Below, in pieces: positions 1-64,000 of a stretch of 64,000 nucleotides of DNA. Numbering within the stretch: the stretch's first letter is position 1; every line of letters starts with the position of its first letter. The stretch is from Candidatus Poriferisocius sp. (lineage in GTDB: Bacteria > Actinomycetota > Acidimicrobiia > Acidimicrobiales > Bin134), in contig NZ_OZ241836.1 of the NCBI RefSeq assembly GCF_965202595.1, positions 215,095 through 279,094 on the forward strand, given 5' to 3'. Both the position numbers and the translations under genes were made by a program. Under the pieces are notes generated by a model. The model was not told the origin of the DNA. It saw nothing but the letters and a program-made list of their open reading frames with translations, and ran no database searches.

Positions 1-258
1 CGGCCGGCCCCGCCGCCGCTTGCTGGTCAGCACCTTGCCGTTGCGGAACAGTTGACCACCCCACACTCCCCACGGCTCGCGCCGGGTGATGGCACCCTCC
101 AAGCACTGGGCCATCACCGGGCACCGGGCGCAGATGGCCTTGGCCTGCGAGATGTGCTGGAGTTCGTCGGAGAAGAAAATCTCCCCCAGTGAGGCGTCGT
201 CGGTGCGGCATGCGGCATCGAGCCTCCAGGGTGCGTTCTCGAAAAGCAGCGCCTCCAT
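1..258 (-). CDS. WhiB-family Fe-S transcriptional regulator; C-terminus runs off the window edge
   Basis: Not in the ORF track because it is truncated. Manual reverse translation from ATG 258-256 (AGGAG 6 nt upstream) gives MEALLFENAPWRLDAACRTDDASLGEIFFSDELQHISQAKAICARCPVMAQCLEGAITRREPWGVWGGQLFRNGKVLTSKRRRGRP. Four Cys (C-x25-C-x2-C-x5-C), the GVWGG turn and the basic tail are Wbl hallmarks. Confidence 0.85.
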   Translation of the reverse strand, partial: MEALLFENAPWRLDAACRTDDASLGEIFFSDELQHISQAKAICARCPVMAQCLEGAITRREPWGVWGGQLFRNGKVLTSKRRRGRP

Positions 259-580
259 GGACTTCTCCTTTCGGGGCGGTGGGATTGTTCGTCCCCATCG
301 GTTGGGATGGGGGCGGTCGTAAATTGAAAAAGCCGCCGGATTGTTCCGGCGGCCTGGAGGAAATTTGATCCTTGTAGGTGCTCTACGTGGATCCTCCCCG
401 AGACCTGATGCCGGTAGTCTTGTGACCGAACGTTCCCGGTGTGGGGTTGATGGCCCAGAAATACTGGCTGACACGGGCTATTTCAGGCATTGCTACGCGC
501 GCGTCGCGGCTGGAGCAGCCGGTAGCGAGGAAGCTCTTGCTGAACATGCCCAATACTCAACAGCCTATGAGCCGCGATGT

Positions 581-694
581 CAACTCATTTCCCGATCTGG
601 TTGTGCCGGTCGGCCTGGTTTGCCCGATCAACTCATTTCCCGATCGGCCTGGTTTGCCCGGTTTGCGCGATCGGTCTGATCTGGTTGTGCCGGT
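581..694 (-). repeat. Imperfect 48-bp duplication covering the 3' end and stop codon of the MBL-fold gene
   Basis: caactcatttcccgatc at 581 and 629; cggcctggtttgcccg at 611 and 645; gatctggttgtgccggt at 594 and 678. On the minus strand, GAAATGAGTTGA (with stop) occurs twice, 48 nt apart and in the same frame. Confidence 0.8.
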
Positions 695-1782
695 TCGAGC
701 TCGAAGGTCACCAGGCCATCGGGGGTGATGTCCCTGTGGGCCTCGCCGATCACGTTCAGATGCACGAGATGGGCGAAGGTCTCGCTGGCGGCCATGTCAC
801 CCCAGGCCCGTTCGCTGAACAGCACTCGCATGTAGTCCTCGACCGTGGCGCGGCCCAGCCGGGAGCCGGCCTGGCGCAGCACATCCAGACGTTCGTGATG
901 GTGCATGCAGATGTCGTCGGCCCTGGCCCCGATATCGGTGAACGGGTGCCCGTGGGCCGGCAGGGCCACGGTGGTGCTCCCCAGGGTATTCATCCGCTGC
1001 AAGGAGTCGAAGAACTCGGCCAGCGAGTCCTGGGTGTCGCTGCGCTTGTCGCTGCGGGTGTCGCTGCGCCCGGCAATATGGGGGGTGATGGTGGGCAGCA
1101 CGTGGTCGCCGGAGAACACCACCCCGTGAGCGGGGTCGTAGAGGCACAGGTGATCGCCGGTGTGGCCCGGAGTATGGAGCGCCACCCACTCCCGCCGGGC
1201 CAGGCGGATCATCTGACTGTCAACCACCGTCACGGTGGGGGTGGGGGTCCGGAACCAGCGGGCGTTGAAGTTGCCCATCCTGCGGAATCGCTGGATCTGT
1301 TCCCGGCGGGGCGGCGTTCGTCGGGTGCCCCAGGGGGTGGGTCGGCGGAAGGTCTCCTCGATTCGCTCCAGGATCTCCTCCTCCGACGCGCCGTCCTCGG
1401 CATCATGGGTTTCCGCGGCCTCCTCGCTATCCCACAGCGGGGCGAAGCTCTCGTGGGTCAAGATATCGGCCCCGGACTCCTCCCTCAGCCGCTCGGCCCC
1501 CCCGAAATGGTCGAAGTGGGAGTGGGTGATGATGGCGGTGTGGACATCGCCGATCTTGTAACCGGCCCGGTTCAGCCGGTCGACCAGGGCGTTCCAGGAG
1601 TCGGGGCCCGGTAGGCCGGGATCTACCACCGCCACCCCCCGCTCATCCTCCATGATGTAGCAGTTGACATGGCCCAGACCCGGCAGGTCCACCGGCAGCA
1701 TTGTGCGCAAAACCCCGGGTGCTACCTCGGCGATGTCGGTGGTGGCCTCCTCCTGCTCCTGCTTGCGGGGTTTGCCGGTCAT
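628..1782 (-). CDS. MBL-fold metallo-hydrolase
   Basis: 384-aa ORF with the HSHFDHFGG (HxHxDH) metallo-beta-lactamase motif. Its ATG overlaps the orn stop (ATGA at 1779-1782). Confidence 0.85.
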   Translation of the reverse strand: MTGKPRKQEQEEATTDIAEVAPGVLRTMLPVDLPGLGHVNCYIMEDERGVAVVDPGLPGPDSWNALVDRLNRAGYKIGDVHTAIITHSHFDHFGGAERLREESGADILTHESFAPLWDSEEAAETHDAEDGASEEEILERIEETFRRPTPWGTRRTPPRREQIQRFRRMGNFNARWFRTPTPTVTVVDSQMIRLARREWVALHTPGHTGDHLCLYDPAHGVVFSGDHVLPTITPHIAGRSDTRSDKRSDTQDSLAEFFDSLQRMNTLGSTTVALPAHGHPFTDIGARADDICMHHHERLDVLRQAGSRLGRATVEDYMRVLFSERAWGDMAASETFAHLVHLNVIGEAHRDITPDGLVTFELEPAQPDQTDRANRANQADREMS

Positions 1783-2363
1783 TGGCTGGTTCCTGCCTGT
1801 TCCTGCTTTTGAGGTTCGCCCGTTCCCGTTTGGGGGCGTAAAAAGTTGTCGCGGTAGTGGCGCAGCTCGGTCAGGCTCTCGCGGATGTCATCCAGGGCCC
1901 GATGGCCCTTGGCTTTTTTGGGGGCTCCCCGGTAAGCCGGCGGGTTCCACCGGCGGGCCAGCTCTTTGACGGTGGAGACATCTATTGAGCGATAGTGCAG
2001 GAAGTTCTCCACATCGGGAAGCTGGGCGGCCAGGAAGCGGCGGTCCACGCCGATGGAGTTGCCGCACAGCGGGACGGAGCGGGGTTTAGCTATGTGCATC
2101 TTGAAAAAGGCCAGGGTCATCTCACCGGCGGCTTCCAGGCTGAGTGTTGACGTTGTGATCTCCTCCAGTAGACCGCTTTTGGTGTGCATTTCCGCCACCA
2201 CTGGCTCCATGGATGCCAGAACTTCCGGGGGGGCCGACACCACCAGGTCGGGTCCTTCCGCCACCAGCTCCAGGTTGTCGTCGGTGATCAGGCTGGCGAT
2301 CTCCACGATCACGTCGCGGGTCGGGTCCAACCCTGTCATCTCCAGGTCGATCCATGCCAGCAT
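1779..2363 (-). CDS. orn: Oligoribonuclease
   Basis: 194-aa ORF. The N-terminus [22 protein letters not shown] is the DEDD exonuclease motif typical of Orn. Confidence 0.9.
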
Positions 2364-2869
2364 CCCGGGTTGACCCTAGAGCCTGGCCGGAGCCGAACCT
2401 GAGTCGGCGGGATTTAGCTAACCTCACCGCCGTGTTGGAGATACCCATTGTTCGCAGCAATCCCGATCTGCCTCTTCCCCGCTACGCCAACGAGGGCGAT
2501 GCCGGTGCCGACCTGGTGGCTTGTGAGGATGTGGAGTTGGCCCCGGGTGGGGGCCGGGGCCTCGTGCCCACCGGAACGTTCATTGCCATTCCCGAGGGCT
2601 ACGCCGGGTTCGTGCAGCCCCGAAGCGGTCTGGCCCTGCGTCACGGCGTTACCTGCTTGAACACTCCGGGGCTGATCGATTCCGGCTACCGGGGGGAGCT
2701 GAGGGTTCTGCTGGTCAACACCGATCCGACCGAGCCGTTCACCGTCCGCCGCGGCGAGCGGATCGCCCAGCTCGTGCTGCAAAAAGTGGAGCAGGCCAGC
2801 TTTGTCGAGGTGGAGGAACTGCCCCCGTCGTCACGAGGTTCGGGCGGGTTCGGTTCCACCGGCCGTTGA
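2354..2869 (+). CDS. dut: dUTP diphosphatase
   Basis: [24 protein letters not shown] and the C-terminal [10 protein letters not shown] are dUTPase motifs. Coordinates give the maximal ORF. GTG 2432 is a more likely start because it avoids a 5' overlap with divergent orn. Confidence 0.9.
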
Positions 2870-3310
2870 GGTTGTGGTTTTTGCGGGTGCAGGCGTTGAG
2901 GTTGTGGTTTTTGCGGTTGCGACTGTTGAGGTTGGTTGCGGGATGCAACCTGTGGTTTTCTGAAGCCAGAGGCGATGCCGGTCCGGGTCCAACTTCCATG
3001 AGTCCACCCGTAATCCGACCGTGGCCTCGAACCAGTCGATCCTGCCGGGGCGGATCGGGAAGTTGGGTTCAGGGTTGATCCGGGCCTGGATGGTCATGAT
3101 CCCGGCCTTGCCCCGATAGCTGAGGGTAATCGAGTCGCCGCTCCGCTCCGGATCCAGCAGCAGCACCATCGTTGCCTCCATGACCAGGCTCAGGTCGGAT
3201 ACCTCACCGGTAGCGAATCCCAGCAGTCGAGCAATGTGGGTGGCCGGGGTGCGAGCCATGGTGCTGTACTCGGGGGCCGCAGGCAACCGGACTCGCACGT
3301 CACCGTTCAC
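2831..3310 (-). CDS. Hypothetical protein with a Thr/Ala-rich repeat tail
   Basis: 159-aa ORF with good GC3 bias. I recognise no family with confidence. Confidence 0.4.
2864..2945. repeat. 30-bp tandem repeat (about 2.7 copies) starting at the dut stop codon
   Basis: cgttgaggttgtggtttttgcgg at 2864 and 2894, with a degenerate copy at 2924. On the minus strand it encodes the AKTTTST tail of ORF 2831..3310. Confidence 0.8.
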
Positions 3311-3372
3311 GGTTTTGAGTTTGCCACCTTTGTTGGGGGTTGTGGCGGGTTTTTTGTGGGGGGTACTTGCGC

Positions 3373-3387
3373 GGGGGGGGGGGGGGG
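3373..3387. repeat. Homopolymeric G15 tract in the divergent promoter region upstream of the Fn3 giant gene
   Basis: Counted directly: G at positions 3373-3387, 80 nt upstream of the GTG/ATG at 3467. Confidence 0.9.
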
Positions 3388-3466
3388 TGTGTGAGAGTGT
3401 AGTGGAGTAGTTATTCGTTTTGGCTGGGGCTTTGGGGTTCTGGTCGTTTCAGGAAAGGGTGGCTTC

Positions 3467-6400
3467 GTGATGGTTGACCGGTTTGGTTTCGGTTGGGTGG
3501 GGTTGCGCCGGTTTGGTGGGCCTCTGGTTGTTTTGGTGTTGTTGGGGTCGGTGTTGGTTTCGGTGGGGGGTGTGGTTGCGCAGGGGGGTGTGCCGGCGTA
3601 TCCGTTGTCGCCGAAGGTGGAGGTGTTGGGTGGTGGTCAGGTTCGGTTGTCGTGGGAATCACCGGGGTCGGGTGAGGTGCGTTATGAGTACATGTTTTCG
3701 CAATCGACTGATGCTGGGACCACGTGGGTTCCGCCGGTGGACAGGGTGGTGGATACTTCTACGGGGTTAGCGCCTGTTTCGGGGGATCGTAGTGGGGTTG
3801 TGTGGCGGCCGGTGCCCGGGGGTGGGGGTGCTCGGTCGGTGGTGGTGTCGGGTTTGACGGTTGGTAGCAGGTACCGGTTCTGGGTGCGGGCGGTGAACGC
3901 TGCGGGAGCGGGCAAAATTCGGGGTATTGGTCGGTCGGATGGGTATTTGATGTCTGGTGTTGCGCCGGTGCCGGCGGCTTTGCGGGCGGTTCCTGGGGAT
4001 TCCCAGGTGGAGTTGAAGTGGACCAAGGCTCGGGGTGAGGTGGTGGGGTCGGGGTTTGCTACTATTTTGCGGTACGAGTACGCGATCAAACAAGGTGATG
4101 GGGGTTGGTCGGCGTGGTCGCCGATACCGGATTTGATTTCGAACAATGCGGTTGTGGCGGCTGAGGATCGCGAGTCGTTCACGGTCACGGGTTTGACCAA
4201 CGATGTTGGGTATTCGTTCCGGGTGCGGGCGGTCAACAAGCATGGCAACGGTGCCACCGGTATGGTGGGGCCGGTGGTGGTAGCAGGCGTGCCGGGGGCT
4301 CCTCGTGGGTTTGTGGTGATGCCGGGGGATAAGTCGGCGTTGTTGTCGTGGCAGCCGCCGGGGGTGGTTGGCTCGCCGATAACGGGTTGGGAAGTCCGGT
4401 GGACGAGTTCGGGTTACAGCGATCTGGGTAGCGCGGCGTGGCAGAGGGTTCCTGGTGGGGCCGGGGCCAGGTCTTATTATGTGAGTGGTTTGGATAATAC
4501 CAAGAGTCATTTGTTTGAGGTGCGGGCTGTCAACGCGTTGGGTGGGGGTTTGGGGGCGCGTTCCGGGTTCGTGTATTTGGGTGCGCTGCTGGAGGTGCCT
4601 GGTGGGTTTAAGACGAGGAAGGTGATGGAGTCGTCGGTGACATTGGGGTGGGACCAGCCGGCTAATTTAGTTAGTGGTGGTGGTAGTGAGGGGTTTCGGC
4701 GTTATGAGTATTCGGTGTGGGCTGGTGATGGTGATTGGGGTGGTTGGGTGGCGATACCGGGTGACTACGCGACTAGTTCGTTCACGGTTCCGGGTTTGAT
4801 GGCGGGCACCGGGTACCGGTTCAGGTTGCGGGCGGTGAATAGTGTGGGTGCGGGTGCGGTGGCTGAGACGGGTGTTGTTTATCCGGGTACGGTGCCGCCG
4901 GCGCCGGCGGTGGTTGCGGAGGTGGTGTCGGATTACACTATAGGGTTGCATCAGGTGGTTTTGTCGTGGACGGGTTCCGATGGTGGTTCCCCGGTGACGA
5001 AGTGGCAGTTGAAACATGCGACAACGGTGGACGGGTTGACCAGCGCGTCGTGGCATGATTTGTGTGATAACACAGCGGGGGCGGATCCGACCTGTGGGGG
5101 GTTGTTGACGGTGACGCTGCCCAGGAATCGGACTTTTGATTACAAGAATGCAACTAGCTGTTTGGTTGTGTTGTGTGTGGGGAGTTTGAAGGTGGGGGAT
5201 CATTATTTCGTGTTGCGGGCGCAGAATGCCAGGGGTGTGGGTTTGGAGTCTGGGGTTGTGAGGGTGAATATCGCCAAGGGTGTTCCCTCTATGGCGACGA
5301 CGGCGGTTTTGAGGGGTTATACTGATGATCCCCGCACCAATGGTCGCCCTCACATGGGGGTAAGCTCTCCTGTGAGTTATCTTCATGGTGGTAAGCGTTT
5401 GCGGTTTGAGTATTCGTGGAAGGTCGGTGATGGGCCGTGGAGTGGATGGGCTACTCAACAGGGTAGCTTGAGTAGAGCTACCGAGACTTTCGATGAGGTC
5501 ACTTTCCGGGTTGGGGAGACTTACACGTTCAGGACCCGGACGGTGTCTGATTTGGGGGCGGGTTATGCGGTCGAGTCGGAACCGTTTGTGTTCGGGGCTC
5601 CGCCTTTGCCCGGTGCTGATGGTTGGACGGGTTTTGCTTTGACGCGTCCGGAAGTGTTGGCGGTGCCGGGTAATGGTCAGGTGAAGTTGAACATCGTCCG
5701 ACCCAAAGCGACGCTTGTAAGACGTGCTGATGGGTTTGTGGTTGGTTATGAGAATGCTTTCACCGATACCGATGGTACTTATGATGACACGGTTTGGGAG
5801 TATTCGTATCGTCCCGCCGGGGGTGAGTGGTCGCCGTGGGCGGTGTCCAATACGGGTCAAAGGTTCGCTGATCGGGCTGGGAACAGCGCCGATGTGGCTG
5901 GCGATGGGATCACGGTGTCGGGTTTGCGCAATGGGGTGGCTTATGAGTTCCGGGTTAGGGCGCTGAACCGGCACGGTACCGGTTGGTTGGTGGGTCCGGT
6001 GTTGTATTCCAACGGTGCCGGTTTGTACAACAAAGCCGGCGATGTTTACCCCGACAGGGTAGCCATACCAGGTGTGGCACCCCCCGCCCCCGCAGGGTTG
6101 ACGGCTGTTGGTGGTGATGGTCAGGTAACGCTGTCGTGGATGTCGGTGGGTTCGGGGGGTCCGCCGATCATCCGCTGGGAGTACATAAAACAGGAACGAA
6201 CCGCGGGTAGTACAACGTTCGGTGATTGGGATGGAAATTGGACTCCGGTTCCGGGTTCGGGGCCGTCTACGACTTCGGCGGTGATAAAGGGTTTGACCAA
6301 CGGCTCGACGTACCGGTTCCGCCTGCGGGCGGTGAACGCTTTGATGGCCTTCGACAGCGAGGGTGTTTTGGAGACTGTGACTACCTCTGTCAACAAGGGT

Positions 6401-7660
6401 GCGCAGGCGCAGTCGTTGCCGGTTACCCCTGGCAATACGCCCACTGCGCCTCGCCAGGTGCGGGTGGTGCCCGGTGATGGTGAGGTGAGGGTCTCTTTGT
6501 TGGCCCCGCAGAGTGGTTCTACGGTTTTGGGTTACGAGGTTCGGACGCGTCGCAGCGGTAGCAGCAGTTTTGATGCGTGGCAATCGCTGGGAGCTCGCAT
6601 CACCCCACCGGCCCGCCATTTGGCCGAATCAGTTGGTGTGCCGGTGCGGGGTTTGGTCAATGGGTTGGCCTATGACTTTGAGGTGCGGGCGGTGAACCAG
6701 TTCGGTGCCGGCCCCGCCGCAGGCGTGGTCGGCCCGGTAACACCAGTGGGCGCACCGACAGGCGGTTCGCTGCGAGCGGTTGCTGGTGATGGGCAGGTTT
6801 CGTTGTCGTGGGCTGCGGTGAACACGGGGGGTTCTGTGGTTACGGGTTGGCAGTACCGCATGAAAACCGATGGTGGGGGTTACGGTTCATGGACCGATGT
6901 CACCGGTGGAGCAGCAGCGCGCAGCCTGGTGGTGGATGGTTTGGGCAATGGGCGGGCCTATGCGTTTCAGGTGCGAGCCATAACCACCGATGTTCAGGTG
7001 ATTGGGGCGGCGTTCGAGTCCACCCCGGTCACCCCCTCAGCGGTGCCCCCCGCCCCCACAGTGAAAGCCACCGCTGCCAACACGATGCTTACTTTGAACT
7101 GGACCGCTGTTGATGGTGGGGCGGTGGGGGAGTCGTCGTGGGCTGCTGCGGTTACCGGGTGGCAGTACCGGATGAAAACCGGCACCGCTGGTTACGGGGC
7201 TTGGGTTGATGTGCCTGCCGCTACCACCACCCGCGACATCGATGGTCTCACCAACGGTGTTGCCTACACCTTTGAGGTCCGAGCGCTGAACAGGATTGGT
7301 GCTGGTACTGCCGTTACCGCCACGGCGACACCGGCGACGGTGCCTGATGCGCCGGCCGTTACCACCACGGCTGGTGACAAGACAGTGACAGTGAACTGGA
7401 CACCGGGTGGTGATGGGGGTTCTGTGGTGACGGGTTGGCAGTTGCGCACCGGCGATGCCGAGTGGGCCAACTACCCTGCGGGCACCACTTCGGTGCCGGT
7501 TCAGAATCTGACCAATGGCACTACCTACACCTTTCAGGTCAGAGCCCAAAACGATATGGGCAACGGTGCTGTTGGGGTTGCTACTGCAACCCCTGCTACC
7601 ACTCCCGCTGCACCCACGGTTACTACCATGCCTGGAGACGGCACCGTGACTTTGTCGTGA
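3467..7660 (+). CDS. Secreted multi-fibronectin-type-III repeat surface protein, N-terminal 1,397 codons, ending at an in-frame TGA
   Basis: N-terminal signal/anchor (LVVLVLLGSVLVSVGGVVAQG), then more than 12 repeats of roughly 90-100 aa with the pattern VxLxW...GGSPITGW.Y......W..V......Y.V.GL.NG..Y.F.VRA.N..G.G. Confidence 0.85.
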   Translation: MMVDRFGFGWVGLRRFGGPLVVLVLLGSVLVSVGGVVAQGGVPAYPLSPKVEVLGGGQVRLSWESPGSGEVRYEYMFSQSTDAGTTWVPPVDRVVDTSTGLAPVSGDRSGVVWRPVPGGGGARSVVVSGLTVGSRYRFWVRAVNAAGAGKIRGIGRSDGYLMSGVAPVPAALRAVPGDSQVELKWTKARGEVVGSGFATILRYEYAIKQGDGGWSAWSPIPDLISNNAVVAAEDRESFTVTGLTNDVGYSFRVRAVNKHGNGATGMVGPVVVAGVPGAPRGFVVMPGDKSALLSWQPPGVVGSPITGWEVRWTSSGYSDLGSAAWQRVPGGAGARSYYVSGLDNTKSHLFEVRAVNALGGGLGARSGFVYLGALLEVPGGFKTRKVMESSVTLGWDQPANLVSGGGSEGFRRYEYSVWAGDGDWGGWVAIPGDYATSSFTVPGLMAGTGYRFRLRAVNSVGAGAVAETGVVYPGTVPPAPAVVAEVVSDYTIGLHQVVLSWTGSDGGSPVTKWQLKHATTVDGLTSASWHDLCDNTAGADPTCGGLLTVTLPRNRTFDYKNATSCLVVLCVGSLKVGDHYFVLRAQNARGVGLESGVVRVNIAKGVPSMATTAVLRGYTDDPRTNGRPHMGVSSPVSYLHGGKRLRFEYSWKVGDGPWSGWATQQGSLSRATETFDEVTFRVGETYTFRTRTVSDLGAGYAVESEPFVFGAPPLPGADGWTGFALTRPEVLAVPGNGQVKLNIVRPKATLVRRADGFVVGYENAFTDTDGTYDDTVWEYSYRPAGGEWSPWAVSNTGQRFADRAGNSADVAGDGITVSGLRNGVAYEFRVRALNRHGTGWLVGPVLYSNGAGLYNKAGDVYPDRVAIPGVAPPAPAGLTAVGGDGQVTLSWMSVGSGGPPIIRWEYIKQERTAGSTTFGDWDGNWTPVPGSGPSTTSAVIKGLTNGSTYRFRLRAVNALMAFDSEGVLETVTTSVNKGAQAQSLPVTPGNTPTAPRQVRVVPGDGEVRVSLLAPQSGSTVLGYEVRTRRSGSSSFDAWQSLGARITPPARHLAESVGVPVRGLVNGLAYDFEVRAVNQFGAGPAAGVVGPVTPVGAPTGGSLRAVAGDGQVSLSWAAVNTGGSVVTGWQYRMKTDGGGYGSWTDVTGGAAARSLVVDGLGNGRAYAFQVRAITTDVQVIGAAFESTPVTPSAVPPAPTVKATAANTMLTLNWTAVDGGAVGESSWAAAVTGWQYRMKTGTAGYGAWVDVPAATTTRDIDGLTNGVAYTFEVRALNRIGAGTAVTATATPATVPDAPAVTTTAGDKTVTVNWTPGGDGGSVVTGWQLRTGDAEWANYPAGTTSVPVQNLTNGTTYTFQVRAQNDMGNGAVGVATATPATTPAAPTVTTMPGDGTVTLS

Positions 7661-7684
7661 ACACCGGGCACCGATGGGGGTTCG

Positions 7685-8776
7685 GTGGTGACGGGTTGGC
7701 ATTTGCGGGTTGATGATGGTGAGTGGGTGGATTTGACCGGGATGGGTTTGGGCGCTGATGCCACCTCGGTGCCGGTACCCAACCTGGTCAATGGCACCAG
7801 CTACACCTTCCACATACGAGCCCAAAACGCAATGGGTGCCGGTGCTGTGGCCTCGGTGTCGGCGACACCTGCTGCGGTACCGGCTGCTCCCAGCGTCACA
7901 GCGACGGCCACCGATGGGACCGTCACCGTCACTTGGATGGCGGGTGCCGATGGTGGTTCTGTGGTGACGGGTTGGCAGTGGCGCACACGGGTCGGGAGCG
8001 CCGGTTTCGGTGAGTGGGCCGATGTCGGTGCGGCCACGATGAGCACGGTCATAACCGGTACTAATACTGGTACCGGTCCGGTGACCTATACCTTTGAGGT
8101 GCGGGCCGTCAACGCAGTCGGTGCCGGTCCCGCGGGCACATCGTCCACCGTCACCTCCGGCGACGATGCTCCTGGTGGTGATACCCCCAGCGATGAGGTT
8201 TATTACTCCGGTCCGGTCACCGGTCCGAGTTTTTGTGCGGAGTTCTCTTTGGGTGGGGCCCGCTTGTTCGCTTTGGACAGCGATGGTGACGGGGTGGCCG
8301 ACACCTGCTCTTTGCCGTATACCCGGCGTGAGGCGATAGCCCGGAACAACGCGGTGATTACCCTGGCCAACCGGTATCCCGATTTGTACCGCCGACTCGT
8401 CAACGCCGAATGCGCCAACCAACCCGGTAGCGGGGCTTGTGGGGGTGATGAGTTGGCTGTGCCGGGGTTCCCGCCGCCCAATGACGGGGGCGCCTACTAC
8501 TCGGGGACCATCACCGGCCCCTCCTACTGCGCCAACCGCTCTTTGGGTGGGCCCACCACCTACCCGTTGGACAGCGATGGTGACGGTGTGGCCGATGTCT
8601 GCTCGTTGCCCTACACGCGGCGTGAGGCCATAGCCCGCCAAAAAGCCGGCGACACCCTGGCTGCCACCTACCGCGACGAGTACAGGGCCGCCCTTGCTGA
8701 GGAGTGCCGCCGCCTGGGTCGCGGCAACTATGGCGACAGCGTTGCCGATCTGAACAACGACATCTGCAACAACTAG
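7685..8776 (+). CDS. Continuation of the Fn3 repeat protein (same frame as 3467..7660) with a duplicated Cys/Asp-rich C-terminal module
   Basis: 7685-3467 is divisible by 3. The sequence right after the TGA (TPGTDGGSVVTGWHLR) continues the Fn3 repeat consensus. The C-terminus has 2 copies of DSDGDGVAD.CSLPYTRREAIAR. Confidence 0.8.
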   Translation: MVTGWHLRVDDGEWVDLTGMGLGADATSVPVPNLVNGTSYTFHIRAQNAMGAGAVASVSATPAAVPAAPSVTATATDGTVTVTWMAGADGGSVVTGWQWRTRVGSAGFGEWADVGAATMSTVITGTNTGTGPVTYTFEVRAVNAVGAGPAGTSSTVTSGDDAPGGDTPSDEVYYSGPVTGPSFCAEFSLGGARLFALDSDGDGVADTCSLPYTRREAIARNNAVITLANRYPDLYRRLVNAECANQPGSGACGGDELAVPGFPPPNDGGAYYSGTITGPSYCANRSLGGPTTYPLDSDGDGVADVCSLPYTRREAIARQKAGDTLAATYRDEYRAALAEECRRLGRGNYGDSVADLNNDICNN

Positions 8777-8827
8777 CCAACCAACCTCCACCGGCCCCTG
8801 CCGGGTAACCCGCCGGGGTAACCTGGT

Positions 8828-9610
8828 TTGGTGCTTCGTGTTGGCCTGATCGGCTGTGGTGCCATCGGATCGGTGGTGGCTCGGGAACTCTCGGCCGGAG
8901 CAGTTGGTGGGGTGGGGTTGACCGCGGTTTTGGATCCGGTCACTCAGCACCCGCTCAAGGTGGGTGATCTGGGTTCGCTGCTCTCCCTGTCGGATGTGGT
9001 GGTGGAGGCCGCCGGCCACGCCGCGCTCCGGGAGAACGGGGTGGCGGTGAGGGAGTCGGGTACCGATCTGCTGGTGGTGAGCATCGGTGCGTTGGCCGAT
9101 GAGGATCTTGAGGCCGAGTTGCGAGGAGCCGGGGGCGGTCACCTGTTCTTGAGTACCGGTGCCATCGGGGGCTTGGACATCCTGCGGGCGGCCATGCTCC
9201 TGGGGCCATTGGAGGAAGTGTTCATCACCAGCACCAAGCCTGCGGTGGCGCTGAGCCGGCCGTGGATGGATGCAGCCATGCGGGATGCTCTGGCCAGTGG
9301 GTCCGAGCCGGTCGAGGTGTTCAGCGGCACGGCCCGTGAGGCTTGTGGCCGCTTTCCCGAATCGGCCAACGTGACCGCCACCCTGGCGCTGGCCACCGTC
9401 GGTTTCGACCGGGTGCGGGTGCGCATAGTGGGCGACCCGGCAGTCACCGGAGTGCGTCATACCGTGGGCGCGGCGGGTGGGGCCGGCAGGTACGAGCTGT
9501 CGTTCGAGAACGCCGCTTCCCCCGGCAACCCTCGAACCAGCGCGGTCACCGCGTACTCGGTGCTTCGAGCCCTCGGCGACATTCGCCGCCCCGAGGTTTC
9601 ATTTCTCTGA
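8828..9610 (+). CDS. nadX: L-aspartate dehydrogenase
   Basis: 260 aa. VGLIGCGAIG Rossmann start, STGAIGGLD, FPESANVTATLALA and NPRTSAVTAYSVLRAL match the NadX pattern as I recall it from the Thermotoga enzyme. Confidence 0.8.
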   Translation: MVLRVGLIGCGAIGSVVARELSAGAVGGVGLTAVLDPVTQHPLKVGDLGSLLSLSDVVVEAAGHAALRENGVAVRESGTDLLVVSIGALADEDLEAELRGAGGGHLFLSTGAIGGLDILRAAMLLGPLEEVFITSTKPAVALSRPWMDAAMRDALASGSEPVEVFSGTAREACGRFPESANVTATLALATVGFDRVRVRIVGDPAVTGVRHTVGAAGGAGRYELSFENAASPGNPRTSAVTAYSVLRALGDIRRPEVSFL

Positions 9611-9754
9611 GCCACCGCCGGCGCGCTTTGTACCAAGTTCGCTACCAGGCTCGCCCCGGTATCAAAATCCAGTGGTTGCCGGTTTGATAAGGTGAGCCTG
9701 ATCACAGTCGTTTTATTGACTGCTCCCCCATGGGGTAGCGGCTGAGGAGGGGCC

Positions 9755-11038
9755 TTGCCTGGAATCGACCTTGAAACCCAATTTGTTTTCAACACCTTCG
9801 CGTTCTTGATCTGGGGAGCACTGGTCATGTGGATGTGCGCGGGCTTCACGATGCTGGAGTCCGGGGCAGTGCGCACCAAGAACGCCTCCATGATCTGCCT
9901 GAAGAACATAGGCGTATATTCCATTGCCGGATTGGCCTACTTCTTCATCGGCTACAACCTCATGTACGTGGATGTCGGCGACCTGATCGGCTCGTTGGAG
10001 TTTCTCTACAAGTCCAGCTCCGATGAGATCGCATTGCTGGGTGGCTCGGAGAGTGCAGTGGCCGATGTGGTGGATACGGGATATTCCAAGATGTCGTACT
10101 GGTTCTTCCAGATGGTTTTTGTAGCCACCACCGCCTCCATCGTCTCGGGTGCCATCGCGGAGCGGATCAAGTTGTGGTCGTTCTTCTTGTTCACCTTGAT
10201 CCTGACCGCGTTCATCTACCCGATTGTGGGTTCGTGGACCTGGGGCGGAGGATGGCTTGCTGAGGAGGGCTTCTATGACTTCGCCGGCTCATCCATAGTT
10301 CACGGCACCGGTGGTTGGGCCGCCCTGGCCGGCGTGATCGTGGTGGGGCCGCGGCTCGGCAAATTCAAGCGCGACGGCAGCGTGAAGGCCACCCCCCCCT
10401 CCAACGTTTTGGTGGTAACCCTGGGGGTGTTCATCCTGTGGTTCGGGTGGTTCGGCTTCAACGGTGGCTCCCAGCTTGCCCTGGGGAGCGCGTCCGACGC
10501 GGTGGCCATCAGCAACATACTGGTCAACACCAACCTGGCCGCGGCTGCGGGGGTTATCGCCGCCCTCTCCCTCTCGCGGCGCCTGCTTGGTCGCACCGAC
10601 CTGTTTGCCGGTCTGAACGGGGCAATCGCCGGGCTGGTGGCGATCACTGCGAGCCCGGAAATGGTCAACCACTGGTGGGCCGTTGTCATCGGCGCGGTTG
10701 GTGGGTTGCTGTGCACCATGGGCATCAAGCTCTTGGAGAAGCTCAAGCTGGACGATGTGGTTGGCGCGGTTCCTGCCCACCTCATCTCCGGCATCTGGGG
10801 CACCTTGGCGGTTACCATCAATGGCGACATCGGGGCCCGGTTCCACATACAGCTTCTGGGCATCGTTTCCATTGGGGCGTTCGTGTTCGTGGTTTCGTTC
10901 TTGGTGTGGAAGGTCTTGGATGTCCTGCTCGGGCTGCGGGTGTCACCCGAAGTCGAGCGCATGGGCCAAGATGTCGGGGAGCTCGGCCTCGAGGCCTACC
11001 CCGAGTTCGTGCTCATGCCCGAACCGTTCGACGAGTAG
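9755..11038 (+). CDS. amt: Ammonium transporter
   Basis: 427-aa polytopic ORF with Amt/MEP signatures (FTMLESGAVRTKN, DFAGSSIVHGTGGWAAL, VPAHLISGIWGTL). TTG start, preceded by GAGGAGGGG. Confidence 0.9.
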   Translation: MPGIDLETQFVFNTFAFLIWGALVMWMCAGFTMLESGAVRTKNASMICLKNIGVYSIAGLAYFFIGYNLMYVDVGDLIGSLEFLYKSSSDEIALLGGSESAVADVVDTGYSKMSYWFFQMVFVATTASIVSGAIAERIKLWSFFLFTLILTAFIYPIVGSWTWGGGWLAEEGFYDFAGSSIVHGTGGWAALAGVIVVGPRLGKFKRDGSVKATPPSNVLVVTLGVFILWFGWFGFNGGSQLALGSASDAVAISNILVNTNLAAAAGVIAALSLSRRLLGRTDLFAGLNGAIAGLVAITASPEMVNHWWAVVIGAVGGLLCTMGIKLLEKLKLDDVVGAVPAHLISGIWGTLAVTINGDIGARFHIQLLGIVSIGAFVFVVSFLVWKVLDVLLGLRVSPEVERMGQDVGELGLEAYPEFVLMPEPFDE

Positions 11039-11040
11039 CC

Positions 11041-11097
11041 CCTGGGTGGAAGACCGAAGCCTGGGTGGAAGGCTGAATCCTGGGTGGAAAACCGAAG
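11041..11097. repeat. 19-bp tandem repeat x3 in a convergent intergenic region
   Basis: cctgggtggaagaccgaag / cctgggtggaaggctgaat / cctgggtggaaaaccgaag. Confidence 0.85.
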
Positions 11098-11120
11098 CTA
11101 CCGGCCGGTAGGGCCGAGGC

Positions 11121-11873
11121 TCAGGTGCAGGGCTCAACCGGAGCCACGGTGGGGAGCCGGCCGGCTCTCATGGAGGTAACCGTGGTGCCGTTGGTTTCGA
11201 AGATTACCCGGTACTCGGCATCGGCCTCGTCAACGGGAACGTACTGGATCGAGTTGCCGTTGCCGTCAGGGTAAGGAGTTTTCAGCAGTCGAGCCCCGAA
11301 CAGCTCATCCAGTTCGGCCTCGGTTTTGCCCACTCCGGCTCCCGATCGGGTGGTGATGGTGGCGTTGGTTATGTCCACTCGCTCGATGGTGTTGTTGTGC
11401 ACCGTGAACACCACGCCCGAAGGTCCGTTGGCGGGGGCGACCAGGTAACAGGCACCCTCCTGGTCCCCCGTCCATTGGGTGGAGACGGCCTCGGCCGCGC
11501 TCTGCGGGGTCATGCCGAAGTAGAGCCCGCCGAGGCCCACGGTGCTGAGCTTTGACGAGCTACCGAAGGCCGGCTGGCTCAGGTCGATGGGCTCAGGCCG
11601 CTCCAACGGTTCTGGCGTTGCCTCGGGAATCGGTGTGGGCTCCTCGACCGGGGTGGGGGTGGGTTCCTCAATTGGGGCGGGGGTGGGTTCCTGCTCGTCG
11701 GGATCCTCGCCGGCCGGAGTTTGATCCACCGGTTCGGGGGTGGTCGCCGGTTCGGGTGCCTCCTCGGTACTGGTAGCGGTAGGGGTGGGCTCCTCCGCCG
11801 AGTCGTTGCCATCGCTGCCGCAGGCCATAAGCACGATAACCAGAAAAGCGAACAAAGCAATCGAACGACGCAT
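11121..11873 (-). CDS. Secreted lipoprotein with a Pro/Glu/Thr-rich linker
   Basis: Signal peptide with lipobox (FLVIVLMACGS), a PEPT-rich low-complexity region, then a globular C-terminal domain. Confidence 0.6.
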   Translation of the reverse strand: MRRSIALFAFLVIVLMACGSDGNDSAEEPTPTATSTEEAPEPATTPEPVDQTPAGEDPDEQEPTPAPIEEPTPTPVEEPTPIPEATPEPLERPEPIDLSQPAFGSSSKLSTVGLGGLYFGMTPQSAAEAVSTQWTGDQEGACYLVAPANGPSGVVFTVHNNTIERVDITNATITTRSGAGVGKTEAELDELFGARLLKTPYPDGNGNSIQYVPVDEADAEYRVIFETNGTTVTSMRAGRLPTVAPVEPCT

Positions 11874-11908
11874 AACTTCATCGTAGTAGCTGGAGTGACA
11901 TGTACGTG

Positions 11909-12002
11909 AGTAGGCCGCTTGGGACTCGAACAGGATGCCTTAGCGGTAGGCCGCTTGGGACTCGAGTGGAGCGCTTGAGAAGTAGGCCGCCTGGGACTCG
12001 AA
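11909..12002 (-). repeat. 36-bp tandem repeat: the 3' 22 nt of tRNA-Lys is present three times
   Basis: agtaggccgcttgggactcgaa at 11909, ggtaggccgcttgggactcgag at 11945, agtaggccgcctgggactcgaa at 11981. The last copy is the genuine T-arm/acceptor 3' half. Confidence 0.85.
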
Positions 12003-12055
12003 CCCAGCACCTTGAGATTAAAAGTCTCCTGCTCTACCTGATGAGCTAGCGGCCC
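11983..12055 (-). tRNA. tRNA-Lys (anticodon UUU)
   Basis: Manual cloverleaf on the minus strand: gggccgc ta gctc atcaggta gagc a ggaga cTTTTaa tctca aggtg ctggg ttcgagt cccag gcggcct a. It has GTTCGAGT in the T-loop, one mismatch at the base of the anticodon stem, and no encoded CCA. Confidence 0.85.
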
Positions 12056-12276
12056 ATCGTTACTGTATCGCCCCAGTGCGGTGATGGAATCGGTAATATG
12101 ACCGGGGTGGAAACCTGGGAGTCACTTTTGGGTGAGGTGGAGGGCGAAATTGTCGATGTGGAGGCGGTGCTTGCCGACCTGGACGACCTGGATGCCCTGC
12201 ACAACCGGGTTCGGGCCGCGGAGGACGATGGGAGCATCGACCACCGCCCCGTTCTGAAGAACTGCGCCGCCCGGCT

Positions 12277-12882
12277 TCACAGCAGGTCCGACACCGGAAC
12301 CTGAACATCCACGCCGTCGAGGGGGTGCACCCGTTCGCCGGCCACCAGCGAACCGGGGTGAGCCGTCACCCACCGGCCGCTCATGTTCGGAACCCGCCCG
12401 TTGGCGCAACCCAGGTGGGCTTCCAGGCAGTGGATAACCCCACCGTGGGTGACCACGATTGCCGACCGGGGGCCGATCACGGTGGCCAGCCGCCCGAGGC
12501 CGGCCATGATCCGAGCTGACAGGGCTTCGTCATCCTCCCAGCCCGGCGGTCGCCGACCGGTTTCCAGGTATCCGGGGTAGCGCTCTTCTATCTGGTTCCG
12601 GGTCAGCCCGGAGAACTCCCGGACATCTCGTTCGATCAATTCGGGGACCAGGATTGGCGGATCGCAGCCCCACGCCTGGGCGATGATCGCCGCGCTGGCG
12701 CGGGCCCGTTGCAGGGTGGATGTTGCCACCATGCCGGTCGGTTCGAGACGGGCGGCCGCCTCGGTTGCCTGCTGCCGGCCGAGGTCCGACAGCGGGGGAT
12801 CGGCTTGACCCTGCCAGCGCCGCATGGCGTTCCAGGTTGACTGCCCGTGCCGGAGCAAAAGAAGGCGAGCCACGCTATCCAC
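12277..12882 (-). CDS. Histidine phosphatase family protein (phosphoglycerate mutase-like)
   Basis: LLLLRHGQSTWN (RHG catalytic motif) and VVTHGGVI. Confidence 0.8.
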   Translation of the reverse strand: MDSVARLLLLRHGQSTWNAMRRWQGQADPPLSDLGRQQATEAAARLEPTGMVATSTLQRARASAAIIAQAWGCDPPILVPELIERDVREFSGLTRNQIEERYPGYLETGRRPPGWEDDEALSARIMAGLGRLATVIGPRSAIVVTHGGVIHCLEAHLGCANGRVPNMSGRWVTAHPGSLVAGERVHPLDGVDVQVPVSDLL

Positions 12883-12910
12883 GGTAGTGCCCGCCGCTCC
12901 GGGGTGACTC

Positions 12911-13010
12911 GACCAGGCCGGGGATTGGATTGCTCCGGGGCCACTTGACCAGGCCAGGGGATTCGACCCGGTTGGGTGTTATGCCCAGGCCGGGGGATTC
13001 GACCCGGTGG
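12911..13010. repeat. 36-bp imperfect tandem repeat x3 in a divergent intergenic region
   Basis: gaccaggccggggattgga (12911), gaccaggccaggggattcgacccgg (12947), gcccaggccgggggattcgacccgg (12983). Confidence 0.75.
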
Positions 13011-13044
13011 GGTCCCGGTGGGGTATTGCCGTAAACTTGGGCTC

Positions 13045-13281
13045 ATGGCCACGTTGCGGCTGTTTGCTCAGATCAGGGAAGCGGTGGGTACTGGGCGTGA
13101 CGAGGTTCCGGGGGCCACCGTCAACCAGGTGCTGGCCGCGGCGGTTGATCGCTACGGCCCGGCGTTTGCCGAGCAGCTTCAGATTTGCCGGGTATGGCTG
13201 AACGGCCAACCCGTCACCGGCTCCGAGCCAGTGAGCGATGGCGATGAGGTGGCTGTGCTGCCCCCTGTCTCGGGTGGGTAA
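13045..13281 (+). CDS. MoaD/ThiS-family sulfur-carrier protein
   Basis: MATLRLFAQIRE...GDEVAVLPPVSGG*: ubiquitin-like beta-grasp pattern with a C-terminal GG. The start is taken at the internal ATG of track ORF 12976..13281. Confidence 0.7.
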   Translation: MATLRLFAQIREAVGTGRDEVPGATVNQVLAAAVDRYGPAFAEQLQICRVWLNGQPVTGSEPVSDGDEVAVLPPVSGG

Positions 13282-13290
13282 CCTGATCCC

Positions 13291-14505
13291 ATGACCCGGC
13301 GGGTGGCGATCTTGTCCCTGCATACCTCCCCCCTGTCCCAACCCGGTGAGGGTGACAGCGGGGGCATGAACGTGTATGTCCGGGAGATGGCGGCGGCGCT
13401 GGCCCACTCCGGCAACGAGTGCCGGGTGTATGTGCGCCGCGGGCGCGGCGGCCAGGCCGATGAGGTGCCCATCGAGCCGGGGGTGACCGTGGTTCATGTG
13501 GACGCCGGGTCCCCCGATCTGGGCAAGGAGGAGCTTCACGAGGTGGTGGACCGGTTCGCCGATGGCGTGCTGGCCGATTTGCAGCGGCAGGGAGATCCCG
13601 ATGTGATCCATGCCAATTACTGGCTGTCCGGTGTGGCCGGTCACCGGATCAAGCACGCGCTGGAGGTACCTCTGGCCGTGACGTTCCACACGCTGGCCCG
13701 GGTGAAATCGGCTACCGGCGACGCTGAGTCCGAGCGCCGGGCCCGGGCCGAGACCGAGGTGATCGGTTGCGCCGATGTGGTTATAGCCTCCTGCGAGCCG
13801 GAGGCTCAGCAACTGCGGAGTTTCTACGACGCCCCGCCCGAGCGGATCGAACTGGCCGCCCCCGGAGTTGAGCATGCCCTGTTCTCGCCCGGTGATCGGG
13901 AGGGTGCTCGTAGAGCCCTCGGCCTGGGTAGCGGCCCGGTGCTGCTGTTCGTCGGCCGGATCCAGCCGCTGAAACGACCCCTTGTCGCGGTGGAGACCAT
14001 GGCCTGCCTGGCCCGTGAGGATGCTCGGCTGCTCATTGTGGGAGGCCCCAGCGGCCCGGAGGGCAACAACGAGTACCAGCGTCTGCGGGGCCGCATCCAG
14101 GCCCTGGGTTTGGAGGATCGGGTGACGTTGGTGCCCCCCTGCCCCCACCACTGGCTGTCCACTTACTACCGGGCCGCAGATGTAGTGCTGGTTCCCAGCC
14201 GGAGCGAGTCGTTCGGGTTGGTGGCTCTGGAGGCCGCGGCCTGCGGAACCCCGGTGGTGGCTGCCCCCGTCGGCGGCCTGCGCGCGGTGGTTGACGACGG
14301 TCGCACCGGTTTTCTCGTGGACGAGGCTGTGCCCGAAAACTTCGCCAACCGGGTGGCCGCGCTGGTGGACAACCCGCTGCTGGCGGCGGAGATGGCCATG
14401 AACGCGGCCGAGCGAGCCCGATCCTTCTCCTGGGCCGCCATGGCTCGGTCGTTGGGGGCCGTCTACCGAAGGGTCGAGTCCCGAGTACCCGTCTATTGCC
14501 AGTGA
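13291..14505 (+). CDS. mshA: D-inositol-3-phosphate glycosyltransferase (mycothiol biosynthesis), GT4
   Basis: The N-terminal VAILSLHTSPLSQPGEGDSGGMNVYV is the characteristic MshA signature. GT4 C-terminal motif: PSRSESFGLVALEAAACGTPVV. Confidence 0.8.
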   Translation: MTRRVAILSLHTSPLSQPGEGDSGGMNVYVREMAAALAHSGNECRVYVRRGRGGQADEVPIEPGVTVVHVDAGSPDLGKEELHEVVDRFADGVLADLQRQGDPDVIHANYWLSGVAGHRIKHALEVPLAVTFHTLARVKSATGDAESERRARAETEVIGCADVVIASCEPEAQQLRSFYDAPPERIELAAPGVEHALFSPGDREGARRALGLGSGPVLLFVGRIQPLKRPLVAVETMACLAREDARLLIVGGPSGPEGNNEYQRLRGRIQALGLEDRVTLVPPCPHHWLSTYYRAADVVLVPSRSESFGLVALEAAACGTPVVAAPVGGLRAVVDDGRTGFLVDEAVPENFANRVAALVDNPLLAAEMAMNAAERARSFSWAAMARSLGAVYRRVESRVPVYCQ

Positions 14506-14515
14506 TTTATTGCCA

Positions 14516-14648
14516 ATGACGCGGCCTGGTGGTGTTGATCTGTGGGGTTGTCGATGACGCGGCCTGGTGGTGTTGATGTGTGGGGTTGTCGATGACGCGG
14601 CCTGGTGGTGTTGATGTGTGGGGTTGTCGATGACGCGGCCTGGTGGTG
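14516..14648 (+). repeat. 38-bp tandem repeat (3 full units plus a partial one) encoding three ATGA-chained 13-codon mini-ORFs that lead into the next gene
   Basis: Mini-ORFs at 14516-14557, 14554-14595 and 14592-14633 (MTRPGGVD[L/V]WGCR*). Each stop overlaps the next ATG. The last ATG, at 14630, starts the downstream gene (MTRPGGDTGG...). Confidence 0.9.
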
Positions 14649-15118
14649 ATACCGGCGGCAATTTGGCGCTGACGGTTGAGGAGTTGGCTGCGCTGGGGTC
14701 GGCCATCGACGCGTGGCTGGACGATCAGCTCCGAACCAATCCGACCGTGTTGACGGTGGACCGGGGGGAACCCGGCCGGCACCGCTGGTACGTGCGGATG
14801 GTGGGGGAGGAGAAGGCGGTGTCAACCGTGTGGTTCACTCTCGGCCAACGCCAGTTGCACTGCGAGTGCTACTTCATGCCCGCCCCCGAGGAGAACGAGG
14901 GCCAACTGTACGAGTACCTGCTGCGCCGCAATCGTGATCTGGCCGGGTTGCGGTTCGCCATCGGTGTCGAGGATGCCGTGTTCCTGGTTACCGAGTTGCC
15001 GGTCCACGCGGTGACCGAGGCCGAGATGGATCGCATTCTGGGTTCGTTCTACGCCTACGTGGAGAGGTGGTTCCGTCCCTGCATGCGCATCGGCTACGAG
15101 TCACGGTTCAACCCTTAA
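14630..15118 (+). CDS. YbjN-like conserved hypothetical protein (the gene usually found next to mshA in actinobacteria)
   Basis: Track ORF 14618..15118; ATG 14630 is preferred. The family call rests on my recollection of the mshA neighbourhood and on sequence style only. Confidence 0.5.
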   Translation: MTRPGGDTGGNLALTVEELAALGSAIDAWLDDQLRTNPTVLTVDRGEPGRHRWYVRMVGEEKAVSTVWFTLGQRQLHCECYFMPAPEENEGQLYEYLLRRNRDLAGLRFAIGVEDAVFLVTELPVHAVTEAEMDRILGSFYAYVERWFRPCMRIGYESRFNP

Positions 15119-15127
15119 CATCTTTAG

Positions 15128-15156
15128 TTGATTTTCATGTATTTTCAGTATACAAT
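15128..15156 (+). promoter_or_regulatory. Candidate sigma-70-type promoter inside a ~55-bp AT-rich patch upstream of proC
   Basis: TTGATT (15128-15133), 17 nt spacer, TACAAT (15151-15156). The patch stands out in otherwise GC-rich DNA. Confidence 0.4.
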
Positions 15157-15234
15157 GATTATTCCTGGCCGGTGGGGGGATCGGGGAAGTCCTCCTGCCG
15201 GCCACTGTTACGGCTTGGGGATTTTTAAGTCCTG

Positions 15235-16104
15235 GTGATGAGGCCGCCCGCCTGCTATAGCAGTGAGGTGGCACTTCGGCTGCAATTGATTGGTGGCGGC
15301 CGCATGGGTGAGGCTCTGCTCGGTGGCTTGCTGGCCGGCGGGTGGGCACAGCCCGGCGAGCTGGCGGTGGTGGAACCGATCCCGGCCCGGCGAGCGGAGT
15401 TGGCGGGGCGGTTCCCTGGCCTGACCGTGGCCGAGCAGCCGATTGATGGGGTTGAGGATGTGGTTTTGGCGGTCAAACCGGATGATGCCGCCGGCGCGGC
15501 CACCCGTCTCCGGGAGGCCGGTGTCACCAGGGTGCTCAGCATCGTGGCCGGGGTCACAACTGCGGCTCTGGAGGCGGTTTGGGATGGCGGGGTCACCACT
15601 GCGGCTCTGGTGGGGGTTTGGGATGGCGAAGTCAGGGTTGTTCGAGCCATGCCCAACACACCGGCGCTGATCGGCACCGGGGCGGCGGCAATTGCTCCGG
15701 GGCGAGGGGCCACCGATGAAGACCTGGCGTGGGCCACCACCATCCTTGAGGCGGTGGGCACGGTGGCGGTGTGTGACGAGTCGATGCTGGACGCTGTCAC
15801 CGGGCTCTCGGGTTCGGGGCCGGCTTACGTGTTCTGGTTGGCTGAGACCTTGATGGCCGCGGGGGTGAAGGTCGGCCTTCCCGAGGCCATGGCTGATGCC
15901 CTCACCCGCCAGACCATTCTGGGGGCGGCCAAGCTGCTGGTGGAGTCCGGCGAGGCCCCTGCCGACCTGCGGGCCGCGGTGACCTCTCCGGGCGGCACCA
16001 CCGCTCGGGGAATCGCTGAACTGGAGGATCGCCGGGCCGGAGCGGCTTTCGTGGCCGCGGTGACCGCTGCCACCGAGCGTAGCCGGGAGCTGGGTAAATC
16101 CTGA
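15235..16104 (+). CDS. proC: Pyrroline-5-carboxylate reductase
   Basis: LIGGGRMGEALL Rossmann motif, VRAMPNTPA, and SPGGTTARGI near the C-terminus. GTG 15268 is a more likely start. Contains an in-frame 39-bp duplication at 15550-15627. Confidence 0.9.
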   Translation: MMRPPACYSSEVALRLQLIGGGRMGEALLGGLLAGGWAQPGELAVVEPIPARRAELAGRFPGLTVAEQPIDGVEDVVLAVKPDDAAGAATRLREAGVTRVLSIVAGVTTAALEAVWDGGVTTAALVGVWDGEVRVVRAMPNTPALIGTGAAAIAPGRGATDEDLAWATTILEAVGTVAVCDESMLDAVTGLSGSGPAYVFWLAETLMAAGVKVGLPEAMADALTRQTILGAAKLLVESGEAPADLRAAVTSPGGTTARGIAELEDRRAGAAFVAAVTAATERSRELGKS

Positions 16105-16249
16105 TCCTTGGGGCACTTGTGTCCTTGGGGCATTTGTGGAGGCGGGGGTGGATATTGATATTTGGGGTATTTGAGGGGACTGGGTGGCACCCGGTCGGCC
16201 ACTCGGCATAAGGTGATCGCCCTACCGCGGAGTTGAGGGGTATTTTGGT

Positions 16250-16444
16250 ATGGCAAAGCCTGAAGGACGGGAGCGACTCATGACCGTGGCCGAGGTTGCC
16301 ACTCTCATGAGAGTTTCGACGATGACGGTTTACCGGCTTATCAACGCGGGGGACCTTCCCTCCGTTCGGATTGGCAAGTCGTACCGATTGCGGGAGAGCG
16401 ATGTGGATCACTACCTGGCCAGCCGCTACACCCAGGCTGGTTGA
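16250..16444 (+). CDS. Excisionase/MerR-like helix-turn-helix DNA-binding protein
   Basis: MTVAEVATLMRVSTMTVYRLINAGDLPSVRIGKSYRLRESDVDHYL is the classic excisionase-family HTH. This is a conserved proC neighbour in actinobacteria. Confidence 0.75.
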   Translation: MAKPEGRERLMTVAEVATLMRVSTMTVYRLINAGDLPSVRIGKSYRLRESDVDHYLASRYTQAG

Positions 16445-16501
16445 GGGCGTGGATCGCTACCTGGTCGGCCGGTACTCCTGGGCCGGTTTGTACCGCCTCG
16501 G

Positions 16502-17389
16502 TTGATACCGCCTCGGGGCACTGGCGCAGCCTTGCGCTACGACACCGTCTCGTTCTTGTCCGATTACGGGCTGGGTGATGAATTCGTCGGGGTGGTGAAG
16601 TCGGTCATCCGGTCTCTGGCTCCCGAGGTGGTGGTGGTGGACATCACCCATGACATTGCTCCTCACGATGTCAGGGCCGGGGGCCTGGCCCTGGCTCGCA
16701 GCGCCCAGTACCTGGTACCCGGGGTGGTGCTGGCCGTGGTCGATCCCGGAGTGGGGGGCAAGCGGCGGGCCGTGGCGGTGGAAGTGGGAGGCGGAACCTC
16801 GGTGCTGGTCGGCCCCGACAACGGCCTGCTGGCCCCGGCGGTGGCCATGGTCGGGGGAGCGACCCGAGTGGTGGAGCTGACCGCCGAGAAATACCACCTT
16901 CGCTCTCCCGGCCCTACATTCGCGGGCCGCGACGTGTTCGCTCCGGTGGCCGCCCACCTGTGTTCGGGGGTCGGGCTCGAAGACGTGGGCACGCCGATCC
17001 CTATGCACTCCCTGACTCCGGGAGTCGTGCCGGTGAGCCGTACCGGCGGCGACCGGATCGATGCCGAGGTGCTTTGGATCGATCGATTCGGGAACTTGCA
17101 GCTCAACCTCGACCCCTCCGACATCGACCCTATGGGTGATGTGCTGAGGATCACCGCGGGCGGTGTGGGTCGCAACGCCCGCCGGGTCAACTGCTTCAGC
17201 GATGTGAGCACTGGTGATCTGGGGATACTGGTAGACTCCTACGGGTTGGCGGCCGTTGCGGTCAACCGAGGTTCGGCAGCGATGGAGTTGAACTGCAAGG
17301 AGGGTGACTCCATCATCGTCGAATCGGGGGAGTCCGCTTTGGCCACCCCGGTGCAACTTCAACCCAGACCCCCGGAGGTGCCGGCATGA
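16502..17389 (+). CDS. SAM hydroxide adenosyltransferase / SAM hydrolase family (DUF62)
   Basis: VSFLSDYGLGDEFVGVVKSVI, PGVVLAVVDPGVG, LVGPDNGLL and IDRFGNL match the fluorinase/chlorinase-like family. Confidence 0.75.
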   Translation: MIPPRGTGAALRYDTVSFLSDYGLGDEFVGVVKSVIRSLAPEVVVVDITHDIAPHDVRAGGLALARSAQYLVPGVVLAVVDPGVGGKRRAVAVEVGGGTSVLVGPDNGLLAPAVAMVGGATRVVELTAEKYHLRSPGPTFAGRDVFAPVAAHLCSGVGLEDVGTPIPMHSLTPGVVPVSRTGGDRIDAEVLWIDRFGNLQLNLDPSDIDPMGDVLRITAGGVGRNARRVNCFSDVSTGDLGILVDSYGLAAVAVNRGSAAMELNCKEGDSIIVESGESALATPVQLQPRPPEVPA

Positions 17390-17484
17390 GACCGGGAACC
17401 ACCATCGCTATCGCCGTGCCATGAGACCGGGAACCACCATCGTCATCGCCGTGCCATGAGACCGGGAACCACCATCGTCATCGC
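17386..17484 (+). repeat. 35-bp tandem repeat (2 units plus a partial one) encoding two ATGA-chained 12-codon mini-ORFs
   Basis: Mini-ORFs 17386-17424 (MRPGTTIAIAVP*) and 17421-17459 (MRPGTTIVIAVP*). The first ATG overlaps the upstream gene's stop (ATGA at 17386-17389). The last stop overlaps ATG 17456. Confidence 0.9.
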
Positions 17485-17545
17485 TGTTTTGCTGCTGGCC
17501 ATCCTGGTGGCGGCGGCGGTCCAATTGTTCGTGCTGGCTCGCTGA
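17456..17545 (+). CDS. 29-aa hydrophobic micro-protein
   Basis: MRPGTTIVIAVLLLAILVAAAVQLFVLAR*: a single predicted TM helix. It is the terminal member of the repeat chain and too short for the ORF track. Confidence 0.4.
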   Translation: MRPGTTIVIAVLLLAILVAAAVQLFVLAR

Positions 17546-17558
17546 TCGGTATTACCGG

Positions 17559-18200
17559 TTGACCGTTATGCCCATCGAGGAAGCCCTCTACCCGGTGAAC
17601 CTGCGGATCAGGGGTTACCGTTGCCTGGTGGTGGGGGGAGGCCAAGTGGCACTGGCCAAAACCGAAGGGCTGCTGGAAGCCGGGGCGAGGGTGGACGTGA
17701 TCGCCCCCGATCCGGTTCCCGATCTGGAGAACCGCGAGCGGGTTACCGTTCACCGCCGCCGTTACCGCTCCGGGGACGTGGTTGGTTACCGCCTCGTGGT
17801 GGCGGCCACCGGCAACCGGGAGATCAACGCTCAGGTGTACCGCGATGGCGAGTCGTCCGGGGTGTGGGTGAACAGCGCCGATGACCCCGAGAACTGCTCG
17901 TTCACCCTCCCCAGCAAGATGCGCCGGGGGCCGATCATGGTTACCTGCTCCACCGGCGGCCACAGCCCGGCCCTGTCCCGCTGGCTCCGCCGCCGTTTTG
18001 AGGAAGAGATCGGACCCGAGTACGAGACGCTGCTGGGTCTGCTCAGCGAGGCCCGGGAGCGGTTCCGGGCCGCGGGCGTGTCCACCGAGGACCTGGCTTG
18101 GCAACAGGCACTGGATTCGGGGATGCTGGAGATGATCCGCTCCGGTGAAACCCGACGAGCACGAGACATCGTCGACCGCCTGGTCGATAACCCCGGATGA
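17559..18200 (+). CDS. Precorrin-2 dehydrogenase / sirohydrochlorin ferrochelatase (siroheme synthase N-terminal domain type)
   Basis: CLVVGGGQVALAKTEGLLEAGARVDVIAP Rossmann motif and the overall CysG-N/SirC pattern. Sits upstream of hemA. Confidence 0.8.
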   Translation: MTVMPIEEALYPVNLRIRGYRCLVVGGGQVALAKTEGLLEAGARVDVIAPDPVPDLENRERVTVHRRRYRSGDVVGYRLVVAATGNREINAQVYRDGESSGVWVNSADDPENCSFTLPSKMRRGPIMVTCSTGGHSPALSRWLRRRFEEEIGPEYETLLGLLSEARERFRAAGVSTEDLAWQQALDSGMLEMIRSGETRRARDIVDRLVDNPG

Positions 18201-18204
18201 ACCA

Positions 18205-19455
18205 GTGTCAGTACTTGCCATAGGCCTCAACCATCGAACAGCGCCCCTCGGCCTGCTGGAGCAGATGACCATTGACGAGTCCCACCAACCCAAGGCGCTG
18301 ACCGACCTGATGGGGAGGGAGAACATATCCGAGGCGGTTGTGCTCTCCACCTGCAACCGCATCGAGGTTTACGCTTTTGCCGAGACCTTTCACGGGGCGT
18401 TCCAGAATGTGCGGGACTTTTTGTCCGAGACCGCTCATGTGCCCCCTGAGCGGTTCAGCGATGCTCTCTACGTCCACTACGAGGCCGATGCCGTGTCGCA
18501 CCTGTTCGCGGTGACCAGCGGTTTGGATTCCGCGGTACTGGGCGAGCATGAGATTCAGGGTCAGGTGAGGAACGCATGGGAGGCAGCCCGGCTGGAGGGC
18601 ACCTGCGGCACCACTCTGAATGCCCTGTTCCGTCATGCGGTGGAGGTTGGTAAGCGGGCCCGCTCCGAGACCGGCATCTCCCATCACATCACCTCGGTGT
18701 CCCACGCGGCCGTGGCTCTGGCCGGCGAGCGGCTGGGCGGGTTGGTCGGCCGTCGCATGATGGTGCTGGGAGCCGGGGACATGGGCGGGGGAATGGCCGC
18801 CGGCCTGGCCAACAGTGGGGTTGGAGAGGTTGTGGTGGCCAACCGCACCGCCGACCGGGCCGCGGAGCTGGCCCGCCGGGTGGGAGGCCGGTCGGTGGGT
18901 CTCGACGAGTTGGCCGCCGAGCTGGTGGCAGTGGATGTGCTTTTGACCTCCACCGGTGCGTCCTCGATGATTCTGGAGCACTGTGATGTGGCCGGGATCA
19001 TGGCCCGGCGGGGACACCGCCCGCTGCTGATCGTGGATGTGGCCGTACCCCGGGACGTGGATCCGACCGCGGGCAACCTGGACGGGGTAACCCTGCTGGA
19101 CATGGACGACCTGCGGGCCTTCGCCGACCGGGGCCTTCAGGAGCGTCGGGCCGAATCGGAACGGGTGCGAAACATCATCGGCCACGAGGTGAACCGCTAC
19201 ATGGATTACAGCTCGGCTCGGGAGGCGGCCCCCCTGGTAGCCGCGCTCCGGTCCCGGGCCGAGATCCTGCGCCGGGAGGAGCTGGATCGTCATGGCGGCG
19301 GGTTGTCGCCGGCCGAGCGGGAAGCAGCCGAGGCCGCCACCAGAAGGGTGGTGAACAAACTCCTGCACGAGCCCACCGTCAGGCTCAAGCAGGCTGCGGG
19401 GTCGCCGCGAGGTGATCGGTTGGCCGAAGCCCTACGGGATCTTTTCGATCTCTGA
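18205..19455 (+). CDS. hemA: Glutamyl-tRNA reductase
   Basis: GLNHRTAPL, STCNRIEVY and VLGAGDMG motifs. The start is set at GTG 18205, just after the upstream stop; the maximal ORF begins at 18145. Confidence 0.9.
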   Translation: MSVLAIGLNHRTAPLGLLEQMTIDESHQPKALTDLMGRENISEAVVLSTCNRIEVYAFAETFHGAFQNVRDFLSETAHVPPERFSDALYVHYEADAVSHLFAVTSGLDSAVLGEHEIQGQVRNAWEAARLEGTCGTTLNALFRHAVEVGKRARSETGISHHITSVSHAAVALAGERLGGLVGRRMMVLGAGDMGGGMAAGLANSGVGEVVVANRTADRAAELARRVGGRSVGLDELAAELVAVDVLLTSTGASSMILEHCDVAGIMARRGHRPLLIVDVAVPRDVDPTAGNLDGVTLLDMDDLRAFADRGLQERRAESERVRNIIGHEVNRYMDYSSAREAAPLVAALRSRAEILRREELDRHGGGLSPAEREAAEAATRRVVNKLLHEPTVRLKQAAGSPRGDRLAEALRDLFDL

Positions 19456-19459
19456 TCCA

Positions 19460-20434
19460 ATGCTGCGCGCCGCCACCCGAGGCAGCGCCTTGGCCCGCTG
19501 GCAAGCAGCCCACGTAGCCGATCTGCTGGGCGATGCCATCGACGTTCAACTGCTTGTTGTGACCACAACCGGCGACCGGCGAGCCGGCGAGCCCATATCG
19601 TCCATCGGCGGCAAGGGGGTGTTCGTCAAGGAGGTGCAGGCCGCGGTGCTGGACGGGCGGGCCGACCTGGCCGTCCACTCGGCCAAGGACCTGCCCGCCA
19701 CCACCCCCGATGGTCTGGTGGTGGCTGCGGTGCCCCCCCGGGCCGATCCTCGGGACGCGCTGGTGGGCAGCCGGTTGGACGACCTTCCCCCCAAAGGGTT
19801 GGTGGCCACCGGCTCGGCCCGCCGCCGGGTTCAGCTCCGCCGGCTCCGCCCCGATCTGCGGTTCGCCGAGTTGCGGGGCAACATTGACACCCGGCTGGCC
19901 AAGGTGCCCGACTACCACGCAGTGATCATGGCCAAAGCCGCCCTGGACCGGCTGGGCGAGCATCCGAGCGTTGTGGCGGCGCTGGGTCGGCGGGGCGAGC
20001 AACCGAGCGTTGTGGCCGCCCTGGAGCGGCTGGGCGAGCAACCGAACGTTGTGGATGTGTTGGGTCGGCGGCGCGAGCAGCCGGCCATCGTGGATGTGTT
20101 GGACTGCGAGGTTATGGTTCCTCAGGTGGGTCAAGGGGCCCTGGCGGTGGAGTGCCGGGAGGGCGATGATCGGGTCCGCTCCCTTCTGGCCGCCATCGAG
20201 GATCCAATGGCCCGGCGAGCGGTGGACGCCGAGCGGGCCTTTCTGTCCACCCTGGGCGGTGATTGCACCTTGCCCGCGGGAGCCCACGCCCGGATACTCG
20301 ACAACCGGGTGGTGATGCGGGCCGTGCTGGCCGGCGGTGTGGACGGCCGCTGCCACACCATGGTTGACGAGGGCAGCGACGGTGAATCCCTGGGCCAAGA
20401 CTTGGCCCGCCGGTTGCTTGCCGCGGCCCGATGA
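19460..20434 (+). CDS. hemC: Hydroxymethylbilane synthase (porphobilinogen deaminase) with a 39-bp x4 in-frame insertion
   Basis: LRAATRGSALARWQA, GKGVFVKE, RGNIDTRL and PQVGQGALAVECR motifs. ATG 19460 is preferred over the maximal ORF start at 19412. Confidence 0.9.
   Translation: MLRAATRGSALARWQAAHVADLLGDAIDVQLLVVTTTGDRRAGEPISSIGGKGVFVKEVQAAVLDGRADLAVHSAKDLPATTPDGLVVAAVPPRADPRDALVGSRLDDLPPKGLVATGSARRRVQLRRLRPDLRFAELRGNIDTRLAKVPDYHAVIMAKAALDRLGEHPSVVAALGRRGEQPSVVAALERLGEQPNVVDVLGRRREQPAIVDVLDCEVMVPQVGQGALAVECREGDDRVRSLLAAIEDPMARRAVDAERAFLSTLGGDCTLPAGAHARILDNRVVMRAVLAGGVDGRCHTMVDEGSDGESLGQDLARRLLAAAR
19955..20110 (+). repeat. In-frame 39-bp (13-aa) tandem repeat x4 inside hemC
   Basis: ggcgagca[t/a]ccgagcgttgtgg at 19955, 19994 and 20033, with a degenerate copy at 20072. 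Protein: GEHPSVVAALGRR GEQPSVVAALERL GEQPNVVDVLGRR REQPAIVDVLD. Confidence 0.9.
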
Positions 20435-20662
20435 CCGTTTATCCACGATGGCAGGGTTGATGGGCATGGCGTTGAACACTCGCCGGTTGCTTGCTGCGGC
20501 CCGATGACCGTTTATCCACGATGGCAGGGTTGATGGGCATGGCGTTGAACACTCGCCGGTTGCTTGCTGCGGCCCGATGACCGTTTATCCACGATGGCAG
20601 GGTTGATGGGCATGGCGTTGAACACCCGCCGGTTGCTTGCTGCGGCCCGATGACCGTTTACC
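20408..20662 (+). repeat. 73-bp tandem repeat (3 units plus a partial one) of the hemC-stop/cobA-start junction, encoding six chained mini-ORFs
   Basis: cgccggttgcttgc at 20408, 20481, 20554 and 20627. Mini-ORFs: 20431-20460, 20460-20507, 20504-20533, 20533-20580, 20577-20606, 20606-20653. They alternate between 9 aa (MTVYPRWQG) and 15 aa (MGMALNTRRLLAAAR), linked by ATGA and TGATG overlaps. Confidence 0.9.
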
Positions 20663-22170
20663 TGGTTGGTGCCGGGCCGGGCGATCCCGACCTTTTGACC
20701 CTGAGGGGGGCCGAGGTGTTGGCCGGTGCCGATGTGGTTGTGTACGACCGGCTCTCGGCCCCCTCGCTGCTGGATTTGGTTCCCGATGGGGCCGAGCGCG
20801 TATCAGTGGGCAAAACCCCCGGCGGTCCCCGCACTTCGCAGGAGGACATCAACGCCCTGTTGGTGGATCGGGGCCGAGCCGGCCGGCAAGTGGTGCGGCT
20901 CAAGGGGGGCGACCCTTTCGTGTTTGCTCGCGGTGGCGAGGAGGCCGCGGCGCTGGCTGCCGCGGGGGTTGCCTTTGAGATCGTGCCCGGTGTTACTGCC
21001 GCGGTGGCCGTTCCCGCCTATGCCGGGATCCCCGTGACCATGCGCTACTCCTCCACCTCCCTAACCGTGGTTACCGGTCACGAGGATCCGGCCAAGGGTG
21101 ATGTGTCGGGTGATGGGGAGGATCCGGCCAAAAGCGATGTGTCGGGTGATGGGGAGGACCTGGCCAAAAATGATGGGTCGGTCAATTGGGAAGCGGTGGC
21201 TGCTTTGGGGGGCACGGTTGTGGTGCTCATGGGGGCGGCTCGCTGCCGCGCCATCTGCGATCGGCTCATAGCGGCGGGCTTGGCCGCCGACACCCCGGCG
21301 GCTGCCGTTCAGTGGGGCACTCGCCCGGACCAGCGCACGCTACGAGCCACGGTGGGGACTCTGGCCGGTTTGAGCCCCGAACCGCCGAGCACCATTGTGA
21401 TCGGCGAGGTGGCAGCGGTGGATCTGGCCTGGTTCGAGAACCGGCCGCTGTTCGGGCGGCGCATCGTGGTGACCCGAGCCCAACCTCGGGCCTCGGCCCT
21501 GGCCGCTGAGCTGCGGCGGCGGGGAGCGGAAACCGTGGAGTTGCCGACCATCGCCTTCGAACCTCCCGACGACCTCGACCTCATGGCCCGGGCCGCGGCT
21601 CAGGTCGGTGGCTACGACTGGGTTGTGTTCACCTCGCCCACCGGGGTGGCCCGGTTCCTGGAGCAGCTTCGAGATGCTCGCGACCTGGGCGGGGTGCAGG
21701 TGGCAGCCATCGGGCCGGGGACGGCGGCCGCGCTGGCCGAGCGCAACGTCATTGCCGATCTGGTTCCGGGCCGGTTCGTGGCCGAGGCTCTGCTGGAGGC
21801 CATGCCCCGCGGGCCGGGACGGGTGCTCATCCCCCGAGCCGAGACCGCCCGCGACGTGCTGCCCGAGGGTTTGGCCGCCGCGGGTTGGGATGTGGATGTG
21901 GTTCCCGTGTACCGCACGGTGGCCCCGCCCCCCGATCCCACCGCCCCCGCCCGGCTGGCCGGGGCCGAGGTCATCACCTTCACCTCGTCCTCCACGGTGA
22001 CCAACTTCGTGGATATCCACGGCACCGGCGGGGTGCCCCCGGTGGTGGCCACCATTGGGCCGATTACCACCGCCACTGCCCGCAACCGGGGCCTGGAGGT
22101 AGCAGTGGAGGCCACCGAGCACACCATCGCCGGTTTGGTGGCCGCTCTGGAGGATTTCTTCACCCGCTGA
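20650..22170 (+). CDS. Fused uroporphyrinogen-III C-methyltransferase / uroporphyrinogen-III synthase
   Basis: N-terminal VYLVGAGPGDPDLLTLRG...VVRLKGGDPFVF (CobA/SUMT). The C-terminal half from about residue 270 is HemD-like (RIVVTR...VVFTSPTGV...ITFTSSSTV). Contains an in-frame 36-bp x2.8 repeat at 21082-21180. Confidence 0.9.
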   Translation: MTVYLVGAGPGDPDLLTLRGAEVLAGADVVVYDRLSAPSLLDLVPDGAERVSVGKTPGGPRTSQEDINALLVDRGRAGRQVVRLKGGDPFVFARGGEEAAALAAAGVAFEIVPGVTAAVAVPAYAGIPVTMRYSSTSLTVVTGHEDPAKGDVSGDGEDPAKSDVSGDGEDLAKNDGSVNWEAVAALGGTVVVLMGAARCRAICDRLIAAGLAADTPAAAVQWGTRPDQRTLRATVGTLAGLSPEPPSTIVIGEVAAVDLAWFENRPLFGRRIVVTRAQPRASALAAELRRRGAETVELPTIAFEPPDDLDLMARAAAQVGGYDWVVFTSPTGVARFLEQLRDARDLGGVQVAAIGPGTAAALAERNVIADLVPGRFVAEALLEAMPRGPGRVLIPRAETARDVLPEGLAAAGWDVDVVPVYRTVAPPPDPTAPARLAGAEVITFTSSSTVTNFVDIHGTGGVPPVVATIGPITTATARNRGLEVAVEATEHTIAGLVAALEDFFTR

Positions 22171-22280
22171 GAGGCGGCGGTTCCACCGGGGGCATTCGGA
22201 TTTCTTCGCCCGCTGAGATCCAATGGCTTTTCCCGCTCCTCACCGGGGGCGCTCGGATTTCTTTGCCCGCTGATATCCAA
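22151..22280 (+). repeat. The 3' end and stop of cobA/hemD is present three times (spacings 46 and 57 bp)
   Basis: ggatttctt[c/t][a/g]cccgctga at 22152, 22198 and 22255. The longer unit, caccgggggc..tcggatttctt.gcccgctga.atccaa, occurs at 22184 and 22241. Confidence 0.8.
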
Positions 22281-22339
22281 CCTTTCCGGGGCTTGCTCGC
22301 TGGTTGGCTGGGCCGATTTGAGTTCTAGGATCAGCCGGT

Positions 22340-23587
22340 ATGGCCACCAACCGGGATTTGTTCGAGCGGGCGCAGAGGGTCATTCCCGGGGGGGTCAACT
22401 CGCCGGTGCGCTCGTTCCGGTCGGTGGGGGGGACTCCCTACTTCGTGGCCCGGGCCGAGGGACCCTATGTGTGGGATGTGGAGGGGAACCGCTACATCGA
22501 CTACGTGCAGAGCTATGGCCCCGGCATTTTGGGCCATACCCATCCGGCGGTGACCGCGGCGATCGCCGAAGCGGCCGCGGGCGGTACCAGCTACGGGGCC
22601 CCCACCGAGCGCGAGGTGGTGCTGGCCGAGCTGCTGTGCGACCGGGTTCCCGGTTTGGCATGGACAAGGCTCACTTGCAGCGGTACCGAGGCGGCCATGG
22701 CTGCCGTCAGGCTGGCCCGGGGGGCAACCGGTCGCAGCAAGATCATCAAATTCGCCGGCTGCTACCACGGTCACAGCGACGCTCTTTTGGCGGCGGGGGG
22801 CAGCGGGGTGGCCAATCAGGGACTGGCCGGCTCGGCCGGGGTGACTCCCGGGGCGGTGGCCGACACCGTGGTGGCTCCTTACAACGAGATTCCCGAGATG
22901 GATGCCGAGGTGGCCGCAGTGCTGGTGGAACCGGTGGCGGCCAACATGGGGGTGGTGGCTCCGGCCCCCGGCTTTCTGGAGGGTTTGCGGGCGGCCTGTG
23001 ACCGATCCGGGGCCCTCCTGGTGTTCGATGAGGTGATAACCGGTTTCCGGCTGGCCCCCGGGGGGGCCACCGAGTGGTTCGGGGTCATCCCCGACCTGTG
23101 GTGCTTTGGCAAGGTGGTGGGGGGCGGCCTGCCCATCGGCGTTTTCGGGGGGCGATCCGAGCTGATGGACCACCTGGCCCCACTGGGTGGGGTGTACCAG
23201 GCCGGGACTCTGTCGGGGAACCCGCTGGCCACCGCGGCCGGTCTGGCCACGCTCGAGCTTTTGACCCCCGATGCCTACCGCACACTGGCCGGCACCGCCG
23301 CTCGGCTGGCCACTGGACTGGTGGCCGCTGCTGCTGCCGCCGGCGTGGCCTGCACGGTGCCCCGGGTGGGGTCGCTGCTCGGCCTGTTCTTCTGCGAGGA
23401 ACCCCCCTCGAACTTCGATCAGGCTCGGGCCGCCGCCGAGAACGGCATTTACCCCCGAGTGTTCCATGCCCTCCTGGATGCCGGCGTGTCGTTCGCCCCC
23501 GGCCCCTACGAGGCCCTGTTTCCAAGCCTGGCCCACACCGGTTCTCACTTAGATGCCACTGTTGAGGCTTTCGCGGCTGCTTTGTAG
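22340..23587 (+). CDS. hemL: Glutamate-1-semialdehyde 2,1-aminomutase
   Basis: RAQRVIPGGVNSPVRSF, YGP.ILGH, FDEVITGFR and GKVVGGGLPIG are canonical HemL motifs. Confidence 0.95.
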   Translation: MATNRDLFERAQRVIPGGVNSPVRSFRSVGGTPYFVARAEGPYVWDVEGNRYIDYVQSYGPGILGHTHPAVTAAIAEAAAGGTSYGAPTEREVVLAELLCDRVPGLAWTRLTCSGTEAAMAAVRLARGATGRSKIIKFAGCYHGHSDALLAAGGSGVANQGLAGSAGVTPGAVADTVVAPYNEIPEMDAEVAAVLVEPVAANMGVVAPAPGFLEGLRAACDRSGALLVFDEVITGFRLAPGGATEWFGVIPDLWCFGKVVGGGLPIGVFGGRSELMDHLAPLGGVYQAGTLSGNPLATAAGLATLELLTPDAYRTLAGTAARLATGLVAAAAAAGVACTVPRVGSLLGLFFCEEPPSNFDQARAAAENGIYPRVFHALLDAGVSFAPGPYEALFPSLAHTGSHLDATVEAFAAAL

Positions 23588-24789
23588 ATGTACTCGGCTG
23601 TTTTGGGGTTGTCGGGATCCATGAGGTTGGCCATGATGCGCAGGGCCCACTCCATGATCGGCCGGGATTGCATGCCGATCCGGGTTAGTTCCCGCAGCAG
23701 CGCCGGTTTGCCGATGAGCCGGGCAAACAGGCGGGCCACCCGAAAGTAATCCCCGTAGCATTCGTCCAGCAGGTTCGGGTACCGCCAGATCACCCCGCCG
23801 TCACCGGTGGCCAGGGCCTCGGCCACCAGATCGGCGGCCATCCGACCCGTCTCGTAGGCGTAGTCGATGCCCTCACCGTTGAACGGGTTGACCGACCCGG
23901 CCGCGTCCCCCACCACCAGGTGGTTGGGCCCCACCTTGGGGTTGACCGACCCGGCCATGGGCAGGCGCCCCCCCACCGGGTCCATCAGCGGCCGGTTGGG
24001 GTCGATCTCCCAGTGGGCGGGCAGGGTGGCCGCGAACTCCCGCATCAAGTGGGAGGTGTTGACCGAGGTGTAGTCACGAAACGTGGACAGCAGACCCACG
24101 CCCACGTTCACGCTCCCGTCGCCCACGGGGAAGATCCAGCCGTATCCCGGCAGTGAATTGCCGTTGCGGTCCCGCACATCCAGGGCGCTCTCGATCCAGG
24201 GGGTGTCGTGGAGCGGGCTCTCGAAGTATGTGCGGATGGCCATGCCCTGGGGGTAGGTCCGGTCCCGGGCCGTTCCCAGGGCCCGGCCGAACCGGGAGTT
24301 GGCCCCGTCGGCGACCACCACATAGCGGGCCCGTACCCGGTCGGTGCCGCCCGTTATGGTGTTCTTCACCTCGACCCCGTCCAGCAGCCCGTTGACCAGC
24401 AGCGGTCGGGTGGCTTCAACCCCGAGCCGGAGTTCGGCCCCCCCGGCTACCGCGTGGTCGGCCACCAGTTGGTCGAGCTCCCGCCTCCGCACCACATAGC
24501 CGTAGTCGGGGAATACCGGGTGGCGGGGCCAGGCCAATTCCATGGTCCGGCCATGGGCCACCGCCCGCAAACCCCGGTAACGGTGGTAGCGGATCATCCG
24601 GTGACCCAAACCCATGTCGTTCAGCGCCTTTACCGCCCGGGGGGTGAGTCCATCGCCGCACGTTTTGTCACGGGGGAACTGCTTGCGCTCCACCACCACC
24701 ACGTCCAGCCCGTGCCGGGCCGCCCAGTAGGCCGTGGCGGCTCCGGCCGGGCCACCGCCGACGACCAGAAGGTCGCGGGAAGTGGTCAG
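23545..24789 (-). CDS. Geranylgeranyl reductase family FAD-dependent oxidoreductase
   Basis: DLLVVGGGPAGAATAYWAARHG dinucleotide fold, RDKTCGDGLTPRA and GDAAGSVNPFNGEGI. No ATG or GTG lies near the fold. The start is inferred as CTG 24789, overlapping a TGA. The maximal ORF (to 24915) would overlap the upstream gene by about 100 nt. Confidence 0.75.
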   Translation of the reverse strand: MTTSRDLLVVGGGPAGAATAYWAARHGLDVVVVERKQFPRDKTCGDGLTPRAVKALNDMGLGHRMIRYHRYRGLRAVAHGRTMELAWPRHPVFPDYGYVVRRRELDQLVADHAVAGGAELRLGVEATRPLLVNGLLDGVEVKNTITGGTDRVRARYVVVADGANSRFGRALGTARDRTYPQGMAIRTYFESPLHDTPWIESALDVRDRNGNSLPGYGWIFPVGDGSVNVGVGLLSTFRDYTSVNTSHLMREFAATLPAHWEIDPNRPLMDPVGGRLPMAGSVNPKVGPNHLVVGDAAGSVNPFNGEGIDYAYETGRMAADLVAEALATGDGGVIWRYPNLLDECYGDYFRVARLFARLIGKPALLRELTRIGMQSRPIMEWALRIMANLMDPDNPKTAEYIYKAAAKASTVASK

Positions 24790-24829
24790 TTCTCCCCCAG
24801 AAGGTCGCGGGAAGTGGTCAGTTCTCCCC
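24765..24829 (-). repeat. 32-bp tandem duplication of the cytochrome-c-stop / reductase-start junction
   Basis: ccagaaggtcgcgggaagtggtcagttctccc at 24765 and 24797. On the minus strand this gives an 11-codon ORF (CTG 24821 to TGA 24786: LTTSRDLLGEN*) between the two genes. Confidence 0.8.
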
Positions 24830-25603
24830 GATCCCGGCCCCGGCGAGTAGGTTGCGCAGCGTGCTGGGGAAGACCTGCCCGATCTCGAAGTCCTCCGGTA
24901 ATGTTGCTCCGGCATCGAACAGCTCCTCCAGTTCGACCAGGTCGGCTTCCGAGGCTCCGCCGAGTTCGGCCCGCTCGAAGTAGGTAACCGCCAGTATCTC
25001 CCGGGCGCTCAGCTTGTCGCCGAAAGCGGGCATGCCGTTGGCGGCACCCACCGACAGATCACCGCCGTCGCCGTAGGGGGTGCCGGGTTCGGGCGGTGAG
25101 CCGTTGATCACCCAGATGACGTGGTCCTCCCAGTCGTTGAATGTTCGAATCACGTCGCCGTTGCTCAGCGCGGGGCCGACCCCACCTCCGCCCTCGGCCC
25201 CGTGGCAGCCGGCGCACCCGCCGTCGTTCTCGTAGACCTCGCGACCCAGGGCAACTATCTCGCTGTCCTGCTCCGGCGACTCCAGGGTACCGGCGAAGAT
25301 GATGGCCCAGAACGGCAGGAAGATCAGCACCGGTACCGCCCATACCGGGATCTTCTTGCGGGTCAGTGCGGCTTTGACCCAGGGCTTGATGGGTTCGGGT
25401 TGAGGCTTGGGATCCGGCTTCAGTTCGGGCAGTTCGGGTAGGGAGGGAGCCGTTGCCGCCGGGGTTCGGGTTTGGGCTACGGCGGGAGCGGCGGTGGTTT
25501 CCGAGGGGGGAACCGATGCGGCCGGTTCGCCGTCAACGGTCGCGCCGAGAGCCTTGCGGCGATCCTTCGATCGTTGCAGCAGATGCTCGGGTACCTCGGT
25601 CAA
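24818..25603 (-). CDS. Membrane-anchored monoheme class-I cytochrome c
   Basis: One CAGCH heme-binding motif, one TM helix (VWAVPVLIFLPFWAIIFAG), and an N-terminal MTEVPEHLLQRS motif. Confidence 0.75.
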   Translation of the reverse strand: MTEVPEHLLQRSKDRRKALGATVDGEPAASVPPSETTAAPAVAQTRTPAATAPSLPELPELKPDPKPQPEPIKPWVKAALTRKKIPVWAVPVLIFLPFWAIIFAGTLESPEQDSEIVALGREVYENDGGCAGCHGAEGGGGVGPALSNGDVIRTFNDWEDHVIWVINGSPPEPGTPYGDGGDLSVGAANGMPAFGDKLSAREILAVTYFERAELGGASEADLVELEELFDAGATLPEDFEIGQVFPSTLRNLLAGAGIGEN

Positions 25604-25678
25604 CGCTCCTCCGGTGTGCCTCCCGGCCGGCAGATCAGCCGACCCGGTGACACATTAGGCCCGCCCGGTGCCGGCGGC

Positions 25679-25753
25679 CCAACTATTCATCCCCCAAGTA
25701 TTCATCCCTCAAGTATTCATCCCCCAAGTATTCATCCCCCAACTATTCATGGC
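25679..25753. repeat. 15-bp direct repeat x5 (iteron-like) in the divergent control region of the respiratory cluster
   Basis: ccaactattcatccc, ccaagtattcatccc, tcaagtattcatccc, ccaagtattcatccc, ccaactattcatggc. Confidence 0.85.
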
Positions 25754-25876
25754 GTTCATAACCAACTGTTGCGGGGTCGCCTGGGCAAGGGGCATGGTTG
25801 GCGGGCACTTTGATGTGTAGTAGCGCGTGGCGCGGCTACTACTATCTTTGGCAACCGCACCCTTGAGGGGAGGAAC

Positions 25877-26461
25877 GTGGCCGCCAAGAGGCCCATAGAC
25901 AACGCTGTCACCAATTTCTACAAGGCCATGGGGGCGGTTTTTGCCCTGTTCATGGCCCTGTGGGCCTTTATTGCCGTTCACCAGTACGACGAGGGTCTGG
26001 GGGCTCCGTATTTCAATGTGGCCTTCACCGCCAGCTCGGTGGTGGCGGTTCTGGGTACGGTGGCCTTCCTGGAGTACGCCCGCCGCCGGCCGGTGGGGGC
26101 CTATCACACCTGGGGCGAGGCCATGCTGGCGGCAGCGGCGGTGTTCTTCCTGCTGTTCTGGGTCTACGGCGTGGTGCCCCATCAGTGGCTGGTGTACGCC
26201 GACAGCGAGCTGGGCTGGCGCAAGGACCGTCTCATCGAGGGCTACCATGTGGGTGGTCAGGGCATCATTGCCTGGGCTCTGCCGTTCGACCTTCCCTACC
26301 TGGTGCTGCGAGATGTTGTGGCGGTGCTGATCTACGGCGTGGGTCTGGCCGGGAACGTGGCCGGTTGGATGGTGTGGCAGAACCGGGGCAAGACCGCCCC
26401 GGTGGAGGTGGAGAAGTCCGAGTACGGGCGACCGATCGTGAAAAAGGGGGTAACGGTCTGA
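25877..26461 (+). CDS. Integral membrane protein of unknown function; first gene of the Rieske/cytochrome b cluster
   Basis: 194-aa ORF with about 4-5 hydrophobic segments. Its stop overlaps the next ATG (TGATG at 26459-26463). Confidence 0.5.
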   Translation: MAAKRPIDNAVTNFYKAMGAVFALFMALWAFIAVHQYDEGLGAPYFNVAFTASSVVAVLGTVAFLEYARRRPVGAYHTWGEAMLAAAAVFFLLFWVYGVVPHQWLVYADSELGWRKDRLIEGYHVGGQGIIAWALPFDLPYLVLRDVVAVLIYGVGLAGNVAGWMVWQNRGKTAPVEVEKSEYGRPIVKKGVTV

Positions 26462-26952
26462 TGGCCGACGGCGATACCAACCCCCCCGAACCGGGGGTCA
26501 GTGAGCAGGAGTACGAGAAGTTCGACACGCTGTGGACGACGATTGCCAACGCCAACCCCCCCATGCCGGAGTTCCGGGACGACTACGTGCTGGTTGAGGT
26601 GGACAACGAGTACCTCCAGAGCCAGGTGAAGCCCAAGCAGTTCATCCACATCGATCAGTCCGAATGCATCATGTGCGAGGGTTGTGTGGACATCTGCCCG
26701 TGGAAGTGCATTCACATGGTGACCCCGGATGCGGTGGACATGGCGGTGGGGGCCGAGCAGCCCGGTGTGGACCCCAGCGACCATGTGATCTTCACCATCG
26801 ACGAGGATGCCTGTACCCGCTGCGCCCTGTGTGTGGATCGGTGCCCCACCGGTGTGATTACCCTGGGCCGGCTGGGCGATCCGGGGGGAGACGGCGACCC
26901 CCACCAGCGTATGACCAGCTACGGCTACGGCTACGGGATGAGATTGGCCTAG
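26461..26952 (+). CDS. 2x[4Fe-4S] dicluster ferredoxin-domain protein
   Basis: CIMCEGCVDICP and CTRCALCVDRCP motifs. The ATG is internal to the long track ORF 25960..26952. Confidence 0.8.
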   Translation: MADGDTNPPEPGVSEQEYEKFDTLWTTIANANPPMPEFRDDYVLVEVDNEYLQSQVKPKQFIHIDQSECIMCEGCVDICPWKCIHMVTPDAVDMAVGAEQPGVDPSDHVIFTIDEDACTRCALCVDRCPTGVITLGRLGDPGGDGDPHQRMTSYGYGYGMRLA

Positions 26953-26992
26953 AACTAGGCCCGGACGAACGCAACAGGACACGGGGAGAAAC

Positions 26993-27778
26993 GTGGCAAA
27001 ACAGCCCAGACCACCGGCGAGCGAGCGGGCCAAGCAGGCCGTCAGCGGCATGCTGAGCGATGTTCAGGGGTCGCAGGCCTGGTCGTCCATATTCCGTCCG
27101 GGTTCCATCTTCAGGAAGGGCTACAGCGACAGCCCCCGGAACCGCAGCTACGTCATCATGAACAGCGTGCTCTACCACCTTCATCCGGTGAAGGTGAAGC
27201 GTCACGCGGTGAAGGTCAGCTACACCTTGTGCCTGGGCGGCCTCAGCTTCTTCCTGTTCATCCTGCTCACGGTGACCGGTATCTTCTTGATGTTCTTCTA
27301 CCGGCCCACCGCCGCCCAGGCCTGGGACGACATCTACAACCTCCAGACCTCGGTCACCTTCGGGCTTCTGGTGCGGAACATGCACCGGTGGGCCGCGCAC
27401 CTCATGGTGATAACCGTGTTTTTGCACATGGCCCGGGTTTTCTACCACGGGGCCTACAAGCCGCCCCGGGAGTTCAACTGGGTCATAGGGGTCATCCTTT
27501 TGACCCTCACCCTGCTGCTGTCGTTCACCGGCTACCTGCTTCCCTGGGACCAGTTGGCCCTGTGGGCGGTGACGGTGGGAACCAACATGATGGGCTTCAC
27601 CCCGGTATTCGGCGATCAAGTGCGCTTCGTGCTGCTCGGCGGGGTGGAGATCGGCACTGACACCTTGCTGCGATGGTATGTGTTGCACGTGCTGATGTTG
27701 CCCTTCGTGATCGTCATTTTCATGGCTATCCACTTCTGGCGAGTTAGAAAGGACGGAGGTATTTCCGGGCCCCTCTAA
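26993..27778 (+). CDS. Cytochrome b, N-terminal (b6-like) subunit
   Basis: 261 aa, four TM helices, with conserved His pairs (NMHRWAAHLMV, and LRWYVLHVL...AIHFWRVRKDG). Confidence 0.85.
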   Translation: MAKQPRPPASERAKQAVSGMLSDVQGSQAWSSIFRPGSIFRKGYSDSPRNRSYVIMNSVLYHLHPVKVKRHAVKVSYTLCLGGLSFFLFILLTVTGIFLMFFYRPTAAQAWDDIYNLQTSVTFGLLVRNMHRWAAHLMVITVFLHMARVFYHGAYKPPREFNWVIGVILLTLTLLLSFTGYLLPWDQLALWAVTVGTNMMGFTPVFGDQVRFVLLGGVEIGTDTLLRWYVLHVLMLPFVIVIFMAIHFWRVRKDGGISGPL

Positions 27779-27784
27779 GGAGCG

Positions 27785-28621
27785 ATGCCACCACGCCGCT
27801 CCGGCCCCACCCCAAAGCCCATGGCCGAAGTTCCCGAACATCTCCTGAAGCGGGCCCAGCAGGCTCGCGAGCGCGCCGAGGCCCAGCAGGGCAGTGCCGG
27901 TTCCGACGCGCCCGGTTCCGACGCGCCCGGTTCTGCCGATGCCCCGTCCGGGGAATCCTCGGGTGGTCCCCGGATTCCCGATCACCTGCTGGACCGGTCC
28001 CGGTCGGCTCGCGAGCAGGCCGCCTCCGGGGGGTCCGGGGGGTTGGCCCCCGCACCGGCCACCGGTGCCGCCACCGCAGTGGCCGCCGCCCCGGCGGTGG
28101 CTCAGCCGGCGGCCACCGGACCGGGAGGCGGTACCCAGCGGTTGCTCACCGTGGTCAAGTCGGGCTCGATCCAAGATGTCAAGGCCATGCCCGCCGACAA
28201 GGTCCATGTCTGGCCCCACCTGCTGGTGGTGGAGTTCGTGGCTGCGCTGGTCTTCACCGCCTTCACCTTGATCTTCTCGATCTTCGTGAACGCCCCGCTG
28301 CTGGAGCTGGCCAACTTCAACGAGACCCCCAACCCGTCCAAGGCCCCCTGGTACTTCCTCGGCCTTCAGGAGCTGCTCACCATGTTCCACCCGATGGTGG
28401 CCGGGGTGACCATTCCCGGAATCGGGTTGTTCCTGCTGATTTTGGCCCCCTACATCGACCGCAATCCCAGCAAGCGACCCGAGGATCGCAAGTTCGCCAT
28501 CTCGATCATGACCATTCACCTGATGTTCTGGGCCACGCTGGTTCTCATCGGCTCGTTCTTCCGGGGCCCCGGCTTCAACTTCGTCTTCCCGTGGGAAGCC
28601 GGTCTCTTCTTCGATCTCTAG
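27785..28621 (+). CDS. Cytochrome b C-terminal domain / subunit-IV-like protein with a long low-complexity N-terminus
   Basis: PNPSKAPWYFLGLQELL corresponds to the PEWYFL motif of the cytochrome b C-terminal half/PetD. The N-terminus carries two [VI]P[ED]HLL.R motifs. Confidence 0.7.
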   Translation: MPPRRSGPTPKPMAEVPEHLLKRAQQARERAEAQQGSAGSDAPGSDAPGSADAPSGESSGGPRIPDHLLDRSRSAREQAASGGSGGLAPAPATGAATAVAAAPAVAQPAATGPGGGTQRLLTVVKSGSIQDVKAMPADKVHVWPHLLVVEFVAALVFTAFTLIFSIFVNAPLLELANFNETPNPSKAPWYFLGLQELLTMFHPMVAGVTIPGIGLFLLILAPYIDRNPSKRPEDRKFAISIMTIHLMFWATLVLIGSFFRGPGFNFVFPWEAGLFFDL

Positions 28622-28624
28622 GAA

Positions 28625-29497
28625 TTGCCCGTGGGTATTGCACTCTCCATCGCCATACCGATCATCGTGGTGGCCGCCGCGATCATGCTGGTGGCCGCGG
28701 CCCGCCGCCGGGAGACCATGGCCGCCGAGGGGCACCTGAACCGGGAGACCCGCCGCCGGGATCGCGGCCGGGTGGCCGTCGACGGCGAACCCGTTGCCGG
28801 CCCCACCGGCCGGGAGGTGGAGAGGGCCGCGGTGGTGGCTCGCCAATCCGCCGGCACCGAGGTGGTGGAGGCGGTGGATGCGTCGGTCGAGGAGTGGACC
28901 CCGCCCCATCCCGAGATGGTCGGGGTGAGCCGCCGCCAGTTCCTGAATCGCAGCACGGTGGCCATGATGGGTTTTGGCCTCAGTGGTTTCGGTGCCGCTT
29001 GCATAGCCTTCTTGTGGCCGCCGTTCGTCACCGGTTTCGGTGCCGACGTGAACGTGGGCCTGGTGGACGATGTGAAGTCCCGCATCAAGGATGAGAACGG
29101 TTTCCTTTATATTCCCGAGGGTCGCGCCTGGGTGACGGAGTACCCGCAAGCCGCCTTGCAGAAGGCGCAGAACGTGTACAGCGCTCCGGAGTTGGCGGGG
29201 ATCGAGTCCGGGCTGATTGCCTTGTTCCAGAAGTGCCCCCATCTGGGGTGCCGGGTGCCGTCGTGTTTGACCTCGCAGTGGTTCGAGTGCCCGTGCCACG
29301 GATCCCGCTACAACCAGGTGGGCGAGAAGCGGGGTGGGCCCGCTCCCCGGGGCATGGACAGGTTCGCCATGTCGGTCAACTCCAAGGGGGAGTTCATCAT
29401 CCGCACCGGCACCATTATCCAGGGGCCCCCCATCGGGGTGAACACCACCGGCCAGGAGCCCGAGGGGCCGAGCTGTCTTGGGGGAGCATCGCACTGA
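28625..29497 (+). CDS. Rieske [2Fe-2S] subunit
   Basis: CPHLGC and CPCHGS boxes. Confidence 0.85.
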   Translation: MPVGIALSIAIPIIVVAAAIMLVAAARRRETMAAEGHLNRETRRRDRGRVAVDGEPVAGPTGREVERAAVVARQSAGTEVVEAVDASVEEWTPPHPEMVGVSRRQFLNRSTVAMMGFGLSGFGAACIAFLWPPFVTGFGADVNVGLVDDVKSRIKDENGFLYIPEGRAWVTEYPQAALQKAQNVYSAPELAGIESGLIALFQKCPHLGCRVPSCLTSQWFECPCHGSRYNQVGEKRGGPAPRGMDRFAMSVNSKGEFIIRTGTIIQGPPIGVNTTGQEPEGPSCLGGASH

Positions 29498-29573
29498 TGT
29501 TCGAGTATCCCCGCCGATTCGATGCTCCAACCTGGTGGGGGCCGAGCTGTCTTGGGGGAGCATCGCACTGATG
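29466..29573 (+). repeat. 74-bp duplication of the Rieske-stop / cytochrome-c-start junction, encoding one 24-codon bridging mini-ORF
   Basis: ggccgagctgtcttgggggagcatcgcactgatg at 29466 and 29540. Mini-ORF 29497-29571 (MFEYPRRFDAPTWWGPSCLGGASH*). TGATG overlaps at both ends. Confidence 0.9.
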
Positions 29574-30917
29574 CCCCTGCTTGCCGCTTCTACCCAGCGC
29601 AATCTGGGCATGGCCATCGCGGTTGTCGCCATTGTTGGCTTTGCCATCTACCTCATCTACAACGTGTTGTGGGCGGGTCGGGAGGAGAGGGGATCGGAGC
29701 TGGAGCTGGCCCCCAACCGCAAGCCCTACATGAACGATCAGGAGCTGGAGACCAGAAGGTTGGACCTGGCCCTGGCCGGGGGGCTGGCAACCCTGGTCAT
29801 CATCGGCGTGGCCCTGCCCCTGTACTGGTTGGGGGAGCCGGGCCGCCAGCAGGGCTACGTGGAGGACTCCCGGAGGCAGTTCACCAGCCGGGGGGGCGAG
29901 ATGTTCGAGGAGCAATGCTCGGACTGTCACGGCGGCGGCGGTTTGGGTGGCTCCACCGCCACGACGATCGTGGACGACAGCGGCAATTTCGTGACCCCGG
30001 TCCAGTGGGAGGTTCCCGCGCTCACCACCACGCTGTACCGCTTCTCCGAGGACGAGGTGCGTCACATCCTCAATTACGGCCGCCCCCCCACCCCCATGCA
30101 AGCGTGGGGGGCACCCGGCGGAGGTCCTTTGACCACCCAGCAGGTTGACGAGCTCATCCAGTACATTCAGAGCATCCAGCTCTCCCCCGAGGAGGTGGAG
30201 CAAGAAGTGCTGGACGGCCTCATCCTTCAAGTTCGCGGGGACGTGTTGGAGGCCAACCCCGAGCTGGGGGCGCGATTGGCCGAGGCCAACGATGCGGTGA
30301 GGCAGGCGGGGGCCGACGAGGCCGCGGCCGAGGCTGCCGCCCGCAACCTGGCCGCGGTCGAGCAGGAGATTCGCGAGACCAGCGAGCAGTACATACGTGA
30401 TCTGCCCGGGGTGGATGGGGCATCGGCGGCCCGGGGGGAGCTGCTGTTCAACAACGGGGTTTACGGCTGCGCCCGCTGCCACACCCCGAGGGACTCGTGG
30501 CGGTTCACCGTACCCGAGGAAGCGCCCGGGGAGGATCCGAAGACCTACGAACAGGGTTCCCCCGAGGAGGCCGAGGTCGTCGCCCGGTTGGGGTCGCTGA
30601 TCCCCGAGCGGGAACCCGGCGGGGGTGCGTTCGGCCCCAACCTCACCAACGGGTCCACCAAGCGCCAGTTCGACACCGCCGGTGACCATGCCGGCTTCGT
30701 CGCCGAGGGTTCCCAGGAGGGGAAGGCTTTCGGCAACTTCGGCCAGGGCGACGGTGGGGGTCAGATGCCGGCCTTTGGTGTTTGCGTGGGTGACCGGGAC
30801 TCGGGTGAGCGCAGCCCGATCCACGGTTTCTGCACCTTGACCGACGGCAGTCCCCGACCCGGGATGTTGACCCCCGAACAAATCGACGACATCGTGGCTT
30901 ACGAGCGGGGGTTGTAG
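29571..30917 (+). CDS. Membrane-anchored diheme cytochrome c
   Basis: Two heme motifs (CSDCH, CARCH) and an N-terminal TM helix. The start is set at ATG 29571 (MPLLAAST...), within track ORF 29478..30917. Confidence 0.8.
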   Translation: MPLLAASTQRNLGMAIAVVAIVGFAIYLIYNVLWAGREERGSELELAPNRKPYMNDQELETRRLDLALAGGLATLVIIGVALPLYWLGEPGRQQGYVEDSRRQFTSRGGEMFEEQCSDCHGGGGLGGSTATTIVDDSGNFVTPVQWEVPALTTTLYRFSEDEVRHILNYGRPPTPMQAWGAPGGGPLTTQQVDELIQYIQSIQLSPEEVEQEVLDGLILQVRGDVLEANPELGARLAEANDAVRQAGADEAAAEAAARNLAAVEQEIRETSEQYIRDLPGVDGASAARGELLFNNGVYGCARCHTPRDSWRFTVPEEAPGEDPKTYEQGSPEEAEVVARLGSLIPEREPGGGAFGPNLTNGSTKRQFDTAGDHAGFVAEGSQEGKAFGNFGQGDGGGQMPAFGVCVGDRDSGERSPIHGFCTLTDGSPRPGMLTPEQIDDIVAYERGL

Positions 30918-30994
30918 GCAAGCATGGGAGAATTGTTCAGCTTCATTCCGGCCCCGTACCTGGCTTACGAGTGGGGGTTGTAGGCAAGCATGGG
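30896..30994 (+). repeat. 66-bp duplication of the cytochrome-c-stop / next-gene-start junction with a 19-codon mini-ORF
   Basis: ggcttacgag.gggggttgtaggcaagcatggg at 30896 and 30962. Mini-ORF 30924-30983 (MGELFSFIPAPYLAYEWGL*). The 6-nt stop-to-ATG spacing is preserved in both copies. Confidence 0.85.
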
Positions 30995-32126
30995 CTCGGT
31001 TATTTCCTTGCTGGTTGCACCCGCAGCCATCTCGTTCGACAACGAGGTGCGCGGCCTGCTGGTGGTGTTGCTGGGCTCGGCCATCCTCATGGGATCGGTG
31101 TGGCTCATCGTGTCCACCAACACCGGCTTTCGCCTGGGGTCCCTCATCGCCATATCGGCCATATTCGGGTGGACGGCCATCATGTCGTTGATCTGGGCCC
31201 TCTACGGCATCGGCCTCCAGGGAGCCCGCCCCACCTGGGAGGTCCAGGCCATCCATATCGGCAACCCATCGGTGACGGCCAATGAGGCCAACCCCCCTCC
31301 CGGGATTCTGGATGACCTGCCCAACCCGGTGACCTGCGACCGGCTCGGCGATCAGGACTGCCTGCCCCGGGCCATCGAAATCGTCAGGACCCTGGGTAGC
31401 AGCGAGGTGCGGGCCGAGTTGGACTCCATTGATGGTGAGACCATCAGGGCCGAGGTCTCCGCATTCCACGCCGCTCTGGCCGGCAACGACTCCCGCAAGC
31501 TCACCGGGGCCGAACTCGAGGCCGACATCGAGCGCCTGATCGACCAGCAGCGCATCCGCAACGAGGATCTGACCCTGAGCGAGTTGAAGGGCATCGCTCC
31601 CGGGTTGATCGACGAGGCCCAGAGCCGAGGCTGGCTGGAGCTGGGCGACTGGAATCTGGAGGCCACCCAGGCCGCCGGGGAGGCCATAACCGAGGCCGGC
31701 GACTACCTGACCCAGGCCGATCTGGGATTCGGGCCCACCGATGACCAGAGCAACAGCTTCGTGGTGCTGGATGCCTTCCAGCAGGGTGGCAAACCTCCAC
31801 GGCTGAGCGATGGGGTTTGGGAGCGGGTCAGCAACAAGGTGATCACCAGCGCCATGCCCCGCCATCCCACCAACTACACGGTGGTGCAGGTGCAGCGGTC
31901 GCTGTACAAGCCGACCGTGGCTGGCCAGGCCCCTCCCCCCGTCGAGGTGGATACCGGCGAGCCGGTCATCTCGGTGCTTTTACGCCGCAACCTGGGCCGT
32001 TTCCGCCTACCCGGCATTTTGGTGGCCATAGGTTCCGGGTTGCTGTTTTTGGCATCCCTGCTGATGCTCCACACCCGCGACCTGGAGGTTCGCCGCCGCT
32101 TGGAGGGCGGGAGCGCGGCCCCGTGA
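30990..32126 (+). CDS. Membrane protein of unknown function (last gene before nuoA)
   Basis: 378-aa ORF with N-terminal TM helices, a large soluble domain and a C-terminal TM helix. Confidence 0.5.
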   Translation: MGSVISLLVAPAAISFDNEVRGLLVVLLGSAILMGSVWLIVSTNTGFRLGSLIAISAIFGWTAIMSLIWALYGIGLQGARPTWEVQAIHIGNPSVTANEANPPPGILDDLPNPVTCDRLGDQDCLPRAIEIVRTLGSSEVRAELDSIDGETIRAEVSAFHAALAGNDSRKLTGAELEADIERLIDQQRIRNEDLTLSELKGIAPGLIDEAQSRGWLELGDWNLEATQAAGEAITEAGDYLTQADLGFGPTDDQSNSFVVLDAFQQGGKPPRLSDGVWERVSNKVITSAMPRHPTNYTVVQVQRSLYKPTVAGQAPPPVEVDTGEPVISVLLRRNLGRFRLPGILVAIGSGLLFLASLLMLHTRDLEVRRRLEGGSAAP

Positions 32127-32146
32127 TCGACCGGGGGTAGATCGCG

Positions 32147-32680
32147 ATGACCGGCCAGTACCTGCCGATCCTCGCCCTCGGGGTGCTGGCCGTGTTGTTT
32201 GCCGCCCTCAGCTTCGGTGCATCCCGCCTGCTGGCTCCCCGGCGGCAGACCCGGGCCAAGCTGGCTCCCTACGAGTGCGGGGTCGCCGAGAGCGGTGATG
32301 TCCCGGAGCGGTTCGGGGTGCGGTTCTTTCTCATCGCCATGATCTTCATAGTCTTCGACATCGAGATCATCTTCTTGTACCCCTGGGCGGTGTCCTACCG
32401 GGGGTTGGGTCTGTTCGGCCTGGTGGCCATGGGGGTGTTCGCCCTGGTGGTGTTCGAGTCCTTCGTCTATCTCATAGGCAACGGGGCTCTGGACTGGGGG
32501 CCGGCGCGGTCCTCGTGGCGGCGCGACCCCCGGGTGTTGGCCCACCGCACCAGCGACACCACCATCCGCCGGGTTGGTTTGGACGGTCGCGGTTCTGCGG
32601 GTGGGGTTGGTTTGGATGGTCGCGGTTCTGCGGGTGGGGTTGGTTTGGATGGTCGCGGTTCTGCGGGGGAGGCGGCGTGA
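32147..32680 (+). CDS. nuoA: NADH-quinone oxidoreductase subunit A with a repeat-expanded C-terminal tail
   Basis: PYECG, and [21 protein letters not shown]. The tail carries [11 protein letters not shown] x3. Confidence 0.9.
32571..32669 (+). repeat. In-frame 33-bp tandem repeat x3 at the nuoA 3' end
   Basis: gggttggtttgga[c/t]ggtcgcggttctgcgggtg at 32571, 32604 and 32637. Confidence 0.9.
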
Positions 32681-33297
32681 AGTTGCCGCTTCTGGGCGAT
32701 TCCGAGGCCATCGCCGGCCGGGGCCTGGAGGGATTGGACCACAATTTTTTGACCGGCAGGATCGAGGATCTGGTCAAGTGGTCCCGGGCCCGAAGCTGCT
32801 GGCCCGCCACCTTCGGCTTGGCTTGCTGCGCCATAGAGATGATGGCCACCGGTGGGGCCCACTACGACCTGGCCCGTTACGGCATGGAGGTGTTCAGAGC
32901 CTCTCCCCGCCAGGCCGATCTGATGATCGTGGCCGGCCGCGTCTCGCAGAAGATGGCTCCCATACTGCGCCGCATATACGACCAGATGATGGAGCCCAAG
33001 TGGGTGATCTCCATGGGGGTATGCGCTTCCAGCGGCGGCATGTTCAACAACTACGCCATCGTGCAGGGGGTGGATCAGATCGTGCCGGTGGATGTGTACG
33101 CCCCCGGCTGCCCGCCCGGCCCGGAGACGCTCATGCACGCCATCTTGACCCTCCACGACAAGATCCTCAGCGGGGAGATCACCCGCCGCCGGGATCAAAC
33201 CGGGGCTGGGGCCAACCTGACGGTGAGCGAGAGCGGGGGGCCCGGTACCACGGGGGGTGCCAAAGGTAGTACCACGGGTGTGGTTATTCGCGCATGA
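32677..33297 (+). CDS. nuoB: NADH-quinone oxidoreductase subunit B
   Basis: [20 protein letters not shown] and GCPPGPE motifs. GTG start overlaps the nuoA stop (GTGA). Confidence 0.9.
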
Positions 33298-33728
33298 GCG
33301 ATTCGGTGCTGCATGTGCCTCGTGAGCAGCTCATCGAAACGGTGAGCCGCTTGCGGGATGGTGGCTACGTGATGGTTTTGGACGTGACCGCGGTGGACTA
33401 CCTTCAGCATCCGGGCCGCGACGACCTGCCCCCCGAGGTGACCGCCGAGCGGTTCGAGGTGGTGGTCACCCTCATCTCCCACGCCGAGTTGGCCCGGATC
33501 AGGCTGCGGGTGCAGGTGCCCGCCGAGGATCCCACCGTGCCCACCCTGTTCGACCTCTTTCCCGGTACCGAGGCCCTGGAGCGGGAGGTGGCCGACATGT
33601 TCGGCATAGTTTTCGAGGGCCATCCCGATCCCACCCGCATCCTTATGCCCCCCGACTGGGACGGTCACCCGCTGCGCAAGGACTTCTCGGTCGGTCGCAT
33701 ACCGGTTCAGTTCAAGGCAACCCGATGA
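33294..33728 (+). CDS. nuoC: NADH-quinone oxidoreductase subunit C
   Basis: [17 protein letters not shown] and HPLRKDF motifs. ATGA overlap with nuoB. Confidence 0.9.
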
Positions 33729-35104
33729 GCGCCAGCGCTCCCGGTGCTGTGGTTGATGCCGGTGCTGCCGGTGCCGGTGCTGTGATTGATGCCGGTGCTG
33801 CCGCCCCTGGCACCGTGGTTGATGCCGGTGCTGCCGGTGCCGCGGACACGGCCGAAGCCGTTTGCCGGCGGGAGGGTAGCGCGGTGCTCAGGATCGGTGA
33901 GGACGACGGTGAGCGTTTGGAGGCCGAGGCCGGCACCAGCGCCACCAGCATGGTCATGAACATGGGGCCCCAGCATCCCAGTACCCACGGTGTGCTGCGG
34001 CTCATGCTGGAGATGGATGGGGAGACCGTGATGCGGTCCAAGCCGGTCATCGGCTACCTCCACACCGGTATGGAGAAGACCGCCGAAACCCTCACCTACC
34101 TCCAGGGCCCCACCAACGTCACCCGCATGGATTACGCCTCGCCGCTGTTCAGCGAGCTGGCCTTCTCGATGGCCACCGAGGCGTTGCTGGGCCTGGAACT
34201 GCCCCCCCGAGCCGTATGGATCAGGATGCTCATGTGCGAGTTGAACCGCATCAGCTCGCACCTGCTGTTCCAGGCCACCAACGGCATGGACATCGGGGCG
34301 GTGTCGATGATGCTGTACGGCTGGCGGGAGCGGGAGGAGGTTCTCCGGCTGCTGGAGAAGATCACCGGGCTGCGGATGAACCACAACTACATCCGGCCCG
34401 GCGGGGTGGCTGCTGACCTTCCCGATGGCTGGCGGGACGGCGTGCTTTCCCTGATCGACACCCTGCCCGCCCGGCTCGACGAGTTCGACACCCTGCTCAC
34501 CGGCCAGCCCATCTACCGGCAAAGGTTGCAGGGCGTGGGGGTGATCAACCCCGCCGAGTGCCTGGCCCTGGGGGTGACCGGGCCCATCCTGCGCTCCACC
34601 GGCTACGCCTGGGACCTGCGGCGCGACATGCCCTATCTGGCCTATGACCAGGTGGATTTCGACGTGGTGGTGGGCACCTACGGGGACTGCTTCGACCGCT
34701 ACGCCATCCGGTTGAACGAGATAAGGGAATCGATTCGCATAGTGGCTCAGATCCTCGACCGGATGCCCGCCGGTGACTACCGGGTACAGGACAAGAAGGT
34801 CACCCCGCCGCCCCGGGCCCGTATTGATGAGTCGATGGAGGCCCTCATCCACCACTTCAAGATCTTCACCGAGGGGTTCAAGGTGCCGGCCGGTGAGGTG
34901 TATGCCGCCGTGGAATCCCCCCGGGGCGAGCTGGGCTGTTACATGGTGTCCGATGGCTCGGCGGTGCCCTACCGCATGCACATCCGCGGCCCCAGCTTCG
35001 TGAACCTGCAAACCCTGCCTCACCTGATGCGGGGGGGCCTGGTGGCCGACGCGGTGGCCATCATCTCCTCGGTGGATCCCATTATGGGAGAGGTGGACCG
35101 GTAG
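33725..35104 (+). CDS. nuoD: NADH-quinone oxidoreductase subunit D with a repeat-expanded N-terminus
   Basis: MNMGPQHPSTHGVLRL, and ESPRGELG near the C-terminus. Confidence 0.95.
   Translation: MSASAPGAVVDAGAAGAGAVIDAGAAAPGTVVDAGAAGAADTAEAVCRREGSAVLRIGEDDGERLEAEAGTSATSMVMNMGPQHPSTHGVLRLMLEMDGETVMRSKPVIGYLHTGMEKTAETLTYLQGPTNVTRMDYASPLFSELAFSMATEALLGLELPPRAVWIRMLMCELNRISSHLLFQATNGMDIGAVSMMLYGWREREEVLRLLEKITGLRMNHNYIRPGGVAADLPDGWRDGVLSLIDTLPARLDEFDTLLTGQPIYRQRLQGVGVINPAECLALGVTGPILRSTGYAWDLRRDMPYLAYDQVDFDVVVGTYGDCFDRYAIRLNEIRESIRIVAQILDRMPAGDYRVQDKKVTPPPRARIDESMEALIHHFKIFTEGFKVPAGEVYAAVESPRGELGCYMVSDGSAVPYRMHIRGPSFVNLQTLPHLMRGGLVADAVAIISSVDPIMGEVDR
33743..33841 (+). repeat. In-frame 33-bp tandem repeat x3 at the nuoD 5' end
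   Basis: ggtgctgtggttgatgccggtgctgccggtgcc at 33743, with copies at 33776 and 33809. Protein: GAVVDAGAAGA GAVIDAGAAAP GTVVDAGAAGA. Confidence 0.85.
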
Positions 35105-35106
35105 CC

Positions 35107-35745
35107 ATGGCCCGCCTGAACGCGGCCAACCTGCCGGTGGCCCGGGAGATAATCAGCCGGTACCCGGTTGCCCGGTCGGCGCTCATCCCACTTCTTCACC
35201 TGGCCCAGGAGCAGGACGGCTACGTCACCGAGGAGGCCATGGTCCACATTGCCGAGTTGGTGGGGGTCACCCCGGCCGAGGTCATGGGCACGGGCAGCTT
35301 TTACGAGATGCTCAAGCGGGCTCCGGTGGGTGATTACGTGGTCAACATATGTCACGGCATCTCCTGCCACCTGCTCGGCGCGGCCGATCTGATCCATCAC
35401 GCCGAGGCCACCCTGGGGGTGAAGCCCGGCGGGACCACCGGCGACGGCAGGATCACCCTGGAAGCGGTTGAGTGCATCGCCGCCTGCACCGAGGCCCCCT
35501 GCTTGCAGGTGAACTACCGGTACCGCAACCGGGTCACCCCCGAAGCCTTCGACCGGTTGGTGGCCGAACTGCGGGCCGGTACCTCCGGGGTTGCCCCCCA
35601 TGGCAAGCTGGCCAATGTCCGCCAGCACGTGAGCAATGACCGCCGGGCCGGGGTGTCACCCCCCGATGGCCAGGGCGAGCCCGCCTGGATGGCCCGCAAC
35701 CCCTCCGACAATGTGGATGGTTCCAACAACGGGGGTGTTTCGTGA
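35107..35745 (+). CDS. nuoE: NADH-quinone oxidoreductase subunit E
   Basis: [2Fe-2S] thioredoxin-like pattern (ICHGISCHL ... CIAACTEAP). Confidence 0.9.
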   Translation: MARLNAANLPVAREIISRYPVARSALIPLLHLAQEQDGYVTEEAMVHIAELVGVTPAEVMGTGSFYEMLKRAPVGDYVVNICHGISCHLLGAADLIHHAEATLGVKPGGTTGDGRITLEAVECIAACTEAPCLQVNYRYRNRVTPEAFDRLVAELRAGTSGVAPHGKLANVRQHVSNDRRAGVSPPDGQGEPAWMARNPSDNVDGSNNGGVS

Positions 35746-37166
35746 TGGTGGTGGATGGGGGTGTGCGGATTGTTACGTCCCGCTTCGATGTGTCCGACGG
35801 GCACACAATGGCTGGCTATCAGCGTACTGGGGGGTATGAAGGGTTGCGGCGGGCGCTGGGGATGACCCCGGAGCAGGTCCACGACGAGGTTCGTGCCGCC
35901 AGCCTGCTGGGCCGGGGCGGGGCCGGGTTCCCCGCCGGGGTCAAGTGGGGGTTCTGCCCGCCCGGGGTCTGGCCCCGCTACCTGGTGGTGAACGGTGACG
36001 AGTCGGAACCCGGCACCTACAAGGATCGCCTCCTCATGGAGCGTGACCCCCACCAGCTCATCGAGGGTTGCCTGATCGCCTGCTACGCCCTCGGCCTCTC
36101 CCAGTGCTTCCTGTACGTGCGGGGCGAGATGGCCCATGCCCAGGAGCGGCTGGCCGCCGCTCTCAACGAGGCCTACGAGGCCGGGTACGTGGGCCGCAAC
36201 GTGCTCGGTGCCGGCGACTTCTCGGTGGACATCACCCTGCACTGGGGGGCCGGGGCCTACATCGTGGGGGAGGAGACCGCCCTGATCGAGAGCCTGGAGG
36301 GCAAGCGGGGTATGCCCCGATTGAAACCGCCCTACTTCCCGGCTTCCATAGGTCTCTACGGCAAACCCACCATCGTCAACAACGTGGAAACCCTGTCCAA
36401 CCTGCCGTGGATCTTGGCCAAAGGGGGAGCGGCCTTCGCCGCGATGGGGGCGGACGGCTCCACCGGTACCCGGGTGTTCGCAGTGTCGGGCCACGTGGTT
36501 TCCCCCGGCGTGTTCGAGGTTCCCTTCGGCACCACCACATTTCGCGACATCATCTTCGATCCCCGGTACGCCGGTGGCCTCCACCCCGGCCGTACCCTCA
36601 AGACGTTCATCCCCGGCGGGGCGTCGGCTCCCTGGTTCTTCGAGGAGCACCTTGACTTGCCCCTGGAGAAGACCACGGTGGACAAGGCCGGCTCGATGCT
36701 CGGCTCGGGAGCCATCGTGGTCATGGACGACACCACCGACGTGGTGAGGGCCTGCCACAACGTGGTGCGCTTCTTCGCCCGGGAATCCTGCGGCAAGTGC
36801 ACCCCGTGCCGGGAAGGCACCTCGTGGATGGAGAAGATCCTCAGCCGCATCCTGGACGGTCAGGGCCGACCCGATGACCTGGAACTACTGATCGACGTGG
36901 GCGACAACATCAGCCCGGGCGGGCACTGGCCCCCCCGCCAGACCACCATATGCCCGCTGGGCCCATCGGCGGTCTCACCAATCGCCTCCGCGCTGGGCCG
37001 GTTCCGCGACGAGTTCGAGGCCTACCTGCCCGCTGATGCTGTTGTGCCCGCTGACGCTGTTGTGCCGGCTGACGCTGTGATGCCCGCTGACGCTGTTGTG
37101 CCGGCTGATGCTGTGATGCCGGCCACTTCGGTGACCATAACTGCGAGTTCGGGAGCGGCACCGTGA
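35742..37166 (+). CDS. nuoF: NADH-quinone oxidoreductase subunit F with a repeat-expanded C-terminus
   Basis: GRGGAGFPAG, YLVVNGDESEPG and ESCGKCTPCREG motifs. Confidence 0.95.
   Translation: MMVVDGGVRIVTSRFDVSDGHTMAGYQRTGGYEGLRRALGMTPEQVHDEVRAASLLGRGGAGFPAGVKWGFCPPGVWPRYLVVNGDESEPGTYKDRLLMERDPHQLIEGCLIACYALGLSQCFLYVRGEMAHAQERLAAALNEAYEAGYVGRNVLGAGDFSVDITLHWGAGAYIVGEETALIESLEGKRGMPRLKPPYFPASIGLYGKPTIVNNVETLSNLPWILAKGGAAFAAMGADGSTGTRVFAVSGHVVSPGVFEVPFGTTTFRDIIFDPRYAGGLHPGRTLKTFIPGGASAPWFFEEHLDLPLEKTTVDKAGSMLGSGAIVVMDDTTDVVRACHNVVRFFARESCGKCTPCREGTSWMEKILSRILDGQGRPDDLELLIDVGDNISPGGHWPPRQTTICPLGPSAVSPIASALGRFRDEFEAYLPADAVVPADAVVPADAVMPADAVVPADAVMPATSVTITASSGAAP
37029..37118 (+). repeat. In-frame 18-bp tandem repeat x5 at the nuoF 3' end
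   Basis: cc[c/g]gctga[t/c]gctgt[t/g][g/a]tg at 37029, 37047, 37065, 37083 and 37101. Protein: PADAV[V/M] x5. Confidence 0.9.
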
Positions 37167-39790
37167 ACCGGCCGGAAACCGTGGTCAACATCACCGTCAA
37201 CAACCGGTCGGTGCAAGCCACCCCCGGAGAGTGGGTGATTGCCGCTGCCGAACGGGCCGGGGTGTACATCCCCCACTTTTGCTACCACCCCCGCATGAAC
37301 TCGGTGGGCATGTGCCGCATGTGCATCGTGGACATCGACACCGGGCGCGGCCCCGCCCTGCAACCCTCCTGCATGGTGCCGGTCAGCGAGGGAATGGTGG
37401 TGGACACCACCTCCGAGCAGACCCGCAAGGCTCAGGAGGGGGTGCTGGAGTTCCTGCTGTTGAACCACCCGCTGGACTGCCCGGTGTGCGACAAGGGCGG
37501 CGAGTGCCCCCTCCAGGACCAAACCATGTCCCACGGCCCCGGCGAGAGCCGCTTGGTGGAGGAGAAGCGCCATTTCGAGAAGCCCATCCCGGTGAACGAT
37601 CTGGTTTATCTGGACCGGGAGCGCTGCATCCTCTGCGATCGCTGCACCCGGTTTGCCGATGAGGTGGCTGGGGACCCGCTCATCACGTTCCAGGATCGGG
37701 GGGATCGGACTCAGGTCAACACCTTCCCCAATCTGCCCTTCTCCTCGTACTTCAGCGGCAACACCGTGCAGATCTGCCCGGTGGGGGCCCTCACCGCTCG
37801 ACCCTACCGGTTCAAGGCCCGCCCCTGGGACCTCACCGAGGTGGAGTCCACCTTCCCCAACCCCATGGGTGATCGGGTGGTGGTGCAGGCCTCTCGCGAC
37901 CAGGTGCTGCGCTACCAGGGAGTGGACAGCGACGCGGTCAACTGGGGGTGGCTCACCGACAAGGATCGGTTCGCATTCGAAGCTCTTGATCGGGGGCCAC
38001 GGCTGACGGTGCCGCTGGTTCGGGGCTCCTCGATGAGTGGCTCCGACCCCGGCGGCCAGGAGCTGGTGGAGTCCTCCTGGCATCAAGCCCTCAACCGGGC
38101 CGCGGAGGCCATCCGGGCTGCGGTGGCCGACCGGGGTCCGGGGTCGGTGGCGATACTGGGTGGGGCCCGCTCGACCAACGAGGACCAGTACGCCTGGGCT
38201 CGCCTGGCCAAGGGGGTTATCGGCACCGACCATGTTGACGCTCAGCTCGACGACGGCCTGCCCGCCGATGTCGTGCTCGGCCTGCCTCGGGCCACCATCA
38301 ATCGGGCCTGCACCCCCGGCGGCACCGTGATCTTGATGGCACCCGATCCCAAGGAGGAACAAGGCACCCTCTACCTGCGGCTCCGCCACGCCGTGACCAA
38401 CGACGGCGTGCAGCTCATCGAGCTGACCCCCCGAGCCACCGGTTTGAGCCATCTCGCCGCCCACCGGCTGCACCACCGCCCCGGTGAGGTTGCCGCGGTG
38501 GCGGCGGCCCTGGTGGGCGGCGATATCGATGTCGGACCCGCCGGTGAGATCGGCGGGGTTCCCGGTCCGGTGCTGGCCGCTGCGGCGGCCGGGCTGGTGG
38601 CCCGAGCCGATCAACCCATAACCGTGATCCTGGGTCGCCCTTCGCTGGCCGAGTCGGCCGCCCCTACGGTGGAGGCCGCCGCCGAACTGTCCAAGCTGGC
38701 CCGGCTGCTCGCCGCGGGCGGGCGACCCGGCATGAGTTTCCTGCCCGTACTGCACCGGGGCAACGTGTTCGGCGCGCTCGACATGGGTCTGGCTCCCGGT
38801 CTGCTGCCGGGCCGGGTGTCCCGGGCCGATGGTGGCTCGGCGGTGGCCGAGTTTTGGGGTTCGTTACCGGCGGACCCGGGCGCTGGGGCCGGCATCGCCA
38901 CCGGCGCTGCCACCGGCGCTGGGGCTGGTGCTGTCACCGGCGCTGCCACCGGCGCTGCCACCGGCGCTGGGGCCGGCGGGATCCTGGAAGCGGCCGCAGG
39001 GGGACGAATCGAGGTGCTGATCCTTTTGGGGGCCGATCCTTTGGGCGACGTTCCCAACGCCAAGCTGGCCGAGACCGCTCTGGCCGGGGTGGGCACCATC
39101 ATTGCCTCCGACTTGTTCCTGAACCCCTCCGCGGCCCGGGCCGACATCGTTTTCCCGGTCACGGCGTTCGGTGAGCATCGGGGTACCCACACCAACCTGG
39201 AGGGTCGGATCACCCGGCAGCGCCAGATTGTCACCCCTCCGGGTACGGCCCGGACCAACTGGTCCATCGCCACCGATCTGGCTCGGTTGCTGGGCACCGA
39301 TTTCGGGTTTGCCGACCCCGAGGCGGTGTGGTCCGAGATCACCCGGGTGGCCCCGTCGCACCGGGACCTGACCCTGGAGGCCGTGGAAGCCGAAACCGAT
39401 GGCGTGGTGGTTGCCGGTAGCTCCATCGTGTTCACCCCGCCCGGCGAACCGGTGCCGGTACCCCCGGCCGATGCCTACGGCCTGCGGTTGGTGTCGTCGC
39501 GCCGCATGTACGACCGGGGCACGCTGCTTCAGCACTCCCCCTCCCTGGCCGGTTTGGCTCCCACGGCGGTGCTGGCCGTGAACCCCTCCGACTTTCAGGG
39601 TGTCGGGGTGGATCCCGGTACCGAGGTTCAGGTCGTCTCCCCGGTCGGTGAGATGACCGTGCCGCTGGTGGTCGACCCCGGTGTGCCCCGAGGGACCGCA
39701 GCTTTTGGCTACAACCACCCCGACCGCGATGTACGAGAACTCATCGACCCGGCCGCGGTGGTTACCGATGTGAGGATTCAGACCCGATGA
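37163..39790 (+). CDS. nuoG: NADH-quinone oxidoreductase subunit G
   Basis: N-terminal 2Fe-2S/4Fe-4S Cys clusters (CYHPRMNSVGMCRMC, HPLDCPVCDKGGECPLQD, CILCDRC) and a molybdopterin-like domain. A GA/T-rich low-complexity insertion lies around 38870-38990. Confidence 0.95.
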   Translation: MNRPETVVNITVNNRSVQATPGEWVIAAAERAGVYIPHFCYHPRMNSVGMCRMCIVDIDTGRGPALQPSCMVPVSEGMVVDTTSEQTRKAQEGVLEFLLLNHPLDCPVCDKGGECPLQDQTMSHGPGESRLVEEKRHFEKPIPVNDLVYLDRERCILCDRCTRFADEVAGDPLITFQDRGDRTQVNTFPNLPFSSYFSGNTVQICPVGALTARPYRFKARPWDLTEVESTFPNPMGDRVVVQASRDQVLRYQGVDSDAVNWGWLTDKDRFAFEALDRGPRLTVPLVRGSSMSGSDPGGQELVESSWHQALNRAAEAIRAAVADRGPGSVAILGGARSTNEDQYAWARLAKGVIGTDHVDAQLDDGLPADVVLGLPRATINRACTPGGTVILMAPDPKEEQGTLYLRLRHAVTNDGVQLIELTPRATGLSHLAAHRLHHRPGEVAAVAAALVGGDIDVGPAGEIGGVPGPVLAAAAAGLVARADQPITVILGRPSLAESAAPTVEAAAELSKLARLLAAGGRPGMSFLPVLHRGNVFGALDMGLAPGLLPGRVSRADGGSAVAEFWGSLPADPGAGAGIATGAATGAGAGAVTGAATGAATGAGAGGILEAAAGGRIEVLILLGADPLGDVPNAKLAETALAGVGTIIASDLFLNPSAARADIVFPVTAFGEHRGTHTNLEGRITRQRQIVTPPGTARTNWSIATDLARLLGTDFGFADPEAVWSEITRVAPSHRDLTLEAVEAETDGVVVAGSSIVFTPPGEPVPVPPADAYGLRLVSSRRMYDRGTLLQHSPSLAGLAPTAVLAVNPSDFQGVGVDPGTEVQVVSPVGEMTVPLVVDPGVPRGTAAFGYNHPDRDVRELIDPAAVVTDVRIQTR

Positions 39791-39840
39791 CGGCTGACCC
39801 GGCTGCGGTGGTTACCGATGTGAGGATCCGGACCCGATGA
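39746..39840 (+). repeat. 50-bp duplication of the nuoG/nuoH junction with a 17-codon bridging mini-ORF
   Basis: gacccggc.gcggtggttaccgatgtgaggat.c.gacccgatga at 39746 and 39796. Mini-ORF 39787-39840 (MTADPAAVVTDVRIRTR*). ATGA overlaps at both ends. Confidence 0.9.
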
Positions 39841-41063
39841 ACGTCGCCCCGGCGCTTTTGGGTCCGACCGTGTTCGGCCTCGACCCGCTCTACATCGGGG
39901 GGGTGGGCCTGGCCGAGGTTCTCATCACCCTGCTCAAGGTGGGGGTGGCTTTTGCTCTTCTGCTGATGGCGGTCATGCTGATGATCTGGTTCGAACGCAA
40001 GTTGATCGGCGACATGCAGAACCGTATCGGGCCTGCGCTGGCCGGGCCGTTCGGCATCTTCCAGACCCTGGCCGACGGGATCAAGCTGTTCTTCAAGGAG
40101 GACCTGATCCCCGACCGCTCCGACCGGTTGGTGTTCAAGCTGGCCCCCTACCTGTCGCTGGTGCCTGCCTTTTTGGTGTTCGCCGTGATCCCCGTGGGCG
40201 GCGATTTCAGCGGTGGCAACGGGCGGGTCAGCCTGTTCGGTCACGAGACCTTCCTCCAGGTGTCCGACCCGCCGGTGGGCATCCTGCTGGTGCTGGCCAT
40301 GTCGTCGGTGGCCGTTTACGGGGTGATGCTGGCCGGGTGGTCGTCGGGCTCCAAGTATCCCCTGCTGGCGTCGGTGCGGGCCTCGGCCCAGATGGTTTCC
40401 TACGAGGCCGCACTGGGTTTGTCGCTGGCCGCGGTGCTGCTGAAATCGGGCAGCCTGTCCACCCACCTGATCGTTTCCGAGCAGTCGGTGTGGAACTGGA
40501 ACCTGTGGGTTACATGGGTGGTGCCCATGGTCGTCTTCTTGATCGCTGCCACCGCCGAACTGAACCGGCCCCCCTTCGACCTGGTGGAGGCCGAGCAGGA
40601 GCTGGTCGGCGGCTTCCACACCGAGTACAGCTCCATCCGGTTCGCCCTGTTCTACCTGGCCGAGTTCATGAACACCATCACGATGTCGGCCATCGTGGTG
40701 ACCCTGTTCCTGGGCGGGCCCAACGGTCCCGACTTCACCTCGGTGGGCTGGCTGTCGGGGTTGCTGTGGTTCTTGGGCAAGCTGCTGATCCTGCTGTTCA
40801 CCTTTGTGTGGTTGCGGGCCACCCTGCCCCGCTTCCGCTACGACCAGCTCATGGACCTGGGTTGGAAATTGCTCATCCCCCTGTCGCTGGGGTGGCTGCT
40901 GGTGCTGGCCTCCTACGACGTGGCCGGGGATCGGGGCTGGAACCGCTTCGCCACCGTGCTGGCGGTGATGGCGGTGATGGCCGCTCTGGCCGGGTTGTTG
41001 AGCCTGGCCCTGCGAAATGCCCGCCGCCACCGGGAGTTGGATCCCCAAGGTGGTTTTGCCTGA
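39837..41063 (+). CDS. nuoH: NADH-quinone oxidoreductase subunit H
   Basis: WFERKLIGDMQNRIGP and EAEQELVGGFHTEYS motifs. Confidence 0.95.
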   Translation: MNVAPALLGPTVFGLDPLYIGGVGLAEVLITLLKVGVAFALLLMAVMLMIWFERKLIGDMQNRIGPALAGPFGIFQTLADGIKLFFKEDLIPDRSDRLVFKLAPYLSLVPAFLVFAVIPVGGDFSGGNGRVSLFGHETFLQVSDPPVGILLVLAMSSVAVYGVMLAGWSSGSKYPLLASVRASAQMVSYEAALGLSLAAVLLKSGSLSTHLIVSEQSVWNWNLWVTWVVPMVVFLIAATAELNRPPFDLVEAEQELVGGFHTEYSSIRFALFYLAEFMNTITMSAIVVTLFLGGPNGPDFTSVGWLSGLLWFLGKLLILLFTFVWLRATLPRFRYDQLMDLGWKLLIPLSLGWLLVLASYDVAGDRGWNRFATVLAVMAVMAALAGLLSLALRNARRHRELDPQGGFA

Positions 41064-41130
41064 TGGGATACCTTGAGTTCACCCGATGGTGGCTGGATCC
41101 CCAAGGTGGTTTTGCCTGATGGGATACCTT
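41039..41130 (+). repeat. 56-bp duplication of the nuoH/nuoI junction with an 18-codon bridging mini-ORF
   Basis: ggatccccaaggtggttttgcctgatgggatacctt at 41039 and 41095. Mini-ORF 41063-41119 (MGYLEFTRWWLDPQGGFA*). TGATG overlaps at both ends. Confidence 0.9.
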
Positions 41131-41775
41131 CAGGGCTTTGCCGTCACCCTTCGCAAGTTGTTCAAGGGCACCGAGACCGGTCGGGTGGTCACCAGCCAGT
41201 ACCCCGACGAGAAGCGTCCCAAACCCGAGCGCTTCCACGGCCGCCACGTGCTGAACCGCTACGAGGACGGCATGGAGAAGTGCATCGGGTGCGAGCTGTG
41301 CGCCGGGGTCTGCCCGGCCCGGTGCATTTATGTTCGGGGGGCCGACAACCAGCCCGATGATCCGGTTTCGCCCGGCGAGCGATACGGCTATGTCTACGAG
41401 ATCAACTACCTGCGGTGCATCCACTGCGACCTGTGCGTGGAGGCCTGCCCCACCGAGGCCATAACCGAGTCGAAACTGTTCGAGTTCTCGTTCACCGACC
41501 GGGCCGATGCCATCTACACCAAGGACGAGCTGGTGGTGGATGACGATGGCCGCCCCCAGCAGCTTCCCTGGGAACACTGGAATCCCGGTGACGATCAGCA
41601 CACCTCGGCCTGGGTCCGGGCCACATCCCCCTCGGGGCGGGCCGACTACGAGGGTCGGGTGGCCTGGTCGGGCGAGCTGGGCTACGGCATCCGCGCCCCC
41701 GAGCGGGGTCAGTCGGCCGGCGACGAGTCCCCCGCCGATTATGACCAGGAAGATCTTGGCGGGGGTCACCACTGA
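41119..41775 (+). CDS. nuoI: NADH-quinone oxidoreductase subunit I
   Basis: CIGCELCAGVCP and CIHCDLCVEACP motifs. The start is at the second junction copy (MGYLQGFAVTLRK). Confidence 0.95.
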   Translation: MGYLQGFAVTLRKLFKGTETGRVVTSQYPDEKRPKPERFHGRHVLNRYEDGMEKCIGCELCAGVCPARCIYVRGADNQPDDPVSPGERYGYVYEINYLRCIHCDLCVEACPTEAITESKLFEFSFTDRADAIYTKDELVVDDDGRPQQLPWEHWNPGDDQHTSAWVRATSPSGRADYEGRVAWSGELGYGIRAPERGQSAGDESPADYDQEDLGGGHH

Positions 41776-41818
41776 TGGAGACAGCGGTTCGCAAAGCCCA
41801 TGGCGGGGGTCACCACTG

Positions 41819-41826
<8 letters not shown>
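41758..41826 (+). repeat. 44-bp duplication of the nuoI/nuoJ junction with a 14-codon bridging mini-ORF
   Basis: ggcgggggtcaccactgatggagac at 41758 and 41802. Mini-ORF 41775-41819 (METAVRKAHGGGHH*). Confidence 0.9.
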
Positions 41827-42356
<530 letters not shown>

Positions 42357-42370
<14 letters not shown>

Positions 42371-42461
42371 TGGTCACCGCATTCTGGTATGTCCGTTGCC
42401 GGCCACCGCGGGGGCTGCGACCGGCCCCCGGTGAAGACTGATGGTCACCGCATCCTGGTAT
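42357..42461 (+). repeat. 71-bp duplication of the nuoJ/nuoK junction with a 23-codon bridging mini-ORF
   Basis: ccggtgaagactgatggtcaccgcat.ctggtat at 42357 and 42428. Mini-ORF 42370-42441 (MVTAFWYVRCRPPRGLRPAPGED*). Confidence 0.9.
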
Positions 42462-42743
42462 CTGGTGCTGGCTGGCGCGCTGTTCACCATCGGGGCGGTG
42501 GGCCTGCTGGTGCGGCGGAACCCGCTGATCATGTTCATGTGCGTGGAGCTGATGCTCAACGCGGTCAACCTCACCTTCATCACCTTCGGGCGGGAGCTGA
42601 ATGACATCGGGGGGCAGGTGTCGGTGTTCTTCGTGCTGGTGGTGGCCGCGGCCGAGGTGGTGGTGGGTCTGGCCATCGTGGTGGCCATCAAGCGCCACCA
42701 ACCCCGGGCCACCGCCGACGACCTTGCGGCCCTGAAGGGTTAG
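42441..42743 (+). CDS. nuoK: NADH-quinone oxidoreductase subunit K
   Basis: 100 aa: LVLAGALFTIGAVGLLVRRNPLIMFMCVELMLNAVNL. Confidence 0.95.
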   Translation: MVTASWYLVLAGALFTIGAVGLLVRRNPLIMFMCVELMLNAVNLTFITFGRELNDIGGQVSVFFVLVVAAAEVVVGLAIVVAIKRHQPRATADDLAALKG

Positions 42744-42843
42744 TGGGTACATGAGCATGCTCGTGGATGCTGAAGGGTTAGTGGGTACATGAGCACCCTC
42801 GTGGATGCTGAAGGGTTAGTGGGTACATGAGCACGCTCGTGGA
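42732..42843 (+). repeat. 38-bp tandem repeat x3 of the nuoK/nuoL junction with two chained 13-codon mini-ORFs
   Basis: ctgaagggttagtgggtacatgagca..ctcgtggat at 42732, 42770 and 42808. Mini-ORFs 42751-42792 (MSMLVDAEGLVGT*) and 42789-42830 (MSTLVDAEGLVGT*), ATGA-chained to the nuoL ATG at 42827. Confidence 0.9.
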
Positions 42844-44722
42844 TCTGGTGTGGCTGATCCCCGCCTTCCCGCTGGCCGGGGTTCTGATCCTCGTGGTTTC
42901 GGGGCGCAGGCTGGGCGAACCCCGGGCCGGCTGGCTGGCCACCGCCATGATGGGCGGATCGTTCGTGACCACGCTGCTGGTGTTCATCGGGCTCCTGGGC
43001 CACGACGGTGAGGAGCGTCAAAAGGTGCTCACCCTGTTCGAGTGGGTACCCGCGGGGCGGCTGGCGGTGGACATCGGCTTTCTGGCCGACCCGCTGGCCA
43101 TCACCATGGCCTTGTTCGTGACCGGGGTCGGAGCTCTCATCCACCTTTACTCCATCGGCTACATGCACGGCGACGAGGGGTTCTCCCGGTTCTTCGTGTA
43201 CCTCAACCTGTTCGCCTTCTCCATGCTCATGCTGGTGCTGGGCGACAACCTCCTGCTCACCTTCCTGGGCTGGGAGGGGGTGGGGGCCTGCTCCTACCTG
43301 CTCATCTCGTTCTGGTTCACCGACGAAACCAACGCCACCGCGGGCAAGAAGGCGTTCGTCACCAACCGGGTGGGCGACTGGGGCTTCTTGGTGGCCATGT
43401 TCCTGGCGTTCTTGACCTTCGGGTCGCTCCAGTACGGCGAGATCTTCTACGACCTGGAGTCCAACGGGGTGGCCGCTGGCACCGCGTCGGCCATCGTGGT
43501 GCTGCTGCTGGTGGGCGCGGCCGGCAAATCAGCCCAGTTCCCGCTGCACATCTGGCTGCCCGATGCCATGGCCGGCCCCACCCCGGTGTCGGCGCTCATT
43601 CACGCCGCCACCATGGTCACCGCCGGGGTTTACCTGCTGATCCGCATGAACCCGATCATTGCCGAGGCCCACGGGTGGGTGCCCGACCTGATCATGTGGT
43701 TGGGTCTGGGGACCGCGCTGATGGCCGCCACCATCGCGGTGGCCCAGAACGACATCAAGAAGGTGCTGGCCTACTCCACGGTCAGCCAGCTCGGGTTCAT
43801 GTTCGTGGCGGTGGGGTCGGGGGCCTACGTGGCCGCCATCTTCCACATGGTAACCCACGCCTTTTTCAAGGCCCTCCTGTTCCTGGGGGCCGGGTCGGTG
43901 ATCCACGCCATGCACGGCGATCAGGATCTTCGCCGCTACGGCGGTCTGGCCCGATTTCTGCCCGTTACCTCGATGACCTTCGTGGCCGGCTGGCTGGCCA
44001 TTGCCGGCGTTCCCCCGTTCTCCGGTTTCTGGTCCAAGGACGAGATCCTGGTTTACGCCTATGGCGAGAACAAGCTGCTGTGGCTGCTGCTGCTGGTGAC
44101 CGCGGTGCTCACCGCCTTCTACATGACCCGGCTGGTGCTCATGACGTTCTTCGGCCCCCGCCGCTGGGCGGGCGAAGCAGCCGATCCCCACGAGTCGCCG
44201 TGGACGATGACCGCTCCCCTGGTGGTTCTGGCCGCCCTGGCCGTGGTGGCCGGGGTGGTGAACCTGCCGTTTGCCTCCAGCACCCACTTCTTGGGGAACT
44301 GGCTGGATCCGGCCTTTTTCGGCAATGCCTCTCACCTGAGCCTCGGCGGGGGCACCAAATGGGTGCTGGCCGCCGTTGCCATCGTGGGCAGCCTTCTGGG
44401 AGTCTCGGCCGGGGCCGCGGTGTACGCCCGGCGCCGGGTGGATCCGGCTCGCCTCGAGCACCCCTTCCTGGCCCGGGCCTGGCGCATCGATGAGCTGGTC
44501 ACCGCCTTCATGGGTGGTCCCGGCCGCCGGGCGTTCGAGCGCACCACCCGGTTTGATGAGCAGGTGGTGGACGGCGCGGTCAACGCCACCGGCGCTTTGA
44601 TCCGCCGGGCCGGAACCAAACTGCGGGTGTCGCAAACCGGCCTGGTGCGCAGTTACGCCCTGGGTATCGCCGCCGGGGCAGTGGCACTTTTGGCCTGGTT
44701 CCTGTCGCGGGCGGGGTTGTGA
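42827..44722 (+). CDS. nuoL: NADH-quinone oxidoreductase subunit L
   Basis: 631 aa, with antiporter-like motifs (WEGVGACSYLLISFW, KSAQFPLHIWLPDAMAGPTPVSALIHAATMVTAG). Confidence 0.95.
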   Translation: MSTLVDLVWLIPAFPLAGVLILVVSGRRLGEPRAGWLATAMMGGSFVTTLLVFIGLLGHDGEERQKVLTLFEWVPAGRLAVDIGFLADPLAITMALFVTGVGALIHLYSIGYMHGDEGFSRFFVYLNLFAFSMLMLVLGDNLLLTFLGWEGVGACSYLLISFWFTDETNATAGKKAFVTNRVGDWGFLVAMFLAFLTFGSLQYGEIFYDLESNGVAAGTASAIVVLLLVGAAGKSAQFPLHIWLPDAMAGPTPVSALIHAATMVTAGVYLLIRMNPIIAEAHGWVPDLIMWLGLGTALMAATIAVAQNDIKKVLAYSTVSQLGFMFVAVGSGAYVAAIFHMVTHAFFKALLFLGAGSVIHAMHGDQDLRRYGGLARFLPVTSMTFVAGWLAIAGVPPFSGFWSKDEILVYAYGENKLLWLLLLVTAVLTAFYMTRLVLMTFFGPRRWAGEAADPHESPWTMTAPLVVLAALAVVAGVVNLPFASSTHFLGNWLDPAFFGNASHLSLGGGTKWVLAAVAIVGSLLGVSAGAAVYARRRVDPARLEHPFLARAWRIDELVTAFMGGPGRRAFERTTRFDEQVVDGAVNATGALIRRAGTKLRVSQTGLVRSYALGIAAGAVALLAWFLSRAGL

Positions 44723-44795
44723 TGTTCCGTAGCCGATCATCTGGCCCATTCCGGCAACTTTTGGCCTGGTTCCTGTCGCGGGCGGGGTTGTGATG
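44686..44795 (+). repeat. 71-bp duplication of the nuoL/nuoM junction with a 23-codon bridging mini-ORF
   Basis: acttttggcctggttcctgtcgcgggcggggttgtgatg at 44686 and 44757. Mini-ORF 44722-44793 (MFRSRSSGPFRQLLAWFLSRAGL*). Confidence 0.9.
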
Positions 44796-46382
44796 GACGG
44801 ATCCAGCATTTTGGCGGCCATAATCTTTTTGCCCCTGGTGGGTGCGGTTGCCCTCGCGCTGGTGGCCCCGTCCCGCTCGACGGTGCTCAAACCGGTGGCA
44901 GTGGCCACCTCGTCGGCCACCGGGGCCCTCACCCTCTGGCTGATGGCCGCCTTCGACAGCGGTGACAGCGGCTTCCAGTTCACCCAGGTGGCCGGGTGGA
45001 TCGATTCGGCCGGCATCTCCTGGCATGTGGGGGTGGACGGCATCTCGCTGTTCCTGGTCGTGCTCACCGGGGTGCTGTTCCCCATTGCCATCGTGGCCTG
45101 TGACCCACCCCATAACGCCAAGGCCTACTACGTCTGGCTGCTGGTGCTGGAGACCGGCTGCCTCGGGGTGTTCCTGGCGCTGGATCTGGTGCTGTTCTTC
45201 CTGTTCTTCGAGATCGTGCTGGTGCCGATGTACTTCCTCATCGGCTCCTGGGGTCACGACAACCGCCGCTACGCCGCCACCAAGTTCTTCCTCTTCACCA
45301 TGCTGGGCTCGGCCCTGATGCTGGTGGGAATGCTCACCCTGGCTCTGCTCACCGCCCACCACACCGGCAACGCCGTCACGTTCAACGTCGTAGAGCTGGC
45401 CCAAAGCGCCGGTGAGCTGCCCACCATCACCGCCCGCTGGGTGTTCCTGTCGTTCGTTTTGGCCTTTGCGGTGAAGGTTCCCATGTTCCCGGTGCATACC
45501 TGGTTGCCCGATGCCCACACCGAGGCCCCCACCGCCGGCTCGGTGATCCTGGCCGGGGTCATGCTCAAGCTGGGTACCTACGGTCTGGTCCGTTTCGGCC
45601 TGTACCTGTTTCCCGAGGCCACCCGCTACTTCGCTCCGCTCATGTTCACCCTGGGGGTGATCGGCATCCTCTACGGCGCGGTGGTGGCCACCATGCAGCG
45701 TGACCTGAAGCGCCTGGTGGCCTACTCATCGGTGGCCCACCTCGGTTTCATCGTGCTGGGCATATTCGCCCTCAACACCGAGGGACTGGAGGGCGGCCTG
45801 CTCCAGATGGTCAACCACGGGCTGTCCACCGGGGCGTTGTTCCTGCTGGTGGGGTTCATCTACGAGCGTCGCCACACCCGCCGGATCTCCGAGCTGGTGG
45901 GTCTGCAAAAGGCCGCCCCGGTTCTGGCCGCGGTGTTCACCGTGGTGATGCTGTCGTCGGTGGGGCTCCCCGGGCTCAACGGCTTCGTCGGCGAGTTCCT
46001 CATCCTGACCGGGGCGTTCGTGGCTCACCGCTGGTGGGCGGTGGTGGCCACCGCCGGGGTGATTCTGGCCGCGCTCTACCTGTTGTGGGCCTACCAGAGG
46101 GTGTTTCACGGCACCCCCGACGGCAAGAACGCGTCCACGCCCGACCTCACATGGCAGGAGAAGCTGGTGATGCTGCCGCTGGTGGGCCTCATCGTGTTCT
46201 TGGGGGTGTACCCCAAACCGGTGATAGAGAGGATGGAACCAGCGGTGAACGCCCTGATCGAGCACATGGAACGGGTCGAGGGGTTCGAGTCGCCCACGGT
46301 GGGTGATCGACCCGGCGGCAGCTTCGAGGAGCTGCGCGACCTCCGGGTGGATCACGATGACACCGGGGAGGGTCACCACTGA
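44790..46382 (+). CDS. nuoM: NADH-quinone oxidoreductase subunit M
   Basis: FAVKVPMFPVHTWLPDAHTEAPTAGSVILAGVMLKLGTYG. Start is GTG 44790 or ATG 44793. Confidence 0.95.
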   Translation: MMDGSSILAAIIFLPLVGAVALALVAPSRSTVLKPVAVATSSATGALTLWLMAAFDSGDSGFQFTQVAGWIDSAGISWHVGVDGISLFLVVLTGVLFPIAIVACDPPHNAKAYYVWLLVLETGCLGVFLALDLVLFFLFFEIVLVPMYFLIGSWGHDNRRYAATKFFLFTMLGSALMLVGMLTLALLTAHHTGNAVTFNVVELAQSAGELPTITARWVFLSFVLAFAVKVPMFPVHTWLPDAHTEAPTAGSVILAGVMLKLGTYGLVRFGLYLFPEATRYFAPLMFTLGVIGILYGAVVATMQRDLKRLVAYSSVAHLGFIVLGIFALNTEGLEGGLLQMVNHGLSTGALFLLVGFIYERRHTRRISELVGLQKAAPVLAAVFTVVMLSSVGLPGLNGFVGEFLILTGAFVAHRWWAVVATAGVILAALYLLWAYQRVFHGTPDGKNASTPDLTWQEKLVMLPLVGLIVFLGVYPKPVIERMEPAVNALIEHMERVEGFESPTVGDRPGGSFEELRDLRVDHDDTGEGHH

Positions 46383-47881
46383 TGCTCCCGATGCCGGCCC
46401 AGGTGGTTTCCCCCGACACCCCCGACATCGAGTGGTTGGCCCTGACCCCCCATCTGGTGATGGCTGGGGCCGCGGTGGTGCTGCTGACCATCGTTTCGGT
46501 GGCCGGCCGCCGGCTGCCGGGTTGGTTCGCGGCGGCGTGGACGGTGGCGGCCGGGGTGGCGGTGCTGATCACCGCCGTGCCGGTATGGCTGCGGGTACAC
46601 GACCAGGGGCCGTCCTCGGCGGTGGCGGGAGCCATTGGCGTGGACAAGTTCTCGGTGTTCTTGATCGTGCTGCTGGCCGGGGTTGTGGTGCTGGCCGCCC
46701 TGGTGGCCGATGGCTTCCTGCGCCGGGAGAGTCTGGATGGTCCCGCCTTCTATGCATTGTTGATGTTGTCGGCGGCCGGGGGCATGACCATGGCCTCGGG
46801 CAACGACCTGATCGTGCTGTTCCTGGGGCTGGAGATCCTGTCGCTGGCGGTTTACGTCCTGGTGGCCATGCACCTGCGCCGATCCGAATCCCAGGAGGCG
46901 GGCATAAAGTACTTCGTGCTGGGAGCGTTCGCGTCGGCGTTCTTGCTGTACGGAATTGCCCTGGTTTACGGGGCCACCGGGTCGACCAACCTGGTGGACA
47001 TCCAGGAGTCGGTGACGGGCCAACCCGGTAGTGACGGCGCGCTGCTGATGGCCGGGCTGGCCATGCTGCTGGTGGGGTTCGGCTTCAAAGTGGCTGCGGT
47101 GCCGTTCCACGCCTGGACCCCCGATGTGTACCAGGGGGCACCGTCACCGGTGGTGTCGTACATGGCCGCCGGGGTGAAAGCGGCCGGGTTTGCCGCCCTG
47201 ACCCGGGTGTTCGTGGCTGCCTTCGGGGCGCAGGCCGGGGACTGGAAGCCGGTGATCCTCGGCCTGGCCGTGGCCAGTCTGGCCGTGGGATCGCTGCTGG
47301 CCATCGTGCAGGCCGACGTGAAGCGAATCCTGGCCTACTCCTCGATCAGCCACGCCGGTTTCATCCTCGTGGGGGTGCAGTCCGCCACCGACGCCGGGAC
47401 GGCTGCGGTGCTGTTCTATCTGGCGGCCTACGCGGCCATGGCCCTGGGCAGCTTCGCGGTGGTGACCCTGGTCAGCGCCCCCGGCGACGAGGGGGTCAGC
47501 ATTGGTGATCTGCGGGGCCTGGCCGCCCGCCGCCCGGTGCTCGCCGGTGCCTTCACCCTGCTGCTGCTGTCGCAGGCCGGCATACCGTTCACTGCCGGCT
47601 TCTGGGCCAAGTTCGAGGTTATCGCCGCCGCCGTGGATGCTCGATCCTTCTGGCTGGCGGTGATAGCCATGCTGGCCGCGGTGGTAGCGGCGTTCCTGTA
47701 CCTGCGGATCGTGGTGTCCATGTACCTGGAGGCTCCCGACCCCGATGCCCCCCGCATCAGCATCCCCCGCGGCCCCGCCCTGGCCATCGCCATCGTGGTG
47801 CTGTTCACGGTGGTTATAGGTGTCTACCCCGAGCCCCTCACCAACCTGGCCGGCGACGCACTGCCCATCATCATGGACTAG
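46382..47881 (+). CDS. nuoN: NADH-quinone oxidoreductase subunit N
   Basis: FGFKVAAVPFHAWTPDVYQGAPSPVVSYMAAGVK. TGATG overlap with nuoM (not duplicated). Confidence 0.95.
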   Translation: MLPMPAQVVSPDTPDIEWLALTPHLVMAGAAVVLLTIVSVAGRRLPGWFAAAWTVAAGVAVLITAVPVWLRVHDQGPSSAVAGAIGVDKFSVFLIVLLAGVVVLAALVADGFLRRESLDGPAFYALLMLSAAGGMTMASGNDLIVLFLGLEILSLAVYVLVAMHLRRSESQEAGIKYFVLGAFASAFLLYGIALVYGATGSTNLVDIQESVTGQPGSDGALLMAGLAMLLVGFGFKVAAVPFHAWTPDVYQGAPSPVVSYMAAGVKAAGFAALTRVFVAAFGAQAGDWKPVILGLAVASLAVGSLLAIVQADVKRILAYSSISHAGFILVGVQSATDAGTAAVLFYLAAYAAMALGSFAVVTLVSAPGDEGVSIGDLRGLAARRPVLAGAFTLLLLSQAGIPFTAGFWAKFEVIAAAVDARSFWLAVIAMLAAVVAAFLYLRIVVSMYLEAPDPDAPRISIPRGPALAIAIVVLFTVVIGVYPEPLTNLAGDALPIIMD

Positions 47882-50371
47882 TTGACAACTTCAACACTGT
47901 TATAAAATTTGAAAAATACACTGTTCAAGTAAGTGACTTCTTCTGAAATACTGTCACAATTTTTTCAAATTACTACTGTAGTTGAGTTTACCAATATAGG
48001 ACTCCATGAAATCCCAATCCGGTAATCCGGGTTTTATTACAGGCAAAGGTATCCGTGATCGTTCCAAGCGGGCTTTCACAAGGGCATATCCGTAGTTGTA
48101 GGTGCCCTTGTGAGCGAAATCCATCACAGTCACTAGAAAGATGCCAATACCTGCGCTCATTCTCTCGTGCCTGATAATGTTTACCTTGTTACCCTTCAAG
48201 AACTCATCTGGCTGATAGAAGGCCACTACTCCCTCTGCTCCTATCGTTATACAGTTCCCCTCATAGGATGTGTCATGCCTACCGAAGCCGTCCACCCCGT
48301 TGTTAGACGCGGTACGCGTGATGTACGGCAGGCTGCCTTCAATAAGCTCTCTCTTATCGGTGTAAGGTCCAAGGGTAACAGCGAACGTTTCTCCGATATT
48401 GAAATACTCCCATTCCCTGTCAGTGAGCCGAAGATCAGATTCAGATATGGGTTGTGAATGTACGGCGTTAAGCTTACCCTGAGAAAACATAGCTCCTGTG
48501 AGTAATCTCAAAGAATACTGGAAGTCTTCCTGTGTCAACTGCCGGTAATCTCGCGTAATACAGGCCTCTGCGCACCACTCATCAGCTGGGTTAAGCTCTC
48601 TCATTTCACTGAAATATGGGACTTCATCTCTGTTGAGGAAATGCCTTACCCACTGATCTCGAATGGAAGGCCACTTGTTGTCCGGATCTACTCGACCCTT
48701 GTGCATCTCCACCACATAGCCGTCATCTTTGGCAAGTGCCAGCCAGACTTTTTTACCTTTTGGATGTGGGCGATGGGCTATAATCACCATGACGCAGGTA
48801 ACAGCGCTAGCTTTGGAGTTAAAAAACAGTTGATTTGGCATGGACAACACTGCTTCCAGCGTGTGTTTTTTCATCAACTTTGACTTGAAGTTGATGATCT
48901 TGTCACTTGTGGATAGAGCTGACTGCATGGGAATGATGGCAATACAGATGCCTCCATCACCTAAAATATCAAGGTTATTGAGTACAAACTCCCACTCTTC
49001 TTTGTCGTGTCTTTTGTTCGATTTATATGGAGGGTTGAGCATTCCTACAGTGGGCCGTTTAATTTTCATTCTTGCAATAATATCGGTATCGAAACAACTT
49101 GCTTGCTCTATATTGGATTTGCCATCTTGATGTATAAACATGTTGGAGACAGCCAGTGGAAAAATGTCAGCCTGTAGTTCAACTCCGAAAAGCTGGCTGT
49201 TCTTTATACGGGTTTCTAGTTCTTCCGATCCCTTAGCATCTGTAATCATACGTTTCATAGCGCTGATCAGGAATCCCCCAGTACCTGCACAATTATCGTA
49301 GACTATGGAGGACTTATTCACCTGGGCTAGATCTGCAAATAACTCGGTTATATGCGGTGGTGTAAGAACTATACCCAGGCCCTTATCCTTGTTGGCATAT
49401 CTCAGGAACTCAACGTACAGTTCGCCTAGGACATCCCGGTATTCATGGTTTTTGATGAAGGAGTTTATTTCGCTATCTATCTGCTGTACTAACTCTCTCA
49501 GTTCCCCATCCTTTTGAATCAAAGCTGTCTCGTGTTCAATGAATGAGAACTTCTGTTCCAGCAATCTAAGTTTTTCCTCATCCAAGTCGGCCTTCAACTC
49601 TGCTAGGACTCGTTTCTGAATATCCTTTGCCAATTCTACCGAGTCGTTTTCCGCGCCATATGATCTTTTGAAGGACGGATTCTCCAAAGCTATTAGTATA
49701 GCACTTATCAAGAGTGCTCTGTTGCTTTCAGCGACTTTGTTTCTATGTAAACGCTCATTCAATATACGAAGAAAACTCTTCAAAGAATCGTAGTCTTGCC
49801 TGTACTTATCAGGATTATTGTAGTAGCCCCGAATATAATCTGACGGAGAAAGCAAAGTTTCATCAAATATTGGAGTCGGGCACGCAACTCCTTTGAGGTG
49901 TAGAAAATGGGAAATTCTGGCATCTGTGTGAGTTTCTCCACTGATACCTATACAAATCACGTCGAATTCTTTTGATAGGTAAGACGAGTAATGCATGGCA
50001 CCATCAACCGCAAATTCGATGGGACGGTCCCGGTCAGGACTCTCATGTTTGTTCCGGTCAGCCTTGCACTCGATCACGATTAAAAGATCGGGTTCGTCTT
50101 TCAAAGTAACCAGGAACTCGGGATAACCTCGTCCTGCCCCTCCTTTCGATGCCGATGCCAGCAGTTTTTCGATTCGGCGGTGCTTGGATTTTTGCTCTTC
50201 CACTTCTACCTGGTCGGCGTACTGCCTGAAGTGGGATCGAACTATTTCCTCTGTGTTTCTCTCGTTAGGCACTGTTCGTTACTGGCTTCCTTGAGAGCGG
50301 TCGACCGGAGCACTCCATTTCACTTTCTCCATGAGCACATAGTACAGGTGGTGCGTGACAATTTGTGTGAT
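47882..50371. other. AT-rich islet 1 (about 2.5 kb), filling the space between the stop codons of convergent nuoN and the PQQ dehydrogenase gene
   Basis: An abrupt compositional switch is visible in the raw sequence at both edges. Hand counts on a few 60-nt lines give roughly 30-50% G+C, against roughly 65-70% in the flanks. No integrase or transposase is present. Confidence 0.8.
47954..50272 (-). CDS. Single-chain Type IIG-like restriction-modification enzyme (PD-ExK nuclease + gamma N6-adenine methyltransferase + HsdS-like target recognition domain)
   Basis: 772 aa. The N-terminus has PDLLIVIECK (D...ExK). The centre has VLTPPHITELFADL, DNCAGTGGFL (motif I) and MLNPPY (motif IV). The C-terminal ~270 aa show the HsdS TRD pattern ending in IPLPV. 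Confidence 0.7.
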   Translation of the reverse strand: MPNERNTEEIVRSHFRQYADQVEVEEQKSKHRRIEKLLASASKGGAGRGYPEFLVTLKDEPDLLIVIECKADRNKHESPDRDRPIEFAVDGAMHYSSYLSKEFDVICIGISGETHTDARISHFLHLKGVACPTPIFDETLLSPSDYIRGYYNNPDKYRQDYDSLKSFLRILNERLHRNKVAESNRALLISAILIALENPSFKRSYGAENDSVELAKDIQKRVLAELKADLDEEKLRLLEQKFSFIEHETALIQKDGELRELVQQIDSEINSFIKNHEYRDVLGELYVEFLRYANKDKGLGIVLTPPHITELFADLAQVNKSSIVYDNCAGTGGFLISAMKRMITDAKGSEELETRIKNSQLFGVELQADIFPLAVSNMFIHQDGKSNIEQASCFDTDIIARMKIKRPTVGMLNPPYKSNKRHDKEEWEFVLNNLDILGDGGICIAIIPMQSALSTSDKIINFKSKLMKKHTLEAVLSMPNQLFFNSKASAVTCVMVIIAHRPHPKGKKVWLALAKDDGYVVEMHKGRVDPDNKWPSIRDQWVRHFLNRDEVPYFSEMRELNPADEWCAEACITRDYRQLTQEDFQYSLRLLTGAMFSQGKLNAVHSQPISESDLRLTDREWEYFNIGETFAVTLGPYTDKRELIEGSLPYITRTASNNGVDGFGRHDTSYEGNCITIGAEGVVAFYQPDEFLKGNKVNIIRHERMSAGIGIFLVTVMDFAHKGTYNYGYALVKARLERSRIPLPVIKPGLPDWDFMESYIGKLNYSSNLKKL

Positions 50372-51805
50372 CTAACCCGCTGCGTCCAGCCGGTACACGG
50401 TGCCGTCGAAGCTCAGCGCGTACAGCTCCCCACCGGCATCCTCACCGAATGAGACCAGGGAGACGGGTGGGACGGAGACCCCCAGTTCGATCCGGGTGAA
50501 CATCCCCTGGTCGTCAACGCTCAGCCCCCACAGGTGGCCGGCGCAGTAGTCCCCGAACACGTAGGTTCCCACCAGGTCGGGAATGGCCGATCCCCGGTAG
50601 ACATGGCCGCCGGTGATCGAGCAGCCGTCCTCATGGCTGTACACGTGGATGGGTGGCACCAGGTCATCGGGGGTTGCGGTGCCGGAGAACCGCTCGTTTC
50701 CCTCGAACAGCGGCCACCCCAGGTTGGTCCCCGGCTCCCAGCCGTCGCCGGCCGCCAGCCTGTGAATCTCTTCCCACTCGTTCTGCCCGACATCGGCGAT
50801 CCACAGGTCGCCGGTGGTCCGGTCGAATGAGAACCGCCATGGGTTGCGGGCCCCGTAGGCCCAGATCTCGGGGCGGGCCCCGCCATCGGTGAAGGGGTTG
50901 CCGGGGGGAATGGTGTAGCCGGTTCCACCGCCGGCTTCGGGGTCGATGCGGATCATGGCCCCCAGAACCGAGTTCAGGTTCTGGCCGTGTCCGAAGGTGT
51001 CGTTGGCCCCACCCCCGTCCCCTAATCCGATCCAGAGGTGGCCGTCGGGTCCGAAGACCAGGTGGCCGCCGTTGTGGTTGCAAGCCGGTTGGGTCACGTC
51101 CAGCACCCTCCGGCCCCCATCCTCCAGAACCCGTTGCCCGGCCATGGGATACTCCACAACCTGGTTGTTGCCCTCCAGGTCGGTGTAGTGGGCGTAGAGT
51201 TTCGATCCGTCGGGGGAGAAGGCGATGCCCAGCAGTCCCATTTCGCATCTATTGGTGGTCAGATCGCCGATGTCCAGCACCGTTAGGGGAGGCTCATCAC
51301 CGCCGGCGGCCAGGAGCCACACCTGCCCGCCACGGGAGGCCACGTAAAGATCGCCCGGATCGCCGGTGCCCGGCCGGGCAACCAGGGCAATAGGTTCGGT
51401 CAGCGACACCACCGGGGCCAGCATCAGCAATGGCGCATTGGGTTGGTTGGGGTCGTTGGGTGTTGGCGGATTGGGTTGGTTGGGGTCGTTGGGTGTTGGC
51501 GGATTGGGTTGGTCGGGGGTTGCTGGTTGTGTTGGCTGCTGGGGTGGGGTTGATGTTGGGGTTGGTTCTGGGGGTTGGTTGGTGGTTGCTGGTTGTGTTG
51601 GCTGCGGGCGTGGGGTCGCATTGGTGGTTTCGGGGTCTCCGATACCTTCGTCGTTACCGCCCCCGCAGGCACCGGCCACCAGGCATACCCCGGCGATGAC
51701 CACCACCATTTGGCCCCGGGAGTTCGCGATCAAGTTCGCAGCAAGCCGGCTCGCTGACCGCAACCTGATGTGAGTAAGCATTCGGATCAGGAAGCTCGCG
51801 ATCAA
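50372..51805 (-). CDS. PQQ-dependent sugar (glucose/sorbosone) dehydrogenase, secreted or lipoprotein, with a Pro-rich repeat linker
   Basis: NHNGGHLVFGPDGHLWIGLGDGG, GNPF, EIWAYGARNPWRFSFD and GWPLFEG motifs. The N-terminal 24 codons lie in a 72-bp junction duplication, so TTG 51733 may be the ancestral start. A 33-bp in-frame repeat lies at 51437-51515. Confidence 0.8.
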   Translation of the reverse strand: MIASFLIRMLTHIRLRSASRLAANLIANSRGQMVVVIAGVCLVAGACGGGNDEGIGDPETTNATPRPQPTQPATTNQPPEPTPTSTPPQQPTQPATPDQPNPPTPNDPNQPNPPTPNDPNQPNAPLLMLAPVVSLTEPIALVARPGTGDPGDLYVASRGGQVWLLAAGGDEPPLTVLDIGDLTTNRCEMGLLGIAFSPDGSKLYAHYTDLEGNNQVVEYPMAGQRVLEDGGRRVLDVTQPACNHNGGHLVFGPDGHLWIGLGDGGGANDTFGHGQNLNSVLGAMIRIDPEAGGGTGYTIPPGNPFTDGGARPEIWAYGARNPWRFSFDRTTGDLWIADVGQNEWEEIHRLAAGDGWEPGTNLGWPLFEGNERFSGTATPDDLVPPIHVYSHEDGCSITGGHVYRGSAIPDLVGTYVFGDYCAGHLWGLSVDDQGMFTRIELGVSVPPVSLVSFGEDAGGELYALSFDGTVYRLDAAG

Positions 51806-52641
51806 GTTCGCAGGGGTCTCATCAACCCCTCCTGTACCACCGAGGCCACCAGATCACCGCTGCGGGTCCAGGCCGTACCCCAGGCCAAACCTCGGGCGTT
51901 GGATGCCGAATTCGACACTTGATCCAGAAAGATCCAGTCGTTCATGCTCAGCGGCCGGTGGAACCACATGGCGTGGTCCAAGCTGGCCATCTGCATGTCC
52001 ACATCGTTGCCCTGCACCGGGTGGGGGCGGGTGGCGGTGTCCAGAACCGTCAGGTCGCTGGCGTAGGTGAACATGCAGGTGTGCAGTACCGGGTCGTCGG
52101 GTAGGGTGCCGGTCGCCCGCAACCACACCTGAAGCCGGGGTTCCCGGCTCTCGGATCGTTTCGCCGGCGACCCGGTCGCATAGCGCAGCTCGATCGGGCG
52201 TTTCATCCGGCCCTGGTCATCCACCGGGAAACCGGGCCATACGAAAGGTTCCAGCTCCTCGGGATCGGGTATCCCGGTGGGGAAGTGGGTTTGGTGTTCG
52301 AAGCCGTCCTCCCGGCTCTGGAAGGAGGCCGACATGGCGAAGATGGGTTTGCCGTGCTGGATGGTGGTCACCCTGCGGGTGGTGAACGAGCGGCCGTCCC
52401 GCACCCGCTCCACCAGGTACACCAGGGGAGCCATAACATCGCCGGGACGGATGAAGTAGGCGTGAAGGCTGTGGACCGCCCGGCTCTCCACGGTGCGAGC
52501 TGCGGCCACCAGGGCCTGGCCGGCTACTTGACCGCCGAACACCCGCTGGCGGTCCTCTGTGGGGCTGACCCCCCGGAAGATGTCCTTCTCGATGGGTTCC
52601 AGATCCAGTAGCTCGACCAGATCATCCACCTCCGACTGCAT
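51802..52641 (-). CDS. tesB: Acyl-CoA thioesterase II
   Basis: LLDLEPIEKDIFRG....RQRVFGGQVAGQAL...HSLHAYFIRPGD parallels the E. coli TesB N-terminus. Double hot-dog length (279 aa). Confidence 0.9.
   Translation of the reverse strand: MQSEVDDLVELLDLEPIEKDIFRGVSPTEDRQRVFGGQVAGQALVAAARTVESRAVHSLHAYFIRPGDVMAPLVYLVERVRDGRSFTTRRVTTIQHGKPIFAMSASFQSREDGFEHQTHFPTGIPDPEELEPFVWPGFPVDDQGRMKRPIELRYATGSPAKRSESREPRLQVWLRATGTLPDDPVLHTCMFTYASDLTVLDTATRPHPVQGNDVDMQMASLDHAMWFHRPLSMNDWIFLDQVSNSASNARGLAWGTAWTRSGDLVASVVQEGLMRPLRT
52472..52551. repeat. Left copy of an 80-bp direct repeat (inside intact tesB)
   Basis: 76/80 identical to 54530-54609 by manual alignment. Confidence 0.85.
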
Positions 52642-52835
52642 GACCGGCTCATTCTACCGCCTTGAACCCGTGGCTGATGCATCTATCTGAAAATGTCCAC
52701 GTCTAACGGCCAAATAATCGGCTACCCACAAGTTCATGTCTGTAACAAACTCGTCAAACCACTCTGGTGGCATCTCATATGCTTTCTGTTTCCCTCTGGA
52801 AGTGTCCGTTTTCTACTCTAATGCATCAACATTTT

Positions 52836-53555
52836 TTAGAAGGGTAGGCGGTTGTTATAAGAAGCTTTGATTAACCGATTCTCAGCAGCAGTGAAATAGG
52901 CTTGGTCCAATTCAGCACCTAGGAAGCGTCGTTTCAGGTTTAGCGCTGCTACACCAGTTGATCCGACACCCATAAATGGATCATAAACAAGATCACCTTC
53001 TAGGGTGGCCAAATTTATTATATGTTCCAACACACGTACTGGTTTCTGCGTTGGGTGTTTAGGGTCTTTCAATCGTTCCCTGCCCATGCAGATAGGAGTT
53101 TCAATAAAGTTGTGCATATCAGACTGTTTCCCGAAGTTCCAGGTATGCCCTTTGTTCCACACACAAATAATTAGTTCACATGAGTTGAGAAATCCTGCTT
53201 TTCTGATCTTGGGTGCAGGGTTAGTTTTGTGCCAGACCATAAACTGAAACGTGTCAAACTCTGGGTCGAAAGCGTCATGCCACTGTCCCAACAAGTTATA
53301 ACTAGTGAAGGCAAAAATGTTTCCAGTTGGTTTCAAAATGCGTGTGAATTCATGTAACCACTTGGCTGGTATGAACTCTTCTCTATCCCATTCTGCTAGA
53401 TCATTGTTGAGATCAGAACGCCAGTTAAATTTCATGTTGCCAGTCGAATATGGGCTGAGATTGTATGGAGGGTCTGTGAGGATAAGGTCAACGGTGTGGT
53501 CAGGTATTGTTTTGATGTGCTCAGCGCTGTCAGCCCACACTGTTTCATATTCCAT
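52836..53555 (-). CDS. Beta-class N4/N6 DNA methyltransferase
   Basis: DLILTDPPYN (motif IV) lies near the N-terminus and DPFMGVGSTGVAA (motif I) near the C-terminus. That order and the 239-aa size fit the N6_N4_Mtase family. Confidence 0.85.
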   Translation of the reverse strand: MEYETVWADSAEHIKTIPDHTVDLILTDPPYNLSPYSTGNMKFNWRSDLNNDLAEWDREEFIPAKWLHEFTRILKPTGNIFAFTSYNLLGQWHDAFDPEFDTFQFMVWHKTNPAPKIRKAGFLNSCELIICVWNKGHTWNFGKQSDMHNFIETPICMGRERLKDPKHPTQKPVRVLEHIINLATLEGDLVYDPFMGVGSTGVAALNLKRRFLGAELDQAYFTAAENRLIKASYNNRLPF

Positions 53556-53556
53556 A

Positions 53557-54396
53557 TTATTCTCCCAAGTAGGTGTTTCGTATAGAGTCTAAAGCTAGTC
53601 GGATATAGTGTGCACTGTCCCTGTATGCTTTCAATACCCATTCATAACCGTTGTCTGATTGGCACACAAAGTTCCAAAAGTCTTGACCTATCAATAGTTC
53701 TTCGTCTGCAAAAAATTGTCGTACTCTTTCTTGTGCCCACGGTTGGCCTTCTCCAAATCTGTTATAGGCAGTAGCGAAGAAAGTACGGACTGTGGCATCC
53801 TCGGAAAGCTGATTGGTCAGTATCGTATATTGTTCCATAATAGCTTCTTTTTCAGAGCGTGCCTTCTTGTTGTCCAGGTCACCGCCTATCTTTAGTTCTA
53901 TCAGGTAGTGTTTGTTAGCTGCTCTGTCAATCAGATAATAGTCAGACCCGTGCTGTTTTATGATAGGTGAACCTTTTACTGATTTGTGCAGCTTTCTGTA
54001 GTCAGATAGAGATGGTGTTGCCCGTCGGCTTTTATAACTTTCTAATATCGCAGCGATGGTCGATATTTGATCTTCACTTATAAAGCCAGATATATTATTG
54101 TGAACCTCAAACGAGAGTTCTGCAATTTGGATTGCTAGTTTTTCTAACATGTTGCCTAGCGAACTGTCTAGTGATCGAACTAAAGCAGTATAGTATCGTA
54201 TTTCCGGCCCTAAAGCTTCAATAAAAATATTGTGTATTTTCATGTTTATCACGCCATTAGGGTTGTTTACTTCACTTTCGTGGCGCAGCTTAAACCCTTC
54301 CGCGTATGCCATCACACAGCCGCGTACAAGCGTTTCAACTGCCAGTTGCTTGGGTGTGTTGTCGTGCGTCATGCGGCCCCTGTTTCCAATTTTCAT
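53557..54396 (-). CDS. Probable Type II restriction endonuclease, partner of the adjacent methyltransferase
   Basis: 279-aa AT-rich ORF ending 1 nt before the methyltransferase start. It has a candidate PD-(D/E)xK-like core (DYYLIDRAANKHYLIELKIGGDLDNKK). It resembles the TdeIII-type family from memory only; this is unverified. Confidence 0.5.
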   Translation of the reverse strand: MKIGNRGRMTHDNTPKQLAVETLVRGCVMAYAEGFKLRHESEVNNPNGVINMKIHNIFIEALGPEIRYYTALVRSLDSSLGNMLEKLAIQIAELSFEVHNNISGFISEDQISTIAAILESYKSRRATPSLSDYRKLHKSVKGSPIIKQHGSDYYLIDRAANKHYLIELKIGGDLDNKKARSEKEAIMEQYTILTNQLSEDATVRTFFATAYNRFGEGQPWAQERVRQFFADEELLIGQDFWNFVCQSDNGYEWVLKAYRDSAHYIRLALDSIRNTYLGE

Positions 54397-54529
54397 TGCT
54401 GGTATTGTGTCAGACAGGAGTGACAGTTTTGCATTTTACCTGGTCAGATGTGATTTTGTTCATATTTGGTATAAACCTATAATAGGCCGAGCGGAGTAAG
54501 TCAAGAAGAAATACGCTGGGACAATCCTG

Positions 54530-54609
54530 GACCGCCCGGCCCTCCACGGTACGAGCCGCGGCCACCAGGGCCTGGCCGGCCACTTGACCGCCGAACACCC
54601 GCTGGCGCA
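54530..54609 (-). pseudogene. Orphan 80-bp fragment of tesB (codons ~31-57); right copy of the direct repeat bounding islet 2
   Basis: Encodes RQRVFGGQVAGQALVAAARTVEGRAVQ, versus RQRVFGGQVAGQALVAAARTVESRAVH in tesB. Homology stops abruptly on both sides. Confidence 0.8.
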
Positions 54610-54692
54610 CCAGCGTCGGCGCCGGGTGGTGGGGTGGGGCTGGCTTCGCCTACCCTCGGTTCAGGGGGTCTGGGCTACGCTTTCCTTCTCCC

Positions 54693-55322
54693 ATGTCGCT
54701 TCTTGTTTCGGCCCGCGCCCACTTGGTGGACTACAGGCACCGCCTGCTGCGTTACGGCGGGGCATCGGCGGTGGGGGTGGTGTTGGGGCAGACCATCCTG
54801 CGAGTGTGCTACGACCTGCTGGGATGGTCGGCGTTGGTGGCCAACCTGGTGGCGTTCCTTATAGCCAACATCCCCGTGTACCACCTGAACCGGTCATGGG
54901 TGTGGGACCGATCGGGTCCCAGTAGCTGGAGGCGCGAGGTGCTGCCCTTCTGGCTGGTTTCCTTCGCGGGGCTGGCCCTGTCGTCGCTTGCCGTGGGTTT
55001 GATCGACCGGGTGACCGGCAACGGCTGGTTGATCACCGTGGCATCGGTGGGGGCGTTCGGCACGGTATGGCTGGTGAAGTACGCGGTGTGCGACCAGTAC
55101 CTGTTCGGCCCCCCAGGCCAAAGCGGCGACCATGACGGTCCCAATCGGGAGATGGCAGGGGATCACAACGATCCCAATCGGGAGATGGCTGGGGATCACG
55201 ACAGCTCCAATCGGGGAATGGCTGGGGATCACGACAGCTCCAACCGGGGGATGGCAGGGGATCACAACAGCTCCAATCGGGGAATGGCAGGCGATGGAGC
55301 CCGACCGGCGGGCGTTCGCTGA
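54693..55322 (+). CDS. GtrA-family membrane protein with a repeat-expanded C-terminal tail
   Basis: GASAVGVVLGQ, FLIANIPVYHLNRSWVW and VKYAVCDQYLF fit the GtrA pattern. The tail is GDH[DN]..NR[EG]MA x5. Confidence 0.75.
   Translation: MSLLVSARAHLVDYRHRLLRYGGASAVGVVLGQTILRVCYDLLGWSALVANLVAFLIANIPVYHLNRSWVWDRSGPSSWRREVLPFWLVSFAGLALSSLAVGLIDRVTGNGWLITVASVGAFGTVWLVKYAVCDQYLFGPPGQSGDHDGPNREMAGDHNDPNREMAGDHDSSNRGMAGDHDSSNRGMAGDHNSSNRGMAGDGARPAGVR
55125..55295 (+). repeat. In-frame 33-bp tandem repeat x5 at the GtrA 3' end, abutting the next gene's start
   Basis: Units encode GDHDGPNREMA, GDHNDPNREMA, GDHDSSNRGMA, GDHDSSNRGMA and GDHNSSNRGMA. Confidence 0.9.
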
Positions 55323-55923
55323 GGCCGCCCGGGGTTTCATGCCCCCCGACGAGGGGTTGGCTCTGAACCGGGCCGCGTGCGGCCTGGGCGTGGATGGGCC
55401 GCTTTTGGAGGTGGGCAGCTATTGCGGCAAGTCCTCGGTCTATTTGGGTGATGCCGCCCAGTCCCAGGGGCGGCTGCTTTTCGCTCTGGATCATCACCGG
55501 GGATCGGAGGAGAACCAGCCCGGTTGGGAGTGGCACGAGCCCGACCTGGTGGACCCCGAGGTGGGCCTGATCGACACCCTGCCCCATTTCCGCCGCACTG
55601 TTAACCGGGCCGGGCTGGAGCCGTGGGTGGTGGCGGTGGTGGGTGACTCGGTGACCATCGCCCGGAACTGGTCCACCCCGCTGGCCTTTCTGTTCATCGA
55701 CGGCGGTCACGGCCCCGAGCCGGCCCACGCCGACTACGAGAACTGGGTGCCCCACGTGGCCATCGGGGGCCGGTTGGCCATCCACGATGTGTTTCCCGAT
55801 CCCGCCGACGGTGGCCGCCCGCCCTACGAGATCTACTGCCGGGCCATGGACTCGGGAGCGTTCACCGAACTGGCCGCCACCGGCTCGCTGCGGATACTCA
55901 CCCGCCACGCCCCCGGAATCTGA
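55294..55923 (+). CDS. Class I SAM-dependent methyltransferase (Methyltransf_24-like)
   Basis: LLEVGSYCGKSSVYL and FLFIDGGH motifs. The start is set at ATG 55294. The longer track ORF from 55132 only reads the GtrA repeat in another frame. Confidence 0.7.
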   Translation: MEPDRRAFAEAARGFMPPDEGLALNRAACGLGVDGPLLEVGSYCGKSSVYLGDAAQSQGRLLFALDHHRGSEENQPGWEWHEPDLVDPEVGLIDTLPHFRRTVNRAGLEPWVVAVVGDSVTIARNWSTPLAFLFIDGGHGPEPAHADYENWVPHVAIGGRLAIHDVFPDPADGGRPPYEIYCRAMDSGAFTELAATGSLRILTRHAPGI

Positions 55924-55980
55924 CCGGGTTCGAGGGATGAACCTCCCAGGCCGGTCCCAGACTTCAACCCAACGCCTTTA

Positions 55981-57255
55981 GTGCACAGTGCCGAGCCAGT
56001 GGTTGGCCGGGTTCGTTACGGTGACAGGCGTACCTGGTTATCCGCTTGTGGCCCGGTTCGTTACGGTGATGGGGTGGACAATGAGGAGAGGCTGGCATCG
56101 GGCGAGGCGTGGAGGGAGTTCTGCGAACGGCTCAAAGCGTCGGGTGACCGCCTGCTGGGCCCTGACTTCCCCGGCGGGGCGAGGGAGCGAGCCGAGGGGT
56201 ACCGCCACCTGAGCCGGCTTCTCATGCAGGGGTTGCTGGAGCAGGTGGAGATGAGCGATCGGGACTTTCCGGTCATGTACCGTCACAACGACGACATCAT
56301 GCGTTGGGGTGGGCCCAACGTGGACAACACCTACTGGCGGGCTCCTGTCAGCGCTCAACACACCTACCGGGTCACCGGTTGGCTGCCACCGGGGGCGCTG
56401 TTCGTGATTCAGAGCGCCCACGGTGAGATGCACCAGAACCGGCCGGGCATATGCGCCGAGCGTTCCAACGACGACTTCGCCGTGGACCCCGATGGCAGCT
56501 TCACCTTCGTGGTCAGCTCCGCTCCTCATGACGGCAACTGGCTTCCCATCGACGAGGATACCGATCGCATCTCCATACGGGAGTACAACGTTGAATGGGG
56601 TGCTGCCCAACCGGGCCGGTTCTTCATCGAGCGGGTGGGCAATGAGGGTGGGCATCCCGCACCCCTGAATCCTGCCGGTTTCGTCGGTGCCCTGGACCGA
56701 GCCATGACCTGGGCCGACGACGCTCTGGTGTTCTGGAACCGGTGGATGGATCAAAGCCGCGGATCCGCGCCGCCCAACGTGTTCTACGGCCCGCGCTCGG
56801 TACCGGGCGGGGCCGCCGCCATCGGCTACGGCGGTTGTTCCTACCAGTTGGCTCCCGACGAGGCCATGATCGTGACCTGCGACATACCCCAGGCCCGGTA
56901 CTGGTCGTTCATGATCTACAGCTACGCCTGGTTCGAGTCGCTGGACTTCGCCAACCGCACGGTCAGCCTGAACAACGCCCAGATTGCCACCGACCCCGAC
57001 GGCCGTTTCCGGCTGGTGGTGGCCCACACAGACCCCGGTGTGCAGAATTGGCTCGATACCGAGGCCCGCCCCGAAGCCCTAATTTCCTTCCGCTGGGTGC
57101 AAAGCACCACCATGCCCACTCCCGAGGCCCAGGTAGTCCCCTTCTCCCAGCTAGGCCAATATCTACCCGATTTCATCACCCGAACCACCCCCGCCCAACG
57201 CATCGACCAAATAAACCTCCGTCGCCACTCCCGAGCCCTCCGCTTCCGCTGCTAA
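55981..57255 (+). CDS. Conserved hypothetical protein (DUF1214-like, from memory)
   Basis: 424-aa maximal ORF with host-like codon bias. GTG 56074 is a plausible start. A 45-bp duplication (ggcc.ggttcgttacggtga at 56005 and 56050) lies at the 5' end. Confidence 0.45.
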   Translation: MHSAEPVVGRVRYGDRRTWLSACGPVRYGDGVDNEERLASGEAWREFCERLKASGDRLLGPDFPGGARERAEGYRHLSRLLMQGLLEQVEMSDRDFPVMYRHNDDIMRWGGPNVDNTYWRAPVSAQHTYRVTGWLPPGALFVIQSAHGEMHQNRPGICAERSNDDFAVDPDGSFTFVVSSAPHDGNWLPIDEDTDRISIREYNVEWGAAQPGRFFIERVGNEGGHPAPLNPAGFVGALDRAMTWADDALVFWNRWMDQSRGSAPPNVFYGPRSVPGGAAAIGYGGCSYQLAPDEAMIVTCDIPQARYWSFMIYSYAWFESLDFANRTVSLNNAQIATDPDGRFRLVVAHTDPGVQNWLDTEARPEALISFRWVQSTTMPTPEAQVVPFSQLGQYLPDFITRTTPAQRIDQINLRRHSRALRFRC

Positions 57256-58600
57256 TCCTATAGTTGTTCTCTGAGCACTCGAAGAAGGCGGTCATGCTCT
57301 GTATCCAAAAGTTCCTTTTGTGCTTCAAATTCTTCCAGTGCCTCAAAAAACTCTTTAACCATCTCTCTCTGGTTATCAATGGGTATAACTGGAATGGGAA
57401 TACATTCAATATGTTTTTTGTAAATGTGAGGCTGCCCTGTCCCTTGTTGTCTACTGTAAATTTCATTTTGGCGGCTTTTTACGCAAGCATAAAGGTATCC
57501 AGTTAGAAATTTAAATTCATCCCTACTATATACTACAATACTATCTGATGCCCATATAGGCCCACTGTGCCACCAAACATAGCATGAGTAGGCACCGCTC
57601 TTGCTTATAGTAAAGCAATTTCCGCGGTGTGTAAAATTTTTGTGGTTGTACGGACTGGACCCACCGCCAGCAATAACAGGTATATTTCCTGGGAGTATCT
57701 CCTGCTTTGTGATTGATTTCCCATTCTCTAAATAAGCAACATTTTTTAGTAATACATAGTCGACACTTTCAGGAACAGGCCATAGTGAATTGGTTAGTGC
57801 AGCAAACACGTTTTTCATGTTACGGGTTTTGACGACAGAGACTGAGCGATTCATATCCTCAGGAATCGGGTCAGGTTCATCCTGGTATGATAACTGCCAT
57901 ACTTCCTCCTTCTGACAAAGAGTTGAAACACCGTAGCAAACAGGCTTCATCAGCGTCCTTCGCATCACTGTCAACCAGGCGAATCTCACCCCTGCTGAGA
58001 CTTTGGGAAAATGGAATGTTGGAGAAGACAACTTGGAATTTGTTCTCTGGAGGGTTGTTTATGCTGTTAATTTGAGTCACACCTGAGTGGCCATCTCCGA
58101 ACAGAATCATATTCATTTTCGCTATTCGTGCGTTGCTAGTTATTTCTTGCCCAAATATGGTTTTGGTTTGAAGAATCTCTATATCCCGAGGTGACCTCCC
58201 AGCTTTGAAGCTAAGGTGTTTGTATGATTCTACTAGAAATCCACCTGTGCCACAGAAGAGATCGAATACTGTCTGCCTAAACTCTGGATCAACAAGTTTT
58301 ACCATAAATCGGACAATATGTCTGGGTGTGAAGTATTCACCAAGGTCATTCTGAATGGTTGTACGCTGAATAAAATGCTCAAATGCAACTCCTTTTATGT
58401 CTTCATCAACACTTGACAAACTTAAAGGGTTCAATTCTAATATAATTTTCTTTAGTACTTTTCCATCCTTAATTTTGGTTTCAGAAATAACCTCACTAGC
58501 ACCGTATCGACATCTGCGACAGTTACCCCTGAACCACAAAACACCAGGTCAGAAGGGGTGTCTTTAGCGCCGTACATAAGTCGTGTTCTGGTCAGATCAA
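57256..58600. other. AT-rich islet 3 (about 1.3 kb) between two convergent host genes
   Basis: A sharp compositional switch follows the stop at 57255. The right edge is fuzzier, around 58550-58660. Confidence 0.7.
57258..58539 (-). pseudogene. Decayed Type I/IIG-like methyltransferase-specificity (M-S) gene: frameshifted and truncated
   Basis: ORF 57877..58539 has the YFTPRHIVRFMV, DLFCGTGGFL and SNIPFS N6-MTase motifs, but lacks the N-terminal domain and ends early. The overlapping ORF 57258..58031, in another frame, encodes one HsdS-type TRD plus a conserved helix. A further frame break lies near 58540-58590. Confidence 0.7.
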
Positions 58601-58664
58601 GTCAACACCCGATGAGCAAGCGAGTTTGGCGACCCCGGCGCTCCCTTGAACACGGGGGGAAGGG

Positions 58665-59744
58665 TTAGCCGATGGTGATTAGTTCGGGTAGGGATTGGTG
58701 GTTGGAAAAGATGGTGGCGGCGGGGGAGCCTCCGGCTAGGGCGTCGGCGGCCAGGATGACGGCGGCGGCGGTGTAGGTGGAGCGCTCGGCGGCGGGGAAG
58801 TGGGTTCGCTCGGGGTGGACCATGCCGGTGAAGTAGGAGCCGTCGTCGGCCCGCAGATCCTGCACCCATTCGAACATCTCGGTAGCGATGTCCCGCCGGC
58901 CCACGCCCAGGTGGGCGATGATGCACTCGCAGGTTTCCGCTGCGGTGACCCACGGTCGGTCCGAAACGCAGCGCACCCCGTGGCCGTCCATCACGAACTG
59001 GTCGAAGCGGGAGGCCAGCATGCTCCGACCGGCCTGCCCGGTGACCACCCCGGACAGAACCGGGTAGTACCAGTCCATGGCCCAGCGGTGCTTGGGCGCA
59101 AAAGCACCGGGCTGGGTACGGATCACATCGGCCAACCGGGCGGCACTCAACTCCCAGTCGGGGCGCTCGTGGCCCAGCTCCTCACCAATGGCGATGGCCG
59201 CCCTCAGGCTGTGACAGATACTGGACGATCCGGTCAGAAGGGCGAACGACCACGGCGTGCCGTCGGCGTGGCGGGCCCAGCGGATCTCCCCCCGGGGCAG
59301 TTGCAGATCGAGCACGAAATCCACCGCCGGTTCCACCACCGTCCACATCGTCTCCAAGAAGCCCCGATCGCCGGTACACAGGTAGTGGTGCCACACCCCG
59401 GTGGCCACGTAGCCCACGCAGTTGGCATCCAGCTTGTCCTGTTCCACGCCGTCGGCCAGGTAGTACTGGTGCCAGGCTCCGTCGGACCGCTGGTTGTCCA
59501 CCAGCCACTGGTAGGCCCGCTCGGCCTCGGCCCGAAACCCCATAACCATGAGAGCCATGGCCGCCTCCACGTGGTTCCACGGATCGGCATGACCGCCGGG
59601 GAACCAGGGGATCATCCCGCTGGGCAGTTGCCAGGCGGCAATGCTGCTCGCGGTCAACTCCAGTTCGGCTGAAGACAGAACCCCGGCCACCTGAGGGACA
59701 AAAAGCCCTGCCTCTTTATGGTTATGGGGTTCAGGCGGCGACAC
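58665..59744 (-). CDS. Alpha/alpha-barrel protein (prenyltransferase / terpene-cyclase-like repeat family)
   Basis: 359 aa with recurrent aromatic-rich DGxW/GGW-like repeats (QRSDGAWHQYY, RADDGSYFTG). The family assignment is tentative. Confidence 0.4.
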   Translation of the reverse strand: MSPPEPHNHKEAGLFVPQVAGVLSSAELELTASSIAAWQLPSGMIPWFPGGHADPWNHVEAAMALMVMGFRAEAERAYQWLVDNQRSDGAWHQYYLADGVEQDKLDANCVGYVATGVWHHYLCTGDRGFLETMWTVVEPAVDFVLDLQLPRGEIRWARHADGTPWSFALLTGSSSICHSLRAAIAIGEELGHERPDWELSAARLADVIRTQPGAFAPKHRWAMDWYYPVLSGVVTGQAGRSMLASRFDQFVMDGHGVRCVSDRPWVTAAETCECIIAHLGVGRRDIATEMFEWVQDLRADDGSYFTGMVHPERTHFPAAERSTYTAAAVILAADALAGGSPAATIFSNHQSLPELITIG

Positions 59745-60483
59745 TCTTGGCCTCCTTCAAATGGCTGGAACCTGATTTCCGGCTGTAAAGCACCAGGCTC
59801 TTGCCCAGGACCGGACTCAGAACCCGGTCAGCAATTCGGGTAATTCTGGGTTGGTCAACAATATCCCATTCCAGGAGTCGGCGGTAAGCCGCAACCAGCC
59901 GGTGGTTATCGTTGTTCGGACCCACCGCGCACCGCAACCACCAGTAGGGGCTGTGCAGCCCATGAGCGTGGTGGCTGGAGAACGGGGTGAGGCCGGCGCA
60001 CCGGAGCCGACCGCGGAGCTGTCCGTGCCGGTAGATGCGCACGTGGCCGCCCACCGCTCGGGGGGCGTGGTACTCGTCCGACAGGGCCCAGCAGATCTTC
60101 TCGGGTAGCCAGGTGGGTACGGTCACGGCCAGGACCCCGCCGGGTCGCAGCACCCGGGCCAGCTCGGTCAGGGCCTGCTCGTCGGAGTGCACGTGCTCGA
60201 GCACCTCCGAGGCGATGATCCGGTCGAATACCCGGTCGGCAAAAGGTAGGCGGGTGGCATCGCCCCGGACGGTTTGGCAGGTTCCGCGGTACCGCTCGCC
60301 GGCCTCCGACATGGCGGCAAAGGTGGCCCTCACCTGGGCCAGCTCTGTCGATGCCAGATCGCAGGCCACCACGTGCGCCCCCAATCGAGCAGCCTCATAG
60401 GCGTGGCGCCCGAAACCGCACCCCAGATCCAGGAGCTGCTCGCCGGGTTTCAACCCCAGCCGGTTGTAGTCAACGGTCAGCAC
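59731..60483 (-). CDS. Class I SAM-dependent methyltransferase
   Basis: LLDLGCGFGRHA (motif I), VVACDL and RVLRPGGVLAV. GTG start at 60483. Confidence 0.8.
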   Translation of the reverse strand: MLTVDYNRLGLKPGEQLLDLGCGFGRHAYEAARLGAHVVACDLASTELAQVRATFAAMSEAGERYRGTCQTVRGDATRLPFADRVFDRIIASEVLEHVHSDEQALTELARVLRPGGVLAVTVPTWLPEKICWALSDEYHAPRAVGGHVRIYRHGQLRGRLRCAGLTPFSSHHAHGLHSPYWWLRCAVGPNNDNHRLVAAYRRLLEWDIVDQPRITRIADRVLSPVLGKSLVLYSRKSGSSHLKEAKSVAA

Positions 60484-60647
60484 CTGCTGTCCAGCAGTAC
60501 CCGGTAGTGCTCCGCTGGGGAGGAGGGCCGTATTCTCACCGTCACGCGTGCCATTCGTTGAGCAGTACCCGGTAGTGCTCCGCTGGGGATGCGGTTTGGG
60601 TTCTCACCGTCACGCGTGCCATTCGTTGAGCAGTACCCGGTAGTGCT
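60477..60647 (-). repeat. 68-bp tandem repeat (2 units plus a partial one) of the GT4-stop / methyltransferase-start junction, with two chained mini-ORFs
   Basis: The tca (stop) recurs at 60610 and 60542. Minus-strand mini-ORFs: 60613-60542 (VTVRTQTASPAEHYRVLLNEWHA*) and 60545-60477 (VTVRIRPSSPAEHYRVLLDSRC*). They are GTGA-chained, and the last overlaps the methyltransferase GTG by 7 nt. Confidence 0.85.
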
Positions 60648-61869
60648 CAACGGTCTTTTCCGCAGTGTGGTGCCAACTCCAGCGGCTCCTCACCCGTTCC
60701 CGCCCGGCTTGGCCTATCCGAGCGGCCATGGCCGGATTGTCCAGAATCCGAACGAGCGCCCCGGCCAATGCCTCGCTGTCTGCGGGGGGCACCAGCAGGC
60801 AGGTCTCGCCGCTGGTGCCGGCCACCTCGGGCAGCGCCCCGCCGGTGGTGGCCACCAGCGGTGTGGCGCTGGACATGGTTTCGATGGCCGGCAGCGAGAA
60901 CCCCTCGTACAGCGAGGGCACCACTGCCACTGAGCTGGTGGCGTACAGCTCCACAATGCGGTCATCGGGCACCCCCGACACGAACTCCACCACCTCGCCC
61001 AGTCCCAGGCTGTTGATGGTGGAGGAGGATGCACCCCCCTCGCGGGGTTTTCCGATCACGATCAGCCGCACATCCCGCTCGGTGCGCAACTTGGCCACCG
61101 CCTCCAGCAGGTAGCGCAGGCCCTTCATGGGCACATCCGCGCTGGCGGTGGTGATGATCTGCCCCGGCCGGCGGTCCACGCCGGGAAGCGGGCGGAACAG
61201 CTCGGTATCCACCCCCACCGGTACCACATGCATCCGGCCATGGGGTACCCGCTGGTCCCGGGCTATGTCGTCGAGGGACGACTCCGACACGGTGATGATG
61301 CGCCGCAAGCGGCGGGCCACCCGGGCCTGCATCCGGATGAAGGAGTACCAGCGTCGCTTGCCGAAACGATCCATCATCCCCCGGGCGTGCTCGAGCTCCA
61401 GTTGGCGGTCCACGGTGATGGGATGGTGGATGGTGGCCAGTACCGGTAGCCCGTCCCGCTCCATGCCCAAAAGCCCGTAGCCCAATGACTGGTTGTCGTG
61501 CACGATATCGAATTCCCCGGCTCGGGAGCGCAGTGCCTGCCAGGCCCGGAGCGAGAAGGCCAGCGGTTCGGAGAAGGCTCCGGTCATGAACGAGCCCACC
61601 TCGGCGGCATCGGCCCACGATTTGATCTCCCAGAATCCGGGTAACCGGCCCGGGTAGGCATCGTTGAAGATATCCAGGCTGGGAAGCCGGTGAAGCGGTA
61701 CCCGAGGGTCCAGAACCGGGTAGGGCTGCCCGCTCAGCACCTCCACGTGGTGCCCCAGATCGGTCAGCGCCCGACTCAGGTGATGGACGTACACGCCCTG
61801 GCCCCCGCAATGGGGTTTGCCCCGGTACGAAAGCAGGGCAATCCTGAGGGATCGATCCTCCGGGGCCAT
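60610..61869 (-). CDS. GT4-family glycosyltransferase
   Basis: IALLSYRGKPHCGGQGVYVHHLSRAL, and PSLYEGFSLPAIETMSSATPLV (EX7E region). Confidence 0.85.
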   Translation of the reverse strand: MAPEDRSLRIALLSYRGKPHCGGQGVYVHHLSRALTDLGHHVEVLSGQPYPVLDPRVPLHRLPSLDIFNDAYPGRLPGFWEIKSWADAAEVGSFMTGAFSEPLAFSLRAWQALRSRAGEFDIVHDNQSLGYGLLGMERDGLPVLATIHHPITVDRQLELEHARGMMDRFGKRRWYSFIRMQARVARRLRRIITVSESSLDDIARDQRVPHGRMHVVPVGVDTELFRPLPGVDRRPGQIITTASADVPMKGLRYLLEAVAKLRTERDVRLIVIGKPREGGASSSTINSLGLGEVVEFVSGVPDDRIVELYATSSVAVVPSLYEGFSLPAIETMSSATPLVATTGGALPEVAGTSGETCLLVPPADSEALAGALVRILDNPAMAARIGQAGRERVRSRWSWHHTAEKTVEHYRVLLNEWHA

Positions 61870-61875
61870 GACCTA

Positions 61876-61981
61876 CAAGGTTCTCGGAATCAGGTTGGTT
61901 GGGTCAAATATCAGTTGTTGAGGGGTTTGGTGGAGCAGGTGGGCAAGGTTCTCGGAATCAGGTTGGTTGGGTCAAATATCA
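61876..61981 (-). repeat. 68-bp duplication of the lnt 3' end/stop region upstream of the GT4 gene
   Basis: caaggttctcggaatcaggttggttgggtcaaatatcag at 61876 and 61944. Confidence 0.85.
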
Positions 61982-63456
61982 GGCTTTGGGGGTTTGGGGG
62001 TTATGGTTCGCGAGCGGAAAGCCCAGGCGGCAACCCCGATTGCCAGGGCCAGGGCAACCATGGGCCAGGGGCCGGCTCGGGTGGCGAGGGTTTGGCCGGT
62101 CCGCAGCTCGACGGGAGCTTGGATCACTGCTTGTTCGGAAACGCCGGTGCGCTGGTAAACGTTTCCGCCGGGGTCCACGAACGCGCTGAAACCGGTTGGA
62201 GATGCCTGCGCCACCCACCGCCCCGTCTCCAGGGCCCGCAACCGGGAGCTGGCAACCTGCTGGGTCTGCACGATGGTGAGCCAGTAGCTGGACCCGTTGG
62301 TGGGGTTCAACAGCACCTCACCACCGTTGCCGATGGCATCCCGAGCCCGATCCTCGAAGAAGACCTCCCAGCTTATTGATACCCCCAGGCGACCCGCGGG
62401 GGTGTCCAGCACCGCGGGGGCGTTCCCCCGCCGCATGTCCTGGGCCGGTAGGTAGTCGGGGGCCAGCGGCTCGATGAGCCACCGCAGCGGCACGTACTCC
62501 CCGAACGGCACCAGCCGCACCTTGTCGTAGCGGCCCGCCGGGGTTCCCTCAGGGGTGAACACCGCAACGAAGTTGGCTCCTGCGCCGCCGGGCAGGTCTT
62601 CGATCACCCCGGCCACCAGGGTGGTGTTCAGTTCCTGGGCCAGCTCGGCCAACCGTTGCTGCTGGGGGCTGGCGGCGAACAGGCCCTGCACGTCCACCAC
62701 GTCCTCGGGCCACACCACCAGATCCACCGGTGGTTGCACCAGTTGGCTGGCTTCCCAGTGCCGTTCGAACACCACGGCCGGGTCGGTGTTCGCGGCTCGG
62801 GTCCGCTGGGGTCCTCCCCCCTGCACCAGGGCCACGTCGATGGTGCCGAGCGCCGAACCCTGGGGGGCTACCGCGGCCCAGCCCCAGAATCCCACCACCA
62901 CCACCGCCAGAACCAGTGCGGTCTGCCAATGGCGGTGCAAAGCTGCGGCCACAACCATGGCCACCGCTACCGCCACCCCCACCAGTAGCAACGGGCCCAG
63001 CACCCGAACGGTGATGGCCCATGGGCTGTCCACCTGGCTCATGGGCAGGGTGGACAGTGGCACCCCGCCGAAGGGCCACCGCCACCGTATCGCTCCGGCC
63101 AGCACGAACAGGCCGGGCAGGGCAACCCACCGGCCGATCCCCGGTGGGCAAGCCACCCCCACCGAGCCGTAAAGAATCGAGAACACCACGCCAACGGCCA
63201 GGTAACCGGGAAGGGTGAAATCGACCATCCACAATGTGGAGGGAAACAACCAGCCGGCCCCGAATCCCAACCCCCGCCAGGCCCGGGCCCATAAGGGTTG
63301 ATCGGCCAGCAGGCGCTCCAGAACCACCAGCGCCACCAGCGCGAGGGGCCACCATCCCCAGGGTGGCATCGACAGGGCAACCAGTCCCCCAGCCCCCAAG
63401 GAGCCCACCGCCGGCACCCCGCTGGTGCGAGCCCAAAGCCCGGGTGCGAAGTTCAC
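61972..63456 (-). CDS. lnt: Apolipoprotein N-acyltransferase
   Basis: N-terminal polytopic membrane domain plus a C-terminal CN-hydrolase domain (VVWPED..., FGEYVP, ISWEVFF). GTG start at 63456. Confidence 0.8.
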   Translation of the reverse strand: MNFAPGLWARTSGVPAVGSLGAGGLVALSMPPWGWWPLALVALVVLERLLADQPLWARAWRGLGFGAGWLFPSTLWMVDFTLPGYLAVGVVFSILYGSVGVACPPGIGRWVALPGLFVLAGAIRWRWPFGGVPLSTLPMSQVDSPWAITVRVLGPLLLVGVAVAVAMVVAAALHRHWQTALVLAVVVVGFWGWAAVAPQGSALGTIDVALVQGGGPQRTRAANTDPAVVFERHWEASQLVQPPVDLVVWPEDVVDVQGLFAASPQQQRLAELAQELNTTLVAGVIEDLPGGAGANFVAVFTPEGTPAGRYDKVRLVPFGEYVPLRWLIEPLAPDYLPAQDMRRGNAPAVLDTPAGRLGVSISWEVFFEDRARDAIGNGGEVLLNPTNGSSYWLTIVQTQQVASSRLRALETGRWVAQASPTGFSAFVDPGGNVYQRTGVSEQAVIQAPVELRTGQTLATRAGPWPMVALALAIGVAAWAFRSRTITPKPPKPDI

Positions 63457-63524
63457 TGGTATCTCATTGCCACGGGCATCTCATCGCCACTGGCATCTCA
63501 TCGCCGCGGGTATCTCATCGCCAA
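63453..63524 (-). repeat. 17-bp tandem repeat x4 encoding four ATGA-chained 4-6-codon mini-ORFs, ending on the lnt GTG
   Basis: tcat at 63464, 63481, 63498 and 63515; tcac at 63453. Minus-strand ORFs, verified base by base: MRYPRR* (63518-63498), MRCQWR* (63501-63481), MRCPWQ* (63484-63464), MRYQ* (63467-63453). Confidence 0.9.
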
Positions 63525-63543
63525 AGGATGCACCAGGTGCCGG

Positions 63544-64000
63544 CTACCGGGGGCCCGGGGCACCATTTGTGGCGGCAAGGGCTGCCTGGCGACCCTGATG
63601 GATGCAGGCCGGGATGCCCAATCCTCGGGCCCACGCCCCGGTGACCTGTACCCAGGGCGCGTCTTTGGACAACGCTTGTTCGATGGTGGTCACCAACTCC
63701 AGGTGGCCGGGGAAATACTGCGGCAGGGAGTGCTCCCAGCGGCTGATGCGCACATGCTGGGGCGTGGCGTTCAGCCCCATCGTCGTTTCCAAGTCCGACA
63801 TCACCACCCCCAGCAGGGCCTCGTCGCTCAGGTACAGCAGCTCGTTGTCGCCGTACCGGCCCAGGGACACTCTCATTATCACGGTGTTCGGCGATGCCAG
63901 GTGGGCCCACTTGCTTGAGGCCCATGAGCAGGCGGTGATGCTGAGGCCCTCCACGGCCGGTACCAGAAAACCCGATCCGGCCAGGGGGTGTTTCACGGCG
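63544..64000 (-). CDS. hemY: Protoporphyrinogen/coproporphyrinogen III oxidase, C-terminal part (5' end outside the window)
   Basis: GFLVP, SSKWAH, RWEHSLPQYFPGH and GLGIPACI match the HemY/CgoX C-terminal pattern. Confidence 0.75.
   Translation of the reverse strand, partial: AVKHPLAGSGFLVPAVEGLSITACSWASSKWAHLASPNTVIMRVSLGRYGDNELLYLSDEALLGVVMSDLETTMGLNATPQHVRISRWEHSLPQYFPGHLELVTTIEQALSKDAPWVQVTGAWARGLGIPACIHQGRQAALAATNGAPGPR

Follow-up and report, generated by a model that had tools for sequence, protein, structure and literature searches.

The window analysed here (the whole stretch of 64,000 nucleotides from Candidatus Poriferisocius sp.) carries hemC and, downstream of it on the same strand, a cobA-hemD fusion gene. 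The junction of the two genes is occupied by a tandem array in which a series of very short open reading frames, here called relay ORFs, can be read:

19412..20434, forward strand: hemC (hydroxymethylbilane synthase; Pfam PF01379 Porphobil_deam and PF03900 Porphobil_deamC)
20408-20660, forward strand: tandem array at hemC|cobA-hemD (TRF period 73, 3.5 copies, 98% matches, no indels, score 492)
20408-20480, 20481-20553 and 20554-20626, forward strand: the three units in the unit listing, with a partial fourth at 20627-20660
20431..20460, forward strand: relay ORF 1a, MTVYPRWQG and stop, its ATG overlapping the hemC TGA as ATGA
20457..20507 (from ATG: 20460-20507), forward strand: relay ORF 1b, (L)MGMALNTRRLLAAAR and stop, ending in ATGA
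20504..20533, forward strand: relay ORF 2a, MTVYPRWQG and stop
20530..20580 (from ATG: 20533-20580), forward strand: relay ORF 2b, (L)MGMALNTRRLLAAAR and stop
20577..20606, forward strand: relay ORF 3a, MTVYPRWQG and stop
20603..20653 (from ATG: 20606-20653), forward strand: relay ORF 3b, (L)MGMALNTRRLLAAAR and stop, its TGA overlapping the cobA ATG
20650..22170, forward strand: cobA-hemD fusion (uroporphyrinogen-III C-methyltransferase + uroporphyrinogen-III synthase; Pfam PF00590 TP_methylase and PF02602 HEM4)

Gene identities were taken from Pfam because GC3-based gene calling picked up antisense ORFs. The longest hemC ORF starts at GTG 19412, whereas the public annotation places the start at ATG 19460 (324 aa); the protein is a 100% match to 'hydroxymethylbilane synthase [Candidatus Poriferisocius sp.]'. 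The PF00590 profile (1-211) aligned to residues 2-238 of CobA-HemD, and since profile position 1 falls on residue 2, ATG 20650 is supported as the start of the fusion gene.

Each 73-bp unit is made of a 34-nt core, in which the final 23 nt of hemC are followed by the ATGA and by the next 7 nt of cobA, and of a 39-nt filler. The units stand head to tail, are longer than 9 bp and differ from one another by 1-2 nt, and in these respects the array resembles a minisatellite (VNTR). Within it, 9-aa and 15/16-aa ORFs alternate in a chain that leads from the hemC stop to the cobA-hemD ATG, all seven joints being stop/start overlaps of 4 or 1 nt. The hemC stop (TGA 20432-20434) shares bases with the first relay ATG; relay ORF 1b can start at TTG 20457, overlapping the TGA before it by 4 nt (-4), or at ATG 20460, where the overlap is 1 nt (-1). 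Because an in-frame TTG lies one codon 5' of the ATG of each 15-aa ORF, all joints can be read as -4 NTGA (ATGA/TTGA). From start to start, the chain advances by 26 or 47 nt, each of which is 2 mod 3. These data bear out the preliminary description of the locus, which had reported three 73-bp units that differ by 1-2 nt and encode six alternating mini-ORFs, chained from hemC to cobA without a gap: TRF, the unit listing and the ORF coordinates, followed ORF by ORF, agree on each of these points. That the 15-aa ORF has a HemC-like end and the 9-aa ORF a CobA-like start is simply due to the junction copy within each unit.

It had also been argued that a random duplication with an unrelated filler would rarely keep two frames open and chained. 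When the 34-nt core was held fixed, the gap-free chain was kept in ~9% of shuffled fillers and with ~8% of random 39-nt fillers taken from the window; with fillers of random length, the figure was 17%. 'Rarely' therefore amounts to ~8% for the hemC-cobA geometry alone, which makes this array mildly improbable by itself; the claim that chance does not account for the open, chained frames stands only alongside the other junction arrays, and it is from the whole set that the significance comes.

Such an array is not peculiar to hemC-cobA but typical of operon junctions throughout the lineage. In the 64-kb window, the stop/start region is duplicated, each time with a locus-specific sequence, at no fewer than 14 same-strand gene junctions, and at each of them a hybrid mini-ORF (downstream N-terminus + upstream C-terminus) stops on the duplicated stop. 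Besides hemC|cobA-hemD, they are:

14502..14648, forward strand: GT4|YbjN, GTGA 5-aa ORF (14-nt duplication), followed by a 38-bp x3.5 array with three relay ORFs of 13 aa and by ybjN ATG 14630
17385..17484, forward strand: SAM_HAT|29-aa membrane ORF, 35-bp x2.9 array with two relay ORFs of 12 aa
24765..24829, reverse strand: cytochrome c|FAD-dependent reductase, 32-bp x2.0 array with CTGA joints
29494..29571, forward strand: diverged single relay unit of 74 nt, the mini-ORF end GPSCLGGASH (then stop) being the end of the upstream gene
30924..30992, forward strand: relay unit of 66 nt at a junction spacing of +6, period 0 mod 3 as the frame rule (below) predicts for this offset
39746..39853, forward strand: nuoG|nuoH, 50-bp x2.2 array giving a 17-aa relay ORF
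41060..41118, forward strand: nuoH|nuoI, diverged relay unit of 56 nt, mini-ORF MGYLEFTRWWLDPQGGFA and stop
41772..41818, forward strand: nuoI|nuoJ, relay unit of 44 nt, mini-ORF METAVRKAHGGGHH and stop
42367..42440, forward strand: nuoJ|nuoK, relay unit of 71 nt
42732..42844, forward strand: nuoK|nuoL, 38-bp x3.0 array giving two 13-aa relay ORFs
44719..44792, forward strand: nuoL|nuoM, relay unit of 71 nt, the mini-ORF end LAWFLSRAGL (then stop) being the NuoL end
60493..60648, reverse strand: GT4|methyltransferase, 68-bp x2.3 array that encodes two relay ORFs with a GTGA joint
63454..63523, reverse strand: upstream of lnt, 17/34-bp array that encodes relay ORFs of 4-6 aa with ATGA joints, followed by GTGA at 63456

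In all eight TRF junction arrays of the window, an ORF-to-ORF path leads via -4 or -1 overlaps to the downstream start, and the distance from one start to the next is always 2 mod 3. The lnt junction has a spacer of 10 nt between the upstream stop and the first relay start. Relay units occur at more than one third of co-oriented junctions. A generic scan for short ORFs chained between two long ORFs was unspecific in GC-rich DNA (~7 per 100 kb even in distant relatives) and picked up antisense mirror hits (window 60505, forward strand, and 41812, reverse strand); it was informative only when a match of at least 10/12 nt to the flanking gene end was required.

A sister genome (76% HemC and 93% NuoH identity to the genome of the window) has duplicated stop/start regions at at least 10 junctions in 42 kb. 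Its junction arrays have units of 47 and 44/38 bp (locus L161) and of 65, 53, 68, 62 and 59 bp (locus L162), all 2 mod 3 and chained, with diverged units also at nuoA|B and nuoH|I. The two genomes do not always agree on a given junction: GT4|YbjN is a bare ATGA in the sister genome, and the 44/38-bp units stand at its counterpart of the SAM_HAT|29-aa membrane ORF junction. We collected the junction arrays of the window and the sister genome by TRF regardless of frame (n=15), and 14 of them obey a single frame rule (null 1/3 each, P ~2e-6), according to which the period equals (start minus stop offset) mod 3, so that the hybrid mini-ORF ends on the duplicated stop. The rule follows the stop rather than '2 mod 3' as such, for the junction with +6 spacing has the 66-nt unit (0 mod 3) and its sister counterpart, with +2 spacing, has 65 nt. 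The lone exception is the hemC-cobA array itself (73 = 1 mod 3), which is rescued by the internal stop/start TTGATG. Away from the junctions, intragenic arrays have periods divisible by 3, and arrays whose period is not divisible by 3 and that do not span a start are in non-coding DNA.

Based on these sequences, we consider it quite probable that the junction arrays are minisatellite-like duplications filtered by selection for unbroken termination-reinitiation. At hemC-cobA, the overlap of the hemC stop and cobA start would have been amplified in tandem from local sequence and not brought in by a mobile element, each 73-bp unit consisting of 34 nt around the ATGA, repeated, and a drifted filler of 39 nt; the two relay ORFs read from each unit would be disposable. 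On leaving hemC, a ribosome would then go through seven successive terminate-reinitiate events at -4 (or -1) overlaps to reach the cobA-hemD ATG, the endpoint of the relay, which appears to be without a Shine-Dalgarno (SD) sequence of its own. The Candidatus Poriferisocius lineage (the window and the sister genome, Acidimicrobiia) would have an unusually high rate of short tandem duplications, and selection would purge those at junctions, sparing the ones whose hybrid mini-ORF terminates at the duplicated stop; the relay peptides themselves would have no function. Judged from the sequence, ribosomes would relay through the mini-ORFs, and a broken relay would probably be deleterious. A dependence of downstream on upstream translation has indirect support from the missing SD and from the frame rule.

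The searches for signals in the array are consistent with this model. No SD-like motif was found in the 22 nt 5' of the cobA-hemD ATG, nor upstream of any relay start, and no promoter or terminator was predicted in the array. A structured RNA element (riboswitch, attenuator, REP-like) was ruled out, as the RNA of the array folds no better than shuffles (MFE z = +1.6), Rfam gave no match at E <= 1 within the array and there is no terminator. A CRISPR array was ruled out as well, the 'spacers' being mutually identical and the array lying inside an operon.

As for the history of the 73-bp unit, an old single unit of ~71 nt, of the kind still present in the sister genome, may perhaps have drifted with a net gain of 2 nt, its chain kept by the internal TTGATG, and been amplified recently to three. 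Global alignment of the filler was not significant, either with a virtual 71-nt duplicate of the native flanks (243/2000 shuffles score as well) or with the sister-genome unit (416/2000); by itself, an old duplication that drifted does not account for an identical 34-nt core beside a diverged filler. By eye, the unit gave no convincing alignment with the conserved 35-nt relay unit of six relatives.

This a-b-a-b-a layout, with a filler not traced to a source, would be compatible with a MIRU-type mobile intergenic element inserted at the cobA start codon, the 34-nt core being the target duplication, and for MIRUs, start codons are among the reported insertion sites, with coupling at -4 (PMC12548453). 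We nevertheless regard such an insertion as highly improbable. Neither the filler nor the unit occurs a second time in the 64-kb window, where the filler has no reverse-complement or distant source either; the units of the 8-9 junction arrays that were compared have no common sequence, only chance matches of 6-8 nt; and several arrays plainly consist of native flank sequence, among them those with the 50-bp unit at nuoG|nuoH and, in the sister genome, the 44-nt unit at the 29-aa ORF.

The hemC|cobA junction was also compared among 18 relatives. The preliminary description expected a single ATGA as the ancestral state, an expectation that the relatives do not bear out uniformly: the junction is a bare NTGA (ATGA/GTGA) in 8/18, and 10/18 already have one chained relay unit, of 35, 44, 62, 68 or 71 nt. 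These units are of several independent origins. No broken chain was found at this junction among the 18, and in a distant soil relative the junction is occupied by a 32-bp x4 array. Exact-protein look-ups for a second genome of the species (with HemC, CobA and the public 324-aa HemC) gave no match, the filler had no exact match in metagenome contigs, and a metagenome protein scan gave nothing closer than 70%. We also observed that gene callers mis-handle relay junctions; for example, the called start of cobA in the sister genome lies 53 nt inside hemC. Since mis-assembly of tandem repeats is possible and the species has one assembly, a falsely expanded repeat has to be considered, yet we find this scarcely credible, as independent assemblies of other species have units at the same junctions that differ in sequence and length, no array reaches the length of a long read, there are point differences between units, and an assembly or sequencing artefact would not follow a reading-frame rule.

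Six relatives have the 35-nt unit in common, and its divergence among them (0.66-0.77) matches that at synonymous sites (0.64-0.79), yet its length and both NTGA joints are kept. The sequence of the relay peptide thus drifts like synonymous sites; what is kept is length and joints. That the mini-ORFs are functional micropeptides, for instance regulators of tetrapyrrole enzymes, would agree with ORFs that are open and well placed for translation, but is hard to reconcile with peptides that are not conserved across lineages except in the parts copied from the flanking genes, or with the same architecture at unrelated junctions with unrelated peptides; we give it almost no weight.

A different role for the array would be that of an adaptive translational rheostat, in which ribosomes are lost at each stop-restart step and the CobA-HemD : HemC ratio (sirohaem/B12 vs haem flux) is set by how many units there are. 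The array would then be a selected, copy-number-variable tuning device and not a tolerated passenger, and this could be an added layer on the duplication-and-filter model rather than a replacement for it. The units are 98-100% identical and hence prone to expansion and contraction, unit number at hemC|cobA varies by species (0, 1 or 3), many junctions of the stoichiometric nuo operon have relay units, and junction duplications seem over-represented relative to non-coding arrays. Against this, unit sequences drift like neutral DNA, and functionally unrelated junctions are affected indiscriminately. On balance, we think a rheostat unlikely.

By a rough estimate, the frequency of junction duplications is ~10-fold that expected if only neutral duplication and the filter were at work, which hints at a hotspot or at positive selection outside the model. 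A more far-reaching idea, which we put forward only tentatively and with rather more doubt than conviction, is that stop/start duplication is favoured in this symbiont lineage, relay mini-cistrons being a general evolvable layer of operons that would relieve the upstream gene of having its 3' end double as the initiation region of the next one, or act as copy-number-variable rheostats of subunit stoichiometry. If true, this would explain both their presence at more than a third of co-oriented junctions and the ~10-fold excess over non-coding tandem repeats.

The closest known likeness is with the MIRUs reported from M. leprae and the M. tuberculosis complex (PMC4213456). Both consist of tandem units of 40-100 bp between co-oriented operon genes (73 bp x3.5 on the same strand at hemC-cobA), and in both the small ORFs of the units overlap the flanking stop and start, with ATGA/TTGA joints throughout at hemC-cobA. 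MIRU ORFs are coupled at -4 nt (PMC12548453); according to the same source, which cites Supply 1997, the ends of the MIRU small ORF overlap the neighbouring stop/start at -4 nt, and insertion is thus of little effect on the downstream gene. Copy number varies in both (between species at hemC|cobA). The senX3-regX3 intergenic region of M. tuberculosis has three 77-bp units in H37Rv vs two 77-bp units and one 53-bp unit in CDC1551 (PMC4213456), and by our arithmetic 77 and 53 are both 2 mod 3, as in the frame rule of the junction arrays. There are also clear differences. MIRUs are a dispersed, presumably mobile family with a consensus, whereas each Poriferisocius junction has its own flank-derived unit (in the 64 kb and the fetched loci compared); MIRUs are reported only from mycobacteria, and the host of the hemC-cobA array is a sponge-associated member of the Acidimicrobiia; the density in Poriferisocius, at least 14 junctions in 64 kb, is far higher; and the senX3-regX3 region has promoter activity (PMC4213456), in contrast to the hemC-cobA array, where none is predicted. 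Membership of the hemC-cobA array in the MIRU family was rejected, there being no shared consensus across loci and the filler being unique in the window.

Pairs of genes that overlap as ATGA or TGATG provide another comparison, as -4 and -1 overlaps gave strict coupling in 13/14 gene pairs assayed (PMC6728339). Every hemC-cobA joint is ATGA/TTGA/GTGA or TGATG, and the cobA start is without an SD; unlike such pairs, in which two real genes are joined, Poriferisocius interposes up to six apparently non-functional mini-cistrons, and seven reinitiations would be needed. Short ORFs that hand the ribosome to the next start (PMC12548453) and coupled uORFs (PMC11260477) have been described, and in these delivery ORFs (bicistronic design, mycobacterial coupled uORFs), as presumably here, the only role of the short ORF is the hand-over. 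They are single, usually conserved or engineered, and lie at the 5' end of the transcript, whereas the relay ORFs are internal, repeated and derived from junction duplication. Bacterial VNTRs and minisatellites likewise have head-to-tail, near-identical units of tens of bp, with in-frame periods inside genes. Their junction class, in contrast, takes a large share in Poriferisocius, 15 of ~50 tandem arrays, and we know of no frame rule at gene junctions for generic VNTRs.

In conclusion, the relay junctions represent a natural replicated experiment on translational coupling, with dozens of independent duplications in two genomes, a strict frame filter and free sequence drift. They would provide population-genetic evidence, from an uncultured actinobacterial lineage, that unbroken termination-reinitiation matters for downstream genes without an SD. 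A MIRU-like architecture of coupled repeats can, as it appears, come from local duplication without a mobile element, which bears on the interpretation of MIRUs. Finally, the arrays, in which 0 to 6 mini-cistrons are interposed, offer ready-made constructs for measuring the efficiency of reinitiation per step.

The tandem array at the hemC/cobA junction is real, and it is one case among lineage-wide junction duplications. The locus comprises:

19412-20434, hemC (Pfam: Porphobil_deam and its C-terminal domain)
20408-20660, 73-bp unit in 3.5 copies (Tandem Repeats Finder, TRF: 98% matches, 0 indels)
20650-22170, cobA-hemD fusion (Pfam: TP_methylase and HEM4)

These genes have hemA upstream and hemL downstream. 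As the TP_methylase profile begins at residue 2, ATG 20650 is the real cobA-hemD start. The three full units differ by 1-2 bases and encode three copies each of MTVYPRWQG and MGMALNTRRLLAAAR, every one closed by a stop; the near-identical units and their 9-aa and 15-aa mini-ORFs are thus as the preliminary description reported them. An in-frame TTG stands one codon 5' of each 15-aa ORF, so that all 7/7 joints from hemC to cobA can be read as -4 NTGA overlaps; successive starts are 26 or 47 nt apart. Each unit combines a 34-nt core (the final 23 nt of hemC, ATGA and the following 7 nt of cobA) with a 39-nt filler that has no further copy within the 64-kb window. Both flanking genes contain in-frame repeats, one in hemC at 19937-20083 (39 bp x 3.8, 13-aa unit, ~79% matches) and one in cobA at 21082-21181 (36 bp x 2.8, 12-aa unit EDPAKGDVSGDG), the latter within the TP_methylase match (residues 2-238). 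HemC has 324-340 aa in the window genome, versus 303 aa in the sister genome (a related Candidatus Poriferisocius, loci L161 and L162) and 286 aa in most relatives.

It had also been proposed that chance would rarely keep the frames of such a duplication chained. With the core fixed and the filler shuffled, drawn from the window (39 nt) or random in length, a gap-free chain was kept in ~9% of trials with shuffled fillers, ~8% with window fillers and 17% overall with random-length fillers (43% at periods of 2 mod 3, 7% at 1 mod 3, <1% at 0 mod 3). Considered alone, the array is only mildly beyond chance; the idea of selection holds in substance, and its support comes from the other junctions.

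Tandem repeats are extremely abundant in the window (41 TRF rows, ~27 distinct arrays). Intragenic arrays have periods divisible by 3, and ten arrays have other periods, two being non-coding and eight spanning a gene start:

11041-11098, non-coding array, 19 bp
16105-16138, non-coding array, 17 bp
GT4/ybjN junction, 38 bp
SAM-hydroxide adenosyltransferase/29-aa ORF junction, 35 bp
hemC/cobA junction, 73 bp
cytochrome c/FAD reductase junction, minus strand, 32 bp
nuoG/nuoH junction, 50 bp
nuoK/nuoL junction, 38 bp
GT4/methyltransferase junction, minus strand, 68 bp
junction upstream of lnt, minus strand, 17 bp

At 8/8 of these junctions the chain of ORFs arrives at the downstream start via -4 or -1 overlaps only, every step being 2 mod 3; at lnt, 10 nt lie between the upstream stop and the first relay start. 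Further tandem arrays occupy 11909-12003 (36 bp) and 25678-25750 (15 bp). At 24789-24821 (minus strand) no ATG, GTG or TTG follows the upstream stop before the GxGxxG motif of the FAD-dependent reductase, and the same absence recurs in the sister genome (L161, ~15165); a CTGA conserved there points to initiation at CTG or in another non-canonical way.

A fresh tandem duplication spanning a stop and a start would create a hybrid ORF. For this ORF to end on the copied stop, the period and the start-minus-stop offset must be congruent modulo 3, a rule with a prior of 1/3. For -4 and -1 overlaps the required period is 2 mod 3. Among arrays that TRF detected blind to frame in both genomes, 14 of 15 at junctions conform to this rule (P about 2e-6). 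The single rule-breaker is the hemC/cobA array, whose chain is restored by an internal TTGATG despite its period. The sole +6-spaced junction (30917/30924) has a 66-nt unit (0 mod 3) and its sister counterpart, spaced +2, a 65-nt unit, so the constraint is reaching the stop and not one particular number.

More relay units (short ORFs chained between an upstream stop and a downstream start) were recovered by a sensitive scan for short ORFs that link two coding-like ORFs in a chain and match the end of a flanking gene at 10 or more of 12 nt, combined with following ORFs from the upstream stop:

29494, diverged single unit
41060, diverged single unit, nuoH/nuoI
41772, diverged single unit, nuoI/nuoJ
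42367, diverged single unit, nuoJ/nuoK
44719, diverged single unit, nuoL/nuoM
30924, relay unit added by following ORFs from the upstream stop, which also confirmed the other five

In each of these units the N-terminus of the mini-ORF resembles that of the downstream protein, and its C-terminus that of the upstream one; the diverged single units are older. A 5-aa ORF, (V/M)IDRG, with no obvious duplication, is kept in both genomes (window 32123-32140; sister L162 2331-2348), overlapping by GTGA/ATGA the stop of the gene 5' of nuoA and followed by a 6-nt gap to nuoA. The sister nuo operon adjoins the gene of a 1751-aa fn3 protein (L162, 18268 onward); in the window, a 1397-aa ORF carrying 8 or more fibronectin type III domains lies at 3467-7660. 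Low-GC islands (0.44-0.51) at 47954-50272, 52836-54396 and 57258-58031 hold restriction-modification genes (N6_Mtase with an S domain, 772 aa; N6_N4_Mtase adjoining a TdeIII-type endonuclease; a lone Methylase_S) and were probably acquired horizontally.

The window comes from a genome of Candidatus Poriferisocius, in a sponge-associated clade of Acidimicrobiia. Its HemC matches one public protein at 100% identity, and other relatives reach at most 76%. The sister genome (HemC 76%, NuoH 93%) equals it in repeat richness, and its junction units are chained in every case:

hemC/cobA, one 71-nt unit, 24-aa ORF with ATGA on both ends
SAM_HAT start, 47-bp x 4 array, TTGA
29-aa ORF junction, 44/38-bp units
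nuo operon and adjoining, seven junctions, units of 65, 71, 53, 68, 65, 62 (x2) and 59 nt

The sister cobA-hemD public gene call (L161 10860-12428, 522 aa) begins 53 nt within hemC, apparently mis-called owing to the relay unit. The single ATGA expected of orthologous hemC/cobA junctions was found, as bare ATGA or GTGA, in 8/18 relatives; 10/18 have one unit (35, 44, 62, 68 or 71 nt), and no chain is broken among the 18. Several of these units clearly arose as independent events. A distant soil-metagenome Acidimicrobiia contig (L143, 1400-1520; HemC 53%) carries an independent parallel at its own hemC/cobA junction, a 32-bp x 4 array of VTVYLVGAGPA mini-ORFs joined by GTGA. Per 100 kb there are 19.8 duplicate-signature relays in the window and sister taken together, whereas other Poriferisocius-like genomes have 3.4 and other Acidimicrobiia 0.4.

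The junction of the 29-aa ORF appears to display a process of duplication then deletion cleanly: the first sister unit (44 nt) is purely native sequence, later ones are 6 nt shorter, window units are 9 nt shorter, and every deletion is a multiple of 3. The ORF itself (17456-17545, hydrophobic, MRPGTTIVIAVLLLAILVAAAVQLFVLAR), flanked by the SAM_HAT gene and a sirohaem-synthase-like gene, is 72-90% identical in 17/17 relatives checked, which makes a genuine small membrane protein probable. At hemC/cobA, duplicating 30 nt of cobA and 41 nt of hemC would give 71 nt, exactly the sister unit length; the sister filler resembles the flanks only marginally (43/2000 shuffles scored as well) and the window filler does not (243/2000), while the 34-nt core has stayed identical.

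Among known systems, the mycobacterial MIRU comes nearest: it consists of tandem units between genes, and the ORFs in these units are coupled at -4 nt to the genes on either side (PMC12548453). Its copy number varies and its units measure 77 and 53 bp (PMC4213456), lengths that are 2 mod 3 as required at the -4/-1 junctions here. However, MIRU is by definition a dispersed family, whereas units of separate junctions here, across the 64-kb window and the loci taken from relatives, have no common sequence, and it is mycobacterial, whereas this array is from Acidimicrobiia; for both reasons the hemC/cobA array is not a MIRU. By analogy it would work like a MIRU array, yet as a self-derived variant that occurs far more densely.

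Junction arrays make up 15 of ~50 TRF arrays in 106 kb. With junctions providing only ~2% of the available target, and two of every three periods forbidden, this is by rough estimate a 10-fold excess over non-coding arrays. A mutational hotspot could account for it, as could positive selection (for example stoichiometry tuning or relief of dual coding at overlaps), a reading that we consider unlikely.

The 35-nt unit common to six relatives (L004, L006, L008, L009, L011, L012; ~4900-4945) is as diverged as the flanking genes are at their third codon positions (0.66-0.77 versus 0.64-0.79), while its exact length and both joints are retained; therefore the frame is conserved and the peptide is not. 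Its slightly better-conserved middle holds a palindrome of 10-12 nt, (C)AAGCCGGCTT(G), or a near-palindrome. In the window, no SD-like motif was found 5' of cobA or of any relay start, and the hemC/cobA array showed no RNA structure above shuffled sequences and no Rfam family, promoter or terminator. Strict termination-reinitiation coupling was reported in 13/14 experimentally tested pairs with -4 and -1 overlaps (PMC6728339). Based on these observations, we infer that genes downstream of these junctions may rely on ribosomes handed over by the upstream cistron, that duplications breaking this hand-over would be purged, and that those preserving it would be nearly neutral.

Follow-up and report, generated by a model that had tools for sequence, protein, structure and literature searches.

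At the junction between the genes coding for a Rieske protein and a dihaem cytochrome c in Candidatus Poriferisocius sp., an uncultured, sponge-associated member of the Acidimicrobiales, 38 bp of foreign DNA were inserted in this lineage alone, together with a duplication of the 36-bp target on either side. Such a footprint is that of a staggered two-ended integration, and its likeliest agent would be the organism's own type I-G adaptation complex, made of a Cas4/Cas1 fusion and Cas2, acting outside the CRISPR array. The likeliest history of the locus is, with moderate confidence, that a type I-G spacer was integrated off-target at the TGATG junction, Cas4/Cas1-Cas2 being the putative enzyme responsible. 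At the scale of the genome, about an even chance is given to a recent burst, in which more than 100 wrong-address spacer integrations by the type I-G Cas4/Cas1-Cas2 would have occurred in this wild sponge symbiont, purifying selection having spared only those that keep the frame within genes or restore a stop/start relay between neighboring operon genes.

Structure and origin of the Rieske/cytochrome c junction

The locus lies in a window of 64,000 nucleotides, the whole stretch of DNA that was analysed, whose numbering is used below. Four proteins are encoded between 26993 and 30917, namely, in this order, a b6-like cytochrome b, a subunit-IV-like protein, the Rieske protein, and the dihaem cytochrome c. 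The features of the junction between the last two are the following:

28625-29497, + strand: Rieske [2Fe-2S] protein gene, 290 amino acids (ORF; PF00355, E 2.2e-8)
29464-29499, + strand: target copy 1 (A1), 36 bp, exact direct repeat
29497-29571, + strand: relay mini-ORF, 24 codons, MFEYPRRFDAPTWWGPSCLGGASH (ORF, translation)
29500-29537, + strand: insert (B), 38 bp, TTCGAGTATCCCCGCCGATTCGATGCTCCAACCTGGTG, 58% G+C, unique
29538-29573, + strand: target copy 2 (A2), 36 bp, exact direct repeat
29571-30917, + strand: dihaem cytochrome c gene, 448 amino acids from the conserved ATG (PF13442, PF00034)

The 36-mer GGGGCCGAGCTGTCTTGGGGGAGCATCGCACTGATG is found twice with a spacing of 74 bp (29464-29499 and 29538-29573), the two copies being identical at 36 of 36 positions and the whole repeat-insert-repeat structure measuring 110 bp; no matching repeat pair was obtained in 100 dinucleotide shuffles. 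Copy 1 contains the last 10 codons of the Rieske protein, which terminates in ...EPEGPSCLGGASH, followed by its TGA (29495-29497), as well as a Shine-Dalgarno-like GGGGGAG (29480-29486) and an ATG (29497-29499). Copy 2 contains the last 10 codons of the mini-ORF, a TGA (29569-29571), GGGGGAG (29554-29560), and the ATG of the cytochrome c (29571-29573), this ribosome-binding motif being located ten bases 5' of the ATG in the 36-mer. The TGATG at 29495-29499 joins the Rieske TGA to the ATG of the mini-ORF, and the one at 29569-29573 joins the TGA of the mini-ORF to the cytochrome c ATG, a geometry that arises because the period of 74 is 2 modulo 3 and because the insert has no in-frame stop. In terms of conservation, the Rieske C-terminus and its stop are kept in 19 aligned congeners, and the alignment shows that the TGATG overlap and the N-terminal codons of the cytochrome c are kept across the genus.

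An earlier note on this DNA had pointed to a mini-ORF of 24 codons at 29497-29571 with a TGATG overlap at each end, and both observations are borne out, the first by the ORF listing and the translation, the second by the pentamers at 29495-29499 and 29569-29573. It had also stated that the last nine residues of the mini-ORF copy the Rieske C-terminus and that the structure starts at 29466; the copying is real but extends over ten shared residues (GPSCLGGASH), and the structure is indeed present there but starts at 29464. Finally, the junction had been described as carrying a duplicated 74-bp unit, a description that has to be abandoned, as the repeat covers 36 of the 74 bases only (1.49 copies) and the other 38 are unlike either flank.

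At the nucleotide level, the 36 bp located 5' of the cytochrome c start are unusually conserved genus-wide (orthologues L003-L021), including at synonymous positions, which is consistent with these bases serving both as the Rieske tail and for ribosome binding. A regulatory RNA structure at the junction was considered and rejected, the fold of 29455-29600 being no better than that of shuffled sequences (z -0.17).

The 601 bases around the site were searched against 40 relatives, and 24 same-genus genomes were drawn. The region was found in all 24, always as two pieces (query 1-250 and 289-601) that overlap by 36 bp in the subject, and the junction is therefore single-copy in these genomes. In the alignment of 19 congeners, a single copy of the 36-mer with a conserved TGATG faces a clean 74-column gap, and the closest relative, G008, which is ~93% identical here, also lacks the insertion. 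The ancestral Rieske/cytochrome c junction was thus a single TGATG overlap. Since all 24 relatives have a single copy, the 38 foreign bp and the second copy of the 36-bp target were gained in this genome, in which the two copies have undergone no divergence so far.

Two other explanations concern the structure itself. An ordinary tandem duplication of the 74-bp junction stretch, half of which would since have diverged, is very improbable: although the genus does have genuine tandem duplications derived from the flanks at gene junctions, for example at the 3' junction of the cytochrome c gene in G008, and multi-copy arrays are present within the window, uniform decay cannot produce a step from 36 bp that are 100% identical to 38 bp that are dissimilar, and the relatives contain no counterpart of these 38 bp. 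Besides, the local alignment scores of the insert against the 60 bases preceding the structure and the 67 bases following it fall within the shuffle distribution. A simple tandem duplication in the sense of at least two complete head-to-tail copies was rejected as well, 36 of the 74 bp being repeated and the remainder having no ancestral counterpart, and the locus was not reported by TRF.

The second explanation is that of an assembly artefact hiding a truly single-copy junction, and the fact that the insertion is known from one assembly only speaks for it. Assemblers, however, do not create 38 bp of complex unique sequence, and more than 100 similar scars exist in the genome, with inserts that are all different and with a strong reading-frame selection (see below), a bias that errors would lack. 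In addition, the assembly consists of 2 contigs and the close relatives are represented by chromosome-level assemblies, all of which leaves very little room for an artefact. As far as the assembly is reliable, the structure of the scar and its lineage-specific origin can be regarded as established.

Regarding the mini-ORF itself, its peptide is missing from all 24 relatives and half of it is the copy of the Rieske tail; it is almost certainly a by-product. A mobile intercistronic element resembling MIRUs (mycobacterial interspersed repetitive units), or a functional micro-protein gene, would match the layout of the locus, in which the ORF overlaps both the upstream stop and the downstream start. 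Such an origin is nevertheless highly unlikely in view of this distribution of the peptide, and of an insert without sequence family members in this genome or its genus. In the same line, the locus shows one unit here and none in the 24 relatives, and no multi-copy allele indicative of tandem copy-number variation (VNTR) was seen.

The source of the insert was searched for at several levels. No second copy was found in the 3.1-Mb genome, and the best genomic match, a 16-mer at C1:1034597 (E 0.016), was rejected as a donor site since its flanks do not match. The insert was not found in 39 congeners either, the best seven candidates per genome being scored, nor as exact 21-24-mers in the IMG/VR and JGI metagenome contigs, and blastn against GenBank phages returned nothing. 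As a control, the three newest true spacers of the resident array were searched in IMG/VR and none of the three gave a match, so that the missing insert donor says little.

Resident type I-G CRISPR system and genome-wide scars

The genome contains a sole CRISPR array (C1:2234444-2239848), made of 75 repeats of exactly 36 nt each, separated by spacers of 35 nt (7), 36 nt (32), 37 nt (25), 38 nt (7 of 74), and 39 nt (3), with an AT-rich leader on the cas side. It adjoins a complete type I-G operon coding for Cas2, Cas4g/Cas1g, a Cas3 extension protein, Cas3g, Csb2, and Csb1, in which the Cas4g/Cas1g fusion is full-length and devoid of stops (765 bits for a cut-off of 560). When a spacer is added by Cas1-Cas2, the repeat is duplicated through staggered two-ended integration followed by gap repair. 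The sizes observed at the Rieske/cytochrome c junction correspond to those of the array, the 36-bp duplication being equal in length to the resident repeat and the 38-bp insert falling within the spacer range of 35-39 nt. In terms of sequence, the 36-bp target is identical to the CRISPR repeat at ~10 of 36 positions in either orientation, which, as judged by eye, is at chance level. The locus was not retained as a bona fide CRISPR array, since it has two copies and one insert, and its 'repeat' is coding sequence unrelated to the CRISPR repeat.

Within the array, two neighboring spacers at C1:2234765-2234920 are identical (GGTCGATATTGGCCATCATGGTGATGGTCTAAATTGC twice), which represents a duplicated repeat-spacer unit. 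Spacer 17 matches the organism's own chromosome over 37 of 37 positions at C1:2849915-2849951, in a low-G+C stretch encoding an EGNSAGGSAK (type II topoisomerase-like) motif, with a conservation of 89-91% in G005, G008, and G013. A TTN motif next to this chromosomal match was not found in either orientation.

A census of all direct-repeat pairs of at least 20 bp with a spacing of 24-160 bp was then taken, an insertion-type scar being defined as a locus with a single pair whose intervening DNA is unlike both flanks. Genome-wide, 274 such repeat-insert-repeat scars were recorded. Their counts by period are 7 at 70, 46 at 71, 37 at 72, 14 at 73, 9 at 74, 3 at 75, and 0 at 76-81, and the class with periods of 71-75 thereby amounts to 109 scars, whose sequences are unrelated. 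In this class, the length of the duplication has its mode at 36 (20 loci), followed by 37 (10), 38 (6), 39 (4), and 40 (3). This fall-off above 36 is what chance matches extending a 36-bp duplication would produce, and the tail of shorter duplications is that of copies mutated since. Comparison of the target ends with the repeat ends over the whole genome revealed a weak excess (P ~0.03), and a target-site motif was accordingly retained only as a weak one.

Among the 58 best-preserved scars, neither the targets nor the inserts are related to one another, and these scars therefore represent neither a repeat family nor a mobile element. None of their 58 inserts recurs elsewhere in this genome or its genus, to be compared with 1 of 74 true spacers, and the mean G+C content is 60.7% for the inserts, 56.6% for the spacers, and 63.2% for the genome. 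The similarity of the inserts to their own targets and flanks is no greater than to those of other scars; local template switching was rejected on this ground, own target-insert pairs being no more alike than mismatched ones. At the Rieske/cytochrome c locus, the insert and the duplicated Shine-Dalgarno region share a 9-nt match in reverse complement, the longest among the 58 scars, for which chance alone would give ~0.6 matches of this kind.

Three scars are located near the trailer end of the array, at less than 3 kb, and two of these are less than 1 kb away; for the counts of two within 1 kb and three within 5 kb of the array, the Poisson P is 0.002-0.006. The two at C1:2233610-2233717 and C1:2233920-2234028, 500-850 bp from the trailer end, show exact 36/37-bp duplications around inserts of 36 and 35 bp, respectively, and the insert of the former contains CCCCCGAA, as the CRISPR repeat does.

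Not all features of the census follow from the array. Period classes of 66 and 61-62 are present that the array does not predict, and the scar periods are ~1 nt shorter than those of the array. Grown mini-arrays, with a repeat, a first insert, a repeat, a second insert, and a repeat, were not found in the census.

A separate class consists of tandem duplications of ~36 bp without insert, with 111 loci at a period of 36, 67 at 33, 45 at 35, and a sharp fall at 40. Examples are found in the window at 11909, 21100, and 37027, and some of these duplications are multiples of shorter coding repeats. The class, whose mode equals the length of the CRISPR repeat, is common to this genome and G008 and is not shared with six other congeners.

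Cas1 was detected in 26 of 40 genomes, in the form of the Cas4/Cas1 fusion in 15 of them and of another Cas1 in ~10, and several complete genomes have none. The same census was run on 400 kb from each of seven relatives, with the following results per 400 kb:

This genome (two samples), type I-G: 13 and 18 scars of the 71-75 class, ~130 short-repeat clusters
G008 (closest relative), type I-G with the same 36-nt repeat: 5 scars, 131 clusters
G010, type I-G: 1 scar, 7 clusters
G015, type I-G: 0 scars, 15 clusters
G018, another Cas1 with a 37-nt repeat: 2 scars, 12 clusters
G022, no cas1: 0 scars, 16 clusters
G001, no cas1: 0 scars, 16 clusters
G047, no cas1: 0 scars, 11 clusters

The three cas1-less congeners have no scar in 1.2 Mb, compared to 31 in 0.8 Mb of this genome, an absence that fits the CRISPR model. 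The type I-G-positive G010 and G015 together have 1 scar in 0.8 Mb, and this near-absence shows that the possession of cas genes is insufficient. Moreover, short repeats of all sizes are ~ten times as numerous in this genome and in G008 as in the six congeners, and the insertion-type scars of G008 mostly have duplications of 34-38 bp and inserts of 24-35 bp, with periods of 60-73. The tenfold excess, the unpredicted periods, and the broad spectrum of G008 indicate that a lineage-specific factor is involved, which could be an adaptation that has escaped regulation, the loss of a fidelity factor, or an unrelated defect in repair.

The last of these leads to a further explanation, according to which the scars would result from a CRISPR-independent, lineage-specific 'duplication with filler', for instance by aberrant repair or replication in the lineage of this genome (G000) and G008, the match in size being coincidental and the relay ORF still being a survivor of selection. 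The ~130 short-repeat clusters per 400 kb of these two genomes, compared to 7-16 in six congeners of which two have the same type I-G system, are in line with this proposal, as are the many scars at periods of 56-70, the large class of insert-less ~36-bp tandem duplications, and the lack of a peak among the G008 scars at the period of its own array. It is harder to reconcile with a size class whose edges are hard at the range of the array (109 loci at 71-75 and 0 at 76-81) and whose duplications have a sharp mode at 36, with inserts that have no template in nearby or genomic DNA, and with the lack of scars in the cas1-less congeners. To our knowledge, no repair pathway gives an exact 36-bp duplication together with an unrelated insert of 35-39 bp. 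Taken together, these data make a CRISPR-independent origin the less likely one, though still a serious alternative, and off-target spacer integration is kept here as the preferred reading.

Reading frame and passage of ribosomes at gene junctions

The position of the scars relative to genes was determined with a rough gene call by third-position G+C, which covers 82% of the genome. Among the 109 scars, 72 touch the end of a gene, 29 are intragenic, and 8 lie in no called gene. The intragenic scars are in frame, with a period that is a multiple of three, in 21 of 29 cases. Those at gene ends have a period of 2 modulo 3 in 48 of 72 cases, compared to the 19% predicted by the array from its 35- and 38-nt spacers (P 1e-18), and the eight scars outside called genes follow the proportions of the array. 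This frame bias, which cannot come from the assembler, shows that selection has acted on the scars.

A stop and a start are duplicated together, with long frames on both sides, in 33 scars. An exact relay ORF, running from the start of copy 1 to the stop of copy 2, is found in 25 of them, compared to ~13% by chance (P 3e-16). The scar at the Rieske/cytochrome c junction is one of these 25 exact relays, its own geometry, taken alone, being not significant (~0.13). The idea that such bridging frames hand ribosomes on from one gene to the next thereby gains statistical support across the genome.

It is very likely, because of the genome-wide frame bias, that the scar was kept for rebuilding the junction twice and leaving a relay frame between the two genes. 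In such a relay, a ribosome would end the Rieske protein, restart on the mini-ORF, end the mini-ORF, and restart on the cytochrome c. A filler frame ending on the copied stop would deliver ribosomes to the true start, and a filler frame missing this stop would let them cross the true start out of frame and would thereby block it. The duplicated 36 bp would supply both genes, the first with its tail and stop and the second with its ribosome-binding site and start, and the scar would have survived because these 36 bp carry everything that both genes need. That ribosomes are actually relayed in this way is something we infer from the above bias.

Related systems, significance, and further scars in the window

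Off-target spacer integration is known mainly from over-expressing laboratory E. coli and from in vitro work, natural cases being few and putative. Integration at non-CRISPR sites giving new repeat-spacer units has been described by Nivala, Shipman and Church (2018, Nat Microbiol 3:310), as cited in PMC6698737, and off-target integration has also been seen in vitro (PMC6698737). For type I-G, integration on the spacer side is imprecise in vitro, 60-70% of the events taking place at the correct site (PMC10504553). The scars resemble such neo-CRISPR units in that a repeat-length duplication of an ordinary genomic target flanks an unrelated insert of spacer length, in a genome that contains an intact adaptation module and an array of the same sizes (36; 35-39). 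They differ in several respects: the work of Nivala et al. relied on over-expression of a type I-E system, whereas a wild genome with a type I-G system (Cas4/Cas1 fusion) is concerned here and the dependence on the enzyme is presumptive; no motif clearly like the repeat is evident in the target; the scar, one of ~109 in a single genome, is situated at a junction within an operon; and no growth into multi-spacer arrays is seen.

The MIRUs (Supply et al. 1997, as summarised in PMC12548453) offer another point of comparison. Like the present structure, they are, in that summary, short intercistronic inserts with a small ORF of their own, whose stop and start codons overlap those of the flanking operon genes and couple it to them, downstream expression being spared. 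Unlike it, they are described there as a dispersed homologous family of 40-100 bp with a variable tandem copy number, whereas the structure reported here is a one-off local duplication with a unique insert. Translational coupling by termination-reinitiation (Oppenheim and Yanofsky 1980; Huber et al. 2019, 2023, as covered in PMC12548453) is also relevant, since the ancestral TGATG is conserved in 24 of 24 congeners and the scar reproduces it twice; the difference is that two successive reinitiations, through a meaningless frame of 24 codons, would now be needed. Finally, the target-site duplications of transposable elements arise in a similar way, a staggered two-ended insertion followed by gap repair duplicating the target, but those of insertion sequences are far shorter than 36 bp, and terminal repeats, a gene, and a sequence family are all lacking in the case of the insert.

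Taken by itself, the locus is of modest practical consequence, both genes being intact and the mini-ORF probably being a harmless relay. If true, the interpretation proposed for the whole genome would allow the mutational cost that CRISPR adaptation inflicts on its own host in nature to be measured, and would make available a collection of sites used in nature by a type I-G integrase. The frame bias at junctions would constitute population-genetic evidence that the coupling of stop and start codons in operons matters, also for the subunits of one respiratory complex, whose synthesis must match. The genome would then represent a natural insertion-mutagenesis experiment in which termination-reinitiation has been selected at dozens of junctions, including that of the respiratory complex III operon, and would suggest a de novo route to MIRU-like intercistronic units.

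Other scars were observed in the window. At the other end of the cytochrome c gene (30895-30994), a second insertion-type one consists of a 32-bp insert between two 34-bp copies that differ by one mismatch, for a period of 66, and keeps a TAG-6 nt-ATG geometry. The same junction carries an independent flank-derived tandem duplication in G008 and another insert in G019, and is single-copy in most other congeners. In the nuo region, two more scars have the size of a CRISPR unit, with a period of 71 (42357-42453 and 44686-44795), the latter having a 39-bp repeat that ends in GTGATG and forming a relay ORF of 24 codons.

Follow-up and report, generated by a model that had tools for sequence, protein, structure and literature searches.

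The nuoG/nuoH junction of an Acidimicrobiia sponge symbiont near 'Ca. Poriferisocius' contains a 17-codon ORF that overlaps both neighbouring genes, which raises the question of how this bridge arose and whether it has a part in the passage of ribosomes from one gene to the next. Whether ATGA overlaps serve translational coupling or only compactness is still argued. The junction was analysed within a window of 64,000 nucleotides, this being the whole stretch of DNA under study, and all features with coordinates given below lie on its + strand.

Anatomy of the nuoG/nuoH junction

The upstream gene nuoG (37163–39790), assigned by NCBIfam NuoG NF005895/TIGR01973 and its sequence, encodes 875 aa ending in ...DPAAVVTDVRIQTR, and its 3' end reads ...GAC CCG GCC GCG GTG GTT ACC GAT GTG AGG ATT CAG ACC CGA TGA. 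The downstream gene nuoH (39837–41063; NCBIfam NuoH) encodes 408 aa starting MNVAPALLGPT.... The junction consists of a 50-nt tandem duplication, with copy 1 at 39746–39795 and copy 2 at 39796–39845 identical at 43/50 positions (86%) in the repeat search. TRF reported the same repeat with a period of 50, 1.9 copies, 93% matches and a score of 169, along with a second row spanning 39744–39853 with 2.2 copies. Copy 1 comprises the terminal 41 nt of nuoG followed by the ATGA and by ACGGCT-type codons, and copy 2 holds the real nuoH translation-initiation region and start. Taken alone, the few substitutions in the copied nuoG tail (two synonymous and one Q-to-R) carry no statistical weight. A BLAST search of the 50-nt unit against the whole 3.1-Mb genome found these two copies only (E = 1.7e-12 for the second), the remaining matches being chance matches of 14–18 nt.

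The mini-ORF (39787–39840) encodes MTADPAAVVTDVRIRTR and is chained to both genes by the 4-nt stop/start overlap of a coupled gene pair. Its ATG (39787–39789) lies on the nuoG stop TGA (39788–39790) and its own TGA (39838–39840) lies on the nuoH ATG (39837–39839), forming ATGA at 39787–39790 and 39837–39840. A sequence-only reading of this DNA had described a 17-codon bridging ORF built from a 50-bp unit, repeating the NuoG C-terminus and overlapping its neighbours by ATGA at each end. Direct reading, the repeat search and TRF agree with the bridge and its unit, the peptide is indeed encoded by the copied nuoG tail, and both overlaps were found by direct reading. An SD-like GAGG (39772–39775) is located 11 nt upstream of the mini-ORF ATG, a second (39822–39825) precedes the nuoH ATG, and the 16S 3' end reads ...CACCTCCTTTCT. 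The 21-nt contexts upstream of these two ATGs, both of which include the GAGG, show 2 differences.

Short direct repeats bound the duplication, with TCGACCCGGC at 39744–39753, CTGACCCGGC at 39794–39803 and TCGCCCCGGC at 39844–39853, the last being a 9/10 match to the first and part of a partial third copy. The TCGACCCGGC/TCGCCCCGGC microhomologies, which would have been exactly 50 nt apart in the single-copy ancestor, form the footprint of a slipped-strand duplication. Copy 1 also retains the ancestral nuoH start (MTA...), with which congener NuoH proteins begin.

The nuo operon and its relatives

The identities of nuoG through nuoN were confirmed (NCBIfam), and the further claim that an uninterrupted run of six duplicated nuo junctions begins at nuoG/nuoH held when the repeat search and ORFs were examined through to nuoL/nuoM. 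Beyond the 50 nt x2 unit at nuoG/nuoH, nuoH/nuoI (41038–41133) carries 56 nt x2 with a relay ORF at 41063–41119 (MGYLEFTRWWLDPQGGFA) and TGATG at both ends, nuoI/nuoJ (41750–41832) carries 44 nt x2 with a relay ORF at 41775–41819 (METAVRKAHGGGHH), and nuoJ/nuoK (42357–42461) carries 71 nt x2 with a relay ORF at 42370–42441 (MVTAFWYVRCRPPRGLRPAPGED). The nuoK/nuoL junction (42732–42845) has 38 nt x3, giving two ATGA-chained 13-codon ORFs (42751–42792 and 42789–42830) ahead of the nuoL ATG at 42827. At nuoL/nuoM (44686–44795) the unit is 71 nt x2 with a 39-nt core of 100% identity and a relay ORF at 44722–44793 (MFRSRSSGPFRQLLAWFLSRAGL), and nuoM/nuoN is a single TGATG. In all six duplicated junctions the period is 2 mod 3. 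TRF alone recovers 2/6 of them, and TRF-based counts are thus underestimates. The longest ORF for nuoI begins at 41086, with the real start at 41119, and that for nuoJ begins at 41507, with the real start at 41819.

Comparison with the nuo operons of 19 congeners, a check that the sequence-only reading had proposed, revealed analogous expansions at nuoG/nuoH and at other junctions. The ancestral junction form in these genomes is ATGA or TGATG, and nuoG/nuoH is a single ATGA in the sister genome (G008) and in five further congeners. The comparison shows that nuoG and nuoH were originally joined by a 4-nt overlap, ATGA, of the kind still present in the sister species. Five congeners (G016, G009, G018, G002 and G015) contain 38-nt inserts at nuoG/nuoH, each encoding a 12–13-codon ORF that runs from the nuoG stop to the nuoH start, with peptides diverged past recognition. 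Nearly every clearly expanded nuo junction among the 19 congeners is an unbroken relay, and the expansions represent at least 13 independent events.

The arrangement is probably best explained by microhomology duplication of an ATGA junction, with the resulting mini-ORF acting as a relay that preserves nuoG to nuoH coupling. A 50-nt segment made up of the terminal 41 nt of nuoG, the ATGA and the opening nuoH codons was tandemly duplicated between two 9/10-identical 10-nt microhomologies. Both proteins stay intact, with the nuoG end supplied by copy 1 and the nuoH start by copy 2. As a result of the 2-mod-3 period, the ATG left orphaned in copy 1 is in frame with the native reading of the copied nuoG tail, and its ORF stops on the TGA overlapping the nuoH ATG. 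Translation of the mini-ORF is predicted from this geometry: ribosomes terminating nuoG would start again at the mini-ORF, read its 17 codons, terminate at the nuoH start and initiate once more there, so that termination-reinitiation coupling would survive an expansion of 46 nt by which it would otherwise be lost. As a product, the peptide would be junk. In termination-reinitiation a gap of ~20 nt nearly abolishes coupling, for which the final 15 nt of the upstream gene are enough (PMC10666635). Since the elements needed are at least 15 nt of upstream ORF and a start, a translated bridge would rescue coupling across the 46 nt. That the bridge holds nuoG and nuoH translationally linked is supported indirectly, by the congener relays, by this published distance dependence (PMC10666635) and by the phase and relay statistics of the genome as a whole.

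Junction duplications across the genome

The nuoG/nuoH duplication is one case of a lineage-wide burst of 20–100-nt local duplications in this genome and its sister species, which carry ~21–25 locus-specific tandem repeats per 100 kb compared with 3–7 in other congeners. With genes called by a crude home-made caller, 320/2442 gene stops were duplicated just downstream, versus 22/3699 intragenic control sites. About a hundred such junction duplications are present in this genome. A comparison of DNA-repair genes between repeat-rich (G000, G008) and repeat-poor (G001, G018, G013) genomes gave no correlate of the burst: NucS and XseA are present in all five, RecJ and Ku are absent from all five, and RecQ-family and DnaQ-family matches do not follow repeat richness.

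The surviving duplications sit overwhelmingly where they are harmless. At overlapping junctions the translation path, with each stop overlapped by the next start, was unbroken in 79/83 duplications (95%; 61 one-hop relays, 7 two-hop relays and 11 in-frame extensions) against 62–71% expected at birth (p = 4e-8 or less), where relays were counted by strict -4/-1 walks, a looser start range of -10 to +23 being too permissive to inform. The phases at -4/-1 junctions were 61 (2 mod 3), 9 (1 mod 3) and 13 (0 mod 3), whereas duplications confined to gene 3' ends were unbiased at 68, 60 and 69 respectively (chi-square p = 1.6e-8).

These statistics bear on a reading that accepts the duplication but denies it any part in coupling: nuoH would be translated from a ribosome-binding site of its own, and the mini-ORF would go untranslated or be of no consequence. 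The phase would then reflect codon-periodic microhomology together with the purging of harmful out-of-frame read-through or N-terminal extensions. The GAGG upstream of nuoH is in keeping with this, and de novo initiation there could therefore make the relay dispensable; the 3'-end-only duplications are plainly neutral in phase. Microhomologies of at least 6–8 nt across the genome's own single ATGA junctions are already 43–50% 2 mod 3, such spacings being commoner because of codon periodicity, and part of the phase bias is therefore mutational. The 2-mod-3 fraction also showed no trend with copy divergence (0.73 in all strata), and selection, if acting, must therefore act before fixation. However, 61/83 exceeds even a fraction of 0.5 (p = 2e-5), and selection is still needed beyond mutational bias, given that 7/9 of the 1-mod-3 units form two-hop relays as opposed to 9.9% of simulated duplications (p = 2.8e-6). 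Phase bias cannot account for these, because the relay is restored by an internal second stop/start overlap. The old congener inserts also retain start-on-stop and stop-on-start despite indels and full peptide turnover. Neutral debris is thus an unlikely account of the junction, and the surviving duplications look filtered for ribosome passage from gene to gene.

A role as an adaptive tuning knob is improbable. Here copy number would behave like a VNTR, each extra relay step cutting hand-over efficiency, so that expansions would set Nuo subunit ratios and be favoured for doing so. Unit copy number and presence do vary by junction and between species (three units at nuoK/nuoL here; 62 nt x2.4 with 100% identity at nuoL/nuoM in the sister genome), and six consecutive junctions are affected in one operon for a complex of fixed stoichiometry. 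Yet Complex I subunits are needed equally, which leaves stepwise attenuation with no obvious benefit, and ~29% of formerly overlapping junctions are expanded genome-wide across many unrelated operons, a pattern more readily expected of a mutational flood than of adaptation at particular loci.

Relation to known systems and significance

The closest known system is the mycobacterial MIRU, described as units of 40–100 bp, often in tandem, between operon genes, in the summaries of Supply et al. (1997) given by PMC3184786 and PMC12548453. According to the same summaries, there are ~40–50 related dispersed copies, thought to be inserted by transposition with 4-nt direct repeats. The likeness lies in the position between operon cistrons, in a small ORF that overlaps the flanking stop and start at -4 spacing, as at both ends of the mini-ORF, and in an insert that would be tolerated through translational coupling. 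However, MIRU is one dispersed family, whereas the nuo units are private copies of their own junction made by local microhomology duplication. All-against-all BLAST of 788 repeat units left 744 as singletons, and each of the six nuo units matches only itself in the genome. The insert copies the adjacent nuoG and nuoH, and the corresponding empty site in the sister genome is a plain ATGA. A mobile-element family was rejected by this clustering, and an RNA element was rejected given an ordinary fold at the junction (z-score -0.86) and, in 39000–45500, no more than two chance Rfam family matches, both below threshold.

An inserted MIRU- or MITE-type mobile element or a conserved micropeptide gene is therefore very improbable despite the MIRU-like architecture of a small ORF overlapping flanking genes inside an operon (PMC3184786, PMC12548453), as the unit is made of local nuoG tail and nuoH head without another genomic copy, RNA family match or unusual fold, and congeners share no conserved peptide sequence. 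Equally implausible is an assembly or consensus artefact (stutter or a collapsed haplotype mixture), even in a metagenome-assembled source genome, since the copies differ at 7/50 positions, unlike assembly stutter, in a biologically sensible pattern with copy 1 keeping the ancestral MTA start, the units at five other junctions are different ones, and independent assemblies of at least 8 congeners have relay inserts at the same junctions. Searches for an independent assembly of the same species returned no match by exact NuoK protein look-up or by a junction pattern scan of metagenome contigs, and only relatives at 61% identity or less in a NuoJ-based metagenome scan.

RecA-independent slippage creates tandem copies bounded by short direct repeats, which may later expand or contract. 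The nuo units share this origin with slipped-strand duplications and bacterial minisatellites, being head-to-tail copies bounded by short direct repeats, but the density of such duplications here is unusual (~250 per Mb and lineage-specific), and those that survive are concentrated at the edges of genes in an arrangement that preserves the relay. PMC4169377 reports tandem repeats that arose de novo in a beta-lactamase gene. Work on termination-reinitiation at ATGA/TGATG overlaps (Huber et al. 2019, PMC6728339; 2023, PMC10666635) concerns the same overlaps and the same needed elements, at single overlaps between real genes, whereas this junction repeats the overlap, with an intermediate ORF that would be a by-product without a protein role. 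Like the short upstream ORFs that deliver ribosomes (PMC12548453), the mini-ORF likely has as its sole role the placing of a terminating ribosome onto the next start; those ORFs usually lie in 5' leaders, whereas the mini-ORF is intercistronic and linked to the gene on either side. The literature search turned up no paper describing locus-specific junction duplications, nor any on repeats in Acidimicrobiia of sponges.

In practice, junction duplications misdirect gene callers, and spurious small ORFs enter annotations. They could also help to tell strains of an uncultured sponge symbiont apart, and they illustrate one route from coding sequence to intergenic spacers and new short ORFs. For the argument over ATGA overlaps, spacers have been naturally inserted at ~100 overlapping junctions, and those that persist almost always rebuild stop-on-start, even at unit lengths that would be expected to break it. 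The persisting geometry offers population-genetic evidence for coupling without experiment, and ready-made reporter constructs. More tentatively, it is possible that junction duplications are a general, selection-filtered way of separating overlapping operon genes, with relays as obligate hand-over devices and a copy number that may tune subunit ratios. If so, this genome and its sister would hold roughly a hundred natural constructs, the two-hop relays of 1-mod-3 units would belong to the evidence for coupling selection, and selection on termination-reinitiation coupling in vivo would be strong.

Anatomy and origin of the nuoG/nuoH duplication

By direct reading, nuoG ends in ...ACC CGA TGA, with its stop TGA at 39788–39790. 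The ATG at 39787 overlaps this stop and begins a frame of 17 codons (MTADPAAVVTDVRIRTR) whose own TGA at 39838–39840 is overlapped by the nuoH ATG at 39837. The sequence-only reading had proposed a 17-codon bridging ORF made by a 50-bp unit, with ATGA overlaps at both ends and a peptide repeating the NuoG C-terminus, and each element was confirmed. A repeat search found two 50-nt copies (39746–39795 and 39796–39845) with 86% identity, and TRF reported a period of 50 (1.9 copies, 93% matches) with a second row at 39744–39853 (2.2 copies). By BLAST, the whole genome holds only these two copies of the unit.

The sequence TCGACCCGGC at 39744–39753 is repeated as TCGCCCCGGC at 39844–39853, and in a single-copy ancestor these matches would have been exactly 50 nt apart; the pair is the microhomology footprint of a slipped-strand duplication. 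The first copy retains ATG ACG GCT (MTA), with which NuoH begins in most congeners (MTAALGP, MTAVLGP). The present NuoH start, MNVAPALL (39837–39850), carries four substitutions in six bases relative to this ancestral start, so it was the real nuoH start that changed after duplication. The copied nuoG tail differs at just three sites, of which two are synonymous and the third changes Q to R; the duplication is thus not very recent, but it is younger than several of its neighbours.

Expanded nuo junctions in this genome and its congeners

As had been claimed, nuoG/nuoH is the first of six consecutive duplicated nuo junctions, the identities of nuoG, H, I, J, K, L, M and N being confirmed by NCBIfam. 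The 50-nt unit (x2, 39746–39845) is followed by periods of 56 nt at nuoH/nuoI, 44 nt at nuoI/nuoJ and 71 nt at nuoJ/nuoK, by 38 nt x3 at nuoK/nuoL and by a period of 71 nt at nuoL/nuoM; nuoM/nuoN has just one TGATG. Each of the six periods is 2 mod 3. Combined with a stop/start overlap of ATGA (-4) or TGATG (-1) type, this means that a start in one copy reads to a stop overlapping the start of the next, forming a relay of small ORFs between the genes. No longer run was seen, but given that this chain of overlapping genes is the longest in the genome, six in a row is not extremely improbable. The upstream junctions A/B to F/G are still single overlaps. In-frame coding repeats occur at the nuoA 3' end (33 nt x2.9, 32571–32667), the nuoD 5' end (33 nt x3.1, 33741–33842), the nuoF 3' end (18 nt x4.9, 37027–37120) and within nuoG (12/36 nt, 38879–38978). 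The longest ORFs of nuoI and nuoJ begin within the duplicated junctions, at 41086 and 41507, whereas homology supports starts at 41119 and 41819; start-codon calling is thus misled by such duplications.

The proposed comparison with the nuo operons of relatives was made by reading all six across 16 genomes from the genus and three more named records. Eight species have an unduplicated ATGA or TGATG at nuoG/nuoH, and five others carry there a 38-nt insert with a 12–13-codon ORF (G016, MTAGLSNQGVKTR; G009, MTAGRPLQGVQV; G018, MMVYLLLQGGQNR; G002, MSAGVRGRWGES; G015, MMAVVTNVRVQT). Inserts of 47–65 nt occur at H/I, K/L and L/M in various species. Outside this species, I/J and J/K are single throughout, the one exception being a 17-nt duplication at I/J (G005). 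In the sister species (G008), nuoL/nuoM holds 2.4 copies of a 62-nt unit, 100% identical (about 5702–5847, query orientation, of its nuo-bearing stretch L013, G008:C1:1539000-1545200), which yield two relay ORFs of 21 codons with identical sequence (MMVDLLLPVRSSHVLCSRAGL). This expansion looks very recent, and its copy number may well be polymorphic.

On a NuoH+NuoL tree, which places this genome and G008 as sisters, the expansion states are scattered, indicating at least 13 independent events. In all of these every hop is -4, -1 or +0; only nuoG/nuoH of G005 and G013, the two most distant, lower-GC congeners, fell outside the clear set. The hops are kept despite complete peptide divergence and indels (57 versus 56 nt at H/I; 53, 54 and 55 nt at K/L). 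At a chance of 0.5 per event, 13 of 13 in relay phase gives p = 1.2e-4, assuming an independence that related species do not fully have.

A lineage-wide burst of short duplications

The nearest named records are sponge MAGs variously labelled 'Candidatus Poriferisocius', Acidimicrobiales and Sva0996 marine group. The 3.1-Mb genome contains 788 tandem repeats of period ≥ 20, with 744 of the units private to their own locus. Samples of 100 kb held 21 repeats in this genome and 25 in G008 (85% nucleotide identity across nuo), compared with 3–7 in three other congeners and 0–12 in other families of the order, so the burst is lineage-specific. No correlate was found among six repair genes compared across five genomes (G000, the genome under study, G008, G001, G018 and G013): RecJ (TIGR00644) and Ku (PF02735) were detected in none, and NucS and XseA were present in all. 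Using a home-made gene caller, the 24-nt stop region was found repeated 12–200 nt downstream at 320 of 2442 gene stops, against 22 of 3699 intragenic control positions, all 22 in frame; this pile-up arises because duplication over a stop, a start or both spares the proteins. Expansion has affected about 83 of the roughly 290 junctions that were once overlaps. Further gene-boundary tandem repeats in the window lie at 14516–14648 (38 nt x3.5), 17385–17484 (35 nt x2.9), the 29495 region (74 nt x2), 60493–60648 (68 nt x2.3) and 63461–63523 (17 nt x3.7). Outside it, a cluster of 72–73-nt periodicity with a common GCTTCAATGAAGGGGGGCTCTATTGAACCCCCGAAC (G000:C1:2234590-2238500) looks like a CRISPR array of 36-nt repeat and spacers.

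Relay preservation and proposed ribosome hand-over

Among the 83 duplications of a -4/-1 junction that leads into a genuine gene, 13 periods are 0, nine are 1 and 61 are 2 mod 3, and the 197 copies of a 3' end only divide 69, 60 and 68 (chi-square p = 1.6e-8 between classes). Every 2-mod-3 unit is an exact one-hop relay (61 in all), and seven of the nine 1-mod-3 units also relay, because each of the seven contains a second internal stop/start overlap. One such 73-nt unit (x3.5, 20408–20660), between two co-directional genes, alternates chained mini-ORFs MTVYPRWQG (TGATG) and MGMALNTRRLLAAAR (ATGA), two per unit, so the relay is unbroken despite the out-of-phase period. Of the 0-mod-3 units, 11 of 13 are open in-frame N-terminal repeats, with the first start still overlapping the upstream stop. 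In total, the translation path is unbroken in 79 of 83 duplications.

Mutation contributes to the 2-mod-3 bias: among microhomologies of at least 6–8 nt bridging the genome's 208 single overlapping junctions, 43–50% are 2 mod 3, an excess due to codon periodicity. The observed 61 of 83 nevertheless exceeds a conservative microhomology null (p = 2e-5). Duplications simulated at the same 208 junctions and scored at birth relayed in 99% of 2-mod-3 and 9.9% of 1-mod-3 cases, with 1.2% relays plus 76% open extensions at 0 mod 3. The 1-mod-3 relays (7 of 9 against 9.9%, p = 2.8e-6) are a cleaner test than the phase excess, since phase bias does not explain them, and unbroken paths exceed the 62–71% expected (p = 4e-8 or less). 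Duplications with more diverged copies are no richer in 2-mod-3 periods, indicating an early-acting filter, as would be expected were broken junctions clearly harmful. The analysis shows the junction's anatomy, its origin by local duplication, a burst across the lineage and a filter that preserves relays.

Termination-reinitiation is near nil at gaps of about 20 nt, and the upstream gene's final 15 nt are enough for it (PMC10666635). Ribosomes finishing nuoG would restart on the mini-ORF, whose translation would bring them 51 nt on, to the nuoH start. The 21-nt contexts upstream of the two ATGs differ at two positions, with GAGG 11 nt upstream in both, and as the 16S tail is CCTCC, de novo initiation on the mini-ORF is also possible. 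The mini-ORF's peptide, which shows no conservation, is most likely junk.

A literature search found no description of locus-specific junction duplications or of repeats in sponge Acidimicrobiia. MIRU elements are likewise small ORFs inside operons that overlap both neighbours (PMC3184786; PMC12548453), but neither the dispersed family that defines MIRU (744 of the 788 units being singletons) nor the MIRU mode of insertion was found here. The nuoG/nuoH unit is accordingly filed as one that works like a MIRU without being one.

Follow-up and report, generated by a model that had tools for sequence, protein, structure and literature searches.

A duplicated nuoH/nuoI junction with a bridging mini-ORF in a 'Candidatus Poriferisocius' genome: a probable insertion scar kept by reading phase

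Translational coupling by termination-reinitiation is described for co-oriented genes of heteromeric complexes whose stop and start codons overlap, the overlaps being of -1 or -4 nt (PMC10666635, PMC12548453). The MIRU elements (mycobacterial interspersed repetitive units) are short inserts at gene starts and junctions in operons. The small ORF within each overlaps the start of the next gene with its stop, which couples the translation of the two, so that the inserts do little harm to expression (PMC12548453). The third system of relevance is the off-target integration of CRISPR spacers with duplication of a target of repeat length. The passages that treat it describe such integration as known in E. 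coli over-producing Cas1-Cas2, the 'neo-CRISPR' events there as rare, and the evidence from natural genomes as only circumstantial (PMC7054753, PMC6698737, bioRxiv 10.1101/148544, citing Nivala, Shipman and Church 2018, Nat Microbiol 3:310).

The element considered here lies at the junction of nuoH and nuoI in a genome of 3.1 Mb (two contigs, 63% GC; G000 below) and resembles each of these systems in part. It belongs to a stretch of 64,000 nucleotides that was analysed as a whole and is called the window. NCBIfam models identify NuoG, NuoH, NuoI and NuoJ around the junction. A search of the literature found no account of junction duplications in Acidimicrobiia or 'Poriferisocius'.

The segment from 41038 to 41130 is comprised of TGGATCCCCAAGGTGGTTTTGCCTGATGGGATACCTT (37 nt), GAGTTCACCCGATGGTGGC and a second copy of TGGATCCCCAAGGTGGTTTTGCCTGATGGGATACCTT (Table 1). 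The two arms are identical at 37 of 37 positions by our own extension, or 40 nt long with one mismatch (98%) in the repeat search, and their starts are 56 nt apart. Each arm contains the last eight codons of nuoH (LDPQGGFA), the SD-like AAGGTGG, the TGATG in which the stop and the start overlap, and the first four codons of nuoI (MGYL). An exact repeat of 37 nt makes a chance origin impossible. The C-terminal tail of nuoH is kept in relatives, which carry AAGGAGG at the position of the SD-like sequence.

Table 1. Features of the nuoH/nuoI junction (positions are those of the window).
Feature	Position (strand)	Description	Basis
nuoH CDS	39837..41063 (+)	408 aa, end RHRELDPQGGFA, stop TGA 41061-41063	ORF list; NCBIfam NuoH E=6.5e-135
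Direct-repeat arm 1	41038..41074 (+)	original nuoH tail, TGATG, decoy copy of nuoI codons 1-4	sequence, repeat search
SD-like AAGGTGG	41047..41053 (+)	9 nt 5' of decoy ATG	sequence; function putative
Decoy ATG	41063-41065 (+)	overlaps nuoH TGA	
Bridging mini-ORF	41063..41119 (+)	18 codons + stop: MGYLEFTRWWLDPQGGFA*	translation
Filler	41075..41093 (+)	19 nt, GAGTTCACCCGATGGTGGC	unrelated to either flank, no source identified
Direct-repeat arm 2	41094..41130 (+)	nuoH tail copy (= mini-ORF end), SD-like site 41103-41109, real nuoI start	
nuoI CDS	41119..41775 (+)	218 aa, start MGYLQGFAVTLRK as in relatives	

An earlier note on this DNA, made from the letters and a list of open reading frames, had described a mini-ORF of 18 codons that bridges the two genes, and translation bears this out. 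Its likeness to NuoI at the start and to NuoH at the end had also been seen correctly; both segments fall within the copied arm. The same is true of the TGATG claimed for both ends of the mini-ORF, which is present at 41061-41065 and at 41117-41121. The start of the mini-ORF overlaps the TGA of nuoH, and its own stop (TGA 41117-41119) overlaps the real ATG of nuoI (41119-41121). Both ends have this arrangement because the junction was copied with a spacing of 2 mod 3. The '56-bp unit' of the note stands as a spacing and falls as a unit: no more than 37 of the 56 nt occur twice, and the other 19 are a non-local filler. The feature is a copy-filler-copy insertion of about 1.66 periods, without a plain 56-bp tandem unit, and it is absent from the TRF tandem calls even at a minimum score of 30.

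This architecture bears on the question of slippage. A slipped-strand tandem duplication of a 56-bp unit, since diverged, requires two complete head-to-tail copies, and only the 1.66 periods are found. The intervening 19 nt agree with the sequence before the first copy at just 7 of 19 positions and the sequence after the second copy at just 4 of 19, so that they fit neither register, and point mutation cannot erase 19 nt yet spare 74. Filler-less tandems do occur at the neighbouring junctions G/H (50 nt, two copies) and K/L (38 nt, three copies), and a related genome, OZ242338, has a clean 62-bp tandem at the nuoH/nuoI junction itself. For the locus in this genome, slippage is nevertheless a very improbable origin. 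The identity of the arms around an unrelated filler argues for insertion.

The insertion also makes an in-frame ATG upstream of the real one. As a result, the longest ORF of nuoI (window 41086-41775, ATG 41086, 229 aa, MVAGSPRWFCL-MGYL...) has a false start. Gene prediction that favours the longest ORF will annotate nuoI wrongly, and the same probably holds for many other genes of this genome.

Taken together, the locus is probably a real and recent insertion scar of 56 nt at the nuoH/nuoI overlap, which has been kept by a filter on reading phase. In the proposed course of events, a junction stretch of 36-37 nt would have been duplicated around a piece of non-local DNA of 19-20 nt. Neither protein is altered, because NuoH ends at its own stop in the first copy and NuoI starts at its own ATG in the second. 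The first copy would supply a complete decoy start of nuoI, SD and ATG included. Since the length is 2 mod 3, translation from the decoy would run for 18 codons and stop at the copied TGA that overlaps the real ATG. Ribosomes leaving nuoH, or loading at the decoy, could then be handed to nuoI with no out-of-frame run over its start. Judged from the sequence, the mini-ORF probably passes ribosomes on to nuoI in this way. About 1,000 loci, this one included, would be products of a process that is specific to the lineage and still active, and selection would leave only harmless positions and phases.

The same junction was compared in related genomes by measuring its length between two conserved anchors. 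By its NuoH relatives, this sponge-symbiont genome belongs among sponge-associated Acidimicrobiia near 'Candidatus Poriferisocius' and the Sva0996 group. Four of the genomes (G010, G015, OZ246892 and Sva0996 bin134) have a single-copy junction of 48 nt with TGATG or TAATG, which is the ancestral form. The junction of this genome measures 104 nt (+56). That of G008 measures 113 nt (+65); its arms of about 28 nt have already diverged, its borders differ, and its 37-nt filler is unrelated. The tandem of OZ242338 (110 nt, +62) extends 45 nt into nuoI, and in IRC1_bin_38 (105 nt, +57) the arms are nearly decayed. Because the borders and fillers differ among these four genomes, the insertions represent four independent events. 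In all four of them the stop of nuoH is followed by the overlapping start of an ORF of 18-22 codons, the stop of which overlaps or abuts the ATG of nuoI. The middles of the four bridging peptides are unrelated, and the only common parts are those copied from NuoI and NuoH.

The junction is not alone in this genome. TRF finds 786 repeats of period at least 20, 100 kb in total, and a gene end lies inside 356 of the 786, against 108 +/- 9 under random placement. A scan for local direct-repeat pairs gives 1,039 loci; 663 are simple, namely 452 of the copy-filler-copy type and 211 full tandems. The earlier note had taken the other nuo junctions to be of the same design, and all six from G/H to L/M do carry a duplication. 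Their spacings are 50, 56, 44, 71, 38 and 71 nt, each of them 2 mod 3, and spacer-sized inserts are found at J/K (37 nt) and L/M (32 nt).

The reading phase of the duplications depends on where they lie. Genes were called with a crude home-made program, which makes the following category counts approximate, with contrasts big enough to survive this: of 131 duplications within genes, 129 keep the reading frame; the 180 unique duplicated junctions with overlapping stop and start have lengths of 2 mod 3 in 108 cases, 0 in 50 and 1 in 22; and where no start codon is involved, lengths of 1 and 2 mod 3 are about equally frequent (25 vs 22 where both flanks are non-coding, 5 vs 11 between convergent genes). 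Among the 2-mod-3 junction duplications, 105 of 108 end exactly on the next start. From these phase contrasts, which are sequence statistics, we infer that decoy starts are used and that insertions which drive ribosomes out of frame over a real start are removed.

Two further explanations can be weighed against these data. The mini-ORF might be adaptive, either as a functional peptide of 18 residues or as a device selected to tune the ratio of NuoH to NuoI translation; the presence of a bridging ORF at nuoH/nuoI in four genomes and the strong enrichment of the relay phase across the genome would agree with this. However, the four peptides are alike only in what was copied from the two flanking genes, four other members of the genus have no insert at all, and hundreds of unrelated junctions show the same architecture, a pattern more in keeping with a filter on harm than with a gained function. 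An adaptive role is accordingly improbable, and the peptide is most likely a by-product of an ORF that is tolerated and phase-filtered, without design. The other explanation, an artefact of assembly or polishing, is more improbable than any other reading considered. Exact look-up found neither an identical NuoI (in its 218-aa or its 229-aa form) nor an identical NuoH in other assemblies, as might be expected of an artefact. The filler, however, is unique sequence and not a product of repeat mis-assembly, and in relatives that were assembled separately the junction holds other insertions, some of them decayed in part. The in-frame interior duplications and the phase bias at junctions are, moreover, marks of selection and not of software.

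The spacing of the copy-filler-copy loci is multimodal, with modes at 66 and at 71-73 nt, a minor mode at 61-62 and a sharp drop after 75. The loci spaced 71-73 have arms that peak at 36-37 nt, and the full tandems peak at 33 and 36. G008, whose CRISPR array has a unit of 72 nt, has its top spacing mode at 66. When the 307 fillers were compared all against all, no family was found except two paralogous gene pairs, and comparison of the fillers with CRISPR spacers gave no meaningful matches. At least three fillers elsewhere match distant chromosomal DNA (28/28, 25/25 and 33/34 nt). Five filler sources in the chromosome have no common flanking motif or PAM, and the base profiles at the arm borders (n=54, orientation unknown) show a weak enrichment of C/G and no usable motif. 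The sharp spacing modes, together with the heterogeneity of the fillers, suggest that the inserting process has a length of its own.

The filler at nuoH/nuoI has no second copy in the genome at up to 2 mismatches. Its best genomic match is an exact run of 14 nt near window position 28388, which is at chance level. Eight exact matches were found among metagenome contigs, where about 7 are expected by chance; three of the eight lie in one small secreted-protein gene, and none of the eight has nuo flanks. IMG/VR gave one exact match, in a contig of 66% GC, with about 0.4 expected. The cores of three neighbouring fillers had no match among the viral contigs.

Further repeats are seen in the window. 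The C-terminus of nuoF (37027-37120) contains an in-frame repeat of 18 nt x 4.9, and Gly/Ala-rich in-frame repeats of 12, 24 and 36 nt are found inside nuoG (38879-38978); they suggest that the duplication process also lengthens proteins where this is tolerated. Multi-copy arrays lie at 14516-14648 (38 nt x 3.5), 20408-20660 (73 nt x 3.5), 55141-55295 (33 nt x 4.7) and 60493-60648 (68 nt x 2.3), as expected of single insertions that were later amplified head-to-tail.

The genome encodes a type I-G CRISPR-Cas locus with Cas2, a Cas4-Cas1 fusion (E=2.6e-89), Cas3, GSU0053 and GSU0054. The adjoining array consists of 75 repeats of 36 nt in units of 72-73 nt, with spacers of 35-39 nt. The arm at nuoH/nuoI, 37 nt long (36 plus one base that may agree by chance), corresponds to the length of this repeat, and genome-wide the arms of 36-37 nt and the spacing of 71-72 nt match the resident repeat and the array unit. 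The frequency of the duplications was estimated with the same repeat-pair scan in samples of 160-560 kb from each of ten other genomes. There are 72 loci per 200 kb in G000, 94-96 in G008 and 13 in G039, and 1-12 in G001, G007, G010, G013, G015, G018, G024 and G041. The exact 36-nt repeat occurs in large arrays in just two of 40 genus genomes, G000 (75 copies) and G008 (113-114); G039 has four copies of a variant repeat. The two duplication-rich genomes are thus the only two with such arrays. Their nuo DNA is 85-93% identical, and no two of the compared genomes are closer; the association with Cas therefore comes down, in effect, to a single lineage.

Off-target integration by the resident type I-G Cas4/Cas1-Cas2 is a possible origin of the nuoH/nuoI insertion, with a probability that we put slightly short of even. 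The filler of 19-20 nt is the main difficulty. The array spacers measure 35-39 nt; unless its filler was shortened later, the locus thus departs from spacer integration in one defining trait. The leader-proximal three spacers of the G008 array (L185 595-800; C1:2764996-2765200) are 10, 12 and 23 nt long, which places short inserts within the output range of this system; further in, the same array has an interruption of about 1.3 kb. A Cas origin is the leading, though unproven, candidate, and it is likelier for the class spaced 71-73 nt than for nuoH/nuoI. Its extension to the whole of both genomes is more tentative still. The type I-G adaptation complex of G000 and G008 might integrate fragments throughout the chromosome and leave hundreds of units composed of a 36-nt duplication and an insert, of which selection would keep those at gene boundaries in the hand-over phase. 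The ratio of ectopic loci to array spacers, about 6 : 1, counts against a Cas origin.

The scar and the filter could be as described and the maker unrelated to CRISPR, for example an integrase or nicking enzyme whose breaks are staggered by about 33-36 nt, or faulty replication or repair in which short DNA fragments are captured. The short filler at nuoH/nuoI, which is not spacer-sized, would suit such a maker, and so would the discrete 66-nt class and the filler-less tandems (classes of 33 and 36 nt within a range of 33-39 bp), which have no counterpart in the arrays, and the lack of a PAM shared by the filler sources. In addition, G010, G013 and G015 have Cas4-Cas1 fusions, yet almost no duplication loci, which rules out the presence of Cas1 as the sole predictor of the trait. 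On the other hand, Ku was not found in these genomes, and capture by Ku-dependent end joining is therefore unlikely as the maker; the arm length and the spacing, which match the resident repeat and array unit, and the restriction of the large arrays to the two duplication-rich genomes also speak against it. A maker of this kind is considered rather unlikely. To our knowledge, no other machinery inserts heterogeneous DNA of about 35 nt while duplicating a target of about 36 nt.

Several observations were made beside these. One spacer of the array (C1:2234444-2239847) matches the genome's own gyrB at 37 of 37 positions (C1:2849915-2849951), in the Toprim motif NSAGGSAKDARDP; the triplet 5' of this protospacer is not TTN. 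The ectopic filler at C1:2209084 copies DNA only 5 kb from the gyrB protospacer. The origin cluster of G000 (C1:2,842,500-2,853,000), with a yidC-like gene, the genome's only dnaA, dnaN, recF, gyrB and gyrA, has 36-46% GC against 63% for the genome, and looks as though core replication genes had been replaced by ones of foreign composition.

The nuoH/nuoI locus is of use in several respects. It corrects an annotation trap, in which the longest ORF begins nuoI at 41086, and it shows that an insertion is tolerated by an essential and tightly coupled respiratory operon. The genome-wide pattern amounts to a natural experiment on translational coupling, with hundreds of independent insertions sorted by phase, to which the four independent insertions at one junction are added. 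New here are the recurrence of such insertions in four genomes, the phase statistics for the whole genome and a concrete connection with a resident type I-G array. This may be the first natural genome with a large, countable record of off-target CRISPR spacer integration. If the Cas origin were true, the cost and sloppiness of adaptation would become measurable in the wild, the nuoH/nuoI mini-ORF would be a fossil of 'friendly fire' by an immune system, and CRISPR adaptation would count as a major mutagen in nature, one by which the junctions of operons are remodelled.

Compared with the known systems, the locus is like the neo-CRISPR events in that a short DNA lies between two direct copies of a repeat-length target in a genome that has the adaptation genes. 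It differs in scale, with hundreds of loci in a wild genome instead of the rare events under over-production that those sources describe for E. coli, and in its insert of 19 nt instead of 35-39 nt; many of its sister loci have no insert at all. The element may be a neo-CRISPR-like scar, although its insert falls short of spacer length. The likeness to termination-reinitiation lies in the type of overlap and in the co-oriented genes of one heteromeric complex, and the mini-ORF keeps the TGATG overlap at both ends. Here, however, the putative relay would run through an accidental intermediate ORF, whereas the known coupling is direct from gene to gene. With MIRU the locus shares a small ORF of the insert that overlaps the upstream stop and the downstream start. 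MIRU share a consensus, are dispersed as one family and are considered mobile, whereas each locus in this genome duplicates its own local sequence; the arms are local, the fillers form no family, and the overlap is taken over from the junction itself (TGATG, -1 nt, not -4). The copy number of MIRU varies between strains; for this locus the comparison was between species, and it shows presence or absence of an insert and independent events. While it belongs to no repeat family, the element would work like a MIRU-type coupled mini-ORF.
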